From positions 1,531 to 65,530 of the forward strand of contig JBGPBW010000001.1 in NCBI GenBank assembly GCA_041481385.1: a stretch of 64,000 bases of DNA, written 5' to 3'. This document shows, piece by piece, positions 1 to 64,000 of the stretch (within the stretch, counting starts at the first letter, position 1; each line of letters opens with the position of its first letter). The notes beneath the pieces were generated by a model. It saw only the letters and a program-made list of their open reading frames with translations. It had not been told where the DNA came from and ran no database searches. Origin of the DNA: Puia sp. (lineage in GTDB: Bacteria > Bacteroidota > Bacteroidia > Chitinophagales > Chitinophagaceae). The translations under genes and the position numbers were made by a program.

Positions 1-854
1 GCAAACAGGTTACCAATCACCATGGTCAATACAGAAAGTAAAAACAAAATATAATACCAGGAGACGACCAGTGGTTTAAAAACGGTATACAATGCAGATA
101 CAAAAACAAAAAGTACGGCACCCTTTGAAATAACCGATAAATAGGAAGTAACGGTAACGGGTGAACCCTCGTATACATCGGCTGTCCACAGATGAAAGGG
201 TACCACGGATATTTTGAATCCAAAACCTGCAAGGAGCAGGATAAACGCGAAGATTTGTAAAGGATTTCCATCCAAATGTTGTGACAGTTCCGTGTAGGTG
301 AGGGTTCCCGTCTGGCCATAAACAAGTGAGATACCAAATAACAGCAAACCGGAAGAGAACGCTGATGAAATGATGAACTTAAAAGCTGCTTCGGAGGATT
401 TTCTTTTTTCCAGGTCAAAATTGGCCATTGCTGCCAGGGGAATGGTGGATAGTTCCAAACCGAGCCAGAACATCAGCAGGTTGCCTGCCGAAATCATGAA
501 AAACATACCCAGCAGTGTGGAAAGCAGGAGCATGTAAAATTCAAGTACATGTTTGTGATTCTTCAGCCAGGTATAGGATTGGAGGGCGATAATATAGGTT
601 CCCAGATTCAGTATATTTTTCTCTGTTGTAACGAGCGGATTCGTTCTGAACATTTCATTAAAAAGTACGCCCTCCCGGCTCATGAAAAAACCGGTTATAA
701 AATTGATCAGCAATAAAATGTTCACCAGGTTGAGTATCTGCTCATTTTTCCATTCCCTGCTTCCCACCTTAATAAATAGCAGGAAAAAAAGTATGGCAAT
801 GACCGCCCATTCCTGTTTCATCAATAGAAAAAATTCCGATCCCATATACTGCAT
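1..854 (-). CDS. nuoN: NADH-quinone oxidoreductase subunit N (partial, runs off window start)
   Basis: Missing from the ORF track because it has no stop in the window. Manual translation from ATG 854, directly after the nuoM TAA, gives MQYMGSEFFLLMKQEW... and later GFKISVVPFHLWTADVYEGSP, the NuoN/ND2 signature. Confidence 0.95.
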   Translation of the reverse strand, partial: MQYMGSEFFLLMKQEWAVIAILFFLLFIKVGSREWKNEQILNLVNILLLINFITGFFMSREGVLFNEMFRTNPLVTTEKNILNLGTYIIALQSYTWLKNHKHVLEFYMLLLSTLLGMFFMISAGNLLMFWLGLELSTIPLAAMANFDLEKRKSSEAAFKFIISSAFSSGLLLFGISLVYGQTGTLTYTELSQHLDGNPLQIFAFILLLAGFGFKISVVPFHLWTADVYEGSPVTVTSYLSVISKGAVLFVFVSALYTVFKPLVVSWYYILFLLSVLTMVIGNLF

Positions 855-2357
855 TTATTTTAGTGTAACGAACTTTCCAAAATGCTGCACAATAAATTCA
901 GTTCCCGGCCCGATCAGCTGGTATATCCAGAACGGAGCTACCCCGATCGCAACAATACCCGTTATTAATATTCCGGCAGCCAGTTTCTCCGACCAGCTGG
1001 CGTCTGCCAGACCATTGAAATGGGAATCGGTAATCGGACCCATTACTGATCTTCCCGCCGCACGTAAAATATAAACTGCTGTAACCACAATGGATGCGCA
1101 AGCCAAAATGGTTGCAAGCCGGTACCATTGATCAGGATTTTGCCAGCTTCCCACAAACACGGTCACTTCCGCAACAAAACCGCTGAATCCCGGCAATCCC
1201 AGGGAACAGAGTCCGGCAATTACAAAGATTGTGGATATAAAGGGCATCACCTTCAACAGGCCGCCCAGATGCTGTACCATACGTGTATGGGTTCTGCTAT
1301 ATATCATGCCAATGGCTGCGAAAAACAGGGCTGTCATTAATCCGTGTGAAACCATTTGCAGTACTGCTCCGTTAATAGAAGTTTGCGTTAGCATCCCAAT
1401 GCCAAGCAAAACAAAACCGCAATGGCTAACCGAAGAATATGCGTTGATGTATTTCAGGTCTTTCTGCATCATGGTAGCGAATGCGCCATAAATAATCGCA
1501 ATGGTTGCCAATAAAATAATGACCGGGGCATAGTAGTGGGCGGCATCGGGCATGAGATAGGTCGCAACCCGCAGGCAACCATAACCGCCCAGTTTCATCG
1601 ATATGCCAGCCAAAAACATAGAAGCCGCAGTCGGGGCAGAAGAGTGACCATCCGGAACCCAGGTATGGAACGGAAAAAGGGCGGTGAAGATGCCGAATCC
1701 AACGAAGGCAAAAGGGAAGAACAGATTTTGAATTTCAGGATCAATATGCAATTTTGAAATCTCCACCATATCAAAGCTATGGACTCCGTTGACATGGGTA
1801 TTGAAATACAATCCCATCAGGCCGACAAACACCAATGCTGATCCGGCCATCAGCATGAGTGCCAGTTTCATGGCACTGTATTCCTTTTTGCCACTTCCCC
1901 AAATTCCGATCAGCAGGTATTTCGGGATAACCGCCACTTCCAGGAAGAAGAAAAGTGTAAACAGATCCAGGGATAAAAAATATCCGTATGCGCCCACACT
2001 CAACAGCAAAAGCAGGAAAAAAAATTCTTTATTCAGCGTTTCCTGTGTCCACGAAACCAGCACACCGGCAATGACAACAAAAGCGGTTAACAGGATCATG
2101 GCAACAGAAATACCATCCACGCCCACATGGTAATGAATGTTCAACGGCGCAAACCAGCTTATATTCGTCTCAAATAAAAACTGGGAACCGTTGCCTGCCG
2201 CTCTTTCTTTCCAGTAAACCATCAGCAGTCCCACGGAGGATAAGAATTGTGCGGAAGCACCGATTAAAGAAACCGTTCTCACTTGTTTCAGCCCCTTGCA
2301 AAACAGAACTGAAATTGCCGTAAGTGTGGGAAGTATGATGAGCAGGGAGAGATTCAT
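855..2357 (-). CDS. nuoM: NADH-quinone oxidoreductase subunit M
   Basis: 500 aa polytopic protein with GVDGIS, FPFHTWVPDGH, KLGGYG and AYSSVSHCGF antiporter-like motifs; operon position. Confidence 0.96.
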   Translation of the reverse strand: MNLSLLIILPTLTAISVLFCKGLKQVRTVSLIGASAQFLSSVGLLMVYWKERAAGNGSQFLFETNISWFAPLNIHYHVGVDGISVAMILLTAFVVIAGVLVSWTQETLNKEFFFLLLLLSVGAYGYFLSLDLFTLFFFLEVAVIPKYLLIGIWGSGKKEYSAMKLALMLMAGSALVFVGLMGLYFNTHVNGVHSFDMVEISKLHIDPEIQNLFFPFAFVGFGIFTALFPFHTWVPDGHSSAPTAASMFLAGISMKLGGYGCLRVATYLMPDAAHYYAPVIILLATIAIIYGAFATMMQKDLKYINAYSSVSHCGFVLLGIGMLTQTSINGAVLQMVSHGLMTALFFAAIGMIYSRTHTRMVQHLGGLLKVMPFISTIFVIAGLCSLGLPGFSGFVAEVTVFVGSWQNPDQWYRLATILACASIVVTAVYILRAAGRSVMGPITDSHFNGLADASWSEKLAAGILITGIVAIGVAPFWIYQLIGPGTEFIVQHFGKFVTLK

Positions 2358-2372
2358 TCCAATTATGAATTA

Positions 2373-4316
2373 TTAATTATGGGTTATGTAAATAAACAAG
2401 ACCGCCAGACCGACTATACCGCAAAAAAAGTACAAAGCATAATTCTGCAATTTGCCCGACTGCATTCCTTTGATCAGATAAGAAATTTTTTCAGTAACAG
2501 ATGCAAGCAGATTCATGAATCCATCCACAATATGTTTGTCAATCCAGGCGGCGGGGGCACCAATACAATTAAAAATGATTTTTTTTGTAATAAAAAGATA
2601 TACTTCATCGATATAAAATTTGTGGTATACCAGTTTGTAGAAACTACCCAGGGAAGATGCAATTTTCTCCGGCCTGTCATTTTCAGATTTATACAGGTAA
2701 GTGGCCAGCGTTATACCTCCCAACGCCAATAAAACCGGCAAAGCAGAAAAGGCCATGTCGATCCCGGTATGCAGGGGCAGGCCATCTGACGTTACCCATG
2801 AAGCAATGGGAACAAACCCGCCGAGCAATGAACATACTGCAAGTATAACCAGTGGAATTTTCATGGACATGGCCGCTTCTCCATGAGGGGCTGCCGATGA
2901 CGGCACTCCTTTGCTCCAGAAAATAGCGTAATATAACCGGAACATATAAAAGGCGGTCAGTGCGGAAGTGAATACGGCAATAGCATATACCAGCTTATTG
3001 CTATGATATGCCGCCAGCAAGATGTCTTCTTTGCTGAAAAAACCGGAGAAAGGCGGGATCCCGGATATGGCCAGGCAGGCGATCAGAAAACTGATATGGG
3101 TAACGGGCATGATCTTTCTTAATCCGCCCATGTCTTTCATATTGTTGCTGTGTACCAGGTGAATTACGGCACCCGCACAGAGAAACAGCAAGGATTTAAA
3201 AAATGCATGCGTGAATAAATGAAACATGGAAGCCATATACCCCAGGCCCTGTTCGCCTCCATATTGGGATACACCCAGGGCGAACATCATAAAACCAATC
3301 TGAGACATGGTTGAAAACGCAAGAATGCGTTTGATATCTGTTTGTGTGCAGGCAATCACAGCGGCAATCAAAGCGGAAAAAACACCAGTATATGTGACGA
3401 CCTGCAGAGCTGATGGATCAAAACAAAATACAGGGAATAGGCGGGCTACTAAAAACACGCCGGCAACGACCATCGTGGCTGCGTGGATTAATGCAGATAC
3501 GGGAGTGGGTCCTTCCATGGCGTCCGGCAGCCAGACGTGCAGGGGGAACATGGCCGATTTACCGGCCCCGCCAATGAAAACCAGCACGAGTCCCCAGGTC
3601 AGCATCGACGCACCCATAAAAGAAGCGGATGTAATGGCGAGGAATTCGGGCGACTGCAATGAAGTAAGCCGGGATATCAGAACACCGAAATCAAGGGTGC
3701 CACTGTAAAAAGCCAGTATCAGTATGCCTACCAGGAAGCCGAGATCGGCAAAGCGGGTAACAATAAATGCTTTTTTTGAAGCAGCGACAGCGGATGGTTT
3801 TTCGAAATAGAAGCCGATAAGCAGATAAGAAGAAACACCAACCAGTTCCCAGAAGATGTAGATCTGAAATATATTCGACGAGAGCACGAGGCCCAGCATG
3901 GAAAAGGTAAACAGCGAGAGAAAGGCAAAGTAGGTCGCAAAGCGTTCTTCTCCTTTCATATATCCGAGGCTGAAAATGTGCACCATCAGGGAAACAAAGC
4001 TTACGACGACAATCATCATCACGGAAATGGGATCGAGAATAATGCCCATGTCGATGGAGACATTCGGAGAAAATTGCAGCCAGGTATATTTCATGGCTAT
4101 TATTTTCTGATAAACCCCGTCCGTTTTACCAGATACAAAAAAATACTGGTAAGCCGCATAAATGGACAATGCGGCGGTGACGAGCAAAGAAATGGTGCCG
4201 GTCGTTCCTGAGGAGGTTTTAAAGTATCTGCGACCAAATAATCCCAACAGGAGAAACACAAAGAGTGGCAGCAGAGGAATGAATGCTATATATACGTATG
4301 GGTTCATATGGCTCAT
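2373..4316 (-). CDS. nuoL: NADH-quinone oxidoreductase subunit L
   Basis: GKSAMFPLHVWLPDAMEGPTPVSALIHAATMV and HLFTHAFFKSLLFL motifs. Confidence 0.97.
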   Translation of the reverse strand: MSHMNPYVYIAFIPLLPLFVFLLLGLFGRRYFKTSSGTTGTISLLVTAALSIYAAYQYFFVSGKTDGVYQKIIAMKYTWLQFSPNVSIDMGIILDPISVMMIVVVSFVSLMVHIFSLGYMKGEERFATYFAFLSLFTFSMLGLVLSSNIFQIYIFWELVGVSSYLLIGFYFEKPSAVAASKKAFIVTRFADLGFLVGILILAFYSGTLDFGVLISRLTSLQSPEFLAITSASFMGASMLTWGLVLVFIGGAGKSAMFPLHVWLPDAMEGPTPVSALIHAATMVVAGVFLVARLFPVFCFDPSALQVVTYTGVFSALIAAVIACTQTDIKRILAFSTMSQIGFMMFALGVSQYGGEQGLGYMASMFHLFTHAFFKSLLFLCAGAVIHLVHSNNMKDMGGLRKIMPVTHISFLIACLAISGIPPFSGFFSKEDILLAAYHSNKLVYAIAVFTSALTAFYMFRLYYAIFWSKGVPSSAAPHGEAAMSMKIPLVILAVCSLLGGFVPIASWVTSDGLPLHTGIDMAFSALPVLLALGGITLATYLYKSENDRPEKIASSLGSFYKLVYHKFYIDEVYLFITKKIIFNCIGAPAAWIDKHIVDGFMNLLASVTEKISYLIKGMQSGKLQNYALYFFCGIVGLAVLFIYITHN

Positions 4317-4351
4317 GACTAAGGTCCCTGCCGGATATTAGACAGGGATGA

Positions 4352-4666
4352 TTAATATTTCATTTCACTCGCATCTTCCACATCAATGGAATGATGACTC
4401 CTGAATAAATTGATAATAATGGCAATAGCAACTGCAGCTTCCGCGGCAGCTATCGTTATTATAAAAATGGCAAAGAACACGCCATCCAGCTTTCCCGGGT
4501 ACAGGTACTTATTAAACGCGACGAAATTGATATTGACACTGTTTAAAATCAATTCCACCGCCATAAGCAGGGTAATCATATTCCGCCGGGTGAATAAACC
4601 AAACATGCCGATAAAAAACAACGCTGTGCTTACAAAAAGAATATGGGTTAATGTTATTGGGTGCAT
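4352..4666 (-). CDS. nuoK: NADH-quinone oxidoreductase subunit K
   Basis: RRNMITLLMAVELILNSVNINF and AAAEAAVAIAII motifs. Confidence 0.96.
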   Translation of the reverse strand: MHPITLTHILFVSTALFFIGMFGLFTRRNMITLLMAVELILNSVNINFVAFNKYLYPGKLDGVFFAIFIITIAAAEAAVAIAIIINLFRSHHSIDVEDASEMKY

Positions 4667-4667
4667 A

Positions 4668-5237
4668 TTAAACAGGCTCCTCCATTTTTATTTCGCGTTG
4701 GATGAAGTGTTTTTCAATAGGCTTTTCCAAAGGTTTGCTCTTCATCGCAATAACGATACATCCGATCATGGCTGACAATAATAAAATACTCACCACCTCA
4801 AAAGGAAGCACGAATCCGTGTTCTGTAGTACTTAACATCTGTGAGCCGATATCTGAAACTTTTACTTCAAACGGCTGTACCGGCGGATGGCTGAAACCGT
4901 AATTACGGATCAGATTGAACGTAAAGACAAACCCAATCAATGTCGCCAATCCCGAAAATGCGGCCCGGATTTTAAGTGGCTTCGGCATTTCATCGCCTGA
5001 TTTTTGGGTCAGAAAAATAGAGAAAATGATGAGCACTACGATGCCGCCGGCATAGATGATGATCTGCACAGCGGCAATAAATTCCACTTCCATCCAGAAA
5101 TACAAACCGGCAATGCCGACCAGAGAAAACAACAAAAAAACAGCAGACCTGAAAATCTTTCTCGTAGTCACCGACAACACGCCGGATGTTAAGATGAAGG
5201 CTGAAATAATATAAAAGATGATTTCCGACATATTCAT
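4668..5237 (-). CDS. nuoJ: NADH-quinone oxidoreductase subunit J
   Basis: EFIAAVQIIIYAGGIVVLIIF and LPFEVVSILLL motifs. Confidence 0.95.
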   Translation of the reverse strand: MNMSEIIFYIISAFILTSGVLSVTTRKIFRSAVFLLFSLVGIAGLYFWMEVEFIAAVQIIIYAGGIVVLIIFSIFLTQKSGDEMPKPLKIRAAFSGLATLIGFVFTFNLIRNYGFSHPPVQPFEVKVSDIGSQMLSTTEHGFVLPFEVVSILLLSAMIGCIVIAMKSKPLEKPIEKHFIQREIKMEEPV

Positions 5238-5713
5238 TATTCAATGCCCTCCCTAAGTTTTGAACCTTCCGTATTTAGTTTCTTGGTTAATTTGGTCCTG
5301 TCAAAAACACTATGCTCAAATGTTTGCGCCATTTTGATGGCATCTGTAGGGCAGGCCACTATGCATAAATTGCACATCGTGCAGAGTTCCAGATGATAGA
5401 CAAATGTGTCCAGTGCTTTTTTCCTTTTGCCTTCAGGCGAAACATCAAACTTGTTGATGATCTTAATGGTGCCGTTCGGACAGGCTATTTCGCAGGCGGA
5501 ACAGCCTGTACAGGCATGTTCGTTTTTTTCATCGTGCAGCAATACAACTTCACCCCGGAATCGCTCTGCCATTTGAAGGGTCGCCCGGTTATCCGGGTAT
5601 TGTTCTGTAATGATTTCTTTATGATGAGTGAAATAGTAACCCGTCATCCGCATGCCTTTCAGCAGCGACCTGATAGCACCATAAACATCCTTTATATAAT
5701 TTTTTAAAAACAT
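5237..5713 (-). CDS. nuoI: NADH-quinone oxidoreductase subunit I (2x[4Fe-4S])
   Basis: CTGCSACEIACP and CTMCNLCIVACP ferredoxin motifs. Start moved from 5734 to ATG 5713 to remove the overlap with nuoH. Confidence 0.94.
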   Translation of the reverse strand: MFLKNYIKDVYGAIRSLLKGMRMTGYYFTHHKEIITEQYPDNRATLQMAERFRGEVVLLHDEKNEHACTGCSACEIACPNGTIKIINKFDVSPEGKRKKALDTFVYHLELCTMCNLCIVACPTDAIKMAQTFEHSVFDRTKLTKKLNTEGSKLREGIE

Positions 5714-5721
5714 AGTCCTTT

Positions 5722-6798
5722 TTAAAAATGCCATCCCATAATGGCGATAATGGTCATCAGCAGTAAGTTAAACATGCTGATGGGTAATAAATATTTCCAT
5801 TCCAGGTTTAGTAACTGATCAATCCTTAACCTGGGAAAGGTCCACCGGAACCACATGATCAGGAAAATCAGTCCGATCGTTTTTCCTAAGAACCAGATGG
5901 AAGACGGAATATAATCCATGACATGGTTGAATCCTTGCCAATGACCAATATGAAGAGGCATCCATCCTCCAAAAAACAGGGTTGCCCCGATAGCGCATAC
6001 GATGAATATATTGATATATTCGGCCAGGAAAAACAACGCAAACCGCATTCCTGAGAATTCAGTGTGAAAACCGGCGGTCAGTTCACTTTCCGCTTCTGCC
6101 ATGTCGAAGGGTGCGCGGTTTGTTTCAGCTGTTACGGCAATAATAAAAATAACGAATGAAATGAGGGCGGGAATGTGGGCCTTAAATATCCACCATCCAT
6201 TCTCTTGTGAGAGAATGATGTCCCTGATACTTAAACTGCCTGTCATTACTACAATGGACAGGACGGAAAGACCCGCAGACAGTTCATAACTTACGATCTG
6301 GGCACCGCTGCGCATGGCGCCCAGCAGGGAATATTTATTATTACTTGCCCATCCTGCCATAAATATTCCGATAACGGAAAGGGAGGAGATGGCAGAGAGG
6401 TATAACACGCCGATATTTATGTCCCAGATCTGCAGGTTTTTTGCAAAAGCGATCGGTGCAAGGATCAGCATGGCCACGATCATCACGACAAGAGGAGCGA
6501 GGTTGAAAAGAAATTTGTCTGCGCCATCGGGAACCAATCCTTCTTTCAGTAGCAGTTTAACTGTGTCTGCAGTAGTCTGAAATATTCCTTTAGGGCCTAC
6601 GCGGTTTGGACCCAGTCGAATCTGCATCACGGCCGCAACTTTGCGTTCCATCCAAACCAGTCCAAGACCAAGTAGCGCAAACAGCATAATCGCCGCGAGG
6701 CCGACCAAAATGAATTCAGTCAGCAACGCCAGCGCCGGGCTGAAATGATTGGTCAGCCAATCATGAATCATAGTCGTTATGCCTTCCAGACTGAACAT
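5722..6798 (-). CDS. nuoH: NADH-quinone oxidoreductase subunit H
   Basis: ERKVAAVMQIRLGPNRVGP, NKYSLLGAMRS and ETNRAPFDMAEAESEL motifs. ATG 6798 preferred to TTG 6819. Confidence 0.96.
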   Translation of the reverse strand: MFSLEGITTMIHDWLTNHFSPALALLTEFILVGLAAIMLFALLGLGLVWMERKVAAVMQIRLGPNRVGPKGIFQTTADTVKLLLKEGLVPDGADKFLFNLAPLVVMIVAMLILAPIAFAKNLQIWDINIGVLYLSAISSLSVIGIFMAGWASNNKYSLLGAMRSGAQIVSYELSAGLSVLSIVVMTGSLSIRDIILSQENGWWIFKAHIPALISFVIFIIAVTAETNRAPFDMAEAESELTAGFHTEFSGMRFALFFLAEYINIFIVCAIGATLFFGGWMPLHIGHWQGFNHVMDYIPSSIWFLGKTIGLIFLIMWFRWTFPRLRIDQLLNLEWKYLLPISMFNLLLMTIIAIMGWHF

Positions 6799-6808
6799 AA
6801 ATTTATTT

Positions 6809-7924
6809 TTATCTGTCAATATCCGGTATCACCAGATCCAAAGTTCCCATGGCTGCAATCAGATCTCCGATCTTCAAACCCTTTACCATATGTTCCAAAG
6901 CAGAAAGATTAGAGAAACCCGGGGAACGGAATTTAATCCTGTAGGGCGTTGTACCCCCCTCACTTACGATATATACACCCAATTCGCCCCTTGCTGTCTC
7001 TACCCTTTGATAAAATTCACCCTTTGGCAATTTTAGTACGGCCTTGGTCTTGGCCTGGAATTCCCCTTCGGGGATATTGTCAATCAATTGCTCAACGATG
7101 CGAATGCTTTGCGACATTTCCTTTAACCTTACCAAATACCTCGCATAGGAGTCTCCGCCGGTTTCTGTTATTTCATCAAAAACCACTTTTTCATAAATAT
7201 CGTAAGGGTATAATTTTCTGATATCGCAATGAAGACCACTTGCCCGGCCCACAGGACCGGTGCATCCATAAGAAATGGCATCATCATAGGAAATAAAACC
7301 AACGGATTTCATTCTGTTTTGGAAAATGATATTACCCGTAACCAGTTCATTATACTCTTCAAATTTTGATTTATATAATTGAATGAAACTTTTTACATCT
7401 TTTTGGAAATCCGGATGTAGTTCCGCCATTACACCCCCGGGAACCATATAATTCATCGTGAGCCTGGCCCCACAGGTTTTCTCCATAATATCCGTGATGG
7501 TTTCCCTTTCCCTGAATGCATGAAAAAAAGGCGTGAACGCTCCCAAATCCATGGCCATAGCGCCCCACCATAATTCATGGGAAGCAATCCGGGTAAGCTC
7601 ATCCATAATGACCCGAATATATTGTGCCCGTTGGGGAACTTCAACCTGCAATCCCTTTTCAACGCAAAGAGCGCAGCCATGATTGTTGATATGTGAAGAG
7701 AGATAGTCCATCCTGCTGGTTACATAGATGAACTGGCGGTATGACAAACTTTCACACATTTTTTCAATCGACCGGTGGATATATCCCAGGTGTGGTTCAA
7801 CTTTTTTTATGGTCTCACCATCAAGCGTTAAAACCAGGTGCAGCACCCCGTGTGTTGCGGGATGCTGGGGCCCCATGTTTATAATTAAATCACCTTCTGA
7901 TGTTCTGCCAATTTCCTCAATCAT
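6809..7924 (-). CDS. nuoD: NADH-quinone oxidoreductase subunit D
   Basis: NMGPQHPATHGVL, GYIHRSIEK, RMDYL and C-terminal DLVIPDIDR. No NiFe-binding CxxC pairs. Confidence 0.96.
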   Translation of the reverse strand: MIEEIGRTSEGDLIINMGPQHPATHGVLHLVLTLDGETIKKVEPHLGYIHRSIEKMCESLSYRQFIYVTSRMDYLSSHINNHGCALCVEKGLQVEVPQRAQYIRVIMDELTRIASHELWWGAMAMDLGAFTPFFHAFRERETITDIMEKTCGARLTMNYMVPGGVMAELHPDFQKDVKSFIQLYKSKFEEYNELVTGNIIFQNRMKSVGFISYDDAISYGCTGPVGRASGLHCDIRKLYPYDIYEKVVFDEITETGGDSYARYLVRLKEMSQSIRIVEQLIDNIPEGEFQAKTKAVLKLPKGEFYQRVETARGELGVYIVSEGGTTPYRIKFRSPGFSNLSALEHMVKGLKIGDLIAAMGTLDLVIPDIDR

Positions 7925-7977
7925 ATCCTCCGGTAATGAATGAAATATCGATTTTTTAGTTATAAAGAACTCACGTG

Positions 7978-8433
7978 TTAAAGTCTTATCATGTTCACCG
8001 GATCTTCATAATCTTTTCTCAATGGCCAACCCTTCCAGTCGTCCGGCATGATCAGTCTTCTCAGATCAGGGTGGTGCAGGAATTTTACACCAAACAGATC
8101 ATATACTTCTCTTTCCAGCAATTCGGCGGTACGCCAGATATCCGAAATCGTTTCTATCTCCGGATCATCTTTATTTAGTTTTGCTTTAATTACAATATTG
8201 TGCCGGTATATGGTAGAAGTGAAATGGTAAACCATCGTAAAATGTGTTTTCCAGTCCACACAGGTGAGGCAAAACAAATAATCAAAATCCAGTCCCTGTT
8301 GTGTTCGCAGTTTTCGAACAAACGCCTTTAATTCCTCAGTAGCCACATAGGCATTCAGCCATTCACCACCCTCCTCAAAACTGATCGACGGAAGCAGTTC
8401 GATAAATTGTATTTTCAGTTCTTCCATCAGCAT
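7978..8433 (-). CDS. nuoC: NADH-quinone oxidoreductase subunit C
   Basis: EREVYDLFGVKFLHHPDLRRLIMPDDWKGWPLRKDY. Start placed at ATG 8433 (or 8427), downstream of the nuoB stop. Confidence 0.94.
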   Translation of the reverse strand: MLMEELKIQFIELLPSISFEEGGEWLNAYVATEELKAFVRKLRTQQGLDFDYLFCLTCVDWKTHFTMVYHFTSTIYRHNIVIKAKLNKDDPEIETISDIWRTAELLEREVYDLFGVKFLHHPDLRRLIMPDDWKGWPLRKDYEDPVNMIRL

Positions 8434-8450
8434 GTCTGACCTTCGGGTAT

Positions 8451-9002
8451 TTACGGATTTAAGTACGAATTTTCTTTGATCTGTTCCCTGGTCAGGCCGG
8501 CTTTTATTTTTCCTTGCAATGTAATCAGCGCATGCAGTAATGCCTCCGGCCTTGGCGGACAACCGGGTATATAAACATCCACGGGTATTACATGGTCTGC
8601 TCCTTTTACCACTGAATAGGTATTGTAAAAGAAAGGTCCACCGCTGATCGCGCAGGCGCCCATGGCGATAACGTATTTGGGATCGGCCATCTGGTCGTAC
8701 AACCTTCTCAGCACCGGTGCCATTTTATTGACGATGGTCCCGGCAATGATGATCACGTCTGCCTGTCGGGGAGTAGCCCTGGCTACTTCGAATCCAAACC
8801 TGGAGAAATCGTATTTCGCCGAAGCGACGGACATCATTTCGATTCCGCAGCAGCTGGTGGCAAATGTGAGGGGCCAGAGTGAATTGGATCTCGCCCAGTT
8901 GATGACGTCGTCGAGTTTGCTCAAAACAATGCCGCCGCCCGACGTTTCATGGATTTCACCTGGGAATTTTTTTTGCTCATTGCTGTTGCCGGTTACATCC
9001 AT
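8451..9002 (-). CDS. nuoB: NADH-quinone oxidoreductase subunit B
   Basis: [25 protein letters not shown] and [14 protein letters not shown]. Start at ATG 9002, overlapping the nuoA stop. Confidence 0.96.
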
Positions 9003-9343
9003 TTCAATGCTCCTTTTTTGTGCGCGTATAAAAATCCCATGAATAAAATGAACAGGAAAATCCCGATTTCCAAAAGAGCCGGCATTCCGATTTTTTTCAC
9101 CACTACTGCCCATGGATACATGAAAACCAATTCTACGTCGAAGATCAGAAAGATAAGGGCAAACAGGTAATAGCCTACATTGAACTGGTTCCATGGAGAT
9201 CCCGTCGCCGGAATTCCGCATTCATAAGCCTGTCCCTTTTGGGGGTTCTTTACACCTTTCACTAAAATTTTTGAGACAGATAATCCACCAACTGAAAAGG
9301 CGATAGCTGCCAGGATAAGAATGATTAATGATGCTGGGCCCAT
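8993..9343 (-). CDS. nuoA: NADH-quinone oxidoreductase subunit A
   Basis: YECG loop, [15 protein letters not shown] and C-terminal KKGALKW. Confidence 0.96.
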
Positions 9344-9400
9344 AATGCAATCTTGATTAGCTAAAGTAATGAGTAAATTCTGAACATCACCTGATTTTTG

Positions 9401-10030
9401 TCATGATTTGCGAATTGCTTTCTGTTTTACCAATTCGGTTTCGATTCCTGCAGATTTCATTTTTGTCTCAGCGGCCTTTTCAATCTGGTTCTTCAGTGCT
9501 AACAATGTTTTGTCAAAAAGAACGTGTTTTTCCATCATAAAACACATTTCATACTCAATTTCCTCCCAGGTGGAAAAGTCTGCGTGGTTATGTTGCAGCT
9601 GAACTTCGAGTTTGTCCAGGGCATTGGCAACTTTTGCCTCATAAGTCTCCTTTTGTTCAAATTCATAGAACAAATCGTAGATCTCCTGTCCATTGGACTC
9701 TATCAGCATGCTACGAAGATTTTCGATGGCCCGCTGCTCATTGGCTGCTTTTATTTCTTTAATCTCAGGGTGACGTAAAATTTCCAATGCAGAGATATCA
9801 CGGGCTTCTGCTTCAACCAAATCGTGTATGATGATCATTTTAAGTAGTCTGGCCGTGTTCACTTTTTTTGTCAGCAGGGGTTCAACCAGAACAGCCATTA
9901 ACGACATTCTCCAACAGTGTTCCGCTACGCTCTCCTGTCTTCCCGCTGAAGTATAACTGTGGCGGAGTTCAAACTTCAATCGTTCAGCCAGGGTAAGAAC
10001 CTGTATGATGGAACTGATCGCATTTTCCAT
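9401..10030 (-). CDS. HD-domain phosphohydrolase (HD_3/YfbR-like)
   Basis: ESVAEHCWR, IIHDLVE and ANALDKLE motifs. Likely start ATG 10030. Confidence 0.88.
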   Translation of the reverse strand: MENAISSIIQVLTLAERLKFELRHSYTSAGRQESVAEHCWRMSLMAVLVEPLLTKKVNTARLLKMIIIHDLVEAEARDISALEILRHPEIKEIKAANEQRAIENLRSMLIESNGQEIYDLFYEFEQKETYEAKVANALDKLEVQLQHNHADFSTWEEIEYEMCFMMEKHVLFDKTLLALKNQIEKAAETKMKSAGIETELVKQKAIRKS

Positions 10031-10193
10031 AGGCAAAGATAGAAAAAACCAGAGTATCATCCGGAATGTTACGAACGGATAACCCATAAATAGTAGAATA
10101 TCAAATTGTTACTCCAAAATATCAAAAGGGAATCTGGTCATATTTTAAATTTTCTTTACCTTTTAGTAATCTCAAAAAATAAAACAGAATGAT

Positions 10194-10733
10194 ATGAAAC
10201 AGTTACTGGTTTATATTGGTGTTGCTGTTGTCATTGTTTCCTGTAATAACAACAGCGCTGCCCCAAACGCGAATTCCATGGATTCCCTCATGGCTGCGAG
10301 TGCCGCCAAAGACAGTGTGCTTGAAAAGAATAAGTCTACCGCCCTAGCCAGTGTCCAGGCCTTCAGTACCGGCAAGATGGATGAAGCATTTAAAGACGTT
10401 ACTCCGGATGCAGTTGATTACGGCGATGGCATGATGGCACCCGTGAAGGGGCTGGATTCGATTAAGTCTATGGTGAAAGGATTCATGGCTGCCTTCCCGG
10501 ATTATAAGGGTGAAAATTTCCTCGTGATCGGAGACGGAAATCATGTGGCTGTTTTTGCAGATTATACCGGAACATTTAAAAATCCGCTAATGGGTATGAA
10601 ACCCACCGGTAAGTCCTTTAAAGTGAAAGATGTTGATCTGTTTACTTTTAATGATGCTGGTAAAATCACGGAGCATCGTTCCGTTCAATCGGGTAAAACC
10701 ATAATGGAAATGGTAGGTGCCAGGATGAAATAA
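10194..10733 (+). CDS. SnoaL-like ester cyclase family lipoprotein
   Basis: Lipobox VIVSC; FMAAFPD, GTFKNPLMGMKPTGK and GKITEH are typical of the NTF2-like ester cyclase fold. Confidence 0.82.
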   Translation: MKQLLVYIGVAVVIVSCNNNSAAPNANSMDSLMAASAAKDSVLEKNKSTALASVQAFSTGKMDEAFKDVTPDAVDYGDGMMAPVKGLDSIKSMVKGFMAAFPDYKGENFLVIGDGNHVAVFADYTGTFKNPLMGMKPTGKSFKVKDVDLFTFNDAGKITEHRSVQSGKTIMEMVGARMK

Positions 10734-10750
10734 CAGAATAGCGTTATCAA

Positions 10751-12448
10751 CTATTTTTTAAGTAGTTTCAAAGTCTTCGTTTGCTGCTGGTCATGATACC
10801 GAATGTAATAAGCACCATTCGGCAGCAATCGACCTGTAACAAAATAAACCAATTGTAACTGACCTGAGCTGACCGATGTTGAGATTTCCTGAATTAATTT
10901 GCCTGAAACGTCCAGCAGTTGCAGGGTAGCCGTCCCTGTAACAGAGGGCAGAACGTAAATATAAATCCGGTCCTGGAAAGGAACAGGGAAAACATGTATC
11001 CAGTCGGAAACTGTCGGAGGATTCAACGCGGAATTCCTTTTCAGTAAAAGAAGCTGGTATGCTTTTTCAAAATCCGGCAAACCATAACCATAACGATCGT
11101 CCGGATTTTTAAACTGATCACTGGATGCACGTACGGCAGAAAGGATATCATGCGGATTGTATTCCGGAAATGCTTCCCAAAGACAAATGATCAATCCGGC
11201 AAGATTTGGATTCGAAAATGAAGTGCCGCCACCGGAATACAGGTTTCCATCAATACCAATGAACGAAGTGCCTGAACCAACGGAAACACCATCGGGTTTT
11301 ACCTGGCCCGATCCATTGGGCCCCCAGCTGGAAAAACCAGCGATAAGTCCGTTAATATCCACCGCTCCTGCAGCGTATACACTGTCTCCTTCGGCAGGGC
11401 AGGACACATATTTTTTATCGTCCGTTTCAAAACCTGAGTTTCCCGCACTGGCTGTTACGATCATGCCTTTTGCAACGGCCAGATTTGCTGCCCGGCTCAC
11501 CAGGGCTGTGCGACCGTTTCGCGCTGCATAGGTCAGATCGTATGCGGAGTCGTCGAAATATCCGTAACCAAGGGAAGTGGTGATCAGGTCAGCTCCAACA
11601 CTGTCAGCAAACTCCGCAGCTGCAACCCAGTTTTGTTCCTCGACCGGTGATTCGGAACTATCATCTTCGGTTTTAAATAACCAATAACTGGCGGAAGGCG
11701 CCGAACCGATCAGGGTACCTGGTAAATTGGAGGCCATAATAGAAAAACACCAGGCTCCGTGATGTTCGTCTTCATTTACACTGATTTTCTGATGTACAAA
11801 ATCGTAGCTGCCCAGGATCCGGTTATGCACACGTAAACTATCAAATGCAGGGTTATTCAGATAGTTGTTGAAGCCATCATCCAATATCGCAATCGTCATC
11901 CCTTCTCCCTGGAAACCCTGGTTATGCAGATAGTCTCCATGGTGTATATGGATCTGTGTAAAAGCGGCTCCATAGTCAGTTGCTGAAATGTTTCCGGAAA
12001 AGGACCTGATATATTCAGAGAACGCCCGGCTTGAAACAGTACTGATCTGGTTGACGGAAATTCTGTCTCTTATTTTTCTTAATTGACGGTTGTTTACAGG
12101 TTCTGATGATTGAACGAATGAAAGTGCACGAACACTTTGCATTACTGATGTATCCGAAACAGAAATCAGGATAAGATTGAACCACCTGGATCTGTTTAAA
12201 ACTTTTACGGAAGTTATCGACGAGAGACTGTCAACATAAGTCGCCGATACCGGAAGGTCTGACGAATCGATCGGAATATTTTGCCTCTGACGACGCAGGA
12301 TGGATTTGGCGGAAAGAAAAGAGGATGGATCTGAAAGACTGAATCCATTATTCTTTTTATCCCTGAACCGGACAAGAAATTTATATTCCTGGGCAGAAAC
12401 CTGCTGAAAGAAAAAAAGTAGCAGAATAAAAATGAATCGCCGATGCAT
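10751..12448 (-). CDS. S8 subtilisin-family serine peptidase with T9SS C-terminal domain
   Basis: Catalytic ILDDGF (Asp), HHGAWC (His) and GTSFSNP (Ser); C-terminal VFPVPF...LLDVSGK...TLKLLKK sorting domain. Confidence 0.92.
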   Translation of the reverse strand: MHRRFIFILLLFFFQQVSAQEYKFLVRFRDKKNNGFSLSDPSSFLSAKSILRRQRQNIPIDSSDLPVSATYVDSLSSITSVKVLNRSRWFNLILISVSDTSVMQSVRALSFVQSSEPVNNRQLRKIRDRISVNQISTVSSRAFSEYIRSFSGNISATDYGAAFTQIHIHHGDYLHNQGFQGEGMTIAILDDGFNNYLNNPAFDSLRVHNRILGSYDFVHQKISVNEDEHHGAWCFSIMASNLPGTLIGSAPSASYWLFKTEDDSSESPVEEQNWVAAAEFADSVGADLITTSLGYGYFDDSAYDLTYAARNGRTALVSRAANLAVAKGMIVTASAGNSGFETDDKKYVSCPAEGDSVYAAGAVDINGLIAGFSSWGPNGSGQVKPDGVSVGSGTSFIGIDGNLYSGGGTSFSNPNLAGLIICLWEAFPEYNPHDILSAVRASSDQFKNPDDRYGYGLPDFEKAYQLLLLKRNSALNPPTVSDWIHVFPVPFQDRIYIYVLPSVTGTATLQLLDVSGKLIQEISTSVSSGQLQLVYFVTGRLLPNGAYYIRYHDQQQTKTLKLLKK

Positions 12449-13200
12449 TAATTATGGGATACCATATTAAAAGTCAGTCCGTATCCGATGGTTACTCCGG
12501 AAGGAAAATCCACATTGGGTGACTGATATGCCGTGTACAGGAACTTTTTATAAATAGGCCCGATATTTTTTCCGTACACTTCCGCACTATAAACAGTCTG
12601 CGTAAATGAGCCATTTGCAGAACCAGTTACCGCATCGGCTTCATTAACGGTTACTGTTACGGGAATCGTTCCTGCGAGGACATCAAACGGTTGACCGGTA
12701 TTGGCATAGGTGTAATTCCATCCATCCATATAAGCAATAGAAGAGGTGTCGGACTTGGTATCCAGATAGGCATTTCCGAGCCAGGTAATCCAGTCCTGAA
12801 CGGGTGTGACCATTTTGATAAAACGCAGGTTGTTTTCCACTACTTCCACAGAACCTTTGAGCGGTGTGACCATATAAGCGATCGAGGGCGTCCACTCTGA
12901 AGTACCCGTTGTATCACTCAGATAACGTACAACACGGAAACTGGGTTGTCCCAGGTTGTCAGTAATACTGTCTTCCACCACTTCTTTCGCCAGGTAACTG
13001 ATCACGGTGTCTGCGGATCCGACATTGACAAATTTTAATGAGTCCATCCGGTAAATAATGTAATTCCCAACGTGCATGGGGTAATAATCGGCAGGTGTGC
13101 CGGTAACCAGCGGATTGCTTTTGTTGCAACTACAAATGATCTGAATCAAGAAAATCAGCGTGAAAAGTCTACAGAGTCTGCCGCTCATTGGGTAAATCAT
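12448..13200 (-). CDS. Hypothetical lipoprotein
   Basis: Lipobox CSC after a hydrophobic stretch; TAATG overlap with the S8 peptidase. Start may be 13188. Confidence 0.75.
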   Translation of the reverse strand: MIYPMSGRLCRLFTLIFLIQIICSCNKSNPLVTGTPADYYPMHVGNYIIYRMDSLKFVNVGSADTVISYLAKEVVEDSITDNLGQPSFRVVRYLSDTTGTSEWTPSIAYMVTPLKGSVEVVENNLRFIKMVTPVQDWITWLGNAYLDTKSDTSSIAYMDGWNYTYANTGQPFDVLAGTIPVTVTVNEADAVTGSANGSFTQTVYSAEVYGKNIGPIYKKFLYTAYQSPNVDFPSGVTIGYGLTFNMVSHN

Positions 13201-13237
13201 AACTAATGATAACGCAATCTACTATGAAATATTGCCA

Positions 13238-13245
13238 TATCTTTG
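13238..13245 (+). promoter_or_regulatory. Bacteroidota primary-sigma -7 box TATCTTTG
   Basis: Exact TAnnTTTG, 11 nt before an in-frame GTG at 13257. Confidence 0.55.
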
Positions 13246-13256
13246 GCTTTTTCGCT

Positions 13257-14147
13257 GTGAAAAATATTTTGTCAGCCTTTTTTTATTGGCTCACCCTGCC
13301 CTTTATTTATCTGCTTGCCCTCTTGCCCTTTCCCCTGCTGTACTTTTTTTCATATTTGATCTATATTCTCCTTTATCATGTGTTAGGTTACCGGCGCAAA
13401 GTCGTTTCGCAAAATTTGGTCTATTCATTTCCTGAAAAGACGGAAAAGGAGATACGGGAAATAGAAAAACGCTTTTACCGTTATTTCTGTGATCTTTTCT
13501 TAGAAACTTTTAAAACGCTGACCATCTCCAGGGAAAACATGGTGAAGCATTGCAGGTTTGAACCGGGAACCACGGCAATTTTTGAGCAGCTGGCAAGAGA
13601 GAATCAGAGTTTTATGGTGGTGATGGGGCATTTTGGAAATTGGGAATGGGGAGGCAATACATTTAGTATCTGTTGCAAACATCAGTTATATGTAATTTAT
13701 CATCCGCTGTCTAATAAATATTTTAACGACTTGGTTTACCGGATGCGCACACGTTTTGGAACGCGACTGATTCCAATGAAAGATACCCTGCGGGAAATGC
13801 TGAAGAACAGAAATTCTTTAACGGCAACCGCTTTTATTGCAGATCAGTCTCCGCTGCCTTCAAATGCGTATTGGATGGAATTTTTAAACCAGGACACACC
13901 GGTTTTTATTGGAATTGAAAAGATCGCGTTAAAAATTCATTATCCGATCGTATATATTACTATTCGAAGAGTTAAAAGAGGGTATTACAGGGTGTTTGCT
14001 GAGAGAATTGAGCTACCTTCGATCATTCAGAAAAGCGGGACGATTACCGAAATACATACCAGAAGGCTGGAAGCTGATATCCGGAGTCAACCAGAGAATT
14101 GGTTATGGACCCACCGGAGATGGAAACACGAACGACCTCAAAATTAA
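13257..14147 (+). CDS. Lipid A late acyltransferase / lysophospholipid acyltransferase (LpxL/HtrB family)
   Basis: GHFGNWEW, ADQSP and WLWTHRRWK motifs. GTG 13257 preferred because 13206 lies only 5 bp from the divergent gene. Confidence 0.9.
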   Translation: MKNILSAFFYWLTLPFIYLLALLPFPLLYFFSYLIYILLYHVLGYRRKVVSQNLVYSFPEKTEKEIREIEKRFYRYFCDLFLETFKTLTISRENMVKHCRFEPGTTAIFEQLARENQSFMVVMGHFGNWEWGGNTFSICCKHQLYVIYHPLSNKYFNDLVYRMRTRFGTRLIPMKDTLREMLKNRNSLTATAFIADQSPLPSNAYWMEFLNQDTPVFIGIEKIALKIHYPIVYITIRRVKRGYYRVFAERIELPSIIQKSGTITEIHTRRLEADIRSQPENWLWTHRRWKHERPQN

Positions 14148-14157
14148 AAGTATAGCC

Positions 14158-15135
14158 ATGCTTTCGGGTAAGGACCTCATTTTAGCCACAAAACCTTTTG
14201 CAAAAGAAATCAGAAGTAAGAGCTGGATCTACATGATATCCACTTTGTTTTTTCTTGCTCTGACTTTTACAGCCGTCATACTGATTCCTTTTTTTGCAGC
14301 CCGTTTATTTTTCAGTGTGCTTACGGGCCTGTTGCTGGTTCGTTCTTTTATCATCTATCACGATCACCAGCATCATTCTATCCTCACCCATTCGAAACCG
14401 GCGAAATGGATTATGACTGCATTCGGATATTTTATTCTTTCACCGACAAGTATTTGGAAGCGCTCTCACGATCATCATCATAATCACAACTCCAAATTAT
14501 TCAGTGCGAGTATCGGCTCTTATCCCATTGTCACGAAAAAAAAATTTGAAGAGATGAGCAGCCGTCAGAAATTCGAATACCTGGCAATACGGCATCCTGT
14601 TACGATCGCGCTGGGGTATTTTTCCATGTTCATTTTTGGCATGTGCATTGCCTCTTTTGTAAGCAGTCCGCGCAAACACTATGATTCACTCATCGCCCTG
14701 ATTCTGCATATAGTCCTGTCGGTTCTGTTATTTATATTTTTGGGTTGGCAGATCTGGTTTCTCTTATTTTTCCTGCCTTTTGTAATCGCTTTTGCCATGG
14801 GAGCTTACCTGTTCTATGCCCAGCATAATTTCCCGGGGGTTACGTTTTCGGAAAATAACGATTGGGCTTATGAAAAGGCTGCTATGGAATCTTCCAGTTA
14901 TATGGAAATGAATCCCGTAATGGCCTGGCTTACCGGCAATATCGGGTATCATCATATTCATCACCTGAATTCAAAAATCCCATTTTACCGTCTTCCGGAA
15001 GTAATGAAACAATTTAAAGAGTTGCAACATTGCAAACGTACATCGCTCAGAATAAAAGAGGTAGTGGCCTGTCTGCGTTTGAAAATCTGGGACCAGGATA
15101 AAAATAAGATGGTCGGACTAAAAGATATCCGCTGA
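14158..15135 (+). CDS. Membrane fatty acid desaturase family protein
   Basis: Three His boxes HDHQHH, HDHHH and HHIHH. Start ATG 14158, after the acyltransferase stop. Confidence 0.9.
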   Translation: MLSGKDLILATKPFAKEIRSKSWIYMISTLFFLALTFTAVILIPFFAARLFFSVLTGLLLVRSFIIYHDHQHHSILTHSKPAKWIMTAFGYFILSPTSIWKRSHDHHHNHNSKLFSASIGSYPIVTKKKFEEMSSRQKFEYLAIRHPVTIALGYFSMFIFGMCIASFVSSPRKHYDSLIALILHIVLSVLLFIFLGWQIWFLLFFLPFVIAFAMGAYLFYAQHNFPGVTFSENNDWAYEKAAMESSSYMEMNPVMAWLTGNIGYHHIHHLNSKIPFYRLPEVMKQFKELQHCKRTSLRIKEVVACLRLKIWDQDKNKMVGLKDIR

Positions 15136-16476
15136 ATCCTCCCGCCAGAGAAAATCAGCATACCATTTACCTGATGATTTTATAATTCTCTCCTGGGTTT
15201 CAAAATTCACATGCACCAATCCGAATTTCGGTGTATACCCTTCTGCCCATTCAAAATTATCGAGCAGCGTCCACACGAAGTAGCCGTTTACCCGTGCTCC
15301 GGCCTGCCTGGCCAATAAAACCTGAGCGATATGATCCTTTAGATAACCCAATCGCCTTGGATCGTGAATGACGCCCTGGGCGCGATCGTCTTTAAACGCA
15401 GCTCCGTTTTCCGTCACGATGATTTCTTTCAAATTCTTGTATTGGTTCAGGCGCATGATGGCTTCAAAAATAGAAGGTGGATATACTTCCCAGTCCATCT
15501 CTGTGTATTCCACGTTTCTTTTACTGGCCTTTACCGCCTTAGCATGAATAAAGGGCATAATAAAAGAATGCCTGACGATTTCCCGGGTATAATTCTGAAG
15601 ACCCGCAAAGTCTATGTCGAAAACCAGCCTCCTGCTGTCCCCATCCTTATAATATTTTTCCAGACCCTGTAATATCTTCAGATCCTTTACAGGGTATCCC
15701 ATACCCAGCAAAGGTTCTATGAATACACGGTTCAGCAGGGTATCCGTTTTTAGTGTTGCCGTTCGGTCCCGCTTATTTTCCCGCCATGGTCCCACAGGGG
15801 AATAAGAAAAAGTGGTACCGACTTTTGACTGGCTCTGCAGACTTTTTATAATCCTTCCGCCTTCCGCCTGGCAGAGGGCTGCATGGTGAACAGCAGCCAG
15901 GAAATGGTCCAAACCTTTTCTTCCCGGCGCATGAATGCCTAAAAAATATCCTGCACCAGTAAATACCATCGGCTCATTCAAAATCATCCAGTTCTTAACC
16001 CGGTCGCCGAATTGCTTTACGCAGAATGCAGCATAGTCACTGAACCAATACAGAATCTCCCGGTTTGTCCATCCGCCTTTATGTTCGAGTGCAGCCGGCA
16101 GATCCCAATGATATAACGTGATCCATGGTTCAATGCCGCGGCTGATGAGGGTATCAATAATCAGGTTGTAAAAATCGACGCCCTTTTGATTGACTGCACC
16201 GGTACCCAGGGGAAATATTCTGCTCCAGGAAATGGAAAAACGATAATTCGGAATATTCAATTCACTGAGGAGGCGGATATCCTGATCATAACGGTTATAG
16301 AAATCGCAGGTTATATTTCCGTGATGGCCACCCCTGATTTTTCTCTTTTTCCTGCTAAACTCGTCCCAGATCGAAAAACCTTTACCATCGGCGTCGTGCC
16401 CGCCCTCAATCTGATATGCAGCTGTGGAAACGCCCCATTGGAAATCTTCGCCGAAAGCTGTACAGTTGAACGGCAT
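15118..16476 (-). CDS. GH1 beta-glucosidase (cytoplasmic, no signal peptide)
   Basis: FQWGVSTAAYQIEGG, NEP acid/base motif, TENG nucleophile motif and DNFEWAEG. Confidence 0.95.
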   Translation of the reverse strand: MPFNCTAFGEDFQWGVSTAAYQIEGGHDADGKGFSIWDEFSRKKRKIRGGHHGNITCDFYNRYDQDIRLLSELNIPNYRFSISWSRIFPLGTGAVNQKGVDFYNLIIDTLISRGIEPWITLYHWDLPAALEHKGGWTNREILYWFSDYAAFCVKQFGDRVKNWMILNEPMVFTGAGYFLGIHAPGRKGLDHFLAAVHHAALCQAEGGRIIKSLQSQSKVGTTFSYSPVGPWRENKRDRTATLKTDTLLNRVFIEPLLGMGYPVKDLKILQGLEKYYKDGDSRRLVFDIDFAGLQNYTREIVRHSFIMPFIHAKAVKASKRNVEYTEMDWEVYPPSIFEAIMRLNQYKNLKEIIVTENGAAFKDDRAQGVIHDPRRLGYLKDHIAQVLLARQAGARVNGYFVWTLLDNFEWAEGYTPKFGLVHVNFETQERIIKSSGKWYADFLWREDSADIF

Positions 16477-16477
16477 A

Positions 16478-17566
16478 TCAGTTGCCCGATTGTTTTAAAA
16501 TGCGTTTCAGGCTTTTTTCTTTTAGCTTCTTTACTGAATGAACGGCATTACCCGGAACCTGGGTGGTGACAATCGTCGAATGTGAATTTTCCCGGATAAC
16601 CATGTTGAGAATATCTTCTGTTTTGTCAGGGTAAAAAACAGGAATGGACTGCTTTTCCCGAGTCCATGATTTTAGTTTATCCAGGTGTTTTTCCTTGAGC
16701 GATTTCAATACAGGGACATGCATCATGGCCAGCGCGGCTGCATTGCACTGTTGTTCGTACTGGCCTTTCATTGGTATTACCAGAAGTTTTTTTTGAAGGA
16801 ACAGGGCTTCTGCCGGTGTTTCAAAACCAGCACCGCAGAGAATTCCGGTGCAATTAACCATACTCTCAATGAACGCATCATTTTCAATTGGCCGGATAAA
16901 TATGTTGCCGTCCCGATAGGTTTTCCGACTATGCTTGCTGAATACCTGCCATTCAATATTTTTTAATGAAGAGAGGATCCGGATAATTCTTTTATCAGAA
17001 TATGCGGGAAGATAAACGGTATAATGTGATTGTGTTTCCGGCTTGTATTTCCTGACCTCACTTCTAATCACCGGTGTAAAAATATCCTCACCATATTCCG
17101 CAAAATGAAAACCGTAGGCCCTGGATACCGGTGCATAATGGAGAAGAATGGCCTTTCCGATCAGGTCTTTTTTCGATGGTTTTGGAGCATTTTTATGAAT
17201 CACGGCGGCCTGGTGGCTTAGTCCAACGCAGTGTTTGTGTTTCCTCTTGCAAGCCCAGGCACTCACCGGTTCGAAATCGCTGATCACGAGGTCGTAGTTT
17301 TCGACAGGAAGACTTCTGACCTCGTCAAACAACCTTTTCAGATTCCCTTTCCGGTAAGTGGCCATAACATCGATACCCCCTTTTTTCCCGAAAACAAAAC
17401 AAAGACCTTTAAACCGGTATTTGACAGTATAAGGGAGTACGACATCTGCCTGGGTTCCGCTGATGAGCAGGTCGAGTTCTCCTTTTTGTTGAAGAAATGG
17501 AATGATCTCCCGGGCACGGCTGAGATGGCCATTACCAGTTCCCTGAATAGCGTATAAGATTTTCAT
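16478..17566 (-). CDS. GT-B glycosyltransferase (MJ1255/VC2487-like family)
   Basis: MKILYAIQGTGNGHLSRA, GAGFETPAEAL and PMKGQYEQQCNA. Confidence 0.88.
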   Translation of the reverse strand: MKILYAIQGTGNGHLSRAREIIPFLQQKGELDLLISGTQADVVLPYTVKYRFKGLCFVFGKKGGIDVMATYRKGNLKRLFDEVRSLPVENYDLVISDFEPVSAWACKRKHKHCVGLSHQAAVIHKNAPKPSKKDLIGKAILLHYAPVSRAYGFHFAEYGEDIFTPVIRSEVRKYKPETQSHYTVYLPAYSDKRIIRILSSLKNIEWQVFSKHSRKTYRDGNIFIRPIENDAFIESMVNCTGILCGAGFETPAEALFLQKKLLVIPMKGQYEQQCNAAALAMMHVPVLKSLKEKHLDKLKSWTREKQSIPVFYPDKTEDILNMVIRENSHSTIVTTQVPGNAVHSVKKLKEKSLKRILKQSGN

Positions 17567-17582
17567 CCGTGGTATCTGTTAA

Positions 17583-17604
17583 TAAAATCCATTAATGGAT
17601 TTTA
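17583..17604. promoter_or_regulatory. Perfect 22-bp palindrome, candidate operator
   Basis: TAAAATCCATTAATGGATTTTA is its own reverse complement and lies 16 bp upstream of the glycosyltransferase start. Confidence 0.5.
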
Positions 17605-17836
17605 AATGATCTCAACGACGGATAAAAAATAGCAATCCCGGCCAGGAAGAGCCGGATGCTAAATCGGGTAAAAAAATGAGCGATCTGTTTCATTTGGTCG
17701 GTCATGTTGTAAAAGTCGAATTACCCCATAAAACTAATCTTCTGATATGATGCCAGTATGAAGCCAGTGTTAGGAAATTATGAAGAACTACCACAAGTCA
17801 TGCCGTTAGCCACCGGGTAGGCGAAATCAAAATAAA

Positions 17837-20701
17837 ATGATATTTTTAGCTTTCTTCCAAAACAAAAAGCGAATGCTGCTTACCGTCCCAAGGCGCTCCC
17901 TGCCTTTTTTTTACTTCATTTCTTTCGGGTTAATTCTGATGATCAGCAATTTACCGCTGAAGGCGCAGCAGGTGGTCACCCAGCACAACGACTTGAAGAG
18001 AACGGGATGGAATTCAGCAGAAAAACAGTTAACCCAGGCCAATGTAAGTGGGGGCAGTTTCGGAAAGATATTTTCCCGGACAGTCGACGATCAGATATAT
18101 TGTCAACCCCTGATCGTTAACCAGGTAAATATAGGGGGTGGCATTCACAATATCGTTATTGTAGCTACAGTTAACAACAGTGTATATGCTTTTGATGCGG
18201 ATGACTCTGCCACAATGAATCCATATTGGCAAAGTAATCTTACCTACAACCCAGGCAATGCAAATTCCTACAGGCCGATCAAGAATTCTGATATGACGGG
18301 TGCCTGCAGCGGCTACTACAACGATTTCAGCGGAAATATGGGTATCGTCGGCACGCCCGTTATTGACACATTGACCGGAACAATTTATGTGGTTTCGCGC
18401 AGTGTAACCCGTGTGGCACCTTATACTTTTGTGCAATACCTGCACGTGCTGGATCTGATCACCGGGGCGGACAAGTTTCCTCCCAAATACATCACGGCTG
18501 TGGTTAACGGTACAGGGGATGGCAGTAATGGGACAACCATTACATTTAACCAGCAAACGCAAAATCAGCGTCCTGCATTATTGCTTTACCAGGGAGTAGT
18601 ATATGTCTCCTGGTCTTCCCATTGTGACTGGTCGCCATATCATGGATGGATCATTGGTTATGATGCAGCGAACCTGACCCAGAAATATGTATATAACGAT
18701 TGCCCTAACGGCGGACTGGCAGGAATCTGGATGAGTGGACAGGCGCCGGCGGTAGACGATGATGGCTACATTTATGTCACAACCGGAAATGGTACGGTGG
18801 GTAGTTCAGGCCAGCCGAATGATACCACAAACAGGGGAGAGAGTTTATTAAAATTATCAACTGCGTCGGGGAAATTAAAAGTCGTTGATTTTTTCACCCC
18901 GGGTGATTACGACTATCTCAATCAGTATGATCTGGATTATGGTGTGGATGGTGTTTTGTTAGTACCCAATACCCATCTCTCACTTTCCGGAAGTAAAGAA
19001 GGTTATTTGTACCTGATTGACAACACGCATATGGGTGGAACCGTTGCCGACAATAGTAATGTGTTGCAAATGCTCGATGTTAACGCACATTACAACGGGG
19101 ATAAACATATCCATGGCTCTCCGGCTTATTTCAAGGACGATAAGAGCAATGAATTTGTATATGCATGGGCGGAAGACGGTTTGCTTAAACAGTTTCCCTT
19201 TCAGCGATCCGCCATGATTTTTGACACCCTTAATAAAATCGTTGGTAATACTTTATTGCCTCAGGGTATGCCCGGGGCCATGCTTTCGGTGTCTTCAAAT
19301 GGCAAAACCCCCGGCACTGGTATTCTTTGGGCATCACATCCGATTAATGGGGATGCCAATCAGGCTGTTGTTCCGGGCATATTGCAGGCTTTCGACGCTA
19401 CCGATGTAAGTCGTGAATTATGGAATACCAATGCAAATGGCAGCCGTGATGCAGTAGGTAAATTTGCCAAATTCGTTCCACCTACCATTGCAAATGGCAA
19501 AGTGTACCTCGCTACTTTTTCCAACAACCTGCTGGTTTATGGCGTCAATGCACCCTCTGCCAACACTTGCCCGAATCCCCTGCCGGCACCCTGGAACAGC
19601 ATGGATATCGGTTACGTATATGCACCCGGGAATGTTTGTTATAACACGGGTACGTACACCATTACTGCATCCGGCGATGATATATGGAATGCTGCAGATG
19701 CGTTTCACAGCATGTTCCAGCCTGTTTCGGGAAACAGTTTGGATATAACGGCCAGAGTGGTTTCTATATCCGGCAACACCGATGCCTGGGCGAAATGCGG
19801 CGTCATGTTCCGGGCAAGCCTGGATCCCGGATCACCCCATGTCTTTATGGCAATCACTCCTGGAAACGGAGCTGCATTTCAGAACAGGCTTGTTATGAAT
19901 GATCTCAGCTACAATACGAGTCAGGGAGGCGTCCAGGCGCCATATTGGGTCAGGCTCACCAGCAACGGAAACTTTTATACGGGTTATATATCTTTTGATG
20001 GGATCTCGTGGAATGTTGTGGATACCCTTACCCTGGCCCTGGGCATTCATCCTTATGTTGGCCTGGCATATACGGCACATAACAACTCAACTTTAGGAAC
20101 TGCGGTGGTCGATCATATTTCCCTGATCGGCAAACAGGATACCCTTTCAATCCAGCTGACTGATTTTACTGGTAAAAATATCAACAACAAATATGCGCAG
20201 CTCAACTGGACTACCGCCAAAGAATTGAATTTTGATCATTTTGTTATTGAACGTAGCACACCAACAACAGATTTCGATTCCATAGGTAGCGTACCGGGAA
20301 AGGGCGATTCACAGGTTTCACTGGACTATGAATTCCAGGACCAGTATCCGGCTGAAGGTGCAAATTATTATCGGTTGAGGATGGTTGATAAACAGGGGCA
20401 CTTTACCTATTCCAATATGGTGCTGTTGAATTTCAGCCTGGCCGTTATCAAACTTTATCCAAACCCAGCCAGGCACAGCGTGTACCTCGAGAATAATCCG
20501 AATTTTACTAACGATCAACCCATCCTGATTGAGCTCATTGATCCTCTTGGTCACCAGCTTTCCTCCGGAACGTATCCTACTGCCGGTTTAACCAGGGTCC
20601 TGGTTCAGATTCCACCCAATATTGTTACCGGCACCTATTTCTTAATTGCTGTAAATTCGACGGGTAAAAAACAGGCATGGAAAATCCAGGTCAGAAATTA
20701 G
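17837..20701 (+). CDS. T9SS-secreted multidomain protein: PQQ-like beta-propeller, ConA-like beta-sandwich and T9SS CTD
   Basis: N-terminus VTQHNDLKRTG...VDDQIYCQPL resembles an uncharacterised family often labelled pyrrolo-quinoline quinone. It also has a WAKCGVMFR lectin-like domain and a LYPNPA...GTYFL CTD. Confidence 0.78.
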   Translation: MIFLAFFQNKKRMLLTVPRRSLPFFYFISFGLILMISNLPLKAQQVVTQHNDLKRTGWNSAEKQLTQANVSGGSFGKIFSRTVDDQIYCQPLIVNQVNIGGGIHNIVIVATVNNSVYAFDADDSATMNPYWQSNLTYNPGNANSYRPIKNSDMTGACSGYYNDFSGNMGIVGTPVIDTLTGTIYVVSRSVTRVAPYTFVQYLHVLDLITGADKFPPKYITAVVNGTGDGSNGTTITFNQQTQNQRPALLLYQGVVYVSWSSHCDWSPYHGWIIGYDAANLTQKYVYNDCPNGGLAGIWMSGQAPAVDDDGYIYVTTGNGTVGSSGQPNDTTNRGESLLKLSTASGKLKVVDFFTPGDYDYLNQYDLDYGVDGVLLVPNTHLSLSGSKEGYLYLIDNTHMGGTVADNSNVLQMLDVNAHYNGDKHIHGSPAYFKDDKSNEFVYAWAEDGLLKQFPFQRSAMIFDTLNKIVGNTLLPQGMPGAMLSVSSNGKTPGTGILWASHPINGDANQAVVPGILQAFDATDVSRELWNTNANGSRDAVGKFAKFVPPTIANGKVYLATFSNNLLVYGVNAPSANTCPNPLPAPWNSMDIGYVYAPGNVCYNTGTYTITASGDDIWNAADAFHSMFQPVSGNSLDITARVVSISGNTDAWAKCGVMFRASLDPGSPHVFMAITPGNGAAFQNRLVMNDLSYNTSQGGVQAPYWVRLTSNGNFYTGYISFDGISWNVVDTLTLALGIHPYVGLAYTAHNNSTLGTAVVDHISLIGKQDTLSIQLTDFTGKNINNKYAQLNWTTAKELNFDHFVIERSTPTTDFDSIGSVPGKGDSQVSLDYEFQDQYPAEGANYYRLRMVDKQGHFTYSNMVLLNFSLAVIKLYPNPARHSVYLENNPNFTNDQPILIELIDPLGHQLSSGTYPTAGLTRVLVQIPPNIVTGTYFLIAVNSTGKKQAWKIQVRN

Positions 20702-20704
20702 TAC

Positions 20705-21688
20705 TTGAAAATCACTTTTAAATTCATGGCCCATTTCATTTTATACAGATGCAGAACCTGGCTGTTTTACCTGGTATTCATGGTTACCGGTTCCGCATCG
20801 TTTGCCCAAAGAATAATAGAAATAAAGTATGAAGCGGATGCTAATGGAGCAACTGTTTTTTCCTGTATTAATTATGCATATTGTAATTATATCCTCGATC
20901 TCGGATTTACTACCCTCAAAAATCTCCAATGTGATCGGACACTGCCTTTTCACGGAGAAGTGAAACCGGGATATACCAAACTTTTCGCGATTTCTGCTAT
21001 TGATCCGCAACTGCCCACCCAGTTTAACTACAGCGCCAAAAACCAGAAGGGCTGTATGCGTCCGGTAGTGAATGCAGATTTCACCTACCTGCTACCCATA
21101 TCGCCGGGAACGCAAGCACAGAGCTATGAAATGTCGCCTGACAAATTACCGGATACGACTAAAAGCAAAACCGTTAATAGTTCAACGGATAAAAGCAGGG
21201 ACTCGGTTTCCTGGTATGTGCTCCGGTTGAAAATGAAATCGGGCGATACCATATTTGCAGCAAGAAAAGGCGTTGTAACCGAAATCCATGATCAGAATGG
21301 CGCGAATGACGCAGGACAAATCAATGTGAGCACCGAGAATTATGTCGAGATCGTACAGGCAGATTGTTCATTTGCCCGTTATGGAATTCTGAAAAAAAAC
21401 AGTGCATTGGTCAAGCCGGGACAAGTCGTAAAGGCTGGACAGCCCATCGGACTTGTTGGCGGGGATTCATTCGGCCGCGGGTCAGATCTCCGGTTTAGTG
21501 TATATTATTATCAGGAAGAAATCAATGCCTCCCAAACGGGTGGCCGTCACTATATCATACCACAGATCTGGACAAAGAAAAATGGTAAAGGCCGTCTTAA
21601 ACACGGTGTCGTATATACCAGCGAGTTTCCGGCTTCCGTACTGAATCAGGAAAATACTGTACCAAAAAAAGTAAAACCTAAAAAATAA
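20705..21688 (+). CDS. M23/LytM-fold protein with degenerate active site
   Basis: GDTIFAARKGVV and VKPGQVVKAGQPIGLVG are M23-like, but the Zn-ligand histidines are absent. Start uncertain. Confidence 0.75.
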   Translation: MKITFKFMAHFILYRCRTWLFYLVFMVTGSASFAQRIIEIKYEADANGATVFSCINYAYCNYILDLGFTTLKNLQCDRTLPFHGEVKPGYTKLFAISAIDPQLPTQFNYSAKNQKGCMRPVVNADFTYLLPISPGTQAQSYEMSPDKLPDTTKSKTVNSSTDKSRDSVSWYVLRLKMKSGDTIFAARKGVVTEIHDQNGANDAGQINVSTENYVEIVQADCSFARYGILKKNSALVKPGQVVKAGQPIGLVGGDSFGRGSDLRFSVYYYQEEINASQTGGRHYIIPQIWTKKNGKGRLKHGVVYTSEFPASVLNQENTVPKKVKPKK

Positions 21689-21700
21689 AAAAGGCTTTAT

Positions 21701-21742
21701 CCGTCAACGGTCAACGGTCAACCGTCATCCGTCAACCATCAT
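21701..21742. repeat. Heptamer tandem repeat, CCGTCAA/CGGTCAA family (6 units)
   Basis: ccgtcaa cggtcaa cggtcaa ccgtcat ccgtcaa ccatcat, between convergent genes and overlapping a stop codon. Confidence 0.85.
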
Positions 21743-22569
21743 TTCACTTCACTCAACTGATAAGCCACGATCCGGCGGTCAAAAAAAGTGGGCACATACA
21801 CGATCTTTTTTGCAGGGTCGTACCCGATATCCGCGGTATTCTTTTTTTGTTCATGGGTATCCAGCAATAATTCAGTCTTTCCATCGGCATAGACATAAAA
21901 AATATAACCACTCCAGGAAGTGACGAGAAAATCTCCATTACCAATGGGTTCAATACCATCAATGGCCTGACCTACATCCGCCAGCCGGGTAATATTTTTT
22001 TTATCATCAGCCTTCATGAGCGCAGATCCTTTGGCAAAATAGAGTTCGTCTTTTACGCATTTCAGTCCGTTGGCCCCTGTAATATTTTCCAAATACAGGA
22101 CAGGTTTGTCATCATCGATTTTCCAAACCCTGCTGGTTTTTGAATCGGAAACATATACTGTTCCCCTGTCGGAAACGGTGATATCGTTGAGCCCGGTAGC
22201 CCCTTCCACAGGTATTTTCTTAAGAAGTTTACCATTAGGGATATTTACTACGATCACATCTGAAATGTCAGCGGCGTACATCCTGTCTTTGTACATACCC
22301 AGGCCCTTAGGAGCATTCAGTCCGGTTATCCAGTTTGAATCGTAATCAGTTCCCTTATTGCTCATATGGCCAATACCGCCCTTGCCATCTGCATCCCAGG
22401 GCCCGCCGTCGATCAGCGAAACATAAAGCAGATTGTTTTTAGGATCGGGTAAAACCGATTCCGGCGTTGCCACAACGGCATCGGTCGACCATATCTGGAC
22501 CAGTTTATGTTTTTGCGCATGAGTGATCAGGAAGGAGGAAAACAAAAAACAACCGATTATCTTTTTCAT
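21739..22569 (-). CDS. Exported SMP-30/gluconolactonase/LRE-like beta-propeller protein
   Basis: Signal peptide; PESV, LNAPKG, LNDI, ANGL, DGIE and ADIG blade motifs. Confidence 0.75.
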   Translation of the reverse strand: MKKIIGCFLFSSFLITHAQKHKLVQIWSTDAVVATPESVLPDPKNNLLYVSLIDGGPWDADGKGGIGHMSNKGTDYDSNWITGLNAPKGLGMYKDRMYAADISDVIVVNIPNGKLLKKIPVEGATGLNDITVSDRGTVYVSDSKTSRVWKIDDDKPVLYLENITGANGLKCVKDELYFAKGSALMKADDKKNITRLADVGQAIDGIEPIGNGDFLVTSWSGYIFYVYADGKTELLLDTHEQKKNTADIGYDPAKKIVYVPTFFDRRIVAYQLSEVK

Positions 22570-22673
22570 ATAGTTGGTTTTGAATGGATAATAAAATTAT
22601 TATTCTTTGGCTGTCCGGTGAATTTTTATTTGACAAAAATGGAAGTTTTCGTAAATTCAATAAATTGCCAGCC

Positions 22674-23555
22674 ATGTCAAATCAGAAAACGTTTACGAAG
22701 ACCGAGATAGCACCCCTGGCCAGCCTGGATGAATGGGAAGAAGACGTCTTGAAAAGATATCCTGAACAAGAACCCGTCTCCAAGGCAAAAGAAGCATACC
22801 GGAACTACGAAGAGCCTGCCCGCGACACCGTTCGTGAATTCTACAGGTTGAACCATACATACCAGACCAATGAATTCGTACAATCTAAAAGACATGAGTT
22901 TCTGCAATTCAGCAAAAAGGAAATGCCCGTTTGGGACGCATTCCAATTCCTGAATCAACTGGTAGACGATTCAGATCCGGATACTGACCTGGATCAGTTT
23001 CAACACCTGCTGCAGACGGCTGAAGCGATCCGGGCAGACGGCCATCCGGACTGGATGGTACTTGTCGGCCTGATGCATGATATGGGAAAAGTGCTCTGCC
23101 TGTTTGGAGAACCCCAGTGGGCCGTGGTCGGAGATACCTTCCCGGTTGGCTGCGCACATTCTGATAAGATTGTTTACCCGGAATTCTTTGCCTATAACCC
23201 GGATAGTACAAATCCTGCACTGAATTCAATACTTGGCGTGTACACACAAAATTGTGGATTGCGAAATGTAAACATGTCCTGGGGTCATGATGAATACGTG
23301 TACCAGATGATGAAGAACTCATTGCCTGAACCCGGCTTATATATGCTTCGTTATCATTCCTTTTATGCCTGGCACCGGGAAGGGGCTTATGAATACCTGC
23401 TCGACGATCATGACCGGGAAATGCTCAAATGGGTAAAATTGTTTAACCCCTATGATCTCTATTCAAAAAATCCGGTGGTGCCGGACTGGAACAAAATCAA
23501 GCCCTATTACGAAGCACTTGTGAATAAATACCTTCCTTCTACCCTTAAATTTTAA
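22674..23555 (+). CDS. miox: myo-Inositol oxygenase (MIOX family, diiron HD-like)
   Basis: DDSDPD, QHLLQTAE, HDMGK, VVGDTFPVGC, SWGHDEY, RYHSFY and DLYSK, which carry the MIOX diiron ligands. Likely start ATG 22674. Confidence 0.93.
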   Translation: MSNQKTFTKTEIAPLASLDEWEEDVLKRYPEQEPVSKAKEAYRNYEEPARDTVREFYRLNHTYQTNEFVQSKRHEFLQFSKKEMPVWDAFQFLNQLVDDSDPDTDLDQFQHLLQTAEAIRADGHPDWMVLVGLMHDMGKVLCLFGEPQWAVVGDTFPVGCAHSDKIVYPEFFAYNPDSTNPALNSILGVYTQNCGLRNVNMSWGHDEYVYQMMKNSLPEPGLYMLRYHSFYAWHREGAYEYLLDDHDREMLKWVKLFNPYDLYSKNPVVPDWNKIKPYYEALVNKYLPSTLKF

Positions 23556-23590
23556 TCTGCTCACCGAAAAGAAACCGGAGAACCATCCCC

Positions 23591-25219
23591 GTGCATACAT
23601 TACAGCGAGCGGACTACATTGTTTTTTTTGTCTATTTTATAGTTGTATCTGCATACGGTTACTATGTATATCATAAGAAAAAATCGACCGTTTCGGATTC
23701 AAAGGATTTTTTCCTCGCGGAAGGCTCACTAACCTGGTGGGCCATTGGCGCTTCACTGATCGCTTCCAATATTTCCGCAGAACATTTTATCGGTATGTCG
23801 GGTTCCGGTTATGCCCTGGGCCTCGCCATATCAACTTACGAATGGATGTCCGCAGCCACCCTGATAATTGTAGCAGTATTTATACTGCCTATCTATCTGC
23901 GGAATAAAATTGTTACCATGCCCCAGTTCCTGACACGGCGTTATAGTGAACTGGTTGGAACCGTGATGGCTGTTATTTGGCTGCTTGCCTATGTTTTTGT
24001 GAACCTTACATCAATCATTTACCTGGGTGCCCTCGCTATTACTTCCATCTCAGATATTTCTTTTGGTTGGAGTGTAGCCGGACTCGCCATATTCGCCGTT
24101 ATTGTAACCCTTGGCGGCATGAAAGTGATCGGGTATACAGATGTTATTCAGGTGCTGGTGCTGATCGTCGGTGGACTGGTTACGACTTATCTGGCACTCA
24201 CATTACTTTCTGAACATTTTGGATTCGGAACCAATTTGCTGAAGGGATTGTCCATCCTGCGAAAGGAAGCCCCGGAACATTTTCATATGATCTTCCACAA
24301 AGGCGATCCGTACTATAAGGATCTTCCGGGTACCTCTGTTATTGTCGGCGGCATGTTGATTAATAATCTGGCATACTGGGGATGCAATCAATATATTATT
24401 CAACGGGCGCTCGGTGCCAACCTGAAGACTGCTCGTAACGGGATTCTTTTCGCTGGATTTTTGAAGCTGATCGTACCGGTAATCGTTGTACTTCCCGGCA
24501 TAACCATGTTTGTTCTGCACAAAAACGGAATGTTTCAGCATGAAATGATGTCGGATGGGATTATAAAACCAGATCATGCTTATCCCACATTGATGAACCT
24601 GTTACCGCCCGGGCTCAAAGGTGTTGCTTTTGCTGCACTTACGGCGGCCGTTGTTGCCTCTCTTGCAGGAAAGGCAAATAGCATATCAACAATCTTTTCT
24701 CTTGACATATATAAAAAATTTTTCAATAAAAATGCAACGGAAAAACAGCTGGTCGGTATCGGGAAATGGGTGGTAATTCTGGCCATGGGCATTGCTGCCC
24801 TGATTGCGCCGTCATTAAAAACCCTGGATCAGGCGTATCAGTTTATCCAGGAATATGTAGGATTCATTCAGCCGGGTGTCTTGGCAATATTCCTGCTCGG
24901 ATTTTTCTGGAAGCGTACTACAGCAGCCGCAGCATTGACCGGAACGCTGCTGACGATCCCTGTTTCAGCAATCCTTAAATTTCTTCCAGTATGGACCAAC
25001 GGTGCTTTTCCGGATTTTCCGTTCCTCGACCGCATGTCCATCACTTTTCTTATCATAGTGGCCATGATGATCGGGGTGAGCTTATCCAAACCATCTGCCG
25101 ATCAGGCTTCACACACTATCGTTGTAAATAAAAAAGATTTTATCGTGTCACCTTCATTTATTCTGGGATCGGTGATAATTGTCGGCATCCTCGCCGGGTT
25201 GTACACGGTTTTCTGGTAA
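23591..25219 (+). CDS. Sodium:solute symporter (SSS/SGLT-like), probable myo-inositol transporter
   Basis: SLIASNISAEHFIGMSGSG and YWGCNQYIIQRALGA with many TM helices; 35 bp downstream of miox on the same strand. Confidence 0.9.
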   Translation: MHTLQRADYIVFFVYFIVVSAYGYYVYHKKKSTVSDSKDFFLAEGSLTWWAIGASLIASNISAEHFIGMSGSGYALGLAISTYEWMSAATLIIVAVFILPIYLRNKIVTMPQFLTRRYSELVGTVMAVIWLLAYVFVNLTSIIYLGALAITSISDISFGWSVAGLAIFAVIVTLGGMKVIGYTDVIQVLVLIVGGLVTTYLALTLLSEHFGFGTNLLKGLSILRKEAPEHFHMIFHKGDPYYKDLPGTSVIVGGMLINNLAYWGCNQYIIQRALGANLKTARNGILFAGFLKLIVPVIVVLPGITMFVLHKNGMFQHEMMSDGIIKPDHAYPTLMNLLPPGLKGVAFAALTAAVVASLAGKANSISTIFSLDIYKKFFNKNATEKQLVGIGKWVVILAMGIAALIAPSLKTLDQAYQFIQEYVGFIQPGVLAIFLLGFFWKRTTAAAALTGTLLTIPVSAILKFLPVWTNGAFPDFPFLDRMSITFLIIVAMMIGVSLSKPSADQASHTIVVNKKDFIVSPSFILGSVIIVGILAGLYTVFW

Positions 25220-25237
25220 CTGTTAATTGTCAGTTAG

Positions 25238-26383
25238 TTAATAGTATCGCCCTATGTACTGATCCTCTACAATGGCTTTTTTTAATTCTGCCGGATCTAT
25301 TGCGCCTTCCCTGGCAAATACAATTTTTCCACCCGGTTCCACCAGCAGGGTATAAGGCAGAGCACCAGGCCATTTCGGATCGATGGCTTCTATGAGTTTG
25401 TATTTATTGTCCCCACTGAAAATATAATTTTTAGACGAAGCCTCCTGTTTTTGCAGGAATTGCAGGGCTTTGTTTTGTTTAGCTGGCTCATCGGCACTGA
25501 TGCTGATGAATTCGAAATCCCGTTTGCGGTACATGCGGTTCATCGTAATGAATTCAGGGAACTCCACGACACACGGACCGCACCAGGTAGCCCAGACGTT
25601 GATCAGGCGTAGTTTATCTGAATGATTTTGCACGAGGTTTTGTATACCCGCTTCACCAATCGTATCCAAAGTTACCGGTTCATTGGCCCAGGTTATTTTT
25701 GCCTTATCGATCCATTGGCTCTTTTCGGCCCACTTGATGCTGCAACCGAACACTTTGGTTGTGGGTACTGAAACGGGTTGACCGGCCAACAATTCGTCGA
25801 TTGCTTTTCTTGCATTTTGTTCGGTGGGTGTTTTCGTTGGTTTTTCCATATCATCGATTCTGCCACTGTAACGTAGGATTCGGTTCTTATCAAAAATATA
25901 AACATGAGGCGTTGCTATGGGGCCGTAGGCCAGCGACACTTTTTCATTTTCCCCATCGTAGAGATATGGGAAATTGAATTTTTTTTCTTTGGCCCTGAGT
26001 TTCATTTCTTCAAAGGAATCACCCATGTCCGTATATCCCAGTTCGTCCAGGTTTATCGAAGCCGGGTCGTTGGGCATAATGGCTACTACTGCTACGTTTT
26101 TGGGACTGTAATCGCTGGTTAACCGGATAATCCGGTCTTCATAAGCCTGGGCTGTGGGGCAGTGGTTGCATGTAAATACAATGACCAAAACCTCGGCTTT
26201 GCTGAATGAGGCAAGTGAATAGGTTTTGCCATCAGTCGCGGGCAGGGAAAATGGCGGTGCAGGAGAACCAATGGGCAAGCTGGGGTGATCACCGGCGGAT
26301 CTCCTTGAGGCGTAATTCAATCGATCAGTTCCCATCGCAGAAAATAGTACCAGGTTCAAAACAAGAAACAGACAGGCTTTCAT
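25238..26383 (-). CDS. Exported tandem thioredoxin-fold (AhpC/TSA plus TlpA-like) protein
   Basis: Signal peptide, first domain FTCNHCP, second domain NVWATWCGPC. Confidence 0.88.
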   Translation of the reverse strand: MKACLFLVLNLVLFSAMGTDRLNYASRRSAGDHPSLPIGSPAPPFSLPATDGKTYSLASFSKAEVLVIVFTCNHCPTAQAYEDRIIRLTSDYSPKNVAVVAIMPNDPASINLDELGYTDMGDSFEEMKLRAKEKKFNFPYLYDGENEKVSLAYGPIATPHVYIFDKNRILRYSGRIDDMEKPTKTPTEQNARKAIDELLAGQPVSVPTTKVFGCSIKWAEKSQWIDKAKITWANEPVTLDTIGEAGIQNLVQNHSDKLRLINVWATWCGPCVVEFPEFITMNRMYRKRDFEFISISADEPAKQNKALQFLQKQEASSKNYIFSGDNKYKLIEAIDPKWPGALPYTLLVEPGGKIVFAREGAIDPAELKKAIVEDQYIGRYY

Positions 26384-26475
26384 TATTAAATAATTTGATT
26401 TTCAATATGACTTAGTGATCAAAAGGTAATATTTTTTGGAAAAACGGGATGCCTATACCGAAATTTTAGTCAGTT

Positions 26476-26546
26476 TGTAGTAGTGATGACGTAGCCGCGT
26501 CCCGAAAAGGAAATCTATTTGTTCTCCTGATGTAGTACAGAAGTAG
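26476..26546 (+). promoter_or_regulatory. Operator array 1: two TGATGTAG-N3-TGATGTAG-type pairs, 52 bp apart
   Basis: TGTAGTAG-tga-TGACGTAG at 26476 and TGATGTAG-tac-AGAAGTAG at 26528; -7-like TACATTTA at 26577. Confidence 0.75.
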
Positions 26547-26621
26547 TTTAAAAAATGAAAATTGTTTTAAAGATCCTACATTTATAAAGCAAAAAACGAT
26601 TGCTCAGTTTAAATTCATTTT

Positions 26622-27509
26622 ATGACTTCACGTAGAGTTTTTATACAGTCAGCCTCTGCTCTGACAGCCGCAGTTTTTGTAAAAGGTCCTCTGCAGGTTT
26701 TGAGTGCCTCCCCGGTTATCGGCCTTCAATTATACACCGTTCGGGATGCTATGTCCAAGGATCCGATGGGAACACTGGCTAAAGTGGCCCAGATCGGTTA
26801 TAATTCAATTGAAAATGCAACCTATACCGGATCGGAAAAATTTTATGGCATGGATGCGGCGACGTACAAAAAAGTGCTGGCTGAAAATGGTTTAGTTGCC
26901 AACAGTGGTCATTACAGGCTGGGAGAAGAAATGGAGAAGGGCGCTCCGGTGCAGGGAACCATTTTGCACGACTGGCAGAAAGCAGTTGACGACGCGTCAA
27001 CCGTTGGATTAAAATACATGGTATGTGCGTATTTGTCAGGCCAGGAACGTGGCGACCTGGATCACTATAAAAAGCTGGCTGAAATATTTAATAAAGCGGC
27101 AGAGACCTGCAAAAAATCGGGAATCCAGTTCTGTTATCATAACCACGACTTTGAATTTCAAAATCAGGATGGCGTATTCCCCTACGACATACTGCTGGAA
27201 AAAACAGACAAGGATCTGGTGAAAATGGAAGTTGACCTGTACTGGATCAAAAAAGCTGGTCAGGATCCGTTGGCCCTGTTTCAGAAACATCCCGGAAGAT
27301 TTCCACTCTGGCATGTAAAAGACATGTCCAAGGAAGCGGATCAGAGTTTTGCAGAAGTCGGTAGCGGTATCATCGATTTTAAAACCATCTTCCAGCATAA
27401 GGACCAGGCAGGCATGAAGTTCTTTTTCGTCGAACAGGATAAATGCCCGGGCTCACCATTCGACAGCATTACGCATAGTTACAATTTTATTAAGACCAAT
27501 TTGGTTTAA
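26622..27509 (+). CDS. Tat-exported sugar phosphate isomerase/epimerase (AP_endonuc_2, xylose-isomerase-like TIM barrel), paralog 1
   Basis: SRRVF Tat motif; YHNHDFEF, MEVDLYW, WHVKD and FVEQD metal-site motifs. Confidence 0.9.
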   Translation: MTSRRVFIQSASALTAAVFVKGPLQVLSASPVIGLQLYTVRDAMSKDPMGTLAKVAQIGYNSIENATYTGSEKFYGMDAATYKKVLAENGLVANSGHYRLGEEMEKGAPVQGTILHDWQKAVDDASTVGLKYMVCAYLSGQERGDLDHYKKLAEIFNKAAETCKKSGIQFCYHNHDFEFQNQDGVFPYDILLEKTDKDLVKMEVDLYWIKKAGQDPLALFQKHPGRFPLWHVKDMSKEADQSFAEVGSGIIDFKTIFQHKDQAGMKFFFVEQDKCPGSPFDSITHSYNFIKTNLV

Positions 27510-27634
27510 TTGTTAATTGTCAATTGTTAATTGTTAACGCAGATATACAGCTTGCTGATTAATAGTTGAGCTTAAATATTCAGCTGACAAATAATATAGC
27601 TGATAGAACTAAAGGCGTTAACAATTGTCAATTA
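27508..27634. repeat. AATTGTY heptamer array plus its inverted copy, bracketing a convergent intergenic region
   Basis: aattgtt aattgtc aattgtt aattgtt aacgc (27508-27540) and gcgttaacaattgtcaatt (27615-27633); each begins in a stop codon. Confidence 0.75.
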
Positions 27635-30556
27635 GTTCTTCTGTTTTTGTTCATGAGAGGAAAAATTCAGCAGGAAATCAAAAAGGTTGGTTTCTGTGTT
27701 TATTTTTAATTTTTTCCTCAGTCTGTACCTGCCGATTTCCACACCCCGTACTGAAATACTTTCAAGCTGTGCGATTTCCTTGCTGGACAAATTCATCCGC
27801 AGATAAGCACAAAGTTTCAGTTCGTGCGGACTCAGTGCCGGGTAGACGTTCTTGATGTTGCTGAGAAAATCGCTATGTACGTGGTCGAAATGCTGGGCAA
27901 ATTGTTCCCAGTCCTTGTCCATTTTATTTTCCTCGCTGAGAATACGCATAATCTTTTTGAATTCGTCAGGCGCTGCATGACCATTTGCATTTTTCTTTAT
28001 GCGACTCATTTCTTCCTTTATGTTACCAAGTAATTCGCCTTTTTGAACAAGATGCATGGCGGTGGATGCCAGCTCGGTGTTTTTAAAGGCGATATCCGCC
28101 TCCAGTTTTTCGTTTCTGAGTTTTACAATTTCTTTTTCCGATTTATCCAACTCCAGTTCATGCAAGTAAGTGAGGCGCTTTTGCTCCTCCTCATATTTCT
28201 GCTGCTGTTCCAGAAATATTTGTTTCTGCCAGCGGAATATCAGATAAATCATGCAACCGATGATCAGGGCATAGGTCAGGTATGCCCAGTTGGTCTGATA
28301 CCAGGGTGGCATAACGACAAACCGGTAAATTTTAATGGAGGATTCATTACCCAGATTGTTTTTCGCCTTTACCTGAAATTCATAACTACCTGGTGGAAGG
28401 TTTGTATATTCCTTCTCGGATTTTTTCGACCATGCTGACCAGGATGGATCAAATCCACTTAGTAAATAACTGTACTGGACATTAGATTGCTGGGCATATA
28501 CCGGAGCAGAATATTCAAAGTGCAGGGAGTTCATATTGCTACCTACACTGGGAACAGCCGACGCCGGCTGGATCAGGGGCTGGTTGATCTGATCAAAATA
28601 TCCGCCGAACAGGAGACTGTCGCCATGCCCAAATGCTTTTACGGATCGGATCATCACATCGAGCCCATACCGGTTCTTTTTGTACAACTCGTAGTTAATA
28701 TGATAGAATCCTTTTTCGCAGCCTACCAGGATATTGGCGTTATTATACGGATCCACATTTTCCCAACCACTCACCATTTTTCCGTTCAATTCAGGGAAAT
28801 AAATGATTTTGGGTGTTTTCCAGGAAAAATCAATCACGCCCAGATTTTTGTCTTCTACAAACCATATATTGCCAGACGCATCTTCTTTCAGGTAGCGGAT
28901 ATTACGGATTCCAAAAAACTCTTTGAAATAATCCGATAACTCAAAGCGGTCTGTTTTCGAATCATACTCGTAAATACCTTTTTCAGTAGCCACAACAATC
29001 CGGTTCAATACTTTAAATAACTGATTCTTTACGGAAGAGGGCAGGCCCTGTTCTTCCTTATATAAACGGGCGGATGCAGCTTTGCCGGGATGCAGGTCTA
29101 TTTTATAGACGCCCCTGTACGGATGTCCAACCCAGATGGTATTATTATTATCAATTGCCACAAACTGGGAGTACTCGCTGAATCCCGGAATATTTCCTTT
29201 GGAAACGAACCGGTTATTTTCCCATTCCAATAAATCCAGGCCCGATTCATTTCCAGCGAGAACAAGCTTGGAAGGAAGCACATTGTAAAAAGGAATAAAA
29301 CAGTGATACTCCACCCCTGAATTCAAAGGCAGGGGTTGACCTGCATGTAATGCATATACCCCATCATGATGGCCCAGCAACAACTCCCCATTCATTTTGG
29401 CCAGGCACCAGGAAGACCCCTTAGTATAAGGAAGGGGTGTAAAGTCGCCGTCCACGAAACTGAGATCTGTCTTTCCTTTTAGGGGTACGGTATAGAATCC
29501 ATTTGAAGTACCCACATAAAGCGCATCCTGGTAAATCAGGGAGGTATATCCTTTGCCTTCATTTAGCTTTTCCGGATAAATATGTTTGATCGCGTTATTA
29601 TATGCGATGAAATCAATGCCATCGTCAAGCCCAAGCCACAAATTGTTGTCCTTATCCAGAAAAAGGGTCAGTATATTATTAAGTTGTAATCCTTCCTTTC
29701 GGGATAGATTCTGGATCACTTCACCTTTTTTATTGATCACATAACAACCATTCAGGTTGGTGCCTACCGCAATCCAGTCATGTGTTATGGGGATCGCTGT
29801 CAGAATGCGCTGGTTTTTTAAAGGATTCATTCCGGCAAAACGGAAAGGGGTCAGTTTGTCCCTATTCAATATGTAAAAACCAGATGTGATTGTGGTCAGA
29901 AAACAACTGTCGGTGCCGATTGAAAACAGCGAGGATACAATATAACCGCGGGGAAGCGGACTCTGATCCAGATAACTGGTCCACAATCCGTTATTGAACT
30001 TCATCAGGCCGGTTTTCACATCCTGGGCAATCAGGAAGTTGTTCCCTGTACCCAAAAATGTCCACTCACTGGGTGCTGGATAAACTGTTATGGAATAGCC
30101 ATTGTACTGAAATATTTTCTCTTTGGATCGGAAAAAAACGTCATTGCCCAGACAGACGATATTCCAGATTTCCTTAAACGAATAATCTTTTTTGGGCAAC
30201 AGAAATTTGAGGGACGTGAAACTCAGTTTACCATTGTGGTCAGGAGAAAAATAGCCGAAATCATCCTGTCCGCCTGCATAAATCCGGTTGTCCTTGCCCA
30301 TAAGGATGGAACGGACGATGGATTTATTAGGAAGGGAATACAGTTTCCATGAGGAACCATCAAAACTCAGCAATCCTTCCAGGTTGGCAAAATATATAAC
30401 ACCGTTCTGGTCTTCAACAATGCCCCTGTTTTCCGTCCCCGCCCCGTAATTGTTATTAGAGTAATTGATGATATCGGGTATGCCAATGGGATTTTGCGCT
30501 TTTACCAAAACTGCGCAGCAGACCAGGAAGATAATGGGCATCCGCTTCATGTGCAA
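27632..30556 (-). CDS. Membrane-anchored one-component regulator: periplasmic Reg_prop propeller, Y_Y_Y, TM, coiled coil and LuxR-type HTH
   Basis: Signal peptide; propeller repeats; KEYTNLPPGSYEFQVKA (Y_Y_Y); PPWYQTNWAY plus TM; C-terminal LSPHELKLCAYLRMNLSSKEIA...RYRLRKKL. No kinase or receiver domain. Confidence 0.88.
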   Translation of the reverse strand: MHMKRMPIIFLVCCAVLVKAQNPIGIPDIINYSNNNYGAGTENRGIVEDQNGVIYFANLEGLLSFDGSSWKLYSLPNKSIVRSILMGKDNRIYAGGQDDFGYFSPDHNGKLSFTSLKFLLPKKDYSFKEIWNIVCLGNDVFFRSKEKIFQYNGYSITVYPAPSEWTFLGTGNNFLIAQDVKTGLMKFNNGLWTSYLDQSPLPRGYIVSSLFSIGTDSCFLTTITSGFYILNRDKLTPFRFAGMNPLKNQRILTAIPITHDWIAVGTNLNGCYVINKKGEVIQNLSRKEGLQLNNILTLFLDKDNNLWLGLDDGIDFIAYNNAIKHIYPEKLNEGKGYTSLIYQDALYVGTSNGFYTVPLKGKTDLSFVDGDFTPLPYTKGSSWCLAKMNGELLLGHHDGVYALHAGQPLPLNSGVEYHCFIPFYNVLPSKLVLAGNESGLDLLEWENNRFVSKGNIPGFSEYSQFVAIDNNNTIWVGHPYRGVYKIDLHPGKAASARLYKEEQGLPSSVKNQLFKVLNRIVVATEKGIYEYDSKTDRFELSDYFKEFFGIRNIRYLKEDASGNIWFVEDKNLGVIDFSWKTPKIIYFPELNGKMVSGWENVDPYNNANILVGCEKGFYHINYELYKKNRYGLDVMIRSVKAFGHGDSLLFGGYFDQINQPLIQPASAVPSVGSNMNSLHFEYSAPVYAQQSNVQYSYLLSGFDPSWSAWSKKSEKEYTNLPPGSYEFQVKAKNNLGNESSIKIYRFVVMPPWYQTNWAYLTYALIIGCMIYLIFRWQKQIFLEQQQKYEEEQKRLTYLHELELDKSEKEIVKLRNEKLEADIAFKNTELASTAMHLVQKGELLGNIKEEMSRIKKNANGHAAPDEFKKIMRILSEENKMDKDWEQFAQHFDHVHSDFLSNIKNVYPALSPHELKLCAYLRMNLSSKEIAQLESISVRGVEIGRYRLRKKLKINTETNLFDFLLNFSSHEQKQKN

Positions 30557-30653
30557 TCAATCTAAACCAAAAATAAGGGTAATACCCGTCAAAAATGCCA
30601 GTACGGACCATGGGGATGCTGAGCAGTCATTTTCCCCGTTTAGAAATTTTTCG

Positions 30654-30724
30654 TGATGTAGTGATGATGTAGCCTCTTTTGGCAGTTATCGTTTATTTTT
30701 TATGCTGATGTAGTATTGAAGTGG
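30654..30724 (+). promoter_or_regulatory. Operator array 2 in the regulator/PD40-protein divergent promoter
   Basis: TGATGTAG-tga-TGATGTAG at 30654 and TGATGTAG-tat-TGAAGTGG at 30706 (52 bp offset); -7-like TAATTTCA at 30756. Confidence 0.8.
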
Positions 30725-30801
30725 CAGGAAAATGTATCTTCCCTGTATTCGAATTTAATTTCACCATCCACGATTTTATTCACTATTATCAATCAATTTC
30801 C

Positions 30802-32304
30802 ATGAAGCAGCTGCTTGCCCTGGCCGGAGTCCTTTTCTCAGTTGTTCTGTATGGTCAAAATCCTGTTGGAATTTTTGAGGACCATGCAGATGTTGGTACC
30901 AATGTTAAACCGGGTTCTGCAACCTTTGTTCCCCAAACGGGTCAGTACATCATCTCCGGAGCCGGTTACAATGTTTGGGCTGATCATGATGAGTTTCAGT
31001 TTGTATGGAAAAAAGTGAAGGGTGATTTCATTTTATCGGCGCGGGCCGAGTTTCTGGGAAACTGGGTAGGCTATCACCGCAAAGTGGGTATTATGGCAAG
31101 GAAAACCCTGGATGGTAATTCTGCCCATGTCAATACCGTTGAACATGGAGACGGACTCACCTCCCTTCAGTTCCGAAGGACGGCCGGAGCGCAAACGGAG
31201 GAGATCAAAGCAAAAATCACCAAGGCTAACATTATTGAGTTGGAACGACGCGGCAATCTTTATATAATGCGGGCCGCTGTTTGTGGTGAGCCCTTTATAT
31301 CCGACACGATCAATAATATTGATCTGGGTGAAGAAGTGTATCTGGGTCTTTTTGTGGGTTCTCACAACTCGGATATTGTTGAAACGGGCGTGTTCAGCAA
31401 TGTCCGGCTTACCGTTCCATTTAAAGGCATATCTGACCAAACGACAGACATGACCCTTGGTAGTAATCTTGAAATTTTGGAAGTGGCTTCCGGCAAAAAG
31501 GATGTCATTTATACGGTGCCTTATTCCATTCAGGCGCCCAACTGGAGTCCTGTCGGAAATTTTCTCGTGTTTAACGACTACAAGGGCCTGATTTATCGGT
31601 TTGATCTGGATGCAAAATCAGTTTCCCCGATAAGTACAGGAACCATCACCAACAATAACAACGATCACGTGCTTTCTTTCGATGGAAACAGGCTGGGTCT
31701 GAGTAGCAACGTCAAAAGTCTGGGCGGATCCATCATTTACACAGTGCCTGTTACCGGGGGCGTTCCGAAACAGGTTACACCCAAAGGACCATCTTATCTG
31801 CATGGATGGTCACCCGATGGAAATACACTTGTATTCTGCGGCGAACGAAACGGTGAATTTGATGTCTATAAAATTCCGTCAGCAGGCGGACCGGAAACAC
31901 GTCTCACGAATACCAAAGGTTTGGATGATGGTCCCGAATATACTCCGGACGGGAAATATATTTATTTCAACTCCGTACGATCCGGGTCGATGCAGATCTG
32001 GCGAATGAAACCCGATGGGAGCGAACAGGAACAGGTAACCAACGACGATTTCAACAACTGGTTCGCTCATATTTCTCCTGATGGCAAATGGATAGTTTCT
32101 ATCTCTTTCCTCAAAGAAGAAGTGCAGCCAGGAATACATCCCCCATATAAACATGTGTACATCCGGTTAATGCCTTTCAGTGGTGGACCGGCTAAAGTGA
32201 TCGCTTATTTCTACGGTGGTCAGGGAAGCATTAATACACCTTCCTGGTCGCCCGACAGTAAACGGGTTGCCTATGTGAGCAATTCAGTAATAAATGGAAA
32301 TTAG
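30802..32304 (+). CDS. Periplasmic ConA-like domain plus PD40 (TolB-like) beta-propeller protein, paralog 1
   Basis: Signal peptide from ATG 30802; WSPDG, YTPDG and ISPDG repeats; N-terminal lectin-like sandwich. Confidence 0.82.
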   Translation: MKQLLALAGVLFSVVLYGQNPVGIFEDHADVGTNVKPGSATFVPQTGQYIISGAGYNVWADHDEFQFVWKKVKGDFILSARAEFLGNWVGYHRKVGIMARKTLDGNSAHVNTVEHGDGLTSLQFRRTAGAQTEEIKAKITKANIIELERRGNLYIMRAAVCGEPFISDTINNIDLGEEVYLGLFVGSHNSDIVETGVFSNVRLTVPFKGISDQTTDMTLGSNLEILEVASGKKDVIYTVPYSIQAPNWSPVGNFLVFNDYKGLIYRFDLDAKSVSPISTGTITNNNNDHVLSFDGNRLGLSSNVKSLGGSIIYTVPVTGGVPKQVTPKGPSYLHGWSPDGNTLVFCGERNGEFDVYKIPSAGGPETRLTNTKGLDDGPEYTPDGKYIYFNSVRSGSMQIWRMKPDGSEQEQVTNDDFNNWFAHISPDGKWIVSISFLKEEVQPGIHPPYKHVYIRLMPFSGGPAKVIAYFYGGQGSINTPSWSPDSKRVAYVSNSVINGN

Positions 32305-32339
32305 CAAGCGGAAATAGACTCATTCTTTAAATTCATATA

Positions 32340-33191
32340 ATGAAATCAAGACGGGACTTCATAAGAGAAACAGCACTTGCCGGCACTGGTGGTTTACTCC
32401 TATCCGGATTCATGCAAAATAAAAACTTAATCCCACAGCTTAAACAGGTAGGCGTACAATTGTATTCTGTAAGAAAGGAAATGCTTGGCGATCCCAGCGG
32501 CACGCTGATCAAGCTGGGAAAAATTGGTTACCAGGAAATTGAATCAGCCCAAAGTGATAAAGGCAATTATTATGGACTGACGCCGAAGGAAATAAAGAAA
32601 ATCATGAAAGACCTGGGTATGCACCTTCGCAGCGGTCATACTCATATTGACAAAAACTGGCAGCGTTCCATAGATGAGGCAGCAGAAGCAGGCCAGGAAT
32701 ACATCATCTGTTCCGTGCTGCCTTTTCCGGGCCAAACGATTGAGAACTATCAGAAAAGTGCCGATATGTTTTCTCAAGCCGGTGAACAGTGCAAAAAAAG
32801 CGGATTGTTATTTGGATACCACAACCATGAATCCGAATTTGAATCGGTAGATGGCCAGGTATTGTATGATGTATTACTGAATCGGGTACATCCCGGTCTG
32901 GTTCATATGGAGATGGACCTCGGATGGGTTATCGCAGCCGGTAAAAATCCGCTGGATTATTTTTCAAAATATCCCGGACGTTTTCCACTGTGGCACCTGA
33001 AGGATATGAATGTTGCTGAAAAGAAAAGTGTGGAATTTGGTAAAGGTTCGGTGGATATCACTACACTACTGCAACACCGCGCACAGGCAGGCATGAAATA
33101 TTATTTTGTTGAACAGGAAGAATATGAAGTAAACGCTTTCGACAGCCTGGATTATGATTATAACTGGCTGGTTAAGAACTATAAATCGTGA
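32340..33191 (+). CDS. Tat-exported sugar phosphate isomerase/epimerase TIM barrel, paralog 2
   Basis: SRRDF Tat motif; YHNHESEF, MEMDLGW, WHLKD and FVEQE. Confidence 0.9.
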   Translation: MKSRRDFIRETALAGTGGLLLSGFMQNKNLIPQLKQVGVQLYSVRKEMLGDPSGTLIKLGKIGYQEIESAQSDKGNYYGLTPKEIKKIMKDLGMHLRSGHTHIDKNWQRSIDEAAEAGQEYIICSVLPFPGQTIENYQKSADMFSQAGEQCKKSGLLFGYHNHESEFESVDGQVLYDVLLNRVHPGLVHMEMDLGWVIAAGKNPLDYFSKYPGRFPLWHLKDMNVAEKKSVEFGKGSVDITTLLQHRAQAGMKYYFVEQEEYEVNAFDSLDYDYNWLVKNYKS

Positions 33192-33234
33192 AGCCTGTTT
33201 TTTAACAAGCCTGAGAAAATCAAAAATGAATTTG

Positions 33235-33264
33235 AAGTGCTCCTTGAATGGGGCATTTTGTTTT
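33235..33264 (+). terminator. Intrinsic terminator after TIM-barrel paralog 2
   Basis: aagtgctcc-ttgaat-ggggcattt stem followed by tgtttt. Confidence 0.55.
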
Positions 33265-33320
33265 ATTCGAAAAGCATAAAATGCACTGGACAATTCCCGT
33301 TGGGCGGCTGGCCTTACGCA

Positions 33321-33391
33321 TGATGTATTAATGAAGTATCCTTTCAGGCTGATTCACCGGATATTGAGTAACTGATGTGGTATTGATGTAG
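33321..33391 (+). promoter_or_regulatory. Operator array 3
   Basis: TGATGTAT-taa-TGAAGTAT at 33321 and TGATGTGG-tat-TGATGTAG at 33373 (52 bp offset). Confidence 0.78.
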
Positions 33392-33422
33392 TAAAAAATA
33401 TTGGAAAAGTGGAAGGGCAGAA

Positions 33423-33430
33423 TAGATTTG
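33423..33430 (+). promoter_or_regulatory. -7 box TAGATTTG
   Basis: Exact TAnnTTTG starting 32 bp after the end of operator array 3. Confidence 0.65.
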
Positions 33431-33447
33431 ATGAAACGATTCTGCTC

Positions 33448-34986
33448 ATGAAATGTATTCCAGTTCTGCTACTTATCTTTTTTTCGCTTTCCTGTTTTTC
33501 CCAAACCCCAATCGGTGTTTTTGAAAACCAACAAGATATCGGTTATGTAAAACATGCAGGCTCCTCAATATATGACGCAGCCAGTCAATCGTACATCATA
33601 AAAGGTTCCGGCGCAAACATCTGGTTTAATGAGGACCAGTTCCATTTTGCGTTTAAGAAAATATCGGGGAATTTTTTACTCACTGCAAACTTTGAATTTA
33701 CGGGAGATACTGCTGGGGCTATAGGACACAGGAAAATCGGATGGATGGTTCGGGAAACTGCGGACGCGGATGCCGTGAGTATGAATGGCTGTGTACATAT
33801 CGACGGATTGATTGCATTGCAATGGAGGGAAATGAAGGGCGCATTTATGCAGGATCCGCAAGGCGAGATTTTTTCTGCCAAAAGGGGTTTGCAGACCATG
33901 CAGCTGGAACGCATGGGTAAAAAGCTGATTATGCGAATGGCCAATTGGGGCGAGCCGCTGCAATTCGTGGGTGAACATGATCTTATCGATTTGACGGATA
34001 CGGTTCTGGCGGGAATTTATATTTGCTCGCACGATTCAAATACCCTGGCTACTGCGCGGGTCTGGAATGTGCGCATCGATCACCCGGTCGAAAATCCCTA
34101 TCAGCCAAATCCACTGTTGGCAAAACCGCCACCCACAGCTGTGATGGGCAGCCGACTGGAGCTTGTGGATATAACGGACGGAAACCGGAAGATTATCTAC
34201 GAATCAAAAGGTCGTTTTGAAGCACCAAACTGGATGCCGGATGGGAAAAAATTACTATTCAATGATCACGGTTCCCTGTATACGATTCCCGTCGAAGGAG
34301 GAACTCCGGAGAAATTAAATACCGGATCGGCTTCAAAAATCAATAATGACCACGGTATATCATTCGACGGAAAAATGCTGGCCATCAGTAATTCCAGAGA
34401 GGGTATGCCGGGAGGAGGTTCTTCTGTTTATATCCTTCCGCTCAACGGTGGTGAGCCGCGACTGCTCACGGAGCAGACGCCGTCTTACTGGCATGGTTGG
34501 AATCCCAATAATAAGGAAGTATGTTTTGTTGCCCAGCGCGGTACGAGGATTTACAATCTCTACAAGCAGTCCATAAACGGAGGAAGCGAAATACAACTCA
34601 CGTTTAACACAAAGGGCCATGTGGACGGTCCGGAATATTCTCCTGATGGAAAATATATTTATTACAATGCCAATCCTACAGGCACGATGCAGATCTGGCG
34701 GATGAAACCTGATGGTTCAGGAAAGGAGCAGATCACTTTTGATCAGTACCATAACTGGTTTCCGCATATTTCTCCCGACGGAAAATGGATCGTATACATT
34801 TCATTTCCGCCGGATATTGATCCCAATGCGCATCCAACATATCAGCGGGTCATGCTTCGGCTGATCCCGGCAGCCGGGGGTGCTCCAAAGGTTTTGGCTT
34901 ATTTGTTTGGTGGACAGGGTACGTTGAACGCCCCGTCCTGGTCGCCCGATAATAAATGGGTTGCATTTGTAAGTAATTCGGAATAA
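33448..34986 (+). CDS. Periplasmic ConA-like domain plus PD40 (TolB-like) beta-propeller protein, paralog 2
   Basis: Signal peptide from ATG 33448; WMPDG, YSPDG and ISPDG repeats; shares SMQIWRMKPDGS/TMQIWRMKPDGS with paralog 1. Confidence 0.82.
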   Translation: MKCIPVLLLIFFSLSCFSQTPIGVFENQQDIGYVKHAGSSIYDAASQSYIIKGSGANIWFNEDQFHFAFKKISGNFLLTANFEFTGDTAGAIGHRKIGWMVRETADADAVSMNGCVHIDGLIALQWREMKGAFMQDPQGEIFSAKRGLQTMQLERMGKKLIMRMANWGEPLQFVGEHDLIDLTDTVLAGIYICSHDSNTLATARVWNVRIDHPVENPYQPNPLLAKPPPTAVMGSRLELVDITDGNRKIIYESKGRFEAPNWMPDGKKLLFNDHGSLYTIPVEGGTPEKLNTGSASKINNDHGISFDGKMLAISNSREGMPGGGSSVYILPLNGGEPRLLTEQTPSYWHGWNPNNKEVCFVAQRGTRIYNLYKQSINGGSEIQLTFNTKGHVDGPEYSPDGKYIYYNANPTGTMQIWRMKPDGSGKEQITFDQYHNWFPHISPDGKWIVYISFPPDIDPNAHPTYQRVMLRLIPAAGGAPKVLAYLFGGQGTLNAPSWSPDNKWVAFVSNSE

Positions 34987-35028
34987 AAAGTTCAGCTCTT
35001 GGTGGTTTACGGTTAAGCAATGAGAACA

Positions 35029-35067
35029 GGCCCCGCTCCCTGTTCGCAGGGAGGGGCCATTCTTTTT
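35029..35067 (+). terminator. Strong hairpin/terminator upstream of susC
   Basis: ggcccc-gc-tccctg-TTCG-caggga-ggggcc followed by attcttttt. Confidence 0.65.
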
Positions 35068-35132
35068 AAATCTGTACTGCGTAAAATCGGACGTCAAAAT
35101 AAAGTTCCTTTTAATCATTTCTAAAATAATAA

Positions 35133-38100
35133 TTGCTTATGCCAAAGAAAAAAACCGGGCTACAAAAGATGTGTTGCATTCTTTTGGTGATTCTCCTGTT
35201 TTCATGCACCGCATTTGCCCAAAGAACAGTTACCGGGAAAGTAATGAACAAAACAAATCAGCAGCCCGTTGCCGGAGCAACCGTGCTGGTTAGGGGAACT
35301 GTGATTGCTACTCAAACGGATACTTCAGGTTTTTTTAGCATCGTGGTTCCCAAAAATAATACCGACCTGGAAATTACATCGGTCGGATTTGAGAACATGG
35401 TGCTGTCCGTTGCGGGAAAAACGACAACCGGAGAAATCCTGCTCACGATAACGGCCGGTAATCTGAACGAGGTTTTTGTAACCGGATATTCTTCTCAGAA
35501 AAAAAAGGATATCACCGGTGCGATTTCAATTGTGAATGTAGCCGACATGAAACAAACACCATCCGGAAGTACAGAGGCATTGTTGCAGGGACAGGCTTCA
35601 GGTGTAACGGTTAACACGACTGGTGCGCCGGGCGGGGCTTCTGTAGTGAATATCCGGGGCATTACCTCATCTGGTAATTCTGCTCCCCTGATTCTGATCG
35701 ATGGTGTGCCCGGAAGTATGCATGATATCAGTTCAAGTGATATCCAGTCTGTCCAGGTTTTAAAAGATGCAGGTGGGTCGGCCATTTACGGTGTACGCGG
35801 ATCCAATGGAATCATTGTAATTACAACTAAAAAAGGCACGCCGGGCAGAGTAAGGATTACGTACGACGGGTTTGTTGGAAGTCAACAACCATTAAGCAAA
35901 AGCTGGTCTTTGGCTACTCCTACCCAAACAGGAACTGCCAAATGGGCTCAGTATTTTAATGATGGTCTTACTGCCAGTGATCCGCAATATGGAAGTGGGC
36001 CAACACCCGTGGTGCCCTACTATATCACACCAACCGGTGCTCCCCAGGGAGCCCCAAATACCAGTGCAGCTGACTATAATCTCTACTCAAATCATATTAC
36101 CCTCGCCGACCAAAACGGCAATAACTGGTTCAACGATATTTTCAAGCCCGCACTGATCATGGATCATAATCTGTCTGTAAGCGGAGGTTCTGGTAAATCG
36201 TCCTTTTTCTTTGCTTTTAACTACTTGGATCAGCAGGGCACGCTGATCGAAACCAGTTTAAGACGTTATTCCGTACGCGTCAATACAAATTTTAGTTTTG
36301 CCGATGATCATATTCATGTCGGGGAAAATGCTTATGTTTTTTACAAAACCAATCCCGGATACCTGAACGCGCCCGGAGTGAATTCGACGAATTCCATCAA
36401 CGCTGCTTATCAGCTTCCCAATATCATTCCGGTTTATGATATTGTAGGCAATTATGCGGGTGGCATTTCTCAGGGCCTGGGCAACGCATCCAACGCAGTG
36501 GCAATCCAGCAACGCCAGGCAAATAATCAGAGCCGGGACTACCAGGTTATCGGAAATGTTTTTGCCGATGTGGATTTCCTGAAACATTTTACCTTCCACA
36601 CAAGCGCAGGCGGAACATTTGATAATTACTATTTTGACGGGTTTGCCACCACACCTTATGAAAACGCTGAAAATAATCATGCAGCCAACCTGTATACGGA
36701 AACCTGGGGATCGAATTCCAGCCTGATTTGGACCAACACTTTGAATTACAACAATACAATTGGTAAAAATAATTTTACCATTCTTGGTGGTACCGAATAT
36801 CTGTATAATACCGGCCAGGGAGTGAACGCAACCAGAGGCAATTATTATATCACCGATTCCAGTAACTTAACCGTATCGCCAAATCTCTGGACCCTGAACT
36901 TCGGACAGGCTTCTACCCAAACCAACAATTCAAGTATCATCGGAGATAACGGCATAAGGACTCCATATCAGCTGGCCATATTTTCAGTTTTCGGCAGACT
37001 GGACTATAATTATGACCAGAAATATTATCTGAGTGCCACACTTCGAAGTGATAATTCTTCTGTGTTCGTTCCTGACCAGCGCAACGGTATTTTCCCTTCC
37101 GTTTCCGCAGGCTGGATGCTTTCTGAAGAATCTTTCATGCGGGATGTAAGCTGGTTAAATTTGCTTAAGATACGTGGCAGCTGGGGGAAACTGGGTTCGA
37201 TCAGTAATATCAATCCCACCAATGCCTATACTTTATATGGGCAACAGATCAACCAGTCTTACTATGATATCAATGGTACCAGTAATAGTCCAACCGCAGG
37301 TCTTTATGTTAGCCAATATGGAAACCCCAATACGACCTGGGAACAGGATATCATAACTGATGCGGGATTTGACGCGAGTATTATAAAAAACAAACTGGAT
37401 TTCAGTTTTGACTGGTATAAGAAACTGATCAGTGGCCTGCTCTTTGTTCCCGCAGTTCCGGGAACGAATGGAGGAACGCTGGACCCCTTCCTGAATTCAG
37501 GTAACGTTCAGAATACGGGTATTGATGCTGCACTTACCTACCACGGAAGGATCCAGAATGATTTGAGGTTTGATATCACCGCAACTTTTACATCATACAA
37601 CAATAAAGTAGTAAGCCTTCCTGCAGGGACCTTATATATTAACCAGCCCATTGGTGCGCAAACTGTAACATCCAGGATACAACCCGGTGAGCCCCTTGGT
37701 GAATTTTTTGGCTACCAGGTAATTGGTTTATTCCAGAGTTATACTGACGTGAAAGGTTCTGCTGCGCAGCAGGACGCTGCTCCGGGCCGGTTCAAGTATG
37801 CTGATGTAAATAAGGATGGGGTGATCAACGGTGACGACAGAACCTTCTTTGGTAATCCCAACCCGAAATATTCAGCAGGTCTGAATATCTCGGTGAATTA
37901 TAAAAACTTTGATTTCTACACATTCTTTTATACACAGGTTGGAAACCAGATTATAAATAATGTAAAATCTTCAACCGATTTCCCGCAGGGATTTGGAAAC
38001 CAGATCAGCACCAATGTGGCGCTCAATTCAGCCAGGTTGATTAATGACAACGGCCAACCAACCAACATCAATGATCCAACTGCGCATGTAGCCAATACCG

Positions 38101-38423
38101 GAACAAATGTTCCAATGCTTGAACAAAGTGCCAATTTCAGCAATTCACAGGCATTTAATTCCTATACTATGGAAAGCGGATCATTTCTGAGGTGCAGAAA
38201 CCTGACGATCGGGTACACCATCGTTTCCAACACACTCAAGCGTATGCATTTCGACAATTTCCGGGTCTATGTTCAGGCGCTGAATCTGTTTACCGTTACC
38301 AATTATTCAGGTCTGGATCCGGAGTTGAATCCGGGTACCAGTACGGTGTTTGGATACGATAACGGCGTATACCCGAATAATCAAAAGACATATAATGTGG
38401 GTGTCAGTATCACAGTACATTAA
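35133..38423 (+). CDS. susC: SusC/RagA-family TonB-dependent transporter
   Basis: N-terminal CarboxypepD_reg-like domain, plug DITGAISIV...[30 protein letters not shown] and C-terminal [12 protein letters not shown]. Confidence 0.95.
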   Translation: [1096 protein letters not shown]

Positions 38424-38447
38424 TTTATTTTAAAAAATTAGAATAAT

Positions 38448-40283
38448 ATGAAAAAATTATTAAAATGGATATTACCTGTTGCTGCGGTACTCCTGGTCGT
38501 AATTATTTACGCGTGTAATAAAAAACTGGACCTGCAACCACAGGGATCCCTGCTTGCTTCGAATGTCAATAACAATTCCGGCGTTCAGGGATTACTAATC
38601 GGAGCCTATGTATTGCTGTCTGGTGAAAATGTGCCGGGACAGAATCTCGGAAACGGTAGCGCCGCCTCCAATTATGTATATGGAAGTGAAGCAGCAGACG
38701 ATTCCTATAAGGGTTCCTCACCTTCCGACCAGCCCGATGCGATTCCCTTATTGACCTGGTCGTTGTCGCAGGCCAGTACTACTAATTATCTCGATCAGAG
38801 ATGGGTAGTCCTTTACACCGGAATTCAAAGATCTAATGATGTAATCCGCACACTTCGACTGTCCACAGGTATTTCTCCGGCAGATACGACTGAATATGTA
38901 GCTGAAGCCAGGTTTCTTCGTGGTTTCTATCATTTTGAAGGGAAAAAGGCATGGAATAATTTTCCATATGTGGATGAAAACATTTCTTACGTAAATGGAA
39001 ATCTGAATGTTCCCAATATCGACGGAAGCGGGGCTTACATCAATATCTGGCCGCAGATTGTGGGCGATTTACAATACGCTGTAGCGAATCTGCCCACTAC
39101 GCAACCCAATATTGGCAGGGTGAATAAATGGGCAGCCATGGCTTTTCTGGCAAAGGCCTATATGTACCAACATGATTACGCCAGTGCGAAACCCTTGCTG
39201 GACTCGGTCATTCACAATGGCACCACTTCAGATGGAACACCTTATGGCCTTAACCCCCGTTTTCAGAGTAATTTTAACCCTGCGGAAAAGAATAGCCGTG
39301 AAAGTGTTTTTGCCTGCCAGACTTCTGTAAACGATGGGTCTGCCATTGCAACGAATGGTGGGAACGGGAATACGGGTGATGAGCTCAATCATCCTTATAA
39401 CCACGGTCCCGGCTGCTGCGGTTTTAATAATCCCTCATGGAACCTGGTGCAGGCTTACAAAACCGATGCTAATGGACTTCCTTTTTTGGACGGGAGTTAT
39501 AATACCGGACCCCTGGTAAGTTATCCTCCCAATCCCTGGACGGGCAATGTGGATCCGCGTCTTGACTGGACTTCCGGAAGACCGGGCAAACCCTGGTTTG
39601 ACTGGGGAACCATTGACAGTACCTGGATTCGCGACGTGCCGAATGATGGATTATTTGTTACCATGAAGAATAACTATGCGAAGAGTCAACAGGGTTCTTT
39701 TTCATCAACAGAAACCGTATTCTGGGGTGCAGCTGAAGTAGCTGCGAGCAATGTTCCCCTATGCCGTTTTCCCGACGTCTTGCTCTGGGATGCAGAATGT
39801 GAGGCACAAATCGGAAGTCTTGACCAGGCTGAAACCTATGTAAATATGGTTCGTACCCGGGCTGGCAATCCGCAGGGATTTGTTTATTTAAATGCCAGTT
39901 ACGACGGCGCTACCGGAATGTATTCCCCTCAGACTACTCCGGCAGACAAATACAAAGTAAGTCCTTATCCGCTGGGTGCATTTAGTGCCATGGGACAGAC
40001 AAATGCTTTAACGGCAATCCAATTTGAAAGAAGACTGGAACTGGCAATGGAAGGCCAGCGTTTCTTCGATCTGGCGAGATATGACAACGGCACAGGTTTG
40101 ATGGCAACTACGCTGAATAATTATGTTTCAGTTGAAAAAAACAGGAGTTCATTTTATTATGTGAACAGTGCAGCCGTATTTACAAAAGGGGTCAATGAAT
40201 ATTTTGCCATACCCCAGAAAGAATTGGACGCTGAAAATTCGACAGGCACGGTGGTGCTGAAACAAAATCCGGGATACCAGTAA
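38448..40283 (+). CDS. susD: SusD/RagB-family surface lipoprotein
   Basis: Lipobox YAC; EARFLRGFYHF, ERRLELAMEGQRFFDLAR and C-terminal QNPGY; directly after susC. Confidence 0.95.
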   Translation: MKKLLKWILPVAAVLLVVIIYACNKKLDLQPQGSLLASNVNNNSGVQGLLIGAYVLLSGENVPGQNLGNGSAASNYVYGSEAADDSYKGSSPSDQPDAIPLLTWSLSQASTTNYLDQRWVVLYTGIQRSNDVIRTLRLSTGISPADTTEYVAEARFLRGFYHFEGKKAWNNFPYVDENISYVNGNLNVPNIDGSGAYINIWPQIVGDLQYAVANLPTTQPNIGRVNKWAAMAFLAKAYMYQHDYASAKPLLDSVIHNGTTSDGTPYGLNPRFQSNFNPAEKNSRESVFACQTSVNDGSAIATNGGNGNTGDELNHPYNHGPGCCGFNNPSWNLVQAYKTDANGLPFLDGSYNTGPLVSYPPNPWTGNVDPRLDWTSGRPGKPWFDWGTIDSTWIRDVPNDGLFVTMKNNYAKSQQGSFSSTETVFWGAAEVAASNVPLCRFPDVLLWDAECEAQIGSLDQAETYVNMVRTRAGNPQGFVYLNASYDGATGMYSPQTTPADKYKVSPYPLGAFSAMGQTNALTAIQFERRLELAMEGQRFFDLARYDNGTGLMATTLNNYVSVEKNRSSFYYVNSAAVFTKGVNEYFAIPQKELDAENSTGTVVLKQNPGYQ

Positions 40284-40364
40284 TAATATGAATCAAACCC
40301 TATGACAGGAATCTGATCAAAAATTCCTTTTTTTTTTAGTAGTTCGTTTAAAGTTAAACATGGT

Positions 40365-40390
40365 GAAAGGCCCGTTTTTACGGGCTTTTC
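40365..40390. terminator. Bidirectional terminator between susD and the anti-sigma gene
   Basis: gaaaggcccgt-tttt-acgggcttttc between convergent genes. Confidence 0.7.
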
Positions 40391-41782
40391 TTATTTAAAA
40401 TCCAGTTTTACCCGACAAGTCTGTTTTTTCCCCTTGCTTATTTTCCATTCCGGACCGGTTTTGATCAGATGGATGATCATTGCATCATGCGCTGGTGAAA
40501 TCGATTCTATAATTTTGAAGGAGGATAATTCCCCTTTACTATTTACCTGGAAAGTTACAATTTCAGTTCCCCTAATTGCAGAATCTGCAGAGCTTATTTT
40601 TTTATTTGCCTGTGCATATTGATAAAACGCAGTCCACCCGACACTGGGTGCCGCATGTTTATTGATTAGCGAGTCTGGAAGGGAGGAAGACAACTCCTGT
40701 CGCCTTGAAAAGCCGGCAGAACCCGGACTTTCATATTCTGATTTATCCTCAGTAGAATATCCGATAACTACAACATCATTTAATGATGACGAGGTGGGTT
40801 TCATTTCAATCCTATTGATCGACGAACCGTCGGCCTTCAATTCAGTTAAAACGGATTGATATCCTATATAATTTACTGCTATGCGTCCCACTGAGTCCGA
40901 ATTCTTAAGATAAAACTTGAAAAATCCATTCGAGTCTGTTGTTATGCCTGCATTCGAATGTAATAAAGTAACTGCCGCATTTGAAATCGGTTCCTGCTTT
41001 TCATTCACAACGATTCCGGCTATATAATTTTGCGAAGATTTTTTACCTTTTGTAATCGTAACTCCGGCTGCTTTTCCTGATAAAACTTGTTCCTGGGTCA
41101 ACGACAATGGAGATGGGAAGCTGTCCTTGTCATTGTATTTGTTGTTTGGATTCGGATGTAATATAGAATCATACTCTTTCTGATAAATAATGTCGGCAGA
41201 AGTTTCTGATTTTTTCAAGTCGGCATTTGAAACAAGATCTCGCTGCATAGCTGACTTTGCATTTTTCCGATTTGGTATTTGCTCTTTAGCTATAGGATGA
41301 TCGGAAGCTATGGACTTCATTACTGAATCGGTAGATGCGGAATTTCTTTGTGTAATTCCTGTTGTATCTGACGCTGCACCTGGCAATGTTCGGTTTTTAA
41401 AAACACTGCTGTCTTGTTCAGCTGCATTTCCAATTTTAGCTGGATTTGTTTTTTGGGTTACATACATGAATGTGAAAACTGTCGCACCCGCAATAATTAA
41501 TATAGAAGCTGCAACGGTCCATTTCAAATGGATTAATATCCCCTTCTTTCGCTTTTGTTGTTTTGTTCTTTCTGTCAACCGGTTCCGCAAATCGGAAAGA
41601 TCGGATAGGAACGATACAGATTGTTTTCTGCTTTCTTCGTAACCTTCTATCGCGTCTGCAAAAAATGGATCGTCCAGGGCTGCTTTTTCCATAGCCTGCA
41701 TCTCAGGACCAGAGAGTTCCCCATCCAGATATTTCCGGATATCTTCTATAGTAAACCGAATATTTTTCTTTCCTCCTTCCAT
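40391..41782 (-). CDS. Putative anti-sigma factor with TM helix, CarboxypepD_reg-like domain and TonB C-terminal-like domain
   Basis: N-terminus IRKYLDGELSGPEMQAMEKAALDDPFFADAIEG, one TM helix, GIVVNEKQEPISNAAV and a C-terminal TonB_C-like segment; downstream of the ECF sigma. Confidence 0.72.
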   Translation of the reverse strand: MEGGKKNIRFTIEDIRKYLDGELSGPEMQAMEKAALDDPFFADAIEGYEESRKQSVSFLSDLSDLRNRLTERTKQQKRKKGILIHLKWTVAASILIIAGATVFTFMYVTQKTNPAKIGNAAEQDSSVFKNRTLPGAASDTTGITQRNSASTDSVMKSIASDHPIAKEQIPNRKNAKSAMQRDLVSNADLKKSETSADIIYQKEYDSILHPNPNNKYNDKDSFPSPLSLTQEQVLSGKAAGVTITKGKKSSQNYIAGIVVNEKQEPISNAAVTLLHSNAGITTDSNGFFKFYLKNSDSVGRIAVNYIGYQSVLTELKADGSSINRIEMKPTSSSLNDVVVIGYSTEDKSEYESPGSAGFSRRQELSSSLPDSLINKHAAPSVGWTAFYQYAQANKKISSADSAIRGTEIVTFQVNSKGELSSFKIIESISPAHDAMIIHLIKTGPEWKISKGKKQTCRVKLDFK

Positions 41783-41794
41783 TTTGATTTTGGC

Positions 41795-42373
41795 TTAATC
41801 GCCCCCTGGGCTGTTTTTCTCCATACAAATTTTTAGATTTCTTCTCGCATTCTGAACATGGCTCCTCACTTTATCCCATTCTGTTTGGGTTATACTTGCA
41901 ATTTCTCTATAACTTTTATTCTGCAGGTAAAATAATTGCACGGTCATTTTTTGTTCGGGGGATAATCCATCGATGCATTTTGTAAGTTGACTCAGTTGTT
42001 CTTCATTTTCAAACACGCCATTCAGATGCGGATTTTCCGTCAATTGCATAATACCCGGATCATTTATAAGCTTTAGACGTTTCCCTGCACGTAATTGCAT
42101 AAGGCAATGGTTTTTAGCCACCGTATATACCCATCCGGAGAATTGACTAACCTCATGTTTTGCGAGTTTCGAAACCAGCTCCTCAAATATAGACATGACG
42201 GCATCTTTGGCTTCTTCCGGATTCTTTAGGTATTTCAGGCATACCGCATACAGGAGATCCATGTAGCGCTGGTAGAGCTCGGACAGTATCCGGATATCGC
42301 CCTCCTTTTTATATAGCAGAACCAGTTCCTGATCTGTAGCTGCCCTATTTTCCGTGTTTTTAAGAAATGCCAA
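41795..42373 (-). CDS. ECF-type RNA polymerase sigma-70 factor
   Basis: Region 2 LYQRYMDLLYAVCLKYL...AKDAV...WVYTVAKNHC and region 4 LFYLQNKSYREIA...VRSHVQNARRNLK. Confidence 0.93.
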   Translation of the reverse strand: MAFLKNTENRAATDQELVLLYKKEGDIRILSELYQRYMDLLYAVCLKYLKNPEEAKDAVMSIFEELVSKLAKHEVSQFSGWVYTVAKNHCLMQLRAGKRLKLINDPGIMQLTENPHLNGVFENEEQLSQLTKCIDGLSPEQKMTVQLFYLQNKSYREIASITQTEWDKVRSHVQNARRNLKICMEKNSPGGD

Positions 42374-42477
42374 TGCCTGTTAGTTCATGGTGATCATTTT
42401 GGAAAAATAATTAAAATAATTCGCGAAGCTGTATGTAATCTGGAAAAAGGGTGCATCTGAAAACAAAACTTACCACT

Positions 42478-44475
42478 ATGCGATACCTAATTGTAGCCTG
42501 TTTAGCCTCAATATTCATCCTGACAGCGTTCAGGGAGAACCGGGAAATCAAGATAACCGGTATGGTCAGAGATGAAAAAGGAATACCCTTGTCTGGAGTA
42601 ACGGTTTTGGAAAAGCAAATTCATGATGGAAAACAAAAGGCAACGACTACAGGACAGGATGGAAGTTTTTCACTGACTGTTTCAAAGAAGAATTCAGTTT
42701 TGGTTTTTCTAATAATTGGATATGAAAAACAGGAATTTACCGTAGGGGAAAATGAAATAAACATTCAGATTGTGATGAAGCCCTCCCACGCATCATTACA
42801 TGAGGTAGTGGTAACCGGATACACAACAAGGAAGACTAATGCGAAGTCCAGACTTACGGAAGACCAATATGAATTGGACAAAAAATCAGGTTATGTAACA
42901 CCGGTCTTACTAAATGGCAGGGTGTCGGGCCTGCAAGTCAACCCGGCGACAACAAAAAATCAGCCTGTAACCCGTGGAGATTATTTTGATCAAAATGCTG
43001 ACACTTCAGTTTTTAATACGGAAGAATATGATCAAATTATTGAAAACAGGTTCCTTACCGCAACCGAAAACCCATTGTCTACTTTTTCCATAGATGTGGA
43101 TGGCAGTTCTTATAGCAATGCCAGGAGATATCTTCAGCAGGGTCGGATACCTCCCGCAGGGTCAGTCCGGATCGAGGAATTCATCAATTATTTTCACTAC
43201 GATTATCCCCAACCAAAAGGACAATATCCTTTTTCCATCAACACAGAAATTGGCGAATGCGCCTGGAGCCCGCACCATAGACTGTTAATGATTGGATTGC
43301 AGGGCAGAAAGATCCCAATGAATGAATTGCCGGCCTCCAACCTGGTATTTCTGATTGATGTTTCAGGTTCCATGATGGAACCTGAAAAATTGCCTCTTGT
43401 ACAACGTTCCCTGGGAATGCTGGTTGACCAACTAAGGGAGCAGGACAGGGTTTCGCTGGTTGTTTATGCTGGTAATGCTGGCCTGGTTTTGCCTTCAACA
43501 CCTGGTAATGAAAAAACAAAAATCAAAGAGGCTATAGACAGGTTGGAAGCGGGAGGATCTACCGCAGGGGGAGCCGGAATTCTTTTGGCTTACCGGGTGG
43601 CAGAACAAAATTTTAAGAAAGGTGGAAATAACCGCGTAATCCTTTGCACCGACGGCGATTTTAATGTGGGTGCCAGTAGCGACGCGGATCTGGTAGGGAT
43701 CATTGAGAAGAAAAGAAAAACGGGTGTGTTCCTGACAGTGATGGGGTTTGGGATGGGAAATTATAAGGACAGTAAGATGGAAAAGCTTGCTGACGCGGGA
43801 AACGGCAATCATGCTTATATCGATAATGAAAACGAAGCCAGAAAAGTACTCGTGCATGAATTTGGTGGAACCTTATTCACAATTGCCAAAGACGTGAAAC
43901 TACAGATAGAATTTAATCCCGCCAAAGTACAAGCTTACCGCCTGATCGGTTATGAAAACCGGATGCTGAATAAGGAAGATTTTAATAATGATGCCAGGGA
44001 TGCGGGCGAATTAGGAAGCGGACATACAGTAACTGCTTTATACGAAATCATTCCGGTTGGCGAGAAGAATGAATTTTTTGAAGGCGTTGATTCTTTAAGA
44101 TATCAACATAATCCGGAAACGAACAAAACAAATGGAGGTAACGAACTCATGACCATTAAATTCAGATATAAAAATCCCGACGGAGAAAAAAGCCAGTTGA
44201 TACAACAGACGGTAAATGATGAGCAATCCTTATTGAATAGCCGCTCTCTTAATTTCCGTTTTGTTTCTGCTGTTGCCCAATTTGGGATGCTGTTGAGAAA
44301 TTCTGCATTCAGGCAGGAAGCAGACTATGGTAAAACCATGAAACTGGCAAAAAATGCACTTGGAACAGATGCTGAGGGCTACCGTTTGGAATTTCTGCAA
44401 TTGGTGAAAGAGGCAGGAAAGCTGGCAAAGGAGGAGACGTCAACGATTAATGAGGAGCTTTCAGAGGTCAGATAA
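42478..44475 (+). CDS. YfbK-like vWA domain protein (CarboxypepD_reg-like, vWF_A, vWA and DUF3520)
   Basis: PLSTFSIDVDGSSYS, MIDAS DVSGS, GGSTAG, CTDGDFNVG and YRLIGYENR. ATG 42478 gives a signal peptide. Confidence 0.9.
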   Translation: MRYLIVACLASIFILTAFRENREIKITGMVRDEKGIPLSGVTVLEKQIHDGKQKATTTGQDGSFSLTVSKKNSVLVFLIIGYEKQEFTVGENEINIQIVMKPSHASLHEVVVTGYTTRKTNAKSRLTEDQYELDKKSGYVTPVLLNGRVSGLQVNPATTKNQPVTRGDYFDQNADTSVFNTEEYDQIIENRFLTATENPLSTFSIDVDGSSYSNARRYLQQGRIPPAGSVRIEEFINYFHYDYPQPKGQYPFSINTEIGECAWSPHHRLLMIGLQGRKIPMNELPASNLVFLIDVSGSMMEPEKLPLVQRSLGMLVDQLREQDRVSLVVYAGNAGLVLPSTPGNEKTKIKEAIDRLEAGGSTAGGAGILLAYRVAEQNFKKGGNNRVILCTDGDFNVGASSDADLVGIIEKKRKTGVFLTVMGFGMGNYKDSKMEKLADAGNGNHAYIDNENEARKVLVHEFGGTLFTIAKDVKLQIEFNPAKVQAYRLIGYENRMLNKEDFNNDARDAGELGSGHTVTALYEIIPVGEKNEFFEGVDSLRYQHNPETNKTNGGNELMTIKFRYKNPDGEKSQLIQQTVNDEQSLLNSRSLNFRFVSAVAQFGMLLRNSAFRQEADYGKTMKLAKNALGTDAEGYRLEFLQLVKEAGKLAKEETSTINEELSEVR

Positions 44476-44485
44476 TCTGGCACTT

Positions 44486-44521
44486 AAAAAAACCGGGGAC
44501 TTGAAATTTCCCCGGTTTTTT
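44486..44521. terminator. Bidirectional terminator
   Basis: aaaaaaaccgggga-cttgaaatt-tccccggtttttt between convergent genes. Confidence 0.8.
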
Positions 44522-44540
44522 ATGGAAATGTAGAAGTCGA

Positions 44541-45101
44541 TTATTGAATTTTGAACACAACACCTACCTGGAAATTGGTGATGTCATAGCCGATTTCAGA
44601 GTTAAATCCGAAACCCGGTGTTACAAAATAAGATGCTCCGGCAAAAGCGCCGAAATAGGGGATTGGACTGTCGTAGTCGTACCCGGGATATGTATAATGA
44701 TTAAAGCCGATACCGGCTGAAAAACCACCATAGGTATCCAGACCGGGAACATCCCAGCCATAATGCCAGGCCGCTCTTCCAGCCACCACAAATGTGCTCG
44801 AGATATAAGAATTATCATTTTTATGCTGGCCTGAGAAAGTTCCACCGAATTCCGGCCCAAGGGTAATCACACCAGGCCCGGCCTGCCACATGCCGTATTC
44901 AGCTGCCACTTTAAATCCCCAGGGGGTATTATATGTCGGATTTTTATAACCCGCACCAAAACCAACTCCCATATTGACAAAGAGGCTGCCGATCTCCATA
45001 GGTGTTGTGCCACCATGGCCTGATTTATTCGATTGGGAGAATACTTGTTGTGAAAAACCGATACTGATCAGACTGATTACAATTAAGCTTGTTTTCTTCA
45101 T
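44541..45101 (-). CDS. Probable outer-membrane beta-barrel protein
   Basis: Signal peptide and alternating aromatic/Gly beta-strand pattern. Confidence 0.6.
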   Translation of the reverse strand: MKKTSLIVISLISIGFSQQVFSQSNKSGHGGTTPMEIGSLFVNMGVGFGAGYKNPTYNTPWGFKVAAEYGMWQAGPGVITLGPEFGGTFSGQHKNDNSYISSTFVVAGRAAWHYGWDVPGLDTYGGFSAGIGFNHYTYPGYDYDSPIPYFGAFAGASYFVTPGFGFNSEIGYDITNFQVGVVFKIQ

Positions 45102-45435
45102 TTTTTAGTAATTAATGGTTGGCAAAATTAATTATTCTGAAGATGATAAATAAAAAAAGGGCCAGGATAGAAATCCAGCCCATTTTAAAATCCAATATCC
45201 TATGAAAAACCATAGTAGTAAATACAAGACATATACCAAGTTGTCCTTCCCGGTCTCCATAACGAAGAATACATTTTTATATGGTAAGGATCAACCACTT
45301 ATGAATCTAAATAAAAGTTTTGGAGAAAATCATTTCCAATACATATTATCTGAGAGCCCAAAACATTTCTTATTTGTGGAATTTATGTCCCAAATCGGAA
45401 TCATAAGGCAATGGACTGGCATCATTTTTTAGCTA

Positions 45436-45443
45436 TACCTTTG
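45436..45443 (+). promoter_or_regulatory. -7 box TACCTTTG
   Basis: Exact TAnnTTTG, 21 nt before the PRC-barrel ATG. Confidence 0.55.
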
Positions 45444-45464
45444 ATTCTCCTTAAATGAATATCT

Positions 45465-45881
45465 ATGGAAATGAAATCTTACGATAAACAATCGCTATTA
45501 GAAAAAGATAATTTAACGGGTGAGAACCAGGGACCCCTGCTACCGAATATAAAGGGACGGTACCTGACAGCTTCTTCACTGCACGGGGATAAAGTAGTCA
45601 ATCCTTCTGGTGAACACCTTGGAGAGATTAAAGACGTGATGCTTGATCTTGAGTCCGGAAATATCGATTATTTCATTATTGAGTTTGGCGGATTCCTGGG
45701 ATTGGGAGTAAAATACTTCGCCATTCCCCTGCGTCTGCTCACCCTGGACGCGGCCAACAGGCGTTTTATATTTAATCAGAGTCGGGAGGTTCTTGAAAAA
45801 GCTCCTGGTTTCGATATGGACCACTGGCCCGATACCAATTTGCATTTCGATGAAGTATTCAGTTACTGGCGTTTTATTTAA
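45465..45881 (+). CDS. PRC-barrel domain protein
   Basis: LTASSLHGDKVVNPSGEHLGEIKDVMLD...FGGFLGLG. Confidence 0.9.
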   Translation: MEMKSYDKQSLLEKDNLTGENQGPLLPNIKGRYLTASSLHGDKVVNPSGEHLGEIKDVMLDLESGNIDYFIIEFGGFLGLGVKYFAIPLRLLTLDAANRRFIFNQSREVLEKAPGFDMDHWPDTNLHFDEVFSYWRFI

Positions 45882-45890
45882 TATTATTTT

Positions 45891-46124
45891 ATGTGGGAAG
45901 AAAAAAACCAGGCCTTATACCAGCGGTTTGTTTTTAAGAATTTCTCCGAAGCTTTTTCATTTATGACAAGGGTTGCCCTTGAAGCAGAAAAAATGGATCA
46001 TCATCCCAAATGGACCAACATATATAATGAAGTTGAAATCTGGTTATCCACCCATGATGCCGGAGATATTGTAACAGAGAGGGACCGGAATCTCGCAAAA
46101 AAAATAGACGCGTTAAAAGCTTGA
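45891..46124 (+). CDS. phhB: Pterin-4-alpha-carbinolamine dehydratase
   Basis: [15 protein letters not shown] and LSTHDAG motifs. Confidence 0.92.
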
Positions 46125-46179
46125 GGCGTGAAGCATGAGGCATTAAGCTTCGAGCCTCATGCTTCATGCTTCAGGCCTT
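46117..46179. repeat. Inverted heptamer arrays (AAGCNTG/AGGCNTN then their reverse complement) forming a hairpin between convergent genes
   Basis: aagcttg aggcgtg aagcatg aggcatt aagcttc gagcctc atgcttc atgcttc aggcctt; both stop codons lie inside it. Confidence 0.8.
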
Positions 46180-46410
46180 TTGCACTTTCAGCACTTCCAG
46201 TAATCCGTTCTTGATATTGAATTCAATGATCCGCACTTTGCCTTTATAGCCGTTGTACAAAACAGTGGGTACTTCAATCCATACGCTCCGTTCTGGTTTC
46301 CCATTCAGGGTGCAGCTGGCAATCATCTGAATTTTTTCATCTGTTGTTTTGCGTCCTTTAAATACAGCTTCGACGTCGGTGTAAACAGGAATATCGGGAT
46401 TCTCTTCCAT
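46171..46410 (-). CDS. Small hypothetical protein
   Basis: Open frame in otherwise unoccupied sequence; likely start ATG 46410 (MEENPDIP). Confidence 0.5.
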   Translation of the reverse strand: MEENPDIPVYTDVEAVFKGRKTTDEKIQMIASCTLNGKPERSVWIEVPTVLYNGYKGKVRIIEFNIKNGLLEVLKVQKA

Positions 46411-46491
46411 ATGATCGGGGTTTAGTCTGCGATTTATTCTTCTGCAATCTGCCAGGCATGCGGATGCCGGCAAAAAAACCTGTCTCTGGCA

Positions 46492-46740
46492 CTACTGCAA
46501 AATCCTCTCCATTTCTGTAATCATTGCCCTCACCAATCCGGGATCAGGTTTTGCTTTTTTTGCTGAGAAAGGATCTGCCTCCAGCGCCCTTAATTTTCCT
46601 TCATCATCTTTTTCCAGTATCATCTCCGTGTCTCCGAGGGTGCAAAGAAACTGATAGGTATATGCACTCGCCCTGAGCCTGCAGGTAATTTCCTGCGGGA
46701 CTTCCTTGAACAGAAAATTCAGGGTAAACGAATCGGACAT
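46492..46740 (-). CDS. Small hypothetical protein
   Basis: 82 aa frame with protein-like composition and a TAACTTCG -7-like box just upstream. Confidence 0.6.
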   Translation of the reverse strand: MSDSFTLNFLFKEVPQEITCRLRASAYTYQFLCTLGDTEMILEKDDEGKLRALEADPFSAKKAKPDPGLVRAMITEMERILQ

Positions 46741-46777
46741 GAGGCGAAGTTAAACAAATGGCACGTCGCGAGGATAG

Positions 46778-46795
46778 CTAAGTGGAAACACTTAG
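46778..46795. promoter_or_regulatory. Palindromic site CTAAGTG-GAAA-CACTTAG
   Basis: 7-bp perfect arms; recurs with one mismatch at 57405. Confidence 0.55.
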
Positions 46796-46898
46796 TTAAC
46801 TATATGTCAGTTGATTATGGATTTATTTTTATTAAATTTAAAACATGAACAGCCTGTCACGGGCTGATCTGCTATTTTTTAACCCAAAACGATTTATT

Positions 46899-47267
46899 AT
46901 GAAATGGTATTTAAAAGTCTTAAAAAATTACGCAGTATTTGAAGGACGGGCCAGGAGAAGTGAATATTGGTATTTTGCCTTGTTCTACATTTTATTTGCA
47001 TTTGTAGTAGCCTGGATAGGCCTGTATACCCGGATAACTTTGTTATATCCGGTTTATCTTTTGGCATCCATAATTCCGTCTATCGCTGTCGGTGTCCGCA
47101 GAATGCACGATGTGAACAAAAGTGGCTGGTTTATCCTCATTCCCATATACAACCTGATATTATATTGTACAGATGGAACCCAGGGTCCGAATCAATATGG
47201 TCCTGATCCAAAAAGACCTGAGTTTGAAGAATTCCTTAATGAATCTGAACCCGGCCTCCCTCAATAA
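46899..47267 (+). CDS. DUF805 membrane protein
   Basis: FEGRARRSEYW, IAVGVRRMHDVNKSGW and NQYGPDP. Confidence 0.92.
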   Translation: MKWYLKVLKNYAVFEGRARRSEYWYFALFYILFAFVVAWIGLYTRITLLYPVYLLASIIPSIAVGVRRMHDVNKSGWFILIPIYNLILYCTDGTQGPNQYGPDPKRPEFEEFLNESEPGLPQ

Positions 47268-47384
47268 TTTTTCGGTTTTTCCGGTCCCTGCCTGAAAAGG
47301 ATTTGCGTTTCATTCATCATACACTGAACTTTGTGTTGAATGAAACGTTTTTGATTAAAACAATCCATAAAATAATCAGATAGT

Positions 47385-47858
47385 ATGAAAACAAGTATTG
47401 GTATTTCAGAAACTAATCGCAAAACCGTTGCAGATCAGCTGGGGAAATTGCTCGCTGATGAATTTGTTTTATATACCAAGACGCTGAATGCGCATTGGAA
47501 CCTGGAAGGACCCGACTTTCACTCGGTCCACCTGTATTTTGAAGATTTGTATAACCAGTCGCAGGAAATCGTCGACTCCGTTGCAGAACGCATCCGTCAG
47601 TTGGGTCATTATGCCCCGGCGACGCTAAACGATTTTCTCAAACTCACCCACCTGACCGAACAGTTAAAAGGGGGTAATACCAGCCTGGACCTCATCAAAA
47701 ACCTGCTCGCAGATCACGAATCCATTATCGAATTCATCCGTAGCAACATTAAGGAATTCGATGAAGCACACAAGGACGCGGGCACCAGTGATTTTGTCAC
47801 TGCCCTGATGGAAAAGCATGAAAAAACAGCCTGGATGTTACGCGCTCATTTAAAATAA
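47385..47858 (+). CDS. dps: DNA starvation/stationary-phase protection protein Dps
   Basis: KTLNAHWNLEGPDFHSVH, DSVAERIRQLG and HEKTAWMLRA. Confidence 0.95.
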   Translation: MKTSIGISETNRKTVADQLGKLLADEFVLYTKTLNAHWNLEGPDFHSVHLYFEDLYNQSQEIVDSVAERIRQLGHYAPATLNDFLKLTHLTEQLKGGNTSLDLIKNLLADHESIIEFIRSNIKEFDEAHKDAGTSDFVTALMEKHEKTAWMLRAHLK

Positions 47859-48034
47859 CATGGTTTTTCTACCGGGTACGTAGTTCTACGAGGCAAATTG
47901 AGGGGATATGCGCTTGGGCCTGTTCCGGTACAAGTTTATATTTGATGTATCCAATATCACTGAAACAACCGAATATCCCTGAAAAACCAGCTTGATTTAC
48001 CGTCCTTCAGAAAACCTTAAATTCAAGTTCTTTG

Positions 48035-48066
48035 AAAAACCCCCGATGAATATTTGGGGGTTTTTT
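48035..48066. terminator. Hairpin with flanking A/T tracts (terminator-like)
   Basis: aaaaacccccg-atgaatatt-tgggggtttttt downstream of dps. Confidence 0.6.
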
Positions 48067-48086
48067 CTTTTTATCCCCTTCCAAAA

Positions 48087-48144
48087 CCTTCAACCGCCAA
48101 CCGTCAACCGTCATCGGTCAACGGTCAACGGTCAACGGTCAACG
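48087..48144. repeat. Heptamer tandem repeat, CCGTCAA/CGGTCAA family (8 units)
   Basis: ccttcaa ccgccaa ccgtcaa ccgtcat cggtcaa cggtcaa cggtcaa cggtcaa. Confidence 0.85.
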
Positions 48145-48285
48145 AAAAAAGCCATCCCCCTTTTTAACCTCTCCGCCTGTATTCAGTACGAAATATTTCG
48201 TTTTATCCCCCTCGCGGCGGCATTTTATTCCTTTTTTAGTATTGGGACGAATTAGTCTATAATTTTAATCAGCATTCAATTCCAT

Positions 48286-48723
48286 ATGTTGATGAGTACA
48301 AATCCGACCAGCCAGTATCGGCGCATTATCATCAGACGTTCAAATGAATACGTACTGTTCAAGACGGATGAGATCGCATATTTTTTCCTAGAAAATAAAA
48401 CCTGTTATATGGTCGACAGGAACCAGGGGATTAAATATGTTATCCCGAAAACACTCCGGGAACTGACGATGGCATTGGATCCGACTGATTTTTACCGGAT
48501 AAATAAGAAATACCTCGTTCATATTGAGGCGGTCAGAAAATTCAAGTTATGTGTGGCAGGCAGGATTGAAGTCGAATTGCATCCTGCCCCTAAAGAAAAG
48601 GTTTTTATCAACCAGGTGAGGATGCAGGATTTCAAAAAATGGGTAACACAAGGCAGTAACGAACAATCAGGTCCGTTATTTGAAGATATATTGGAGACTC
48701 CTGCGTGGGTCCCCGAGTACTAG
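48286..48723 (+). CDS. Stand-alone LytTR DNA-binding domain protein
   Basis: DEIAYF, TLRELTMALDPTDFYRINKKYLVHIEAV; no receiver domain. Confidence 0.88.
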   Translation: MLMSTNPTSQYRRIIIRRSNEYVLFKTDEIAYFFLENKTCYMVDRNQGIKYVIPKTLRELTMALDPTDFYRINKKYLVHIEAVRKFKLCVAGRIEVELHPAPKEKVFINQVRMQDFKKWVTQGSNEQSGPLFEDILETPAWVPEY

Positions 48724-48773
48724 TTTTATTTTCTCATGTGACCGCGGGTGGTTTCTACCACCTGCTTTTTTAT

Positions 48774-49403
48774 TTAAATCAGTTTGTTCTCCCGCGCAGT
48801 ACGTATGGCATCAGCCTTGGAATGAACATTCAGTTTCGCATAGATATTTTTGATATGGCTTTTTACAGTTTCATTATCAATAAATAGTTCGTCTGCAATT
48901 ACACGTCTGTTTTTCCCCTTGGCGATTTCTTCCAGGATCTGAGTTTCCCTTCTCGACAACGGTGAATGGGAATTTCTTTGAAATGACCGGATGACCAGCT
49001 GGGCAACATTGGCACTCATCGAAGCACCACCTTGCATGATCTCCCGGATGGATTCCATAATCTTTACTGCTGAGCTGTTTTTCGTCAGATAACCGGAAGC
49101 ACCATTTGCCAGGGCCCGGAATATGATTTCTTCGGAATCATGAACCGTACAAATCAGAATCAGCACCTGTGGTAGAATGCTCTTGAACCGGGGGATGGCT
49201 TCAATACCGGAAATGCCCGGCAGGCCCACATCCAGCATCACCAGGTCGGGATTGTCTTCTGCGAGTTTCTTGATTGCCTGTTCAGCTGTAGAGTAGGTAT
49301 TGATCACCTGGTATCCCTGCTTTTCGCCAATCAGGAAGCGATAACCCTCACGGATTACTTTATCATCTTCTACGATAACTATCCTGACAGGAGTTTCTTC
49401 CAT
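48774..49403 (-). CDS. NarL/FixJ-family response regulator (REC plus LuxR HTH)
   Basis: IVEDD, MLDVGLPG, GYLTK and LSRRETQIL...TVKSHIKNIYAKLNV. Start ATG 49403. Confidence 0.93.
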   Translation of the reverse strand: MEETPVRIVIVEDDKVIREGYRFLIGEKQGYQVINTYSTAEQAIKKLAEDNPDLVMLDVGLPGISGIEAIPRFKSILPQVLILICTVHDSEEIIFRALANGASGYLTKNSSAVKIMESIREIMQGGASMSANVAQLVIRSFQRNSHSPLSRRETQILEEIAKGKNRRVIADELFIDNETVKSHIKNIYAKLNVHSKADAIRTARENKLI

Positions 49404-49451
49404 CGTATCCAAAAATTTGTATAAATTTCCATGATTTCCCGGAGATGAAGC

Positions 49452-49468
49452 TCCCCCCAAATGGGGGA
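49452..49468. promoter_or_regulatory. Palindrome TCCCCC-N5-GGGGGA in the RR/HK divergent region
   Basis: Perfect 6-bp arms between the two start codons. Confidence 0.35.
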
Positions 49469-49521
49469 ATTATCCGGAACAACCTGGCCCTAAAGTTAGT
49501 TTATCTAATAGTTTTTGGAGC

Positions 49522-52512
49522 TTGCGCCTAATTAGGTTCTGCACGACTGATTCTTTTGATATGCCCGGAATACTGCGCTTTTATAAAAGACTTTTTTGTA
49601 GCTGTTTCTTTTTCCCGGCTTTTTTGTCCGCGCAAAAATTCCATTTCCAGAATTATAATGTTCAGCAGGGCCTGATTCAGTCGCAGGTACTCGCCATCAC
49701 TCAGGATCATTATGACAATCTCTGGTTTTGCACCCTCGGCGGCGTATCACGCTTCGACGGAAGGGTATTTACCAATTACAGTGAAACCGATGGTCTTCTT
49801 AACAATTATGCCAACTCGATTCTGGCTGATCACGATTCAAATATCTGGATTGGCACTGCGTATGGTATTTCCAAGTTCAACGGAGCGACGTTCAAAAACA
49901 TCCGGCTATCAGAAAAGCCAGTTGAAAATGCTGTGCGTTCCATCCAGGAGGATGCGATGAACCGGATCTGGGTTTTAATGGGAGGTAAATTATACCAGAT
50001 CGATCAAAACAGTAAACCGGTCCGGAACGATATTACCGGATCTTATGAAAGAATTACAGCCATTCAGATAGACCGCCAGGGAATATTATGGGCTGCTGTA
50101 ATGAGCAAAGGCATTTTCCGCCTCGATAACCAATCCTGGAAAAATGAAATTCCGATGCCCGAAAACAATGAAATGGGCATATGTCAGAAAATTGTTTTCG
50201 ATCAGAGGGACAATAATAGAATGTACCTGCTCACCTACAATTCGCTGCTCTCAGTAAACCAGGGAGCTGTCAGGAAGCTGTTCCATGCCGACAATATGGG
50301 AAATTTCAACAACATGTACCTGGACAAATCAAACAGGTTATGGTTGTCGGGTAGTCACGGTCTATTCCAGTATTCTGATTCAGGTTTAATTTCTTTTAAT
50401 CCCGGAAACGGTTATGAAGGTAGTTGGACAACAGCCATTTTTCAGGACCGGGAAAGTAATCTATGGTTTGGAACCAATGGTACAGGCGTGTTTCGATACT
50501 CATCCCAGCCATTCCTGATCTATGATCAGTTTAGAGCGGCAGGAAATGCCGGTATCATGCCGATACTTGAAGACCATGGTCGTCTTTTTCTTGGAACCGA
50601 AGGCTCAGGATTGTTTATGAAAGACGACGAAGGCGTCAGGCGTGTGCCGGGTATTTCTGATGCACCAAGTGATCAAAACATCACGGGACTTTATCATGGG
50701 CCTGGCGACGTGATATATATTTTGGCGAGCAGCGGATTATTTACAAAATATGAAAACGGGAAAGCAACCAACATCAACCTCAGTTCATTGAAAGGATGTA
50801 TTAACGCGGTGCTTCCGGATGAACAGGGCGGATTCTGGGTGGCGTCCTGCTGGGGACTGGCCTATGTTTCTTCAACAGGTAAAACAGATCATATTTTAAA
50901 TACTTATTCGAACCGGATTTTAAGGGTATCTAAAGACTCTCTGCTTGTGGCAACTGATGGCGGACTTTATCTGGTGAGTAGCGATGCCAAATACAGAAAA
51001 ATAAATGACTCCCTGTTAAACATTTCCAGTTATATGTCCCTCGCTGTATTGGGAAAATATTATTTACTGGCTACCGCAAACAGGGGTTTCATTATTTATA
51101 ATACAACGACAGGGCGATTTAAGCAGTTAACGACTAAAGATGGATTAAATGCCGATTTTATTTACAGCGTGGTCTCCGATCAGAAAAATAAAATCTGGCT
51201 GGGAACCGGAAGAGGAATCAATAGAATAGACTTCGATACCCTGTCAGAAGCCATAAAAATTTCAAATCTTTCTGTGCCGGGCGATATTTCATCAGCCGAA
51301 TGCAACCAGGGTGCTGCATTGTATGACCATCAGAATAATCTTTGGTTTGGTACGGTCTCCGGTCTCTTTAAATATTTCCCCGATTCTGCCAAGGGACAGT
51401 CCTATTGCCCGCCCGTCGTCCTTCAGGCGGTGGAAGTTTTTTCAAAAGAAATTCCCGCACAGCGTTATAGTGGTATGCTAAACAACTGGTATTCGATTCC
51501 CAGGGATCTGGTGTTGAAGCATAACGAGAATCACCTCACTTTTGCGTTCAGGTGTCCCAGTTATCTCCACAGTGAAGGCATATTATACCAGTATCAGCTG
51601 GAAGGTATGGAAAAGACCTACTCGGCACTAACACCCAATCACTTTGTCGTATATCCCGCCCTGCCTCCGGGTCACTACACTTTTCATGCAAGGGCATTTA
51701 TGGAAGGTGTTGGTTTTTCCAAAGACAACGTAAATTTTACTTTCGACATCAAGGCAGCGTTTTATCAGACCCTGTATTTCAGATTCCTGATGCTGCTTCT
51801 TGTGATGGGGTTGATCCTTTGGGTGCAGTGGATGCGTATGCGATCCAGAGAAATGCGCATCCGGCAAATTGAGGAAGTGAAACGGGAAGAAAATATTAAA
51901 GTGCGACAAACGGCTTCTGAAGATTTTCACGATGAAGTGGGAAACAGTCTGACCAGGATACAGGTACTGACAGATGTACTGTATACCAAACTCGGCATGG
52001 GACACGATGAAGAAAAAAGGCTGATCGGTCAGATCAAGGAAAATGTAAGCGGATTGTACCAGGGTACACGGGATATTCTCTGGGCTCTAAACCCCGAGAG
52101 TGATGTGGTCAAAGAAATTGGTCACCGGCTGGAAAGCCTGGGCATCGACGTTTTCCAGGACACGGGAATTTGTTTTTCATATGAAAATGGACTGGGCGAA
52201 TCAGAAAACCTGAAACTGCCGGGAAATTACAATCGGAATATCATGATGATTTTTAAAGAAGCTATGAGCAATTCCCTGAAACATGCACAGGCGCGTCATG
52301 TAAAATTAAAGATTCAAAAAACAGAAACTCAGGAAATTACCATCCAGCTCTGTGACGACGGCCTGGGTTTCAATCCCCTGTTTATTAAGAAGGGCCATGG
52401 GTTCCAGAATATGCAAAAAAGGGCCAACCGGATCAAGGCCGTTTTTACAACGGACAGCAGCCCGGGTAAGGGTGCTCGTTATGTACTACGGATCCCGATT
52501 TCAACTATTTGA
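49522..52512 (+). CDS. Sensor histidine kinase with periplasmic Reg_prop propeller, Y_Y_Y and HisKA_3/HATPase
   Basis: Propeller repeats, YPALPPGHYTFHARA, TM, DFHDEVGNSL H-box, EAMSNSLKHA N-box and DDGLGF. Start uncertain. Confidence 0.92.
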   Translation: MRLIRFCTTDSFDMPGILRFYKRLFCSCFFFPAFLSAQKFHFQNYNVQQGLIQSQVLAITQDHYDNLWFCTLGGVSRFDGRVFTNYSETDGLLNNYANSILADHDSNIWIGTAYGISKFNGATFKNIRLSEKPVENAVRSIQEDAMNRIWVLMGGKLYQIDQNSKPVRNDITGSYERITAIQIDRQGILWAAVMSKGIFRLDNQSWKNEIPMPENNEMGICQKIVFDQRDNNRMYLLTYNSLLSVNQGAVRKLFHADNMGNFNNMYLDKSNRLWLSGSHGLFQYSDSGLISFNPGNGYEGSWTTAIFQDRESNLWFGTNGTGVFRYSSQPFLIYDQFRAAGNAGIMPILEDHGRLFLGTEGSGLFMKDDEGVRRVPGISDAPSDQNITGLYHGPGDVIYILASSGLFTKYENGKATNINLSSLKGCINAVLPDEQGGFWVASCWGLAYVSSTGKTDHILNTYSNRILRVSKDSLLVATDGGLYLVSSDAKYRKINDSLLNISSYMSLAVLGKYYLLATANRGFIIYNTTTGRFKQLTTKDGLNADFIYSVVSDQKNKIWLGTGRGINRIDFDTLSEAIKISNLSVPGDISSAECNQGAALYDHQNNLWFGTVSGLFKYFPDSAKGQSYCPPVVLQAVEVFSKEIPAQRYSGMLNNWYSIPRDLVLKHNENHLTFAFRCPSYLHSEGILYQYQLEGMEKTYSALTPNHFVVYPALPPGHYTFHARAFMEGVGFSKDNVNFTFDIKAAFYQTLYFRFLMLLLVMGLILWVQWMRMRSREMRIRQIEEVKREENIKVRQTASEDFHDEVGNSLTRIQVLTDVLYTKLGMGHDEEKRLIGQIKENVSGLYQGTRDILWALNPESDVVKEIGHRLESLGIDVFQDTGICFSYENGLGESENLKLPGNYNRNIMMIFKEAMSNSLKHAQARHVKLKIQKTETQEITIQLCDDGLGFNPLFIKKGHGFQNMQKRANRIKAVFTTDSSPGKGARYVLRIPISTI

Positions 52513-52712
52513 GCTTATTTCAGGAATTTAACAACGGGCTCCTCAAAATCATCTTTTTGAGGTTTGGTGGTCTTTTGAGGCAAAAAGGCCTTCCTGAACC
52601 CGCTGAAAGGCGTTATTTTGAACAAATCAGCTGTTTATTGTAAAAAAAACAGGGTAATCAAGTTTGGTACTAAACTATTGTGGTATCTTGTCGGCTATTA
52701 AATTGTATTGGA

Positions 52713-53039
52713 ATGAAAATCTTTGTAGCCGGTCTGCCTTTCGCCGTTAGTGATTCAGAATTGCAAGAATTGTTTGAACCATACGGTACCGTTGGTTCAG
52801 CAAAAGTTATTTTAGACAGAGAAACCCACAAAAGTCGTGGTTTCGGATTTGTTGAATTTTCAAGTAATGAAGAAGCAGAAAAAGCCATTAAGGCCCTCGA
52901 CGGCACCAGCCTGGAAGGAAGAACGCTTACTGTAAAAGTTGCTGAAGATAAAAACCCCGGTGGCGGTGGTTCCCGCGGTGGCGGCGGATCCCGTGGCGGT
53001 GGTGGTGGTGGATATAACCGTGATCGTAACCGTTACTAA
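52713..53039 (+). CDS. RRM RNA-binding protein with Gly-rich tail
   Basis: RNP2 IFVAGL, RNP1 RGFGFVEF and GGGGSR tail. Start ATG 52713. Confidence 0.95.
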   Translation: MKIFVAGLPFAVSDSELQELFEPYGTVGSAKVILDRETHKSRGFGFVEFSSNEEAEKAIKALDGTSLEGRTLTVKVAEDKNPGGGGSRGGGGSRGGGGGGYNRDRNRY

Positions 53040-53062
53040 GCCTGGCTTAGTCGGTTAATGTG

Positions 53063-53090
53063 AACGCTCAACGCTCAACGCTAAACGCCT
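53063..53090. repeat. Heptamer tandem repeat AACGCYN (4 units)
   Basis: aacgctc aacgctc aacgcta aacgcct, 23 bp after the RRM stop. Confidence 0.7.
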
Positions 53091-53208
53091 TTGTTGGTGG
53101 ATGGTTTTTGGAAAATGGAGATGGTTAAAAATCATTTAATCTATCGCCGTGCCCGGATACCATCCACCTTTTTTTTAGATATTCTGCCTGCTCTGTTAAA
53201 GTGATTGT

Positions 53209-54168
53209 ATGCGTATACTTGCTTTAATACTATTGTCGCTAATCCCCTTAGTTCCTCTCTTTTCTCAGGTTGCTCAAAATTCTGATTCGGTTTTCCAAAA
53301 AACCCAAAAGCCACTTCGCTTCATCGTATTCGGGGACTGGGGCCGCAACGGTGAAGATAATCAGCGGGAAGTCGCGAGGGAAATGGGCATCGTTGCAAAA
53401 AAATTCAAGCCTGAATTTATTGTTTCCACCGGCGATAATATATATCCCAATGGCGTTCGCAGCACGCGCGACCACAACTGGATTGCTTCATTTGAAGATA
53501 TATACACGGCCCAATCTCTGCAAACCGACTGGTGGGTCGTGCTCGGCAACCACGATTACCGCGGTGATCCGCAGGCAGAAATTGATTATTCTGCAGTAGA
53601 CCGTCGTTGGAATCTGCCGGCAAGATATTATTCAAAAACATTTTTCATTGGCGAAGACAGTACAAACGGCGTACTGCTCATATTTCTGGATACCACTCCT
53701 TTTTTATCTGAATCTTATATCGGTGATAAAATCCATGTACAGGGTCAGGATACAGCTATGCAGCGAGTCTGGCTTGAAAAAACACTTGCGGAAGCACCAG
53801 CGAATGTCAAATGGAAAATAGTATTCGGGCATCATCCGGTGTATACGGGCGGGGGCAGGATGAAAGCGAAAGAGACGGTGGAAATGAAAAATTTATTTAA
53901 ACCGATATTTGAAAAATATCATGTCAATGCTTACATCTGCGGACACGATCACAATCTTCAATACATCAAACCACCCGGATTTACGCACTATTTTGTTTCG
54001 GGTGCTGGTGCAGAATTATCAAATACCGTCGTACATCCCGAAGGGGGCGTTTATGCCCGGGCGATTAATGGCTTCATGAATTTCAGTGTATACGGTGAAG
54101 AAATGCAGGTTCACCTGGTCAGCCTGACCGGGGAGAAACTTTTTTCTGTGAAAATCCCGAGGAACTAG
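53209..54168 (+). CDS. Exported metallophosphoesterase, purple/tartrate-resistant acid phosphatase-like
   Basis: Signal peptide; GDWG, GDNIY, GNHD, GHHP and GHDH motifs. Confidence 0.9.
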   Translation: MRILALILLSLIPLVPLFSQVAQNSDSVFQKTQKPLRFIVFGDWGRNGEDNQREVAREMGIVAKKFKPEFIVSTGDNIYPNGVRSTRDHNWIASFEDIYTAQSLQTDWWVVLGNHDYRGDPQAEIDYSAVDRRWNLPARYYSKTFFIGEDSTNGVLLIFLDTTPFLSESYIGDKIHVQGQDTAMQRVWLEKTLAEAPANVKWKIVFGHHPVYTGGGRMKAKETVEMKNLFKPIFEKYHVNAYICGHDHNLQYIKPPGFTHYFVSGAGAELSNTVVHPEGGVYARAINGFMNFSVYGEEMQVHLVSLTGEKLFSVKIPRN

Positions 54169-54285
54169 GCTTAAGGCTTGAGGCCTGAAGCGTGAAGCTA
54201 CAAACCTGTTATAAACCATATGCAAATTATACTGTTTAGTATTTAGGCCTAAAGCTTCAAGCTTCAAGCCTCACGCTTCAAGCCC
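54166..54285. repeat. Two inverted heptamer arrays (RAGGCTT/GAAGCNT and CAAGCYT) around a 43-bp spacer
   Basis: taggctt aaggctt gaggcct gaagcgt gaagcta (54166-54200, starting at the TAG stop) and taggcct aaagctt caagctt caagcct cacgctt caagccc (54244-54285). Confidence 0.8.
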
Positions 54286-54310
54286 AATAACTTAATTTGC
54301 ATTTCCAAGC

Positions 54311-56131
54311 ATGGCTGTAATACAACGTAAACCGGGCTGGAAAGAAAGGCTCAATGCACTTCGGAATCTTCCCGCCTTTTTTAAACTCGTTTGGGCATCA
54401 AGCCCCTGGATGACCGGACTGAACGCAGGTCTCCGCCTGATGCGCTCCGCCATTCCGGTTACAGTTCTATATGTTGGAAAACTGATCATCGACGAAGTGA
54501 TTTTGCTGAATCGTCATGCCGGTCCCATTTCAACACATCATCTTTGGATGCTGATCGGTTTTGAATTTCTGCTTGCTCTTTTTAATGACGCATTGGGCCG
54601 GAGTATTTCCCTGTTGGACAGCCTGCTGGGCGATCTCTTCGGAAAACTGAGTTCCGTCCGCATCATGAAACACGCAGCCATGCTGGACCTGGAACAATTT
54701 GAAGATCCGGTTTTTTATGATAAACTGGAAAGGGCCAGGCAGCAGACCACGGGCAGGACCATCCTCCTGTCGCAGGTGCTGAGCCAGGTACAGGACCTGA
54801 TCACGATGGGATTCCTCGCAGCCGGACTGGTTTTATTTAATCCCTGGCTGATCGCTTTATTGTTTATCACGATCCTGCCTTCCTTTATCGGAGAATCCTA
54901 TTTCAATGATCAAACCTATGCGTTAAGCCGGCGCCAGACGCCGGAGCGGCGTGAGCTGGACTACCTGCGATATCTCGGTGCCAGTGACGAAACCGCCAAA
55001 GAAGTAAAAATTTTCGACCTCTCCGATTTTATCATTGGTAAGTTTGAAACACTGGCGAACAAATTTTATTTCAGTAACCGTCGGATCACCATCAACAGGT
55101 CATTGTGGGGAGCAGGTTTCACCCTGATGGGTAGCCTGGGTTATTACGGGGCATATGTATATATCATTCTGGAAACCATTTCCGGTAGGATCAGTATCGG
55201 TCAGCTCACTTTTCTGGCAGGTTCCTTCCGTCAGCTCAAAGCCCTGATGGAATCTATTCTTACACGCTTCAGCGCAGTTTCACAAGGCGCCATTTACCTG
55301 AGCGATTTTTTTGAATTTTTCGATATCATGCCCGGTATTACAACAGTGAAAAATCCACTCCCTTTTCCAAATCCCATTCGCTGGGGTTTCACTTTCGAGG
55401 ACGTGGGTTTTCGCTATCAGCATACAGAAAACTGGGCCACCAGGCACCTGAATTTTAGTCTTGGCGCCGGAGAAAAAATCGCGCTGGTGGGTGAGAATGG
55501 TGCGGGCAAAACGACCCTGGTTAAACTGCTGGCCCGGTTGTATGAACCGACGGAGGGTAAAATTCTGCTCGATGGTATAGATCTTCGGTTGTACGACCTT
55601 GTTAGTCTCCGGCAGAATATCGGAATCATTTTCCAGGATTACCTTCGTTACCAGATGCGGGTTTCTGATAATATCGCCGTAGGTAATATTCTGCAGAAGG
55701 AAAATGAACCCCTGATTATTTCCGCAGCAGAACAAAGTCTGGCTGCAGACCTGGTCAGCCGTCTGCCTGCCGGATACGATCAGATGCTGGGTAAAAGATT
55801 CCAGGAAGGCATTGAGTTATCCGGCGGTGAATGGCAGAAAGTAGCCCTGGCCCGGGCATATATGCGTCAGGCCCAGGTGTTGATCCTGGATGAACCTACA
55901 TCCGCCCTGGATGCACGCGCTGAATACGAAGTATTCCAGCGTTTTGCCGCGCTGACTCAGGGTAAGACGGCGGTGCTGATTTCACACAGGTTCTCAACCG
56001 TCAGGATGGCTGACCGGATCCTGGTATTGCAGTTTGGGGAGTTGATCGAAAGCGGTACCCATGAAGAATTGATTGAACATAAAGGCAAATATGCAGAGTT
56101 GTTTGCACTGCAGGCAAAAGGTTATCAATGA
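54311..56131 (+). CDS. ABC exporter, fused permease and ATPase
   Basis: N-terminal TM domain, Walker A GENGAGKT, LSGGEWQK, ILDEPT and SHRFSTV. Confidence 0.93.
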   Translation: MAVIQRKPGWKERLNALRNLPAFFKLVWASSPWMTGLNAGLRLMRSAIPVTVLYVGKLIIDEVILLNRHAGPISTHHLWMLIGFEFLLALFNDALGRSISLLDSLLGDLFGKLSSVRIMKHAAMLDLEQFEDPVFYDKLERARQQTTGRTILLSQVLSQVQDLITMGFLAAGLVLFNPWLIALLFITILPSFIGESYFNDQTYALSRRQTPERRELDYLRYLGASDETAKEVKIFDLSDFIIGKFETLANKFYFSNRRITINRSLWGAGFTLMGSLGYYGAYVYIILETISGRISIGQLTFLAGSFRQLKALMESILTRFSAVSQGAIYLSDFFEFFDIMPGITTVKNPLPFPNPIRWGFTFEDVGFRYQHTENWATRHLNFSLGAGEKIALVGENGAGKTTLVKLLARLYEPTEGKILLDGIDLRLYDLVSLRQNIGIIFQDYLRYQMRVSDNIAVGNILQKENEPLIISAAEQSLAADLVSRLPAGYDQMLGKRFQEGIELSGGEWQKVALARAYMRQAQVLILDEPTSALDARAEYEVFQRFAALTQGKTAVLISHRFSTVRMADRILVLQFGELIESGTHEELIEHKGKYAELFALQAKGYQ

Positions 56132-56493
56132 AAACTGAAGGAATACAAAAAATATGTCCCCGTTGCAAAAAGGAATTCATTTGTCATGCCGAAAACATAT
56201 CAGCATGCGCCTGTTCCAAACTCGCGTTGAGCAATGAAACCAAATCTTTTCTCGCTAATACATTTTATGACTGCCTCTGTACGGGTTGTCTTGGAAAACT
56301 TAATGAGCTTGTAGCCCTGGAAAAACAATATCCCTTCCCGGGCAGGGGCGGAGATCTGATTGAAGACGTGCACTACTACAAAGAAGGCGACTTCCGCGTA
56401 TTTACCGAGTTCTATCTCATTTCCAGGGGCAACTGTTGCCGTAGTGGTTGCAGGCACTGCCCTTATGGTTTTCAGAAAAAGTGGGCAGAATAG
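56128..56493 (+). CDS. Cys-rich CWC-like plus DUF5522-like fusion protein
   Basis: CPRC-x5-C, CxC, CLCTGCL and RGNCCRSGCRHCPYG; ATGA overlap with the ABC gene. Confidence 0.78.
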   Translation: MKTEGIQKICPRCKKEFICHAENISACACSKLALSNETKSFLANTFYDCLCTGCLGKLNELVALEKQYPFPGRGGDLIEDVHYYKEGDFRVFTEFYLISRGNCCRSGCRHCPYGFQKKWAE

Positions 56494-56598
56494 AATGCTT
56501 TCTCGATACCTTCGCCCAAATTTTGGTGTTACTTCAAAAATTTGCATTTCTGTTTCCAAATAGTTATTAATAATAGTTGATTATTTAATTTAATTCTA

Positions 56599-57291
56599 AT
56601 GAGTGATATGCGAAATGCAATTAAGAGATTTTTTAAAGGACGAAATTCAAAGTTTATTTACCTAAAAAAATCTTTTGGCAATACTCACTTTAAGCTGTTG
56701 GATGTGGGAGTCGGTAACCACTCTGCTTCTAAAACGGTTGGGTTGTTCCCGAATTGTGAATATTATGGCGTTGATTTAAATAAGGACTATAACAACAGTG
56801 ACGAAGATTTTAAGTTGATGAAATGTTTTTATGAGATGGATCTTACCAGGTTAGATTTTCACATGATCCCAAATGATTATTTTGACGGAATTTGGATTGT
56901 TCACGTTATTGAACATTTACATAACGGGGATAAAGTGTTAGAAAATCTTATTAGGAAACTCAAGCCAGGTGGCTTTATGTATGTCGAGTATCCCGGTATA
57001 AAAAGTACAAAACTTCCTTCGATGTACGGTACGTTGAATTTTAAAGATGACCTTTCGCACGTAAGGGTTTATTCAGTAAATGAATTGACAGAATTATTTA
57101 AAGTAAATGGTTGCAATGTGTTAAAAAGCGGGACCAGAAGGAATTTATATTTCATTTTGGTTGCTCCTTTTCGAATACTTGGGTATTGGACTCGTGGTAA
57201 AAAGCTAATTGGTAATATTTTTTGGGATATAATGGGTTTTGCTGAATTTCTCTATGTCATTAGGGAAGGAAATACGAAGAGTGGGGTATAG
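56599..57291 (+). CDS. Class I SAM-dependent methyltransferase
   Basis: LLDVGVG motif I, HVIEHL and LKPGGFMYVE. Confidence 0.85.
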   Translation: MSDMRNAIKRFFKGRNSKFIYLKKSFGNTHFKLLDVGVGNHSASKTVGLFPNCEYYGVDLNKDYNNSDEDFKLMKCFYEMDLTRLDFHMIPNDYFDGIWIVHVIEHLHNGDKVLENLIRKLKPGGFMYVEYPGIKSTKLPSMYGTLNFKDDLSHVRVYSVNELTELFKVNGCNVLKSGTRRNLYFILVAPFRILGYWTRGKKLIGNIFWDIMGFAEFLYVIREGNTKSGV

Positions 57292-57404
57292 CTGAGGGCA
57301 ATCAACCAAAAGAAGGAATTTGGCAAAAGATGAACCAAAAGACAGTTAATACCAAATTGACTTAGATCATTTACTTGGGAAATAGATTATATTTTTTTAA
57401 GTAA

Positions 57405-57422
57405 CTAAGTGGAAACCCTTAG
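57405..57422. promoter_or_regulatory. Second copy of the CTAAG-N8-CTTAG site
   Basis: ctaagtggaaacccttag matches 46778-46795 at 17 of 18 positions. Confidence 0.55.
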
Positions 57423-57514
57423 GAAGGTCAAAACAGTCAAGGTTTTGAGGAATAAATGAATATATTTATATCTCAATGGCGGTGTCATTAACCTAACCCC
57501 GAAATATAACCGAT

Positions 57515-58372
57515 ATGCGTATTATTAGTAGCCTGCTGAGCTCACTCCTGGTCATATTTTTTATTGCATCAATAAGCCTTTCTCAAACTGCTTGCAGTAA
57601 AACGGTGACAGAACATGATACAACCGTAAAAAATATCCATGACACGACAATTAAAAACATTCATGACACCACTGTCATTATTGACACCTTTTATAATTTG
57701 AAATATGGGCTTGTGGCTTACTATAATTTTAATAATGGTAATCTAAATGACAGCAGTGGCAATAGTAATAATATCGTATTTAACAATGCTGTCGTAACCA
57801 GCGACAGGTTTGGGCGGGCAGGAAATGCCTATCGGTTTACCGGAGGTGCCTATATGCGGGTTCCTAACAGCACTTCTCTTAGTCCCATCCAAATTACGCT
57901 GATGGCCATTGTGCGATTCCATAATTACTATACCGGTCTGGCCTGGGGAAATGAAATTTTGATGAAGGGTCCGTCGGATCCGTCCTCAGGAGTGTATGGG
58001 CTCAGGGTACATCCAAGTTCATATGATTATACTACCGCGTTAGATACAACAACAGAAATGTTTGGAGGTTTTTATGGGGATGGTTCAAATGCGGGAATTA
58101 TAGACAATTTACTTTTTATTCATGGTGGCGACTGGTATACAGTAGTATATACTTATGACGGATTTGTTTGTAAATTATATGTCAATGGTGTTTTGAGAAA
58201 TACAAGAACCGTTCCATTTGGATTTAATGCAAACCTGAATGATCTGTATATTGGTAAAACAGAAAATCCAAGTTTCCCTTACAATTTTGACGGCGACATC
58301 GATGAAATCCGCATTTATAACAGGGCTGTCTCGCCATTTTTCGTTGGAAAGCTCAACGCTTTAGCGGAATAA
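57515..58372 (+). CDS. LamG-like jellyroll exported protein or lipoprotein
   Basis: GLVAYYNFNNGNLNDSSGN, SDRFG...AY, LYVNG and FDGDIDEIRIYNRA. Confidence 0.85.
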   Translation: MRIISSLLSSLLVIFFIASISLSQTACSKTVTEHDTTVKNIHDTTIKNIHDTTVIIDTFYNLKYGLVAYYNFNNGNLNDSSGNSNNIVFNNAVVTSDRFGRAGNAYRFTGGAYMRVPNSTSLSPIQITLMAIVRFHNYYTGLAWGNEILMKGPSDPSSGVYGLRVHPSSYDYTTALDTTTEMFGGFYGDGSNAGIIDNLLFIHGGDWYTVVYTYDGFVCKLYVNGVLRNTRTVPFGFNANLNDLYIGKTENPSFPYNFDGDIDEIRIYNRAVSPFFVGKLNALAE

Positions 58373-58404
58373 ACAATTTTAATATCGCAGATCTAATCTT
58401 TCTA

Positions 58405-58632
58405 TTATACCGTCTTCTTCGGCGGCAGGGCAAAAGCGACGGCATTGTGTTCGAAATGGTTTTTATGTGAACCGTCGCAGAAAGGTTTGGTTGACGATTT
58501 TCCACAACGGCAAAGGGATACTATTTCTCTTCCACCCAGATCATACCGGGCCCCGGTCCGGTCCAGGATTTCAAAATCACCTTCAATTTTCAGGGAGCCG
58601 TTGTCGTTTACTGTAATTTTAGTGCCAGACAT
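58405..58632 (-). CDS. CDGSH iron-sulfur domain protein
   Basis: LCRCGKSSTKPFCDGSH. Confidence 0.93.
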   Translation of the reverse strand: MSGTKITVNDNGSLKIEGDFEILDRTGARYDLGGREIVSLCRCGKSSTKPFCDGSHKNHFEHNAVAFALPPKKTV

Positions 58633-58718
58633 CTCGTTTCAGATTTAAAAATGAAATTAGGCAATTGCATTGATTATATCTTCATGTTTTAACTTTATAA
58701 ATCAGATACGCATATTAT

Positions 58719-59390
58719 ATGAAAAAATCATATGCTTCAGCAATCATAATATTTATTTTCATCAGTCTCTCATTTATGCCGGATAAAAAAATCAAAGTGA
58801 TTTTTTTCGGGGATTCCATCACGGAAGCCGGAGTTAAACCCGGTGGCTTCATAACGATCGACGACAGTCTGCTCAACCCGACCGGCCATGCCGCCTATGA
58901 ACTCATCGGGGCCGGCATCAGTGGAAATAAAGTGTATGATCTTTACCTGCGTATGGAAGACGATGTGATCAGCCATTCGCCCGATATTGTGGTTGTATGG
59001 ATTGGCGTCAATGACGTCTGGCACAAGAAAATGGGAACCGGAACTGATGCCGATAAATTTGAAAGATTTTATCTGGCTTTGATGAAAAAATTTAAAACAG
59101 CCGGTATTCGGATCATCGTGTGTACACCGGCGACCATCGGCGAGAAATATGATAATACCAATGAGCAGGATGGCGACCTGAATAAATATGCAAACATTAT
59201 CCGGAAAATTGCCACTGAACAGCAACTAACCCTCGTGGATATGCGCAAAGAGTTTGAAGACTATGAAAAAATACACAATACCTCCAACGCCGACAGAGGC
59301 CTGCTCACCGCCGATGGTGTTCACCTGAACGAAACGGGTAATCTGTTTGTGGCGAAACTGATGGCCGAAGGCATCAGGAAGACGCCGTAA
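58719..59390 (+). CDS. SGNH/GDSL hydrolase
   Basis: GDSIT, GISG, GVND and DGVH catalytic blocks. Confidence 0.92.
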   Translation: MKKSYASAIIIFIFISLSFMPDKKIKVIFFGDSITEAGVKPGGFITIDDSLLNPTGHAAYELIGAGISGNKVYDLYLRMEDDVISHSPDIVVVWIGVNDVWHKKMGTGTDADKFERFYLALMKKFKTAGIRIIVCTPATIGEKYDNTNEQDGDLNKYANIIRKIATEQQLTLVDMRKEFEDYEKIHNTSNADRGLLTADGVHLNETGNLFVAKLMAEGIRKTP

Positions 59391-59407
59391 GGGCCCGCAA
59401 TTTCAAT

Positions 59408-59415
59408 TATCTTTG
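59408..59415 (+). promoter_or_regulatory. -7 box TATCTTTG
   Basis: Exact TAnnTTTG only 4 nt before the ABC-F ATG, implying a leaderless or very short leader if real. Confidence 0.55.
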
Positions 59416-59419
59416 CAGC

Positions 59420-61303
59420 ATGCATTATGTATCTGCTGAGGGACTTGGAAAGTCGTACGGAATTAAGCCATTGTTTGATAATATCTCCTTTCATATCGAA
59501 TCAGGCGATAAAATTGCCCTGATCGCCAAAAACGGAACAGGAAAGACCACATTATTGAAGATTCTGGCCGGAAAGGAAACGGCTGAATCCGGAAAACTGT
59601 GGATTTCAAAAGACATCAATGTCGTTTTTTTTGAACAGGATCCCCTGTTTCAGGAAGAGTTATCGATCCTGGATAATATTTTTCACCATCCCAACCCGGT
59701 TACCACAGCCATCAAGGCCTTTGAAGCCGCAAGCGAAACAGAAGATACAGACGCGCTGATGGCCAGCATTGAAGAAATGGATCACCTCAGTGCGTGGGAT
59801 TTTGACGCGAAAGTGAAACAGATCTTTACCCGGCTGAACATTGATCACCTGGTGCAGCCGGTTAAAACCCTGAGTGGTGGACAACGAAAAAGAGTAGCTC
59901 TCGCCCGCACCCTGATCGACATCGCTTTTGGAAGCCGTGAAGCATTCCTGATCATGGATGAACCCACCAATCACCTGGATATTGAAATGGTGGAGTGGCT
60001 GGAAAATTATTTGAACCAGCAGAATATCACACTGCTGGTTGTTTCGCATGACCGCTATTTTCTGGACAATGTGTGTAATGAAATCTGGGAGATGGACAGG
60101 AGTAATTTGTTCACCTATACCGGCGATTATGAAAATTACCTCGAAAAAAAAGCAGCCCGTATTGAATCCGACCTGGCCAGTATAGACAAAGCGAAAAACC
60201 TGTACCGGAAGGAACTGGAATGGATGCGCAAACAGCCAAAAGCCAGGACCACTAAATCAAAAAGCCGTCAGGACGCTTTTTATGTGGTTGAATCCAAGGC
60301 CAAACAAAACCTCGACGAACAGAACCTTACCCTGCAAATGAAAATGAGCCGGTTGGGTGGTAAAGTAGCGGAACTGAAAAAAGTGAATAAACGATTCGGA
60401 GATAAAATTATTCTTAAAGGATTTGACTATACATTTAAGAAGGGAGACCGTATTGGGGTTGTTGGAAAAAATGGAGCAGGGAAAACCACATTCCTGAATA
60501 TGTTACAGGGTCTTGAACCTCCCGATAGCGGTAAAGTGAATATCGGTGAGACGGTGGTATTTGGAAATTACTCGCAAACGGGACTGGTTATTAAAGAGGA
60601 TGTGCGGGTAATTGAGTTTGTGAAAAATATTGCTGAACATTTCCCCCTGGCGGATGGCAGTTCCCTGAGCGCCGCCCAGTTTCTCAATCTTTTCTTATTC
60701 CCACCGGATAAGCAATACACGATGATTTCTTCATTGAGTGGCGGTGAAAAAAGAAGACTATTCCTTTTGTCGATCCTGTTTCGCAATCCGAATTTCCTGA
60801 TCCTGGATGAGCCAACAAACGACCTGGACCTGCCCACACTGGCCGTGCTGGAAAATTTCCTGCTCGATTTCCAGGGATGTCTGGTGATGGTTTCACATGA
60901 CCGGTATTTTATGGATCGTATGGTCGAACACCTGTTTGTTTTTGAAGGAGATGGAAAAATTCGTGACTTCCCCGGGAATTATGGGTTATACCAACTGTGG
61001 CTGAAAACAAAAGACAATGAAGAGTCAACGGAATTAAAGACTGTTCAGGCTCCTCCTGTAAAAGAGCCGGCTTTCGTGGTAACCGGTAAACCAAAACTAT
61101 CTTATAAAGAAAAAAAAGAATTGGAGACACTTGAAAAGGAAATCAGTGAACTGACCCGGGAAAAAGAAGGCATAACCGAAAAACTGCATGATGCATCCAT
61201 TAATTTTGATACGATCCAGCAGCTTTCCCAACGATTCACGCTGGTATCCGAGACGCTGGAACAAAAAGAATTCCGCTGGCTGGAACTGAGCGAACTGGTT
61301 TAA
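59420..61303 (+). CDS. ABC-F family ATPase (Uup-like)
   Basis: Two NBDs (GTGKT/LSGGQRKR and GAGKT/LSGGEKRR), no TM domain, C-terminal coiled coil KLSYKEKKELE. Confidence 0.93.
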   Translation: MHYVSAEGLGKSYGIKPLFDNISFHIESGDKIALIAKNGTGKTTLLKILAGKETAESGKLWISKDINVVFFEQDPLFQEELSILDNIFHHPNPVTTAIKAFEAASETEDTDALMASIEEMDHLSAWDFDAKVKQIFTRLNIDHLVQPVKTLSGGQRKRVALARTLIDIAFGSREAFLIMDEPTNHLDIEMVEWLENYLNQQNITLLVVSHDRYFLDNVCNEIWEMDRSNLFTYTGDYENYLEKKAARIESDLASIDKAKNLYRKELEWMRKQPKARTTKSKSRQDAFYVVESKAKQNLDEQNLTLQMKMSRLGGKVAELKKVNKRFGDKIILKGFDYTFKKGDRIGVVGKNGAGKTTFLNMLQGLEPPDSGKVNIGETVVFGNYSQTGLVIKEDVRVIEFVKNIAEHFPLADGSSLSAAQFLNLFLFPPDKQYTMISSLSGGEKRRLFLLSILFRNPNFLILDEPTNDLDLPTLAVLENFLLDFQGCLVMVSHDRYFMDRMVEHLFVFEGDGKIRDFPGNYGLYQLWLKTKDNEESTELKTVQAPPVKEPAFVVTGKPKLSYKEKKELETLEKEISELTREKEGITEKLHDASINFDTIQQLSQRFTLVSETLEQKEFRWLELSELV

Positions 61304-61315
61304 CGTTTAATCTTA

Positions 61316-61343
61316 CCGTCAACGGTCAACGGTCAACTGTTAT
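61316..61343. repeat. Heptamer tandem repeat, CCGTCAA/CGGTCAA family (4 units)
   Basis: ccgtcaa cggtcaa cggtcaa ctgttat, 12 bp after the ABC-F stop. Confidence 0.8.
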
Positions 61344-61411
61344 CTTCACCCAATCTTTGAAAAATAATTCCGCATTTTATCCTATTTTAGGGGTCACCTT
61401 AAAACCGCCAT

Positions 61412-62005
61412 ATGCCTACCGAACTCACTCCCGTTGTCTTAAAAGATAGTCTGGCCAATCCTGCTCCACTTGGATTATTTGGATTCGGCATGACCACCGT
61501 TTTATTAAATCTTCACAATGCCGGATTCTATGAAATGAATGCGATGATCCTGGCCATGGGACTTTTTTACGGAGGAACTGCCCAGGTGATCGCAGGTATT
61601 CTTGAATTCAAAAAGAACAACACCTTCGGCATGACCGCATTCATCTCATACGGATTTTTCTGGATTTCCCTGGTTGGCCTCATCTTCATGGCCAAATGGG
61701 GCTGGATCACGCCGACTCCGGGAACAGCTTTCGTTGCATACCTTATCGTGTGGGGCATTTTCACACTCCTGCTTTTCTTTGGAACGCTCCGGATAAACCG
61801 CGCTCTTCAATTTGTTTTTGGATCACTGACTATTTTATTTTTCCTGCTCGCGATTGCGAACGCAACAAAAAATGAATCCATCACAAGGATTGCGGGCATT
61901 GAAGGAATTATCTGCGGCGGATCGGCGATCTATGCCGGCATCGCAAACCTGCTCAATGAAGTATATGGTTATACGATTTTGCCATTGGGCCCGGTGCGTA
62001 AATAA
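61412..62005 (+). CDS. satP: Acetate/succinate uptake transporter (GPR1/FUN34/YaaH family)
   Basis: ANPAPLGL signature and TFGMTAFISYGFFW. Confidence 0.92.
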   Translation: MPTELTPVVLKDSLANPAPLGLFGFGMTTVLLNLHNAGFYEMNAMILAMGLFYGGTAQVIAGILEFKKNNTFGMTAFISYGFFWISLVGLIFMAKWGWITPTPGTAFVAYLIVWGIFTLLLFFGTLRINRALQFVFGSLTILFFLLAIANATKNESITRIAGIEGIICGGSAIYAGIANLLNEVYGYTILPLGPVRK

Positions 62006-62014
62006 TTCCACATT

Positions 62015-62070
62015 CAGGCATAAGGCGTAAGGCTTAAGGCTTAAGGCAAAACGCCCAACGTTTAACGCCC
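62015..62070. repeat. Heptamer arrays AAGGCNT x5 then AACGYYY x3
   Basis: caggcat aaggcgt aaggctt aaggctt aaggcaa aacgccc aacgttt aacgccc. Confidence 0.75.
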
Positions 62071-62229
62071 ATCGGCCACCAAAGCGAAGCGCAGGTGCCG
62101 AACGCACATCGGCCACCGAATCCCGCCATGAGCGGGAGCAGGCGGATAACGCAGATCTGTAAACGTTAAAACAAGAATCACTTATATTTTCACGAACAAT
62201 GGATAGCCGAGATGTGTTAATTTTGCGGT

Positions 62230-63522
62230 ATGGTTATCATGCAGGATCAACGCAAAGCCAAAAGGCTGGTGATTATCGGCGGAGGATTTGGTGGGGTCAA
62301 TCTCGCACTGCAATTAAAAAATGACCCGGAATTTCAGATTACGCTGGTTGATAAAAATAATTATAATTTTTTTCCGCCGTTAATCTACCAGGTTGCCACC
62401 GGATTTTTAGAAAATTCCAATATCAGTTATCCCTTCCGGAAACTCTTCCGCAAGTATAAAAATATTCAGTTTCGTCTCGGTGAACTGCTTCGGGTGGACC
62501 CTGCTATGCACACGATAACATTGAATAATGGAGAACTCCCTTACGATTACCTTGTATTTGCAACAGGTGCGGAATCGAATTTTTTTGGCATGGAAAACAT
62601 CCGCCGGAATGCGATCCCGATGAAGAATGTGAACGATGCACTGGAAATGCGCAACGTCCTGTTACAAAGAGTTGAACGGGCGACCATCACGCGGGATCCT
62701 GTTGAAAGAAAAAAACTGGTCACCATCGTCGTTGCCGGCGGAGGCCCTACAGGTGTGGAGGTTTCCGGTATGCTTGCGGACCTGAGGGTACACAGTTTTT
62801 CCAAAGATTATCCTGAACTGAAAGGAGCCGGTGCTGAAATTTACCTGGTAGATGGAAGTGATCATTTGCTGGCCGCGATGAGTGAATCTTCCCAAAATGA
62901 TACCTTTCTCGCCCTTAAAAAAATGGGCGTGAAAATAAAATTACAAACGCGGGTAAAGGATTTTACCGGCGACAAAGTTGAATTGACAAACGGTGAAATC
63001 ATTGAAACCAAAAACCTGATCTGGACCGCCGGTGTAACTGCCATCAGATTTCCCGGAATTCCCGAAACCTGTTATGGCCCGGGAAAACGCCTGCTCGCCG
63101 ATTCGTTCAATAAAGTAATTGGCCTGGAGGATATATATGCCATCGGAGACACCAGTCTGCAAATGCACGAAGCGGTTTACCCTGCCGGTCATCCGCAACT
63201 CGCCCAGGTTTCCATACAGCAAGCCCGGCTGCTGGCTGCCAATCTCAAATCCGCAACAGAAGGGAAACCTTTAAAACCTTTTCAATACAAGGATAAGGGA
63301 ACAATGGCCATCATCGGAAGAAATAAAGCAGTGGCCGATCTTCCGCATCATGTACATTTCAAAGGATTCATCGCCTGGTTTATTTGGCTGTTTGTTCACC
63401 TGACCTCGCTGATCAGCTACCGCAACCGGGTTAAGACGCTATATAACTGGATGGTTGCTTACCTGAACAAAGACCAGGCGCTGCGTTTCATCGTGAGACC
63501 CGGTCATATTCAGGAAGACTGA
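62230..63522 (+). CDS. ndh: Type II NADH dehydrogenase
   Basis: IIGGGFGG and VAGGGPTGVE dinucleotide motifs, YAIGD, AQVSIQQ and YKDKGTMAIIGRNKAV. Confidence 0.92.
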   Translation: MVIMQDQRKAKRLVIIGGGFGGVNLALQLKNDPEFQITLVDKNNYNFFPPLIYQVATGFLENSNISYPFRKLFRKYKNIQFRLGELLRVDPAMHTITLNNGELPYDYLVFATGAESNFFGMENIRRNAIPMKNVNDALEMRNVLLQRVERATITRDPVERKKLVTIVVAGGGPTGVEVSGMLADLRVHSFSKDYPELKGAGAEIYLVDGSDHLLAAMSESSQNDTFLALKKMGVKIKLQTRVKDFTGDKVELTNGEIIETKNLIWTAGVTAIRFPGIPETCYGPGKRLLADSFNKVIGLEDIYAIGDTSLQMHEAVYPAGHPQLAQVSIQQARLLAANLKSATEGKPLKPFQYKDKGTMAIIGRNKAVADLPHHVHFKGFIAWFIWLFVHLTSLISYRNRVKTLYNWMVAYLNKDQALRFIVRPGHIQED

Positions 63523-63847
63523 TATTTATTTTTTAAATGGTTTATTCATACGCACGCAAAATTTTGCAAACCACGTCAGGTATTACGGGCCACCGGAAAC
63601 TATGCGGGTATAAGTACGCAGTTGCTTACGGGGAAGTATATCCGCCCCCGGCCGGTGGCTGGAGATATTTATTGTTGAATTCTGTTGAAATTATTTTGTT
63701 TTCATGAAATAATTTTTACTTTTATACGAAGCGATGAGCTTGTCCCCCGCGTTCCCATATAGCATTATTCGGCTAATGTTTTAAGGTCCTGCGATCTGTT
63801 ATCCATACCTATGAATTGATTTACATAAGTATTAAACAGATCAACCG

Positions 63848-64000
63848 ATGCAGCTAACGAGCAAGACCCCCGGCCTGGATGAAAAATTAGACGGATTACT
63901 CTCCCTGATCATGCATGAATACGAAGATCAGCCGGCAATTCCCCTGGCGCGTTTTTATGATCGTTATAGCGAATTTTTTGGTGAAGAACTGCATAATCTG
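63848..64000 (+). CDS. Hypothetical protein (partial, runs off window end)
   Basis: Open frame MQLTSKTPGLDEKLDGLLSLIMHEYEDQ... to the window edge. Confidence 0.5.
   Translation, partial: MQLTSKTPGLDEKLDGLLSLIMHEYEDQPAIPLARFYDRYSEFFGEELHNL

Follow-up and report, generated by a model that had tools for sequence, protein, structure and literature searches.

Genomic context of a myo-inositol oxygenase gene and a predicted sodium/myo-inositol symporter gene in a Puia genome

Soils and root surroundings contain large stocks of carbon and phosphorus in the form of inositol and its phosphates. According to textbooks, bacteria catabolise inositol by the Iol pathway. With regard to uptake, the eukaryotic SMIT carriers illustrate that members of the SSF/SGLT family are able to carry inositol. 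Among the closest described bacterial systems, the myo-inositol oxygenase (MIOX) of Flavobacterium johnsoniae generates glucuronate from myo-inositol when in E. coli (PMC10294642), and a product yield in yeast is credited to Marques et al. 2020 as cited in the same source (PMC10294642). Transfer of MIOX from Amorphea into bacteria has been inferred (PMC11131428). In Francisella sp. TX07-7308 and F. philomiragia, the inositol oxygenase is encoded in a glucuronate operon (PMC3479022). PUL39 of Mucilaginibacter yixingensis YX-36 comprises a sodium/sugar symporter, SusD, SusC, inositol oxygenase and LacI; RB-TnSeq detected no phenotype of this locus in vitro and the authors left its substrate open; its genes showed a mild importance for plant colonisation (PMC13440311). 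Our literature searches found no characterised bacterial SSF inositol carrier and no characterised MIOX PUL either.

The locus analysed here is located in a window of 64,000 nt, that is, the whole stretch of Puia sp. DNA under analysis. The MIOX gene (22674-23555, + strand) encodes an HD-domain di-iron oxygenase of 293 aa, as identified with the Pfam MIOX profile and by alignment with mouse MIOX. It is followed, after an intergenic spacer of 35 bases (23556-23590, + strand), by a gene with a GTG start (23591-25219, + strand) that encodes an SGLT-like sodium/solute symporter of the SSF family, 542 aa long and recognised by Pfam SSF, TIGR00813 and vSGLT. No terminator-like site was present on the + strand between both genes (23556-23590), and the distance separating them was ~38-60 bases in 22 close relatives. 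The MIOX and symporter genes are thus probably co-transcribed. A predicted promoter for this operon was located on the + strand at 22629-22659 and consists of TTTG (22629-22632), 19 bases and TAAATTCA (22652-22659). A sigma-70 scan pointed to the same site in the form TTGACA-16-TAAATT (22630-22657), its top promoter-like match (10/12), and the TTTTATTTG...TTTCGTAAATTCA promoter block, together with the short leader, is kept in ~20 Puia-clade loci. Because this promoter, conserved in close relatives, is downstream of the ATG at 22584, the true MIOX start is the ATG at 22674; a longer MIOX ORF (22584-23555) was ruled out, as the conserved promoter would fall inside it. Both the start at 22674 and the 35-bp gap had been proposed in a preliminary description of this DNA and are confirmed. 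An Rfam search of positions 21500-26700 matched no RNA element. The pair is flanked by genes for an NHL-repeat protein and a TlpA-like thiol-disulfide oxidoreductase, and neither SusC nor SusD is encoded beside MIOX in the window, which is the adjacency that defines a SusC/SusD-centred PUL or PUS. Elsewhere in the window there are envelope-related genes, encoding a glycosyltransferase, a lipid A acyltransferase and a T9SS substrate.

The MIOX protein matched the Pfam family PF05153 with 358.6 bits (cut-off 25; 359.4 bits when the whole genome was searched), the match spanning positions 2-249 of the 249-position profile. Aligned with mouse MIOX (2HUO), it scored 286.8 bits and was 50% identical over 271 aa. 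Alignment with 2HUO chain A, whose numbering equals the native numbering plus 4, showed that the six di-iron ligands (6/6) are identical to mouse H98, H123, D124, H194, H220 and D253, in agreement with the intact di-iron motif set noticed in the preliminary description. Also kept (mouse numbering) are K127, the catalytic lysine of mouse MIOX, and R29, Y44, D85, S87, D88, D142, S221 and K257, its inositol contacts. The gene is present as a single copy in the genome and showed a dN/dS of 0.034 against its nearest relative, indicative of strong purifying selection. The protein is predicted to convert myo-inositol and O2 into D-glucuronate.

We examined the inositol and uronate routes in the genome, a MAG distributed over 424 contigs. 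No IolD or IolG was found at cut-off (best scores of 241.7 bits vs 715 and 119.6 bits vs 355, respectively), an absence that is not absolute because the MAG is 92.8% complete and fragmented. A TIM-barrel gene at 26622 was considered as a candidate IolE and rejected, since its score of 49.7 bits is below the IolE cut-off (290) and the genome encodes eight paralogues of it. Neither iol nor uxa/uxu genes are present within the 64,000-nt window, as previously described, and the genome-wide search located UxaC and two UxuA on other contigs. The only copy of UxaC (618.6 bits, cut-off 387) lies on contig C91 in a cluster with genes for a KdgK-like kinase and an Eda-like aldolase and an altronate-dehydratase-like (uxaA-like) gene; the KdgK-like and Eda-like genes are clear best matches, yet they score below the equivalog cut-offs. 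The two UxuA equivalogs, both above cut-off, are found on contigs C122 and C2. For UxuB, the search found no dedicated fructuronate reductase, and the only candidate was a generic SDR (C2:30397-31149) adjoining one of the uxuA loci.

The symporter matched Pfam SSF PF00474 with 205 bits (cut-off 22.8), TIGR00813 with 317 bits (cut-off 184) and vSGLT (2XQ2) with 468 bits and 46% identity over its whole length (residues 2-542), matches that substantiate its earlier assignment as SGLT-like. Of the Na2-site residues of vSGLT, A62, I65, A361 and S365 are kept and S364 is replaced by Ala. Sodium coupling of the symporter is likely. Regarding the sugar pocket, N64, Y87, E88, S91, N260, Y263, W264, K294 and Q428 are retained; the complete vSGLT pocket (Q69, Y87, E88, S91, N260, Y263, W264, K294, F424, Q428) is not present, Q69 being changed to His and F424 to Tyr. 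The inositol-linked symporters are set off by the pocket changes Q69H, Y262A, F424Y and Y426F (vSGLT numbering), and the window symporter carries the signature H69/Y424/F426. H69/Y424 was common to all the inositol-linked symporters (33/33), which form one clade (98/88). The combination Q69/F424 was found in six paralogues at 60-63%, in the paralogue of this genome and in vSGLT itself. Five annotated paralogue neighbourhoods had a varied content (FGGY kinase, TIM-barrel protein, UxuA, phospholipase D and GMC oxidoreductase), with no inositol enzymes in any of the five.

Orthologues of the symporter (at least 69% identity) were detected in 26 out of 151 Chitinophagaceae genomes, 24 of them carrying MIOX and two carrying IolD, and in none of the 102 genomes devoid of both MIOX and IolD. 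This restriction is a new observation. In three MIOX-less genomes (G117, G127 and G048) the symporter gene was placed within or beside iolG-E-A-D-C-B clusters. As happens with MIOX, the symporter gene is under strong purifying selection (dN/dS of 0.036, ~0.035 for both genes). Because its orthologues are confined to MIOX or IolD genomes, are placed in iol clusters and fall in one clade with H69/Y424, the window symporter is most likely an inositol carrier, predicted to be a Na+/myo-inositol symporter.

Analysis of the distribution across the 151 Chitinophagaceae genomes revealed MIOX in 42 and IolD in seven, with an overlap of zero. UxaC was present in 42/42 MIOX-positive vs 59/109 MIOX-negative genomes (Fisher p = 1.3e-9, uncorrected for phylogeny or genome size). 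A symporter orthologue (at least 67% identity) was found in the fetched MIOX flanks of 36 out of 80 related loci, belonging to Chitinophagaceae, Sphingobacteriaceae, Cyclobacteriaceae and Chryseolinea. The arrangement of MIOX and symporter is common in Chitinophagaceae and not exotic. MIOX itself occurs in 28% of the sampled Chitinophagaceae genera and 11% of the sampled Bacteroidota genera. The preliminary description referred to few studied bacterial examples; among these, the Flavobacterium enzyme is active (PMC10294642) and clusters of MIOX with a transporter had been noted (PMC3479022, PMC13440311). With prior mentions in the Mucilaginibacter PUL39 and Francisella literature (PMC13440311, PMC3479022), the pair is a sound further example of a known arrangement.

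A LacI | MIOX-SusC-SusD ... SSF architecture was present in 27 out of the 80 related loci, and sister loci in other genera also carry secreted phosphoesterases with MIOX and the SusC/SusD outer-membrane pair. The LacI operator of the sister loci is the 14-base CGAAAACGGTTTCG. The window locus has MIOX and symporter only, with no LacI, CGAAAACGGTTTCG operator, SusC/SusD or phosphoesterases, and is a pared-down version of the wider inositol locus of Bacteroidota. The link to soil phytate suggested in the preliminary description consequently finds no backing in the window, phosphoesterases and SusC/D being found with MIOX in the sister loci and not here. In G117, the LacI/SusC/SusD/phosphoesterase module is joined to the iol cluster, and the LacI there is related to that of the MIOX-type loci (48% identical). 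As inositol is the sole intermediate common to both routes, it would be the expected inducer. No copy of CGAAAACGGTTTCG was found at the MIOX promoter. A CGAAAACGGTTTCG-like match at 22684-22697 was discarded, as it has 3 mismatches, lies inside MIOX codons 4-8 and belongs to a match count within chance. Across the genome, a single CGAAAACGGTTTCG-like site turned up, where contig C69 ends; it precedes the gene of a small protein whose CxxC motif is metal-binding-like, and was also judged to be due to chance. A LacI homologue with ~50% identity is located at the extreme end of contig C38, where its partner genes were lost to the contig end, and it could be a displaced regulator. We also discarded co-regulation with the neighbouring propeller-LuxR regulon (27632-30556), whose promoters bear GATGTAGT-type boxes, whereas the MIOX promoter has none.

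The reading that we favour, with a probability of about 0.78, is that both genes would constitute an operon for the O2-dependent use of free myo-inositol, the product of which would enter uronate catabolism. The symporter (23591-25219) would import myo-inositol over the inner membrane, driven by sodium, and MIOX (22674-23555) would use O2 to cleave the ring between C1 and C6 and release D-glucuronate. Genes on other contigs would take over from there: isomerisation of glucuronate by UxaC would be followed by a fructuronate reductase step, for which the generic SDR is the candidate, then by the mannonate dehydratase UxuA and by the KdgK- and Eda-like enzymes, to give pyruvate and glyceraldehyde-3-phosphate. 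The preliminary description had advanced such a module of inositol uptake and oxidation, and every sequence-level test made supports it in silico: the MIOX site is intact, no Iol route was found in the MAG, UxaC, two UxuA and KdgK- and Eda-like genes of the UxaC route are present, UxaC co-occurs with MIOX and the symporter orthologues are confined as described. The transporter substrate, its sodium coupling, the co-transcription of both genes and the flux into the UxaC route are predictions made from sequence.

The symporter might be an ordinary Na+ carrier of hexoses (glucose/galactose/xylose-type) that merely adjoins MIOX, inositol being taken up by another route, in line with its score of 468 bits against vSGLT, which carries galactose, the preservation of most sugar contacts and the generic name 'solute:sodium symporter' given by NCBIfam. 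We regard this as quite improbable, because all 26 orthologues occur in MIOX or IolD genomes and none in the 102 genomes devoid of both, because orthologues are embedded in the iol clusters of three MIOX-less genomes, and because the clade is monophyletic and unlike the sugar-linked paralogues at two pocket positions. The natural substrate could also be another cyclitol or inositol derivative, such as D-chiro-inositol, scyllo-inositol or demethylated pinitol, with myo-inositol as a side substrate. According to its title, the study of Arner et al. 2001 (listed in PMC9788770) concerns oxidation of D-chiro-inositol also by animal MIOX; the SusC/D and phosphoesterases of the sister loci point to more complex inositol-containing sources, and in Mucilaginibacter no phenotype of the locus was seen in vitro (PMC13440311). 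Nevertheless, the conservation of all the residues that contact myo-inositol in mouse MIOX, together with the fact that the same transporter clade serves the route of IolG (myo-inositol 2-dehydrogenase), makes this unlikely.

The fate of the product could likewise differ if MIOX were anabolic as in plants, providing glucuronate for UDP-glucuronate and envelope polysaccharides and not for carbon and energy. Plant MIOX appears as an entry to ascorbate biosynthesis in the title of Lorence et al. 2004 (listed in PMC9602106), and the envelope genes of the window (glycosyltransferase, lipid A acyltransferase and T9SS substrate) would agree with such a role. Against it, no glucuronokinase or UDP-sugar pyrophosphorylase gene is adjacent, co-occurrence with the catabolic isomerase UxaC is perfect, MIOX is found within uxa/uxu operons in other bacteria (PMC3479022), and the sister loci carry a LacI-type catabolic repressor and SusC/D; an anabolic MIOX is accordingly very improbable.

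Going beyond the favoured catabolic reading, we consider, at odds slightly better than even, a joint reading of this locus and its relatives. The SGLT-like clade with H69/Y424 would be a bacterial SSF Na+/myo-inositol symporter, of which we found no description in the literature searched, and would provide the inner-membrane step of a modular inositol-acquisition system of Bacteroidota made up of LacI, SusC/SusD, secreted phosphoesterases and the symporter. The catabolic core of this system would be exchanged between MIOX and Iol, the oxygenase route would be dominant in Chitinophagaceae (42 vs 7 of 151), and the sister loci would harvest phosphorylated or lipid-bound inositol. The oxygenase route is ~6 times as frequent as Iol in this abundant soil family, always together with a glucuronate isomerase, and therefore predictors that consider only the iol pathway would miss such organisms. 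The comparative data allow a substrate to be proposed, in testable form, for a whole clade of so far unnamed 'sodium/sugar symporters' as well as for uncharacterised PUL39-type loci relevant to plant colonisation and, with regard to engineering, a bacterial MIOX with a matched importer might be of use for glucuronate or glucarate production. These findings fill an annotation gap and do not overturn current understanding.

Compared with animal MIOX (mouse PDB 2HUO/3BXD; human 2IBN; EC 1.13.99.1), the window enzyme shares the PF05153 fold family, has about equal length and 50% identity (mouse), and is identical in iron ligands, catalytic Lys and inositol contacts. It differs in being bacterial, in forming an operon with a transporter and in that its activity is predicted by homology; the animal product enters the glucuronate-xylulose route, whereas that of the window MIOX would go to the UxaC isomerase route. 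The F. johnsoniae enzyme, used in glucaric-acid engineering, is a Bacteroidota member with activity (PMC10294642). The symporter resembles vSGLT of Vibrio parahaemolyticus (PDB 3DH4/2XQ2) in SSF/SGLT family, full-length alignment and most sugar contacts, and departs from it at pocket positions Q69H, Y262A, F424Y and Y426F; its likeness to SMIT1/2, the eukaryotic SLC5 Na+/myo-inositol carriers, is at the level of the SSF/SGLT family. Francisella also has a bacterial MIOX adjoining its own transporter, with a predicted feed to UxaC-UxuB-UxuA-KdgK-KdgA, but there the carrier is of the MFS (XylT-like) type and the operon includes the uronate genes, whereas the carrier in the window is of the SSF type and other contigs of the genome encode the uronate enzymes. 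PUL39 shares the association of MIOX with a Na+ symporter in a soil Bacteroidota, and differs from the window in LacI, the CGAAAACGGTTTCG operator, SusC/SusD and phosphoesterases, all missing here. Finally, the Bacillus subtilis-type Iol system (IolG-E-D-B-C-J-A with IolT or ABC uptake) exploits the same nutrient, and the symporter clade serves an iol cluster in three Chitinophagaceae genomes. In the window genome, where no IolD or IolG was found, a single oxygenase would take the place of six or seven enzymes and yield glucuronate instead of the DHAP, acetyl-CoA and CO2 of the Iol pathway.

The window corresponds to positions 1531-65530 of contig C1 in a metagenome-assembled genome of 4.98 Mb (424 contigs, 92.8% complete), whose nearest relatives are Puia and further Chitinophagaceae MAGs. 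On the forward strand, an ORF at 22584-23555 matched the whole Pfam MIOX model (myo-inositol oxygenase; 358.6 bits) and is followed by a second ORF (23591-25219, + strand) matching the sodium:solute symporter family. We located a promoter-like element (TTTG at 22629, 19 bases and TAAATTCA at 22652) between the two candidate start ATGs of MIOX. Since this element sits 3′ of the earlier ATG, it agrees with the start at ATG 22674 chosen in the preliminary description. A sigma-70 scan also scored the same element (TTGACA-16-TAAATT), and it is kept together with the short leader in ∼20 close relatives. The gap between the two genes is 35 bases long, as previously stated; no terminator-like site on the + strand was found inside it, and an Rfam search of the MIOX-symporter region gave zero family matches. 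In the Puia clade, including the window, the locus consists of MIOX and the symporter only, flanked by genes for an NHL-repeat protein on one side and a TlpA-like oxidoreductase on the other. In one relative (L005), a tandem array of ∼9 copies of the 9-base unit CATACTCCC, ∼60-160 bases upstream of MIOX, stands in place of the usual upstream sequence. Elsewhere in the window, repeated GATGTAGT-type boxes occupy promoters (26384-26621 and 30557-30720) around a propeller-LuxR regulator (27632-30556); this regulon is separate and the MIOX promoter lies outside it.

A search of solved structures with the MIOX protein returned mouse (286.8 bits) and human (269 bits) MIOX as the sole matches, with 50% identity to the mouse enzyme over 271 residues. 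The mouse alignment, in which chain positions exceed native ones by 4, confirmed that the di-iron set is intact (H98, H123, D124, H194, H220 and D253 all identical). K127 was also identical, as were R29, Y44, D85, S87, D88, D142, S221 and K257, the inositol-contacting residues of mouse MIOX. The gene is present in a single copy in the genome and showed a dN/dS of 0.034 against its nearest relative, at an unsaturated dS of 0.8. A Bacteroidota homologue, the MIOX of Flavobacterium johnsoniae, converts myo-inositol into glucuronate in E. coli, and its yield in yeast comes from earlier work cited in the same study (PMC10294642). The predicted assignment of the window gene as a MIOX enzyme is secure short of an assay.

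The preliminary description had proposed searching the rest of the genome for iol and uronate genes. Profile searches found neither IolD (best score 241.7 bits, cut-off 715) nor IolG (119.6 bits, cut-off 355), and located uxaC and two uxuA equivalogs on other contigs. The uxaC gene (618.6 bits, cut-off 387) belongs to a cluster (L084, C91:7068-11873, + strand) that also contains an altronate-dehydratase-like gene, a KdgK-like kinase and an Eda-like aldolase, and is the likely sink for glucuronate from MIOX. The uxuA genes are on C122 and C2, and a generic SDR adjoining the latter is the sole lead for a fructuronate reductase in the genome.

Our family sample comprised 151 genomes of Chitinophagaceae spanning 150 genera, almost all of them represented once. 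Of these genomes, 42 carry MIOX and 7 carry IolD, and none carries both. UxaC accompanied MIOX in 42 of 42 genomes and occurred in 59 of the 109 without MIOX (Fisher p = 1.3e-9, with no correction for phylogeny). A sample of the phylum gave MIOX in 31 of 401 genomes (20 of 179 genera); from the frequencies in both samples, MIOX is therefore common in soil Bacteroidota. Within Chitinophagaceae, inositol catabolism is predicted to begin mainly with MIOX, and the predicted oxygenase route dominates.

The symporter aligned end to end with vSGLT, the Vibrio Na+/galactose carrier used as alignment reference (468 bits), so that a hexose could also be considered as its substrate. Its distribution points elsewhere. 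Among 80 related loci, 36, belonging to several families, had an orthologue of at least 67% identity within the flanks fetched around MIOX. Of the family genomes (n = 151), 26 encode an orthologue of at least 69% identity; 24 of these have MIOX and 2 have IolD, and none was found among the 102 genomes lacking both enzymes. Orthologues in the IolD genomes accompany canonical iol genes (scores/cut-offs: IolG 420/355, IolD 903/715, IolC 377/300, IolB 323/205). One such locus reads SSF-LacI-iolG-E-A-D-C-B plus an aldolase (G127; L100, C18), and another iolB-C-D-A-E-G, a divergent LacI and then SusC-SusD-metallophosphoesterase-SSF (G117; L099, C1:2818500-2838000); a third genome carries a 62% identical copy inside its iol cluster (G048; L101, C11). 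In a maximum-likelihood tree, all 33 inositol-linked symporters formed one clade (support 98/88), with the iol-linked ones nested among the MIOX-linked ones. Inositol itself is the last compound common to the MIOX and Iol routes. Because these routes share no later intermediate, a carrier common to both is best explained as an inositol carrier. Neighbourhood, phylogenetic profile and iol-pathway association are thus best explained by a symporter tied to inositol rather than hexose, and provide new comparative evidence for a putative inositol-specific clade serving both catabolic routes.

In vSGLT numbering, the symporter shares with vSGLT A62, N64, I65, M73, Y87, E88, S91, N260, Y263, W264, K294, A361, S365 and Q428, and differs from it by Q69 to H, Y262 to A, S364 to A, F424 to Y, and F426 in place of Y. 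H69, Y424 and F426 were found in all three iol-linked copies (G127, G117 and G048). Q69 and F424 were found in vSGLT, in a 53% paralogue encoded on contig C127 of this genome, and in six 60-63% paralogues taken from genomes without inositol genes or representing second copies. Five annotated paralogue neighbourhoods contained no inositol enzymes and were mixed in content (FGGY kinase, TIM-barrel protein, UxuA, phospholipase D, GMC oxidoreductase). The dN/dS of the symporter was 0.036. The symporter gene that follows MIOX is interrupted in three loci: in L013 and L019 it is read as two ORFs, owing to either a frameshift or an error in assembly, and in L015 the contig ends within it. A second SSF subfamily (∼27% identity to the window carrier) accompanies MIOX in 16 loci, being found upstream of LacI in L039, L042-L046, L054, L055, L061 (Niastella, Longitalea) and others; its pocket is very unlike that of the window carrier (E69, F87, Y88, G91, S260).

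When ORFs of the 80 related loci were clustered and recurrent clusters annotated with Pfam, a wider layout emerged in 27 loci, from Niastella, Flavisolibacter, Chitinophaga, Daejeonella and other genera: LacI divergent from MIOX-SusC-SusD, often with the symporter further downstream. Frequent extras were a GDPD/PI-PLC-like phosphodiesterase, an endonuclease/exonuclease/phosphatase (EEP)-family protein, a propeller-fused PLC-type phosphoesterase, a calcineurin-like phosphoesterase, and PAP2 or GH92 genes. The phosphoesterases of these sister loci suggest that inositol may be harvested from phosphorylated or lipid-bound forms; the link to phytate proposed in the preliminary description found no support in the window. 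Secreted phosphoesterases occur with MIOX-SusC-SusD in L029, L037, L051, L057, L072, L074, L078 and others. Between the divergent LacI and MIOX, a 14-base near-palindrome, CGAAAACGGTTTCG, then TAAATAAA, was exact in 19 loci; CGAAAACGGTTTCG, ∼90-110 bases upstream of MIOX among L028-L080 (e.g. L073:5899-5912), is likely the LacI operator. Neither a LacI gene nor this operator was found at the MIOX locus of the Puia clade and window. A LacI-family gene at the very terminus of a contig, beside another SusC/D locus (C38:24473-25402), shares ∼50% identity with the LacI of the MIOX loci and could be a displaced regulator. The G117 module is homologous to the MIOX loci (SusC 51%, SusD 56%, LacI 48%, metallophosphoesterase 46-60%); therefore, the uptake module appears to be shared and the catabolic core exchanged between MIOX and Iol. 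The window itself encodes, 30 kb from MIOX (53209-54168, + strand), a calcineurin-like metallophosphoesterase with 48% identity to the one that accompanies MIOX or iol genes elsewhere.

Taken together, MIOX residues, genome genes, co-occurrence and the symporter clade support, as far as sequence can go, the proposed two-gene module feeding inositol into uronate catabolism; we give a probability of about 0.78 to a mechanism in which the symporter would take up inositol and MIOX would oxidize it to glucuronate. The pair is not a rarity, given the 42 MIOX genomes of the family and precedents in Francisella and Mucilaginibacter. Bacterial MIOX with a transporter was already known, and our analysis adds the inositol link of the symporter clade and the predominance of the oxygenase in Chitinophagaceae. 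A transfer of MIOX from eukaryotes to bacteria had been inferred earlier (PMC11131428). In Francisella, MIOX and its own MFS transporter were described in 2012 within a glucuronate operon (PMC3479022). The sister loci, with SusC/D and phosphoesterases, are similar to the Flavobacterium systems for phosphate utilisation, in which PusC/D occur together with periplasmic phosphodiesterases (PMC8115612). Their layout (LacI, MIOX-SusC-SusD, symporter) matches PUL39 of Mucilaginibacter yixingensis, a MIOX/symporter/SusCD/LacI cluster for which the authors left the substrate open and in which the genes have a mild effect on the colonisation of plants (PMC13440311).

Follow-up and report, generated by a model that had tools for sequence, protein, structure and literature searches.

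Paired direct-repeat arrays are predicted operators of a BguR-type membrane-spanning regulator in Puia sp.

Which protein reads the paired 8-mers that precede three transcription units of a Puia sp. genome, and does it switch those units on or off? The DNA that raises this question, here called the window, is a 64,000-nt stretch of assembly GCA_041481385.1 (contig JBGPBW010000001.1, positions 1,531-65,530, forward strand) from a soil or sediment member of the Chitinophagaceae. Our array scan of the source genome covers this 64-kb window. On the sequence and comparative evidence set out below, we judge it quite likely that the three arrays are operator sites of the adjacent regulator, a membrane-spanning one-component protein of the BguR type with a putative sugar sensor, and that they would place the three units under its positive control.

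Array architecture and statistics

Direct reading of the window identifies three intergenic regions that each contain two pairs of TGAWGTAG half-sites, all on the + strand. The half-sites are repeated with an 11-bp period in every pair of all three arrays, and the pairs are 52 bp apart in each; the double direct-repeat architecture that a sequence-only reading had described for three promoters is exact. Array 1 is composed of a distal pair, TGTAGTAG tga TGACGTAG (26476..26494, +), and a proximal pair 52 bp further on, TGATGTAG tac AGAAGTAG (26528..26546, +). Array 2, located in the divergent intergenic region, contains TGATGTAG tga TGATGTAG (30654..30672, +) followed by TGATGTAG tat TGAAGTGG (30706..30724, +). 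In array 3 the corresponding pairs are TGATGTAT taa TGAAGTAT (33321..33339, +) and TGATGTGG tat TGATGTAG (33373..33391, +). All six pairs were recovered by both pattern and position weight matrix (PWM) scans. Each array has exactly four half-sites, with no tandem runs. Neither the spacers nor the flanks of the boxes are conserved among the three window arrays, indicating that they are not simple duplicated promoters.

The pattern TGAWGTRG-N3-TGAWGTRG, put forward in the earlier reading, has six matches in the 64 kb when up to two mismatches are allowed. These are exactly the six pairs of the three arrays; 0.39 matches are expected, and six were reached in none of 100 shuffles. In the PWM pair scan the array pairs reach 20.2-25.8 bits, against 14.7 bits for the best of the remaining sites in the window. 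Across 3000 shuffles the mean was 0.13 pairs, compared with the 6 observed, and no paired-pair array arose, compared with 3. The PWM was derived from the window's own 12 half-sites, an origin that is unable to generate the observed biases in strand, position and spacing.

A -7-like box follows each proximal pair: TACATTTA (26577..26584, +), TAATTTCA (30756..30763, +) and TAGATTTG (33423..33430, +), the last a perfect TAnnTTTG. They start 31, 32 and 32 bp past the last repeat base, as had been claimed, and lie upstream of start codons at 26622, 30802 and 33448. The position of the array 1 box is kept in related loci, where TAnnTTT is found 30-32 nt from the repeats. Of the 129 unique arrays from genome loci, 95 have this box starting at offset 30-31; over all loci, 179 of 266 arrays have it starting at offset 28-32. 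No conserved -33 element was found in the target promoters. A search for RNA runs that contain this sequence returned none, and we infer the -7 boxes and the transcription start sites from consensus and conservation alone.

The regulator and its predicted targets

The regulator gene (27632..30550, -) begins with an ATG at 30550 or, in the call for P0001, at 30541. A candidate -7 box of its own, TATTTTTG (30568..30575, -), lies ~18-25 nt upstream of the start codon; relatives at 77-87% identity keep it as TAyrTTTG. The protein consists of a signal peptide, a double β-propeller (Reg_prop), a Y_Y_Y domain, a single transmembrane (TM) helix (around residues 755-775), a long helical linker and, at the C terminus, a GerE-type HTH (about residues 905-960); Reg_prop and Y_Y_Y are assigned from domain matches. 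Domain searches of the regulator found no HisKA, HATPase or receiver domain, in keeping with the earlier description, and no AraC-type HTH. The GerE/LuxR HTH scores 19.8 bits, under the Pfam threshold of 23.5, and that of orthologs is above the threshold. In a Foldseek comparison the sensor matches the periplasmic folds of the HTCS proteins BT4663 and BT3049 (4A2L, 3V9F; E 1e-35, TM 0.74-0.77). The cytoplasmic module shows weak alignments to the BT3442 family (E 2e-8) and to DUF6377 (E 0.055), a domain on record for one relative (P0197).

Target 1 (26622..27509, +) encodes an exported xylose-isomerase-like TIM-barrel protein, assigned by a match to AP_endonuc_2. Its ortholog in relatives also bears an array, spaced at 52 bp among close relatives and at 42 bp in the 60-66% identity group. 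Target operon 2 (30802..33191, +) contains a gene for a PD40/TolB-like β-propeller protein (30802-32304), followed by one for a second TIM-barrel protein (32340-33191), and is separated from array 3 by a terminator-like hairpin followed by a T run (33233..33260, +). Target operon 3 (33448..40283, +) encodes a PD40 paralog (33448-34986), a SusC-like TonB-dependent transporter (35133-38423) and a SusD-like protein (38448-40283), with another terminator-like hairpin downstream (40365-40390). Targets 2 and 3 form one paralogous pair, and targets 1 and 2b another. The PWM scan finds no array directly before SusC in the window operon; some relatives have one directly upstream of the SusC ortholog.

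Conservation across the Chitinophagaceae

A search beside orthologous regulators, suggested by the sequence-only reading, finds the array divergently adjoining regulator homologs (30-91% identity) across the Chitinophagaceae, in a survey of 196 retrieved loci. In 76 genome loci with homologs at 42-87% identity, strong pairs are located at the three syntenic promoters, 263 on the array strand versus 2 on the opposite strand. The association also emerges from the DNA side. Scanning metagenomes for the DNA pattern, blind to genes, gave 96 clean arrays, and a divergent regulator homolog (30-91% identity) lies within 400 bp of 79 of them. Among the others, the regulator is elsewhere in the locus for 4, too little sequence is available for 9, and 4 have no regulator. 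At L030 and L026 the divergent target gene has been lost and the array with it. Elsewhere the array stays by the regulator despite wholly different target genes, which encode PD40, SusC-GH16, GH3 or T9SS/CBM48 proteins.

Pair spacing falls into two classes, 42-45 bp (24 of 238 unique arrays) and 50-56 bp (198 of 238), corresponding to about 4 or 5 helical turns; none of the 238 has a spacing of 35-41 or 46-49 bp. L016 shows two spacings, 53 bp and 42 bp, at promoters served by one regulator in a single lineage. Nearly all box positions carry 1.1-2.0 bits of information, the degenerate W position carries 0.9-1.2 bits, and most spacer columns stay below 0.45 bits. On the protein side, a comparison of 89 regulators of no more than 66% overall identity gives 91-98% conservation for the helices SKEIAQL...ISVRGVEIxRYRLRKKL, three variable positions excepted, and only 33-60% for sensor segments. 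The recognition helix, ~97% conserved, is near-invariant wherever the box is invariant.

The sequence-only reading had envisaged a binding code for this regulator class. No code specific to a single regulator exists: all members of the family sampled in Chitinophagaceae share one half-site. Family members that control different genes, among them two in one MAG (L016 and L064), go with the same box, and the box alone is therefore unable to explain which regulator acts at which promoter.

Proposed mode of action

The 196 loci, the 79 of 96 gene-blind arrays, the invariant helix, the 30-32 nt box distance and the joint losses at L030 and L026 all support the pairing of regulator and array. All computational tests agree with the proposal that the regulator would read four phased half-sites just upstream of the -33 region. 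One GerE-type HTH would read each 8-9 bp half-site, TGAWGTAG(T), and one regulator dimer would occupy a pair of half-sites that follow each other head to tail, at 11 bp, on the same helix face. A second dimer would sit 4 or 5 helical turns upstream on that face, 52 bp away in the window. With 31-32 bp between the end of the proximal pair and the -7 box, the half-site centres of that pair would fall at roughly -47 and -58, directly upstream of a weak -33 region. On ligand binding by the periplasmic sensor, the promoter-proximal dimer may recruit or stabilise RNA polymerase, itself stabilised by the distal dimer. The genes switched on would be the TIM-barrel gene, the PD40 gene with the second TIM-barrel gene, and the PD40 gene with SusC and SusD; expression of the regulator gene, which has its own -7 box, is probably independent. 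LuxR/GerE HTH dimers usually bind inverted repeats, so the head-to-tail arrangement is less typical and counts against the operator reading.

Alternative explanations

If the boxes are the regulator's operator, binding might nevertheless repress, or the distal pair might mainly autoregulate the divergent regulator gene. The Bacteroides HTCS BT4124, which has predicted tandem half-sites, represses PUL genes when constitutively active (PMC13292587), and in SusC-type relatives the distal pair must overlap the regulator's promoter because it lies only 40-50 bp from the regulator start codon. We nonetheless consider this unlikely. Every box is placed upstream of the -33 region, with no overlap and with a constant distance to the -7 box; the target promoters, as is typical of activator-dependent ones, have no conserved -33 element; and BguR, with the same architecture, is an activator. 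In the window ~80 bp separate the regulator's own -7 box from the distal pair. We infer activation rather than repression from these features.

The boxes could instead serve another DNA-binding protein, such as a global regulator or the NarL-type response regulator at 48774-49460, leaving conserved synteny as the only link to the propeller regulator. The latter, a receiver-GerE protein, is indeed encoded in the window, beside a Reg_prop/Y_Y_Y/HisKA_3 kinase, but its HTH differs (NETVKSHIKNIYAKL versus SVRGVEIGRYRLRKKL; the similarity is not significant). The array's fidelity to the regulator gene when targets change entirely, the proximity found in the gene-blind arrays and the co-variation of the box with the family's invariant recognition helix make such a protein a very improbable reader. 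That the repeats have no regulatory role, and reflect chance, promoter-duplication remnants or microsatellite-like sequence, has a negligible probability and is effectively refuted by the comparative data. Promoter duplication is conceivable given the paralogous targets, and plain TGATGTAGTAn microsatellites exist in unrelated metagenome contigs. Shuffling, however, produced no arrays, the boxes are conserved and their spacers and flanks are not, and position, strand, spacing and -7 distance are kept across regulators down to 30-45% identity; nor do four half-sites per window array resemble a tandem run.

Relation to known systems

MalT of E. coli, an activator with the same LuxR/GerE type of HTH, binds cooperatively as an oligomer to several asymmetric direct-repeat boxes upstream of activator-dependent promoters; it is a soluble STAND ATPase, and the sequence and spacing of its boxes are unrelated to the window arrays. 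Head-to-tail binding to direct repeats that recur every 10-11 bp beside the -35 region is also a feature of OmpR/PhoB and ToxR/CadC, of which ToxR and CadC are one-component activators anchored in the membrane. All of them bind DNA through a winged helix rather than GerE, and their sensors differ from that of the window regulator.

Direct-repeat operators whole helical turns apart have been predicted for SusR-like and HTCS regulators of Bacteroides (Ravcheev et al. 2013, PMC3878776). SusR-like (DUF6377) proteins resemble the window regulator in being one-component regulators that span the membrane, carry a C-terminal HTH and use no phosphorelay, but the SusR sensor is not a Reg_prop/Y_Y_Y propeller. 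In predicted SusR sites 67 or 77 bp (6-7 turns) separate two boxes (PMC3878776), whereas the Chitinophagaceae arrays comprise two box pairs 4-5 turns apart with an 11-bp internal period. The HTCS proteins BT4663 and BT3049 share the periplasmic sensor fold, and HTCS operators are also predicted direct repeats, with a period of about 21 bp (PMC3878776). Unlike BT4663, BT3049 and BT4124, the window regulator has no kinase, receiver or AraC-type HTH; its GerE-type output is linked directly to the TM helix.

The nearest counterpart is BguR, the membrane-spanning one-component β-glucan utilization regulator of Formosa agariphila, which is needed for about 70-110-fold PUL induction and is an activator by genetic evidence (Bartosik et al. 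2026, bioRxiv 10.64898/2026.01.10.698779). The two proteins have the same order of signal peptide, two β-propellers, Y_Y_Y, single TM helix, helical linker and GerE, both lack HisKA, HATPase and receiver domains, and each gene adjoins a promoter thought to be under its control. A conserved motif is predicted between the BguR gene and the first structural gene; neither the sequence of that motif nor its repeat structure or spacing is stated in the preprint text, which hence allows no box-to-box comparison. BguR homologs were found only with β-glucan PULs in 53 marine genomes (bioRxiv 10.64898/2026.01.10.698779), and, as with BguR itself, relatives of the window regulator at 40-50% identity adjoin SusC-SusD-PKD-GH16 or GH3 loci. 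The window regulon, in contrast, has no glycoside hydrolase and consists of PD40 propeller proteins, exported TIM-barrel proteins and SusCD, and its host is a soil or sediment member of the Chitinophagaceae rather than a marine member of the Flavobacteriia. The regulator class, considered poorly characterised in the sequence-only reading, has thus already been described in the 2026 preprint, and the window is a solid new example of it rather than a new kind of system.

Three predicted promoters share a two-pair array of direct repeats

The start codons at 26622, 30802 and 33448 are each preceded by an array (arrays 1, 2 and 3) composed of two pairs of 8-mers that are close to TGATGTAG. Half-site starts are 11 bp apart within every pair. 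The pairs begin at 26476/26528, 30654/30706 and 33321/33373, with a distance of 52 bp in all three arrays, and all 12 half-sites are on the + strand, oriented toward the downstream gene. The pair nearer to the −7 box of the target promoter is referred to here as proximal, the other as distal. The Bacteroidota sigma-A promoter consensus is −33 TTTG / −7 TAnnTTTG. A −7-like box follows each array: TACATTTA at 26577 (+) starts 31 bp past the last repeat base of array 1, and TAATTTCA at 30756 (+) and TAGATTTG at 33423 (+) start 32 bp past the last repeat base of arrays 2 and 3, respectively. These boxes are positioned 25–46 nt ahead of the start codons. Direct reading of the DNA confirms both the repeat geometry and the box distances (31, 32 and 32 bp) described in the sequence-only reading.

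When up to two mismatches are allowed, the pair pattern has six matches in the 64-kb window, which are exactly the six pairs described above; 0.39 matches are expected. In a weight-matrix scan of the window the six pairs score 20–26 bits and the next best site 14.7, and paired-pair arrays are found in none of 3000 mononucleotide shuffles, as against three observed. Inter-pair and flanking sequences differ from array to array, which leaves the boxes as the only shared part. An origin of the arrays by chance or by duplication is excluded. A sigma-70 promoter scan (34 sites found, 28 expected) is uninformative for Bacteroidota, and the public-run matches to the window sequence are all DNA metagenomes (sediment, soil), with no RNA run among them. 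The source organism is a Puia-like member of the Chitinophagaceae from sediment or soil. We also observed the element CCCGTTTAGAAAT at 30634–30646, immediately before the distal pair of array 2. It is kept in the divergent intergenic region of relatives with 63–87% identity, reads AAATTTCTAAACGGG on the regulator strand, and is not present in arrays 1 and 3.

A membrane-spanning regulator encoded between arrays 1 and 2

The regulator gene (27632–30550, minus strand) encodes a protein of 972 residues composed of a signal peptide, Reg_prop repeats, a Y_Y_Y domain, a hydrophobic helix, a long helical linker and a C-terminal HTH. The Y_Y_Y domain (PF07495; 54.9 bits, residues 687–747) is next to the membrane segment. 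The hydrophobic stretch WAYLTYALIIGCMIYLIFRW, which directly follows Y_Y_Y and begins a continuous helix (residues 754–854) in the AlphaFold model, is predicted to be the single transmembrane helix between the sensor and the cytoplasmic part. The full-length model, built with an alignment, has a mean pLDDT of 80.4, and the top Foldseek matches of its periplasmic part are the sensor domains of BT4663 and BT3049, two Bacteroides hybrid two-component systems (E 1e-35 to 4e-32, TM 0.74–0.77). Modelling the C-terminal 222 residues with AlphaFold from the single sequence gave an unusable result (pLDDT 59.6, HTH below 50), and a PDB sequence search with the C-terminus gave no useful match.

The HTH carries the LuxR/GerE signature SKEIAQL..ISVRGVEIGRYRLRKKL. 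Its score against GerE (PF00196) is 19.8 bits, under the Pfam gathering score of 23.5. Homologs with 46–66% identity do pass PF00196 (L097, 26.8 bits; L144, 27.1 bits; others precomputed), and because the HTH residues of the regulator are near-identical to theirs, its membership in GerE is very likely. Pfam and NCBIfam searches detect no HisKA, HATPase_c or receiver domain, bearing out the earlier description of a protein with no kinase or receiver. The match to DUF6377 is 13.5 bits (cut-off 36.7), and a weak likeness to BT3442_fam (E 2e-8) suggests a related output module only.

The array accompanies the regulator gene

The comparison from the protein side used 76 reference-genome and MAG loci with regulator homologs of 42–87% identity, 1.36 Mb in total, which were scanned with the half-site matrix. 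Of the strong pairs, 263 lie on the strand opposite to that of the regulator gene, as against 2 on the regulator strand. They occupy three syntenic places: 100–180 bp upstream of the regulator gene and directed away from it, ahead of the TIM-barrel gene downstream of the regulator, and ahead of the second PD40 or SusCD unit. The array in the divergent promoter of the regulator, noted in the sequence-only reading, is conserved next to the homologs, and is kept even in Chitinophaga species where the regulator is only ~45% identical. Among cultivable relatives, Puia sp. P3 (NZ_CP192583, L076), Chitinophaga arvensicola DSM 3695 (L059) and C. polysaccharea (L048) carry arrays. In two loci (L030 and L026) the divergent target gene is replaced and the array is missing there. 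No paralogous regulators are found in the 76 genome loci besides the central gene.

The aligned arrays define the box more closely. Nearly all box positions carry 1.1–2.0 bits of information and the degenerate W 0.9–1.2 bits, while most spacer columns are below 0.45. In 128 of 129 arrays the base after the first proximal half-site is T, which makes TGAWGTAGT the real unit. Each pair is preceded by a short T-tract (positions −11 to −8) and followed by an A-tract (+3 to +6), both strongest at the proximal pair; these may be bending or minor-groove contact elements. A TAnnTTT box is located at offset 30 or 31 past the proximal pair in 95 of the 129 unique arrays of the 76 genome loci, and at offset 28–32 in 179 of 266 arrays when all loci are considered. 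The stretch from the proximal pair to this box shows no conserved −33 element.

The association also appears when the search begins from the DNA. Public metagenome contigs were scanned without reference to genes for a distal pair, a 20–40-nt gap and one proximal half-site, which yielded at least 120 loci. About 24 of these were left out because they lack a clean array, most being TGATGTAGTAn microsatellites, and a few of them do carry a regulator homolog. Among the matches listed, a divergent regulator homolog is present within 400 bp in 79 of the 96 clean-array loci and elsewhere in the locus in four; nine have less than 1.5 kb of upstream sequence, too short to judge, and four have no regulator homolog, two of these being of the TIM-gene promoter type. 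The regulators reached in this way, again among the matches listed, have 30–91% identity to the window protein. The motif search beside orthologous regulators that had been proposed from the sequence is positive from both directions.

Long tandem TGATGTAGTAn runs occur on unrelated contigs (L079, L094, L098, L103, L113, L116, L126, L187 and others). They are accidental pattern matches, and any motif-based search for regulons must filter them.

Spacing classes differ by one helical turn

The distance between pairs in 238 unique arrays falls into two classes, 42–45 bp (24 arrays) and 50–56 bp (198 arrays), which correspond to about four and five helical turns. Within the larger class, 51, 52, 53, 54 and 55 bp are found in 13, 70, 57, 35 and 19 arrays, respectively. 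No array has a spacing of 35–41 or 46–49 bp. Because the spacing in one lineage (L016) is 53 bp in two promoters and 42 bp in the TIM-gene promoter, the regulator apparently tolerates a change of one whole turn, not of half a turn. Spacing also varies with clade: regulators at least 55% identical to the window protein have a PD40-type first gene and 51–53 bp, and those 40–55% identical have a SusC-first operon and 53–56 bp.

Apparent spacings of 31–34 bp are mostly microsatellite leftovers. At the TIM-gene promoter of L153 (array at ~4234, +) the pairs are 32 bp apart and the −7 box is 21 nt past the proximal pair, both distances being shorter than usual by approximately one helical turn.

A near-invariant HTH is found beside a family-wide box

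The regulator HTH was compared among 89 regulators, each with at most 66% overall identity to the window protein. The HTH scaffold and recognition helices are 91–98% conserved save at three variable positions, as against 33–60% for the sensor segments. The recognition helix is essentially identical in PD40-type, SusC–GH16-type (L059) and GH3-linked (L097) members and in L183, which is only 33% identical overall. These observations fit a constant half-site read by a constant HTH. The 'binding code' of the sequence-only reading is accordingly a family-wide box beside a near-invariant recognition helix and not a code particular to this regulator. Two members with ~33% identity, L196 (4058–7162) and L183 (~490–5480), have the same half-site with 44-bp spacing ahead of T9SS-secreted proteins, with CBM48/CBM20 domains in L196 and with an SSF transporter also in L183, so the box reaches well beyond SusCD-type loci.

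Two contigs of a single MAG (DATJJD01) encode a PD40-type regulator with 53-bp spacing and a SusC-type regulator with 55-bp spacing and more degenerate boxes; their recognition helices are near-identical and their boxes similar (L016 and L064). Two members with the same box in one genome raise the question of cross-talk. A far-reaching answer, which we consider improbable, would be that the half-site TGAWGTAG and the recognition helix are invariant in all sampled members, including those with different sensors, different regulons or a second member in the genome, and that promoter choice comes from geometry and/or physical proximity, not from box sequence. If this were true, the relevant geometry would be the inter-pair spacing classes (42–45, 51–53 and 53–56 bp), and proximity would mean that a regulator inserted in the membrane beside its own gene acts on the adjoining promoters only.

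The only other GerE protein in the window, a receiver–GerE response regulator (48774–49460), has a different recognition helix and no significant similarity. This NarL-type protein (minus strand) is divergent from a Reg_prop/Y_Y_Y/HisKA_3/HATPase_c kinase (49522–52512, +), and together they form a classical two-component relative in which the sensor and output families of the regulator are present with a phosphorelay. A small RRM-domain protein (52680–53039, +) is encoded next to this system.

Predicted target genes and candidate substrate

Array 1 precedes the gene for an exported xylose-isomerase-like TIM-barrel protein (26622–27509). Array 2 precedes a unit encoding a PD40/TolB-like propeller protein and a second TIM-barrel protein (30802–33191), and array 3 a PD40 paralog followed by SusC- and SusD-like proteins (33448–40283). 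A terminator-like hairpin (33233–33260) divides the second unit from array 3. No glycoside hydrolase is encoded in these three array-bearing units.

The TIM-barrel targets match PDB entries 8TCT, 8TCD and 8TCS (sugar phosphate isomerase/epimerase; E 1e-28 to 4e-32); a literature search on the codes 8TCD and 8TCT found nothing. Proteins so annotated have proved to be periplasmic 3-keto-beta-glucoside lyases that cleave glycosides non-hydrolytically, in a cluster under a membrane DUF6377 regulator (bioRxiv 10.1101/2024.03.25.586180). A putative link from the targets to such lyases is drawn solely from the 'sugar phosphate isomerase' annotation and that report, and no Gfo/Idh/MocA oxidoreductase is found near the regulon. 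The operon of the 66%-identity relative L016 includes a GH2-family enzyme, from which a glycan or glycoside is the likely substrate of the regulon. The TIM-barrel targets also have weak IolE-like similarity, making a tie to cyclitol or sugar-derivative catabolism possible. Genes for MIOX (myo-inositol oxygenase) and a sodium:solute symporter (22584–25219), without an array, lie just upstream of the regulon.

A model for promoter recognition

We propose that each TGAWGTAG(T) unit would be bound by one HTH and each pair, with units 11 bp apart, head to tail and on one helix face, by one regulator dimer. A second dimer would occupy the other pair, four or five turns off on the same face. The proximal dimer, which would end 31–32 bp ahead of the −7 box, would place its half-site centres near −47 and −58 (assuming that transcription starts a few bases past the −7 box) and could aid RNA polymerase at a promoter that has no good −33 element. 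When the periplasmic propellers bind ligand, the signal would pass along the transmembrane helix and a coiled coil and reach the HTH pair with no phosphorylation step. The long gap separating the pairs may correspond to the space that two bulky periplasmic sensors take up as neighbours in the membrane, an argument made for SusR by Ravcheev et al. (PMC3878776). The sensor-width explanation, the dimer-of-dimers stoichiometry and activation are what we infer.

A separate, conserved −7 box belongs to the regulator gene and precedes its start codon by ~24 nt. The distal pair of array 2 is ~80 bp upstream of this box in the window, and strong autoregulation is therefore not expected here. In SusC-type relatives the distal pair is 40–50 bp from the regulator start codon, which makes autoregulation plausible.

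The boxes could instead serve repression. This is possible, as one HTCS (hybrid two-component system) proved to be a repressor (PMC13292587), but repression is a poor fit to the box positions. Nor need the encoded regulator be the protein that reads the boxes; a different DNA-binding protein could do so. This is unlikely, given that the array stays with the regulator gene even where the neighbouring genes are quite different.

Relation to known systems

The closest described system is BguR of Formosa agariphila, which consists of a signal peptide, two propellers, Y_Y_Y, one transmembrane helix, a helical linker and GerE, with no phosphorelay (bioRxiv 10.64898/2026.01.10.698779). Deletion of bguR abolishes growth on laminarin and the 70–110-fold induction of the PUL, identifying BguR as an activator. 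Its predicted motif is presented as a logo (Fig. 3C of that report), and the text and supplement give no motif sequence, repeat structure or spacing; homologs are reported only with beta-glucan PULs, in 53 marine genomes (bioRxiv 10.64898/2026.01.10.698779). The window regulator resembles BguR in domain order, its GerE HTH being very likely, in having no phosphorelay and in that the interval from the regulator gene to the first structural gene contains a conserved motif. It differs in that no beta-glucan PUL (GH16, GH17, GH30, GH3, GH144 etc.) is found in the array-bearing units. Because these units have no glycoside hydrolase, the protein appears to be an architectural member of the family and, by context, not a beta-glucan regulator. 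Relatives with 40–50% identity adjoin SusC–SusD–PKD–PKD–GH16 or GH3 genes, which ties the family to BguR-type beta-glucan loci.

Every locus that could be assigned to a taxon belongs to the Chitinophagales. L144 (30% GC) was considered as a Flavobacteriia BguR locus and rejected, since its relatives are Chitinophagaceae (Ferruginibacter, Flavisolibacter); the box is therefore documented only within Chitinophagales.

Direct repeats at whole helical turns have been predicted for SusR-like regulators (67 or 77 bp) and HTCS (~21 bp) (Ravcheev et al., PMC3878776). HTCS have the sensor fold in common with the window regulator but contain HisKA, HATPase_c, receiver and AraC-type HTH domains, none of which it has (Pfam/NCBIfam). 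SusR-like (DUF6377) regulators have a non-propeller sensor, in contrast to its Reg_prop/Y_Y_Y propeller. The regulator is thus a new and unusually well-resolved member of a recently described class and not a new kind of system, and the general style of its operator layout is also known. What appears to be new is the explicit half-site, the 2+2 layout, the four- and five-turn spacing classes, the constant interval to the −7 box, the predicted three-promoter regulon and the lack of glycoside hydrolases among its genes. The initial interpretation is supported to the extent that sequence analysis allows.

Bacteroidota have many membrane-spanning one-component regulators with HTCS-like sensors. Their first genetic characterization dates from 2026, and no operator geometry had been described for them before. 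This locus and several hundred relatives provide a precise model: an 8–9-bp half-site, a head-to-tail 2+2 arrangement, four or five turns between pairs and 31–32 bp to the −7 box. The family is not confined to beta-glucan PULs, the predicted targets here being PD40-propeller, exported TIM-barrel and SusCD genes. The arrays supply a defined DNA target on which binding and structure can be studied, to see how a GerE HTH would be driven by a periplasmic sugar sensor without phosphorylation, and the model lets regulons of the family be predicted from sequence in Chitinophagaceae.
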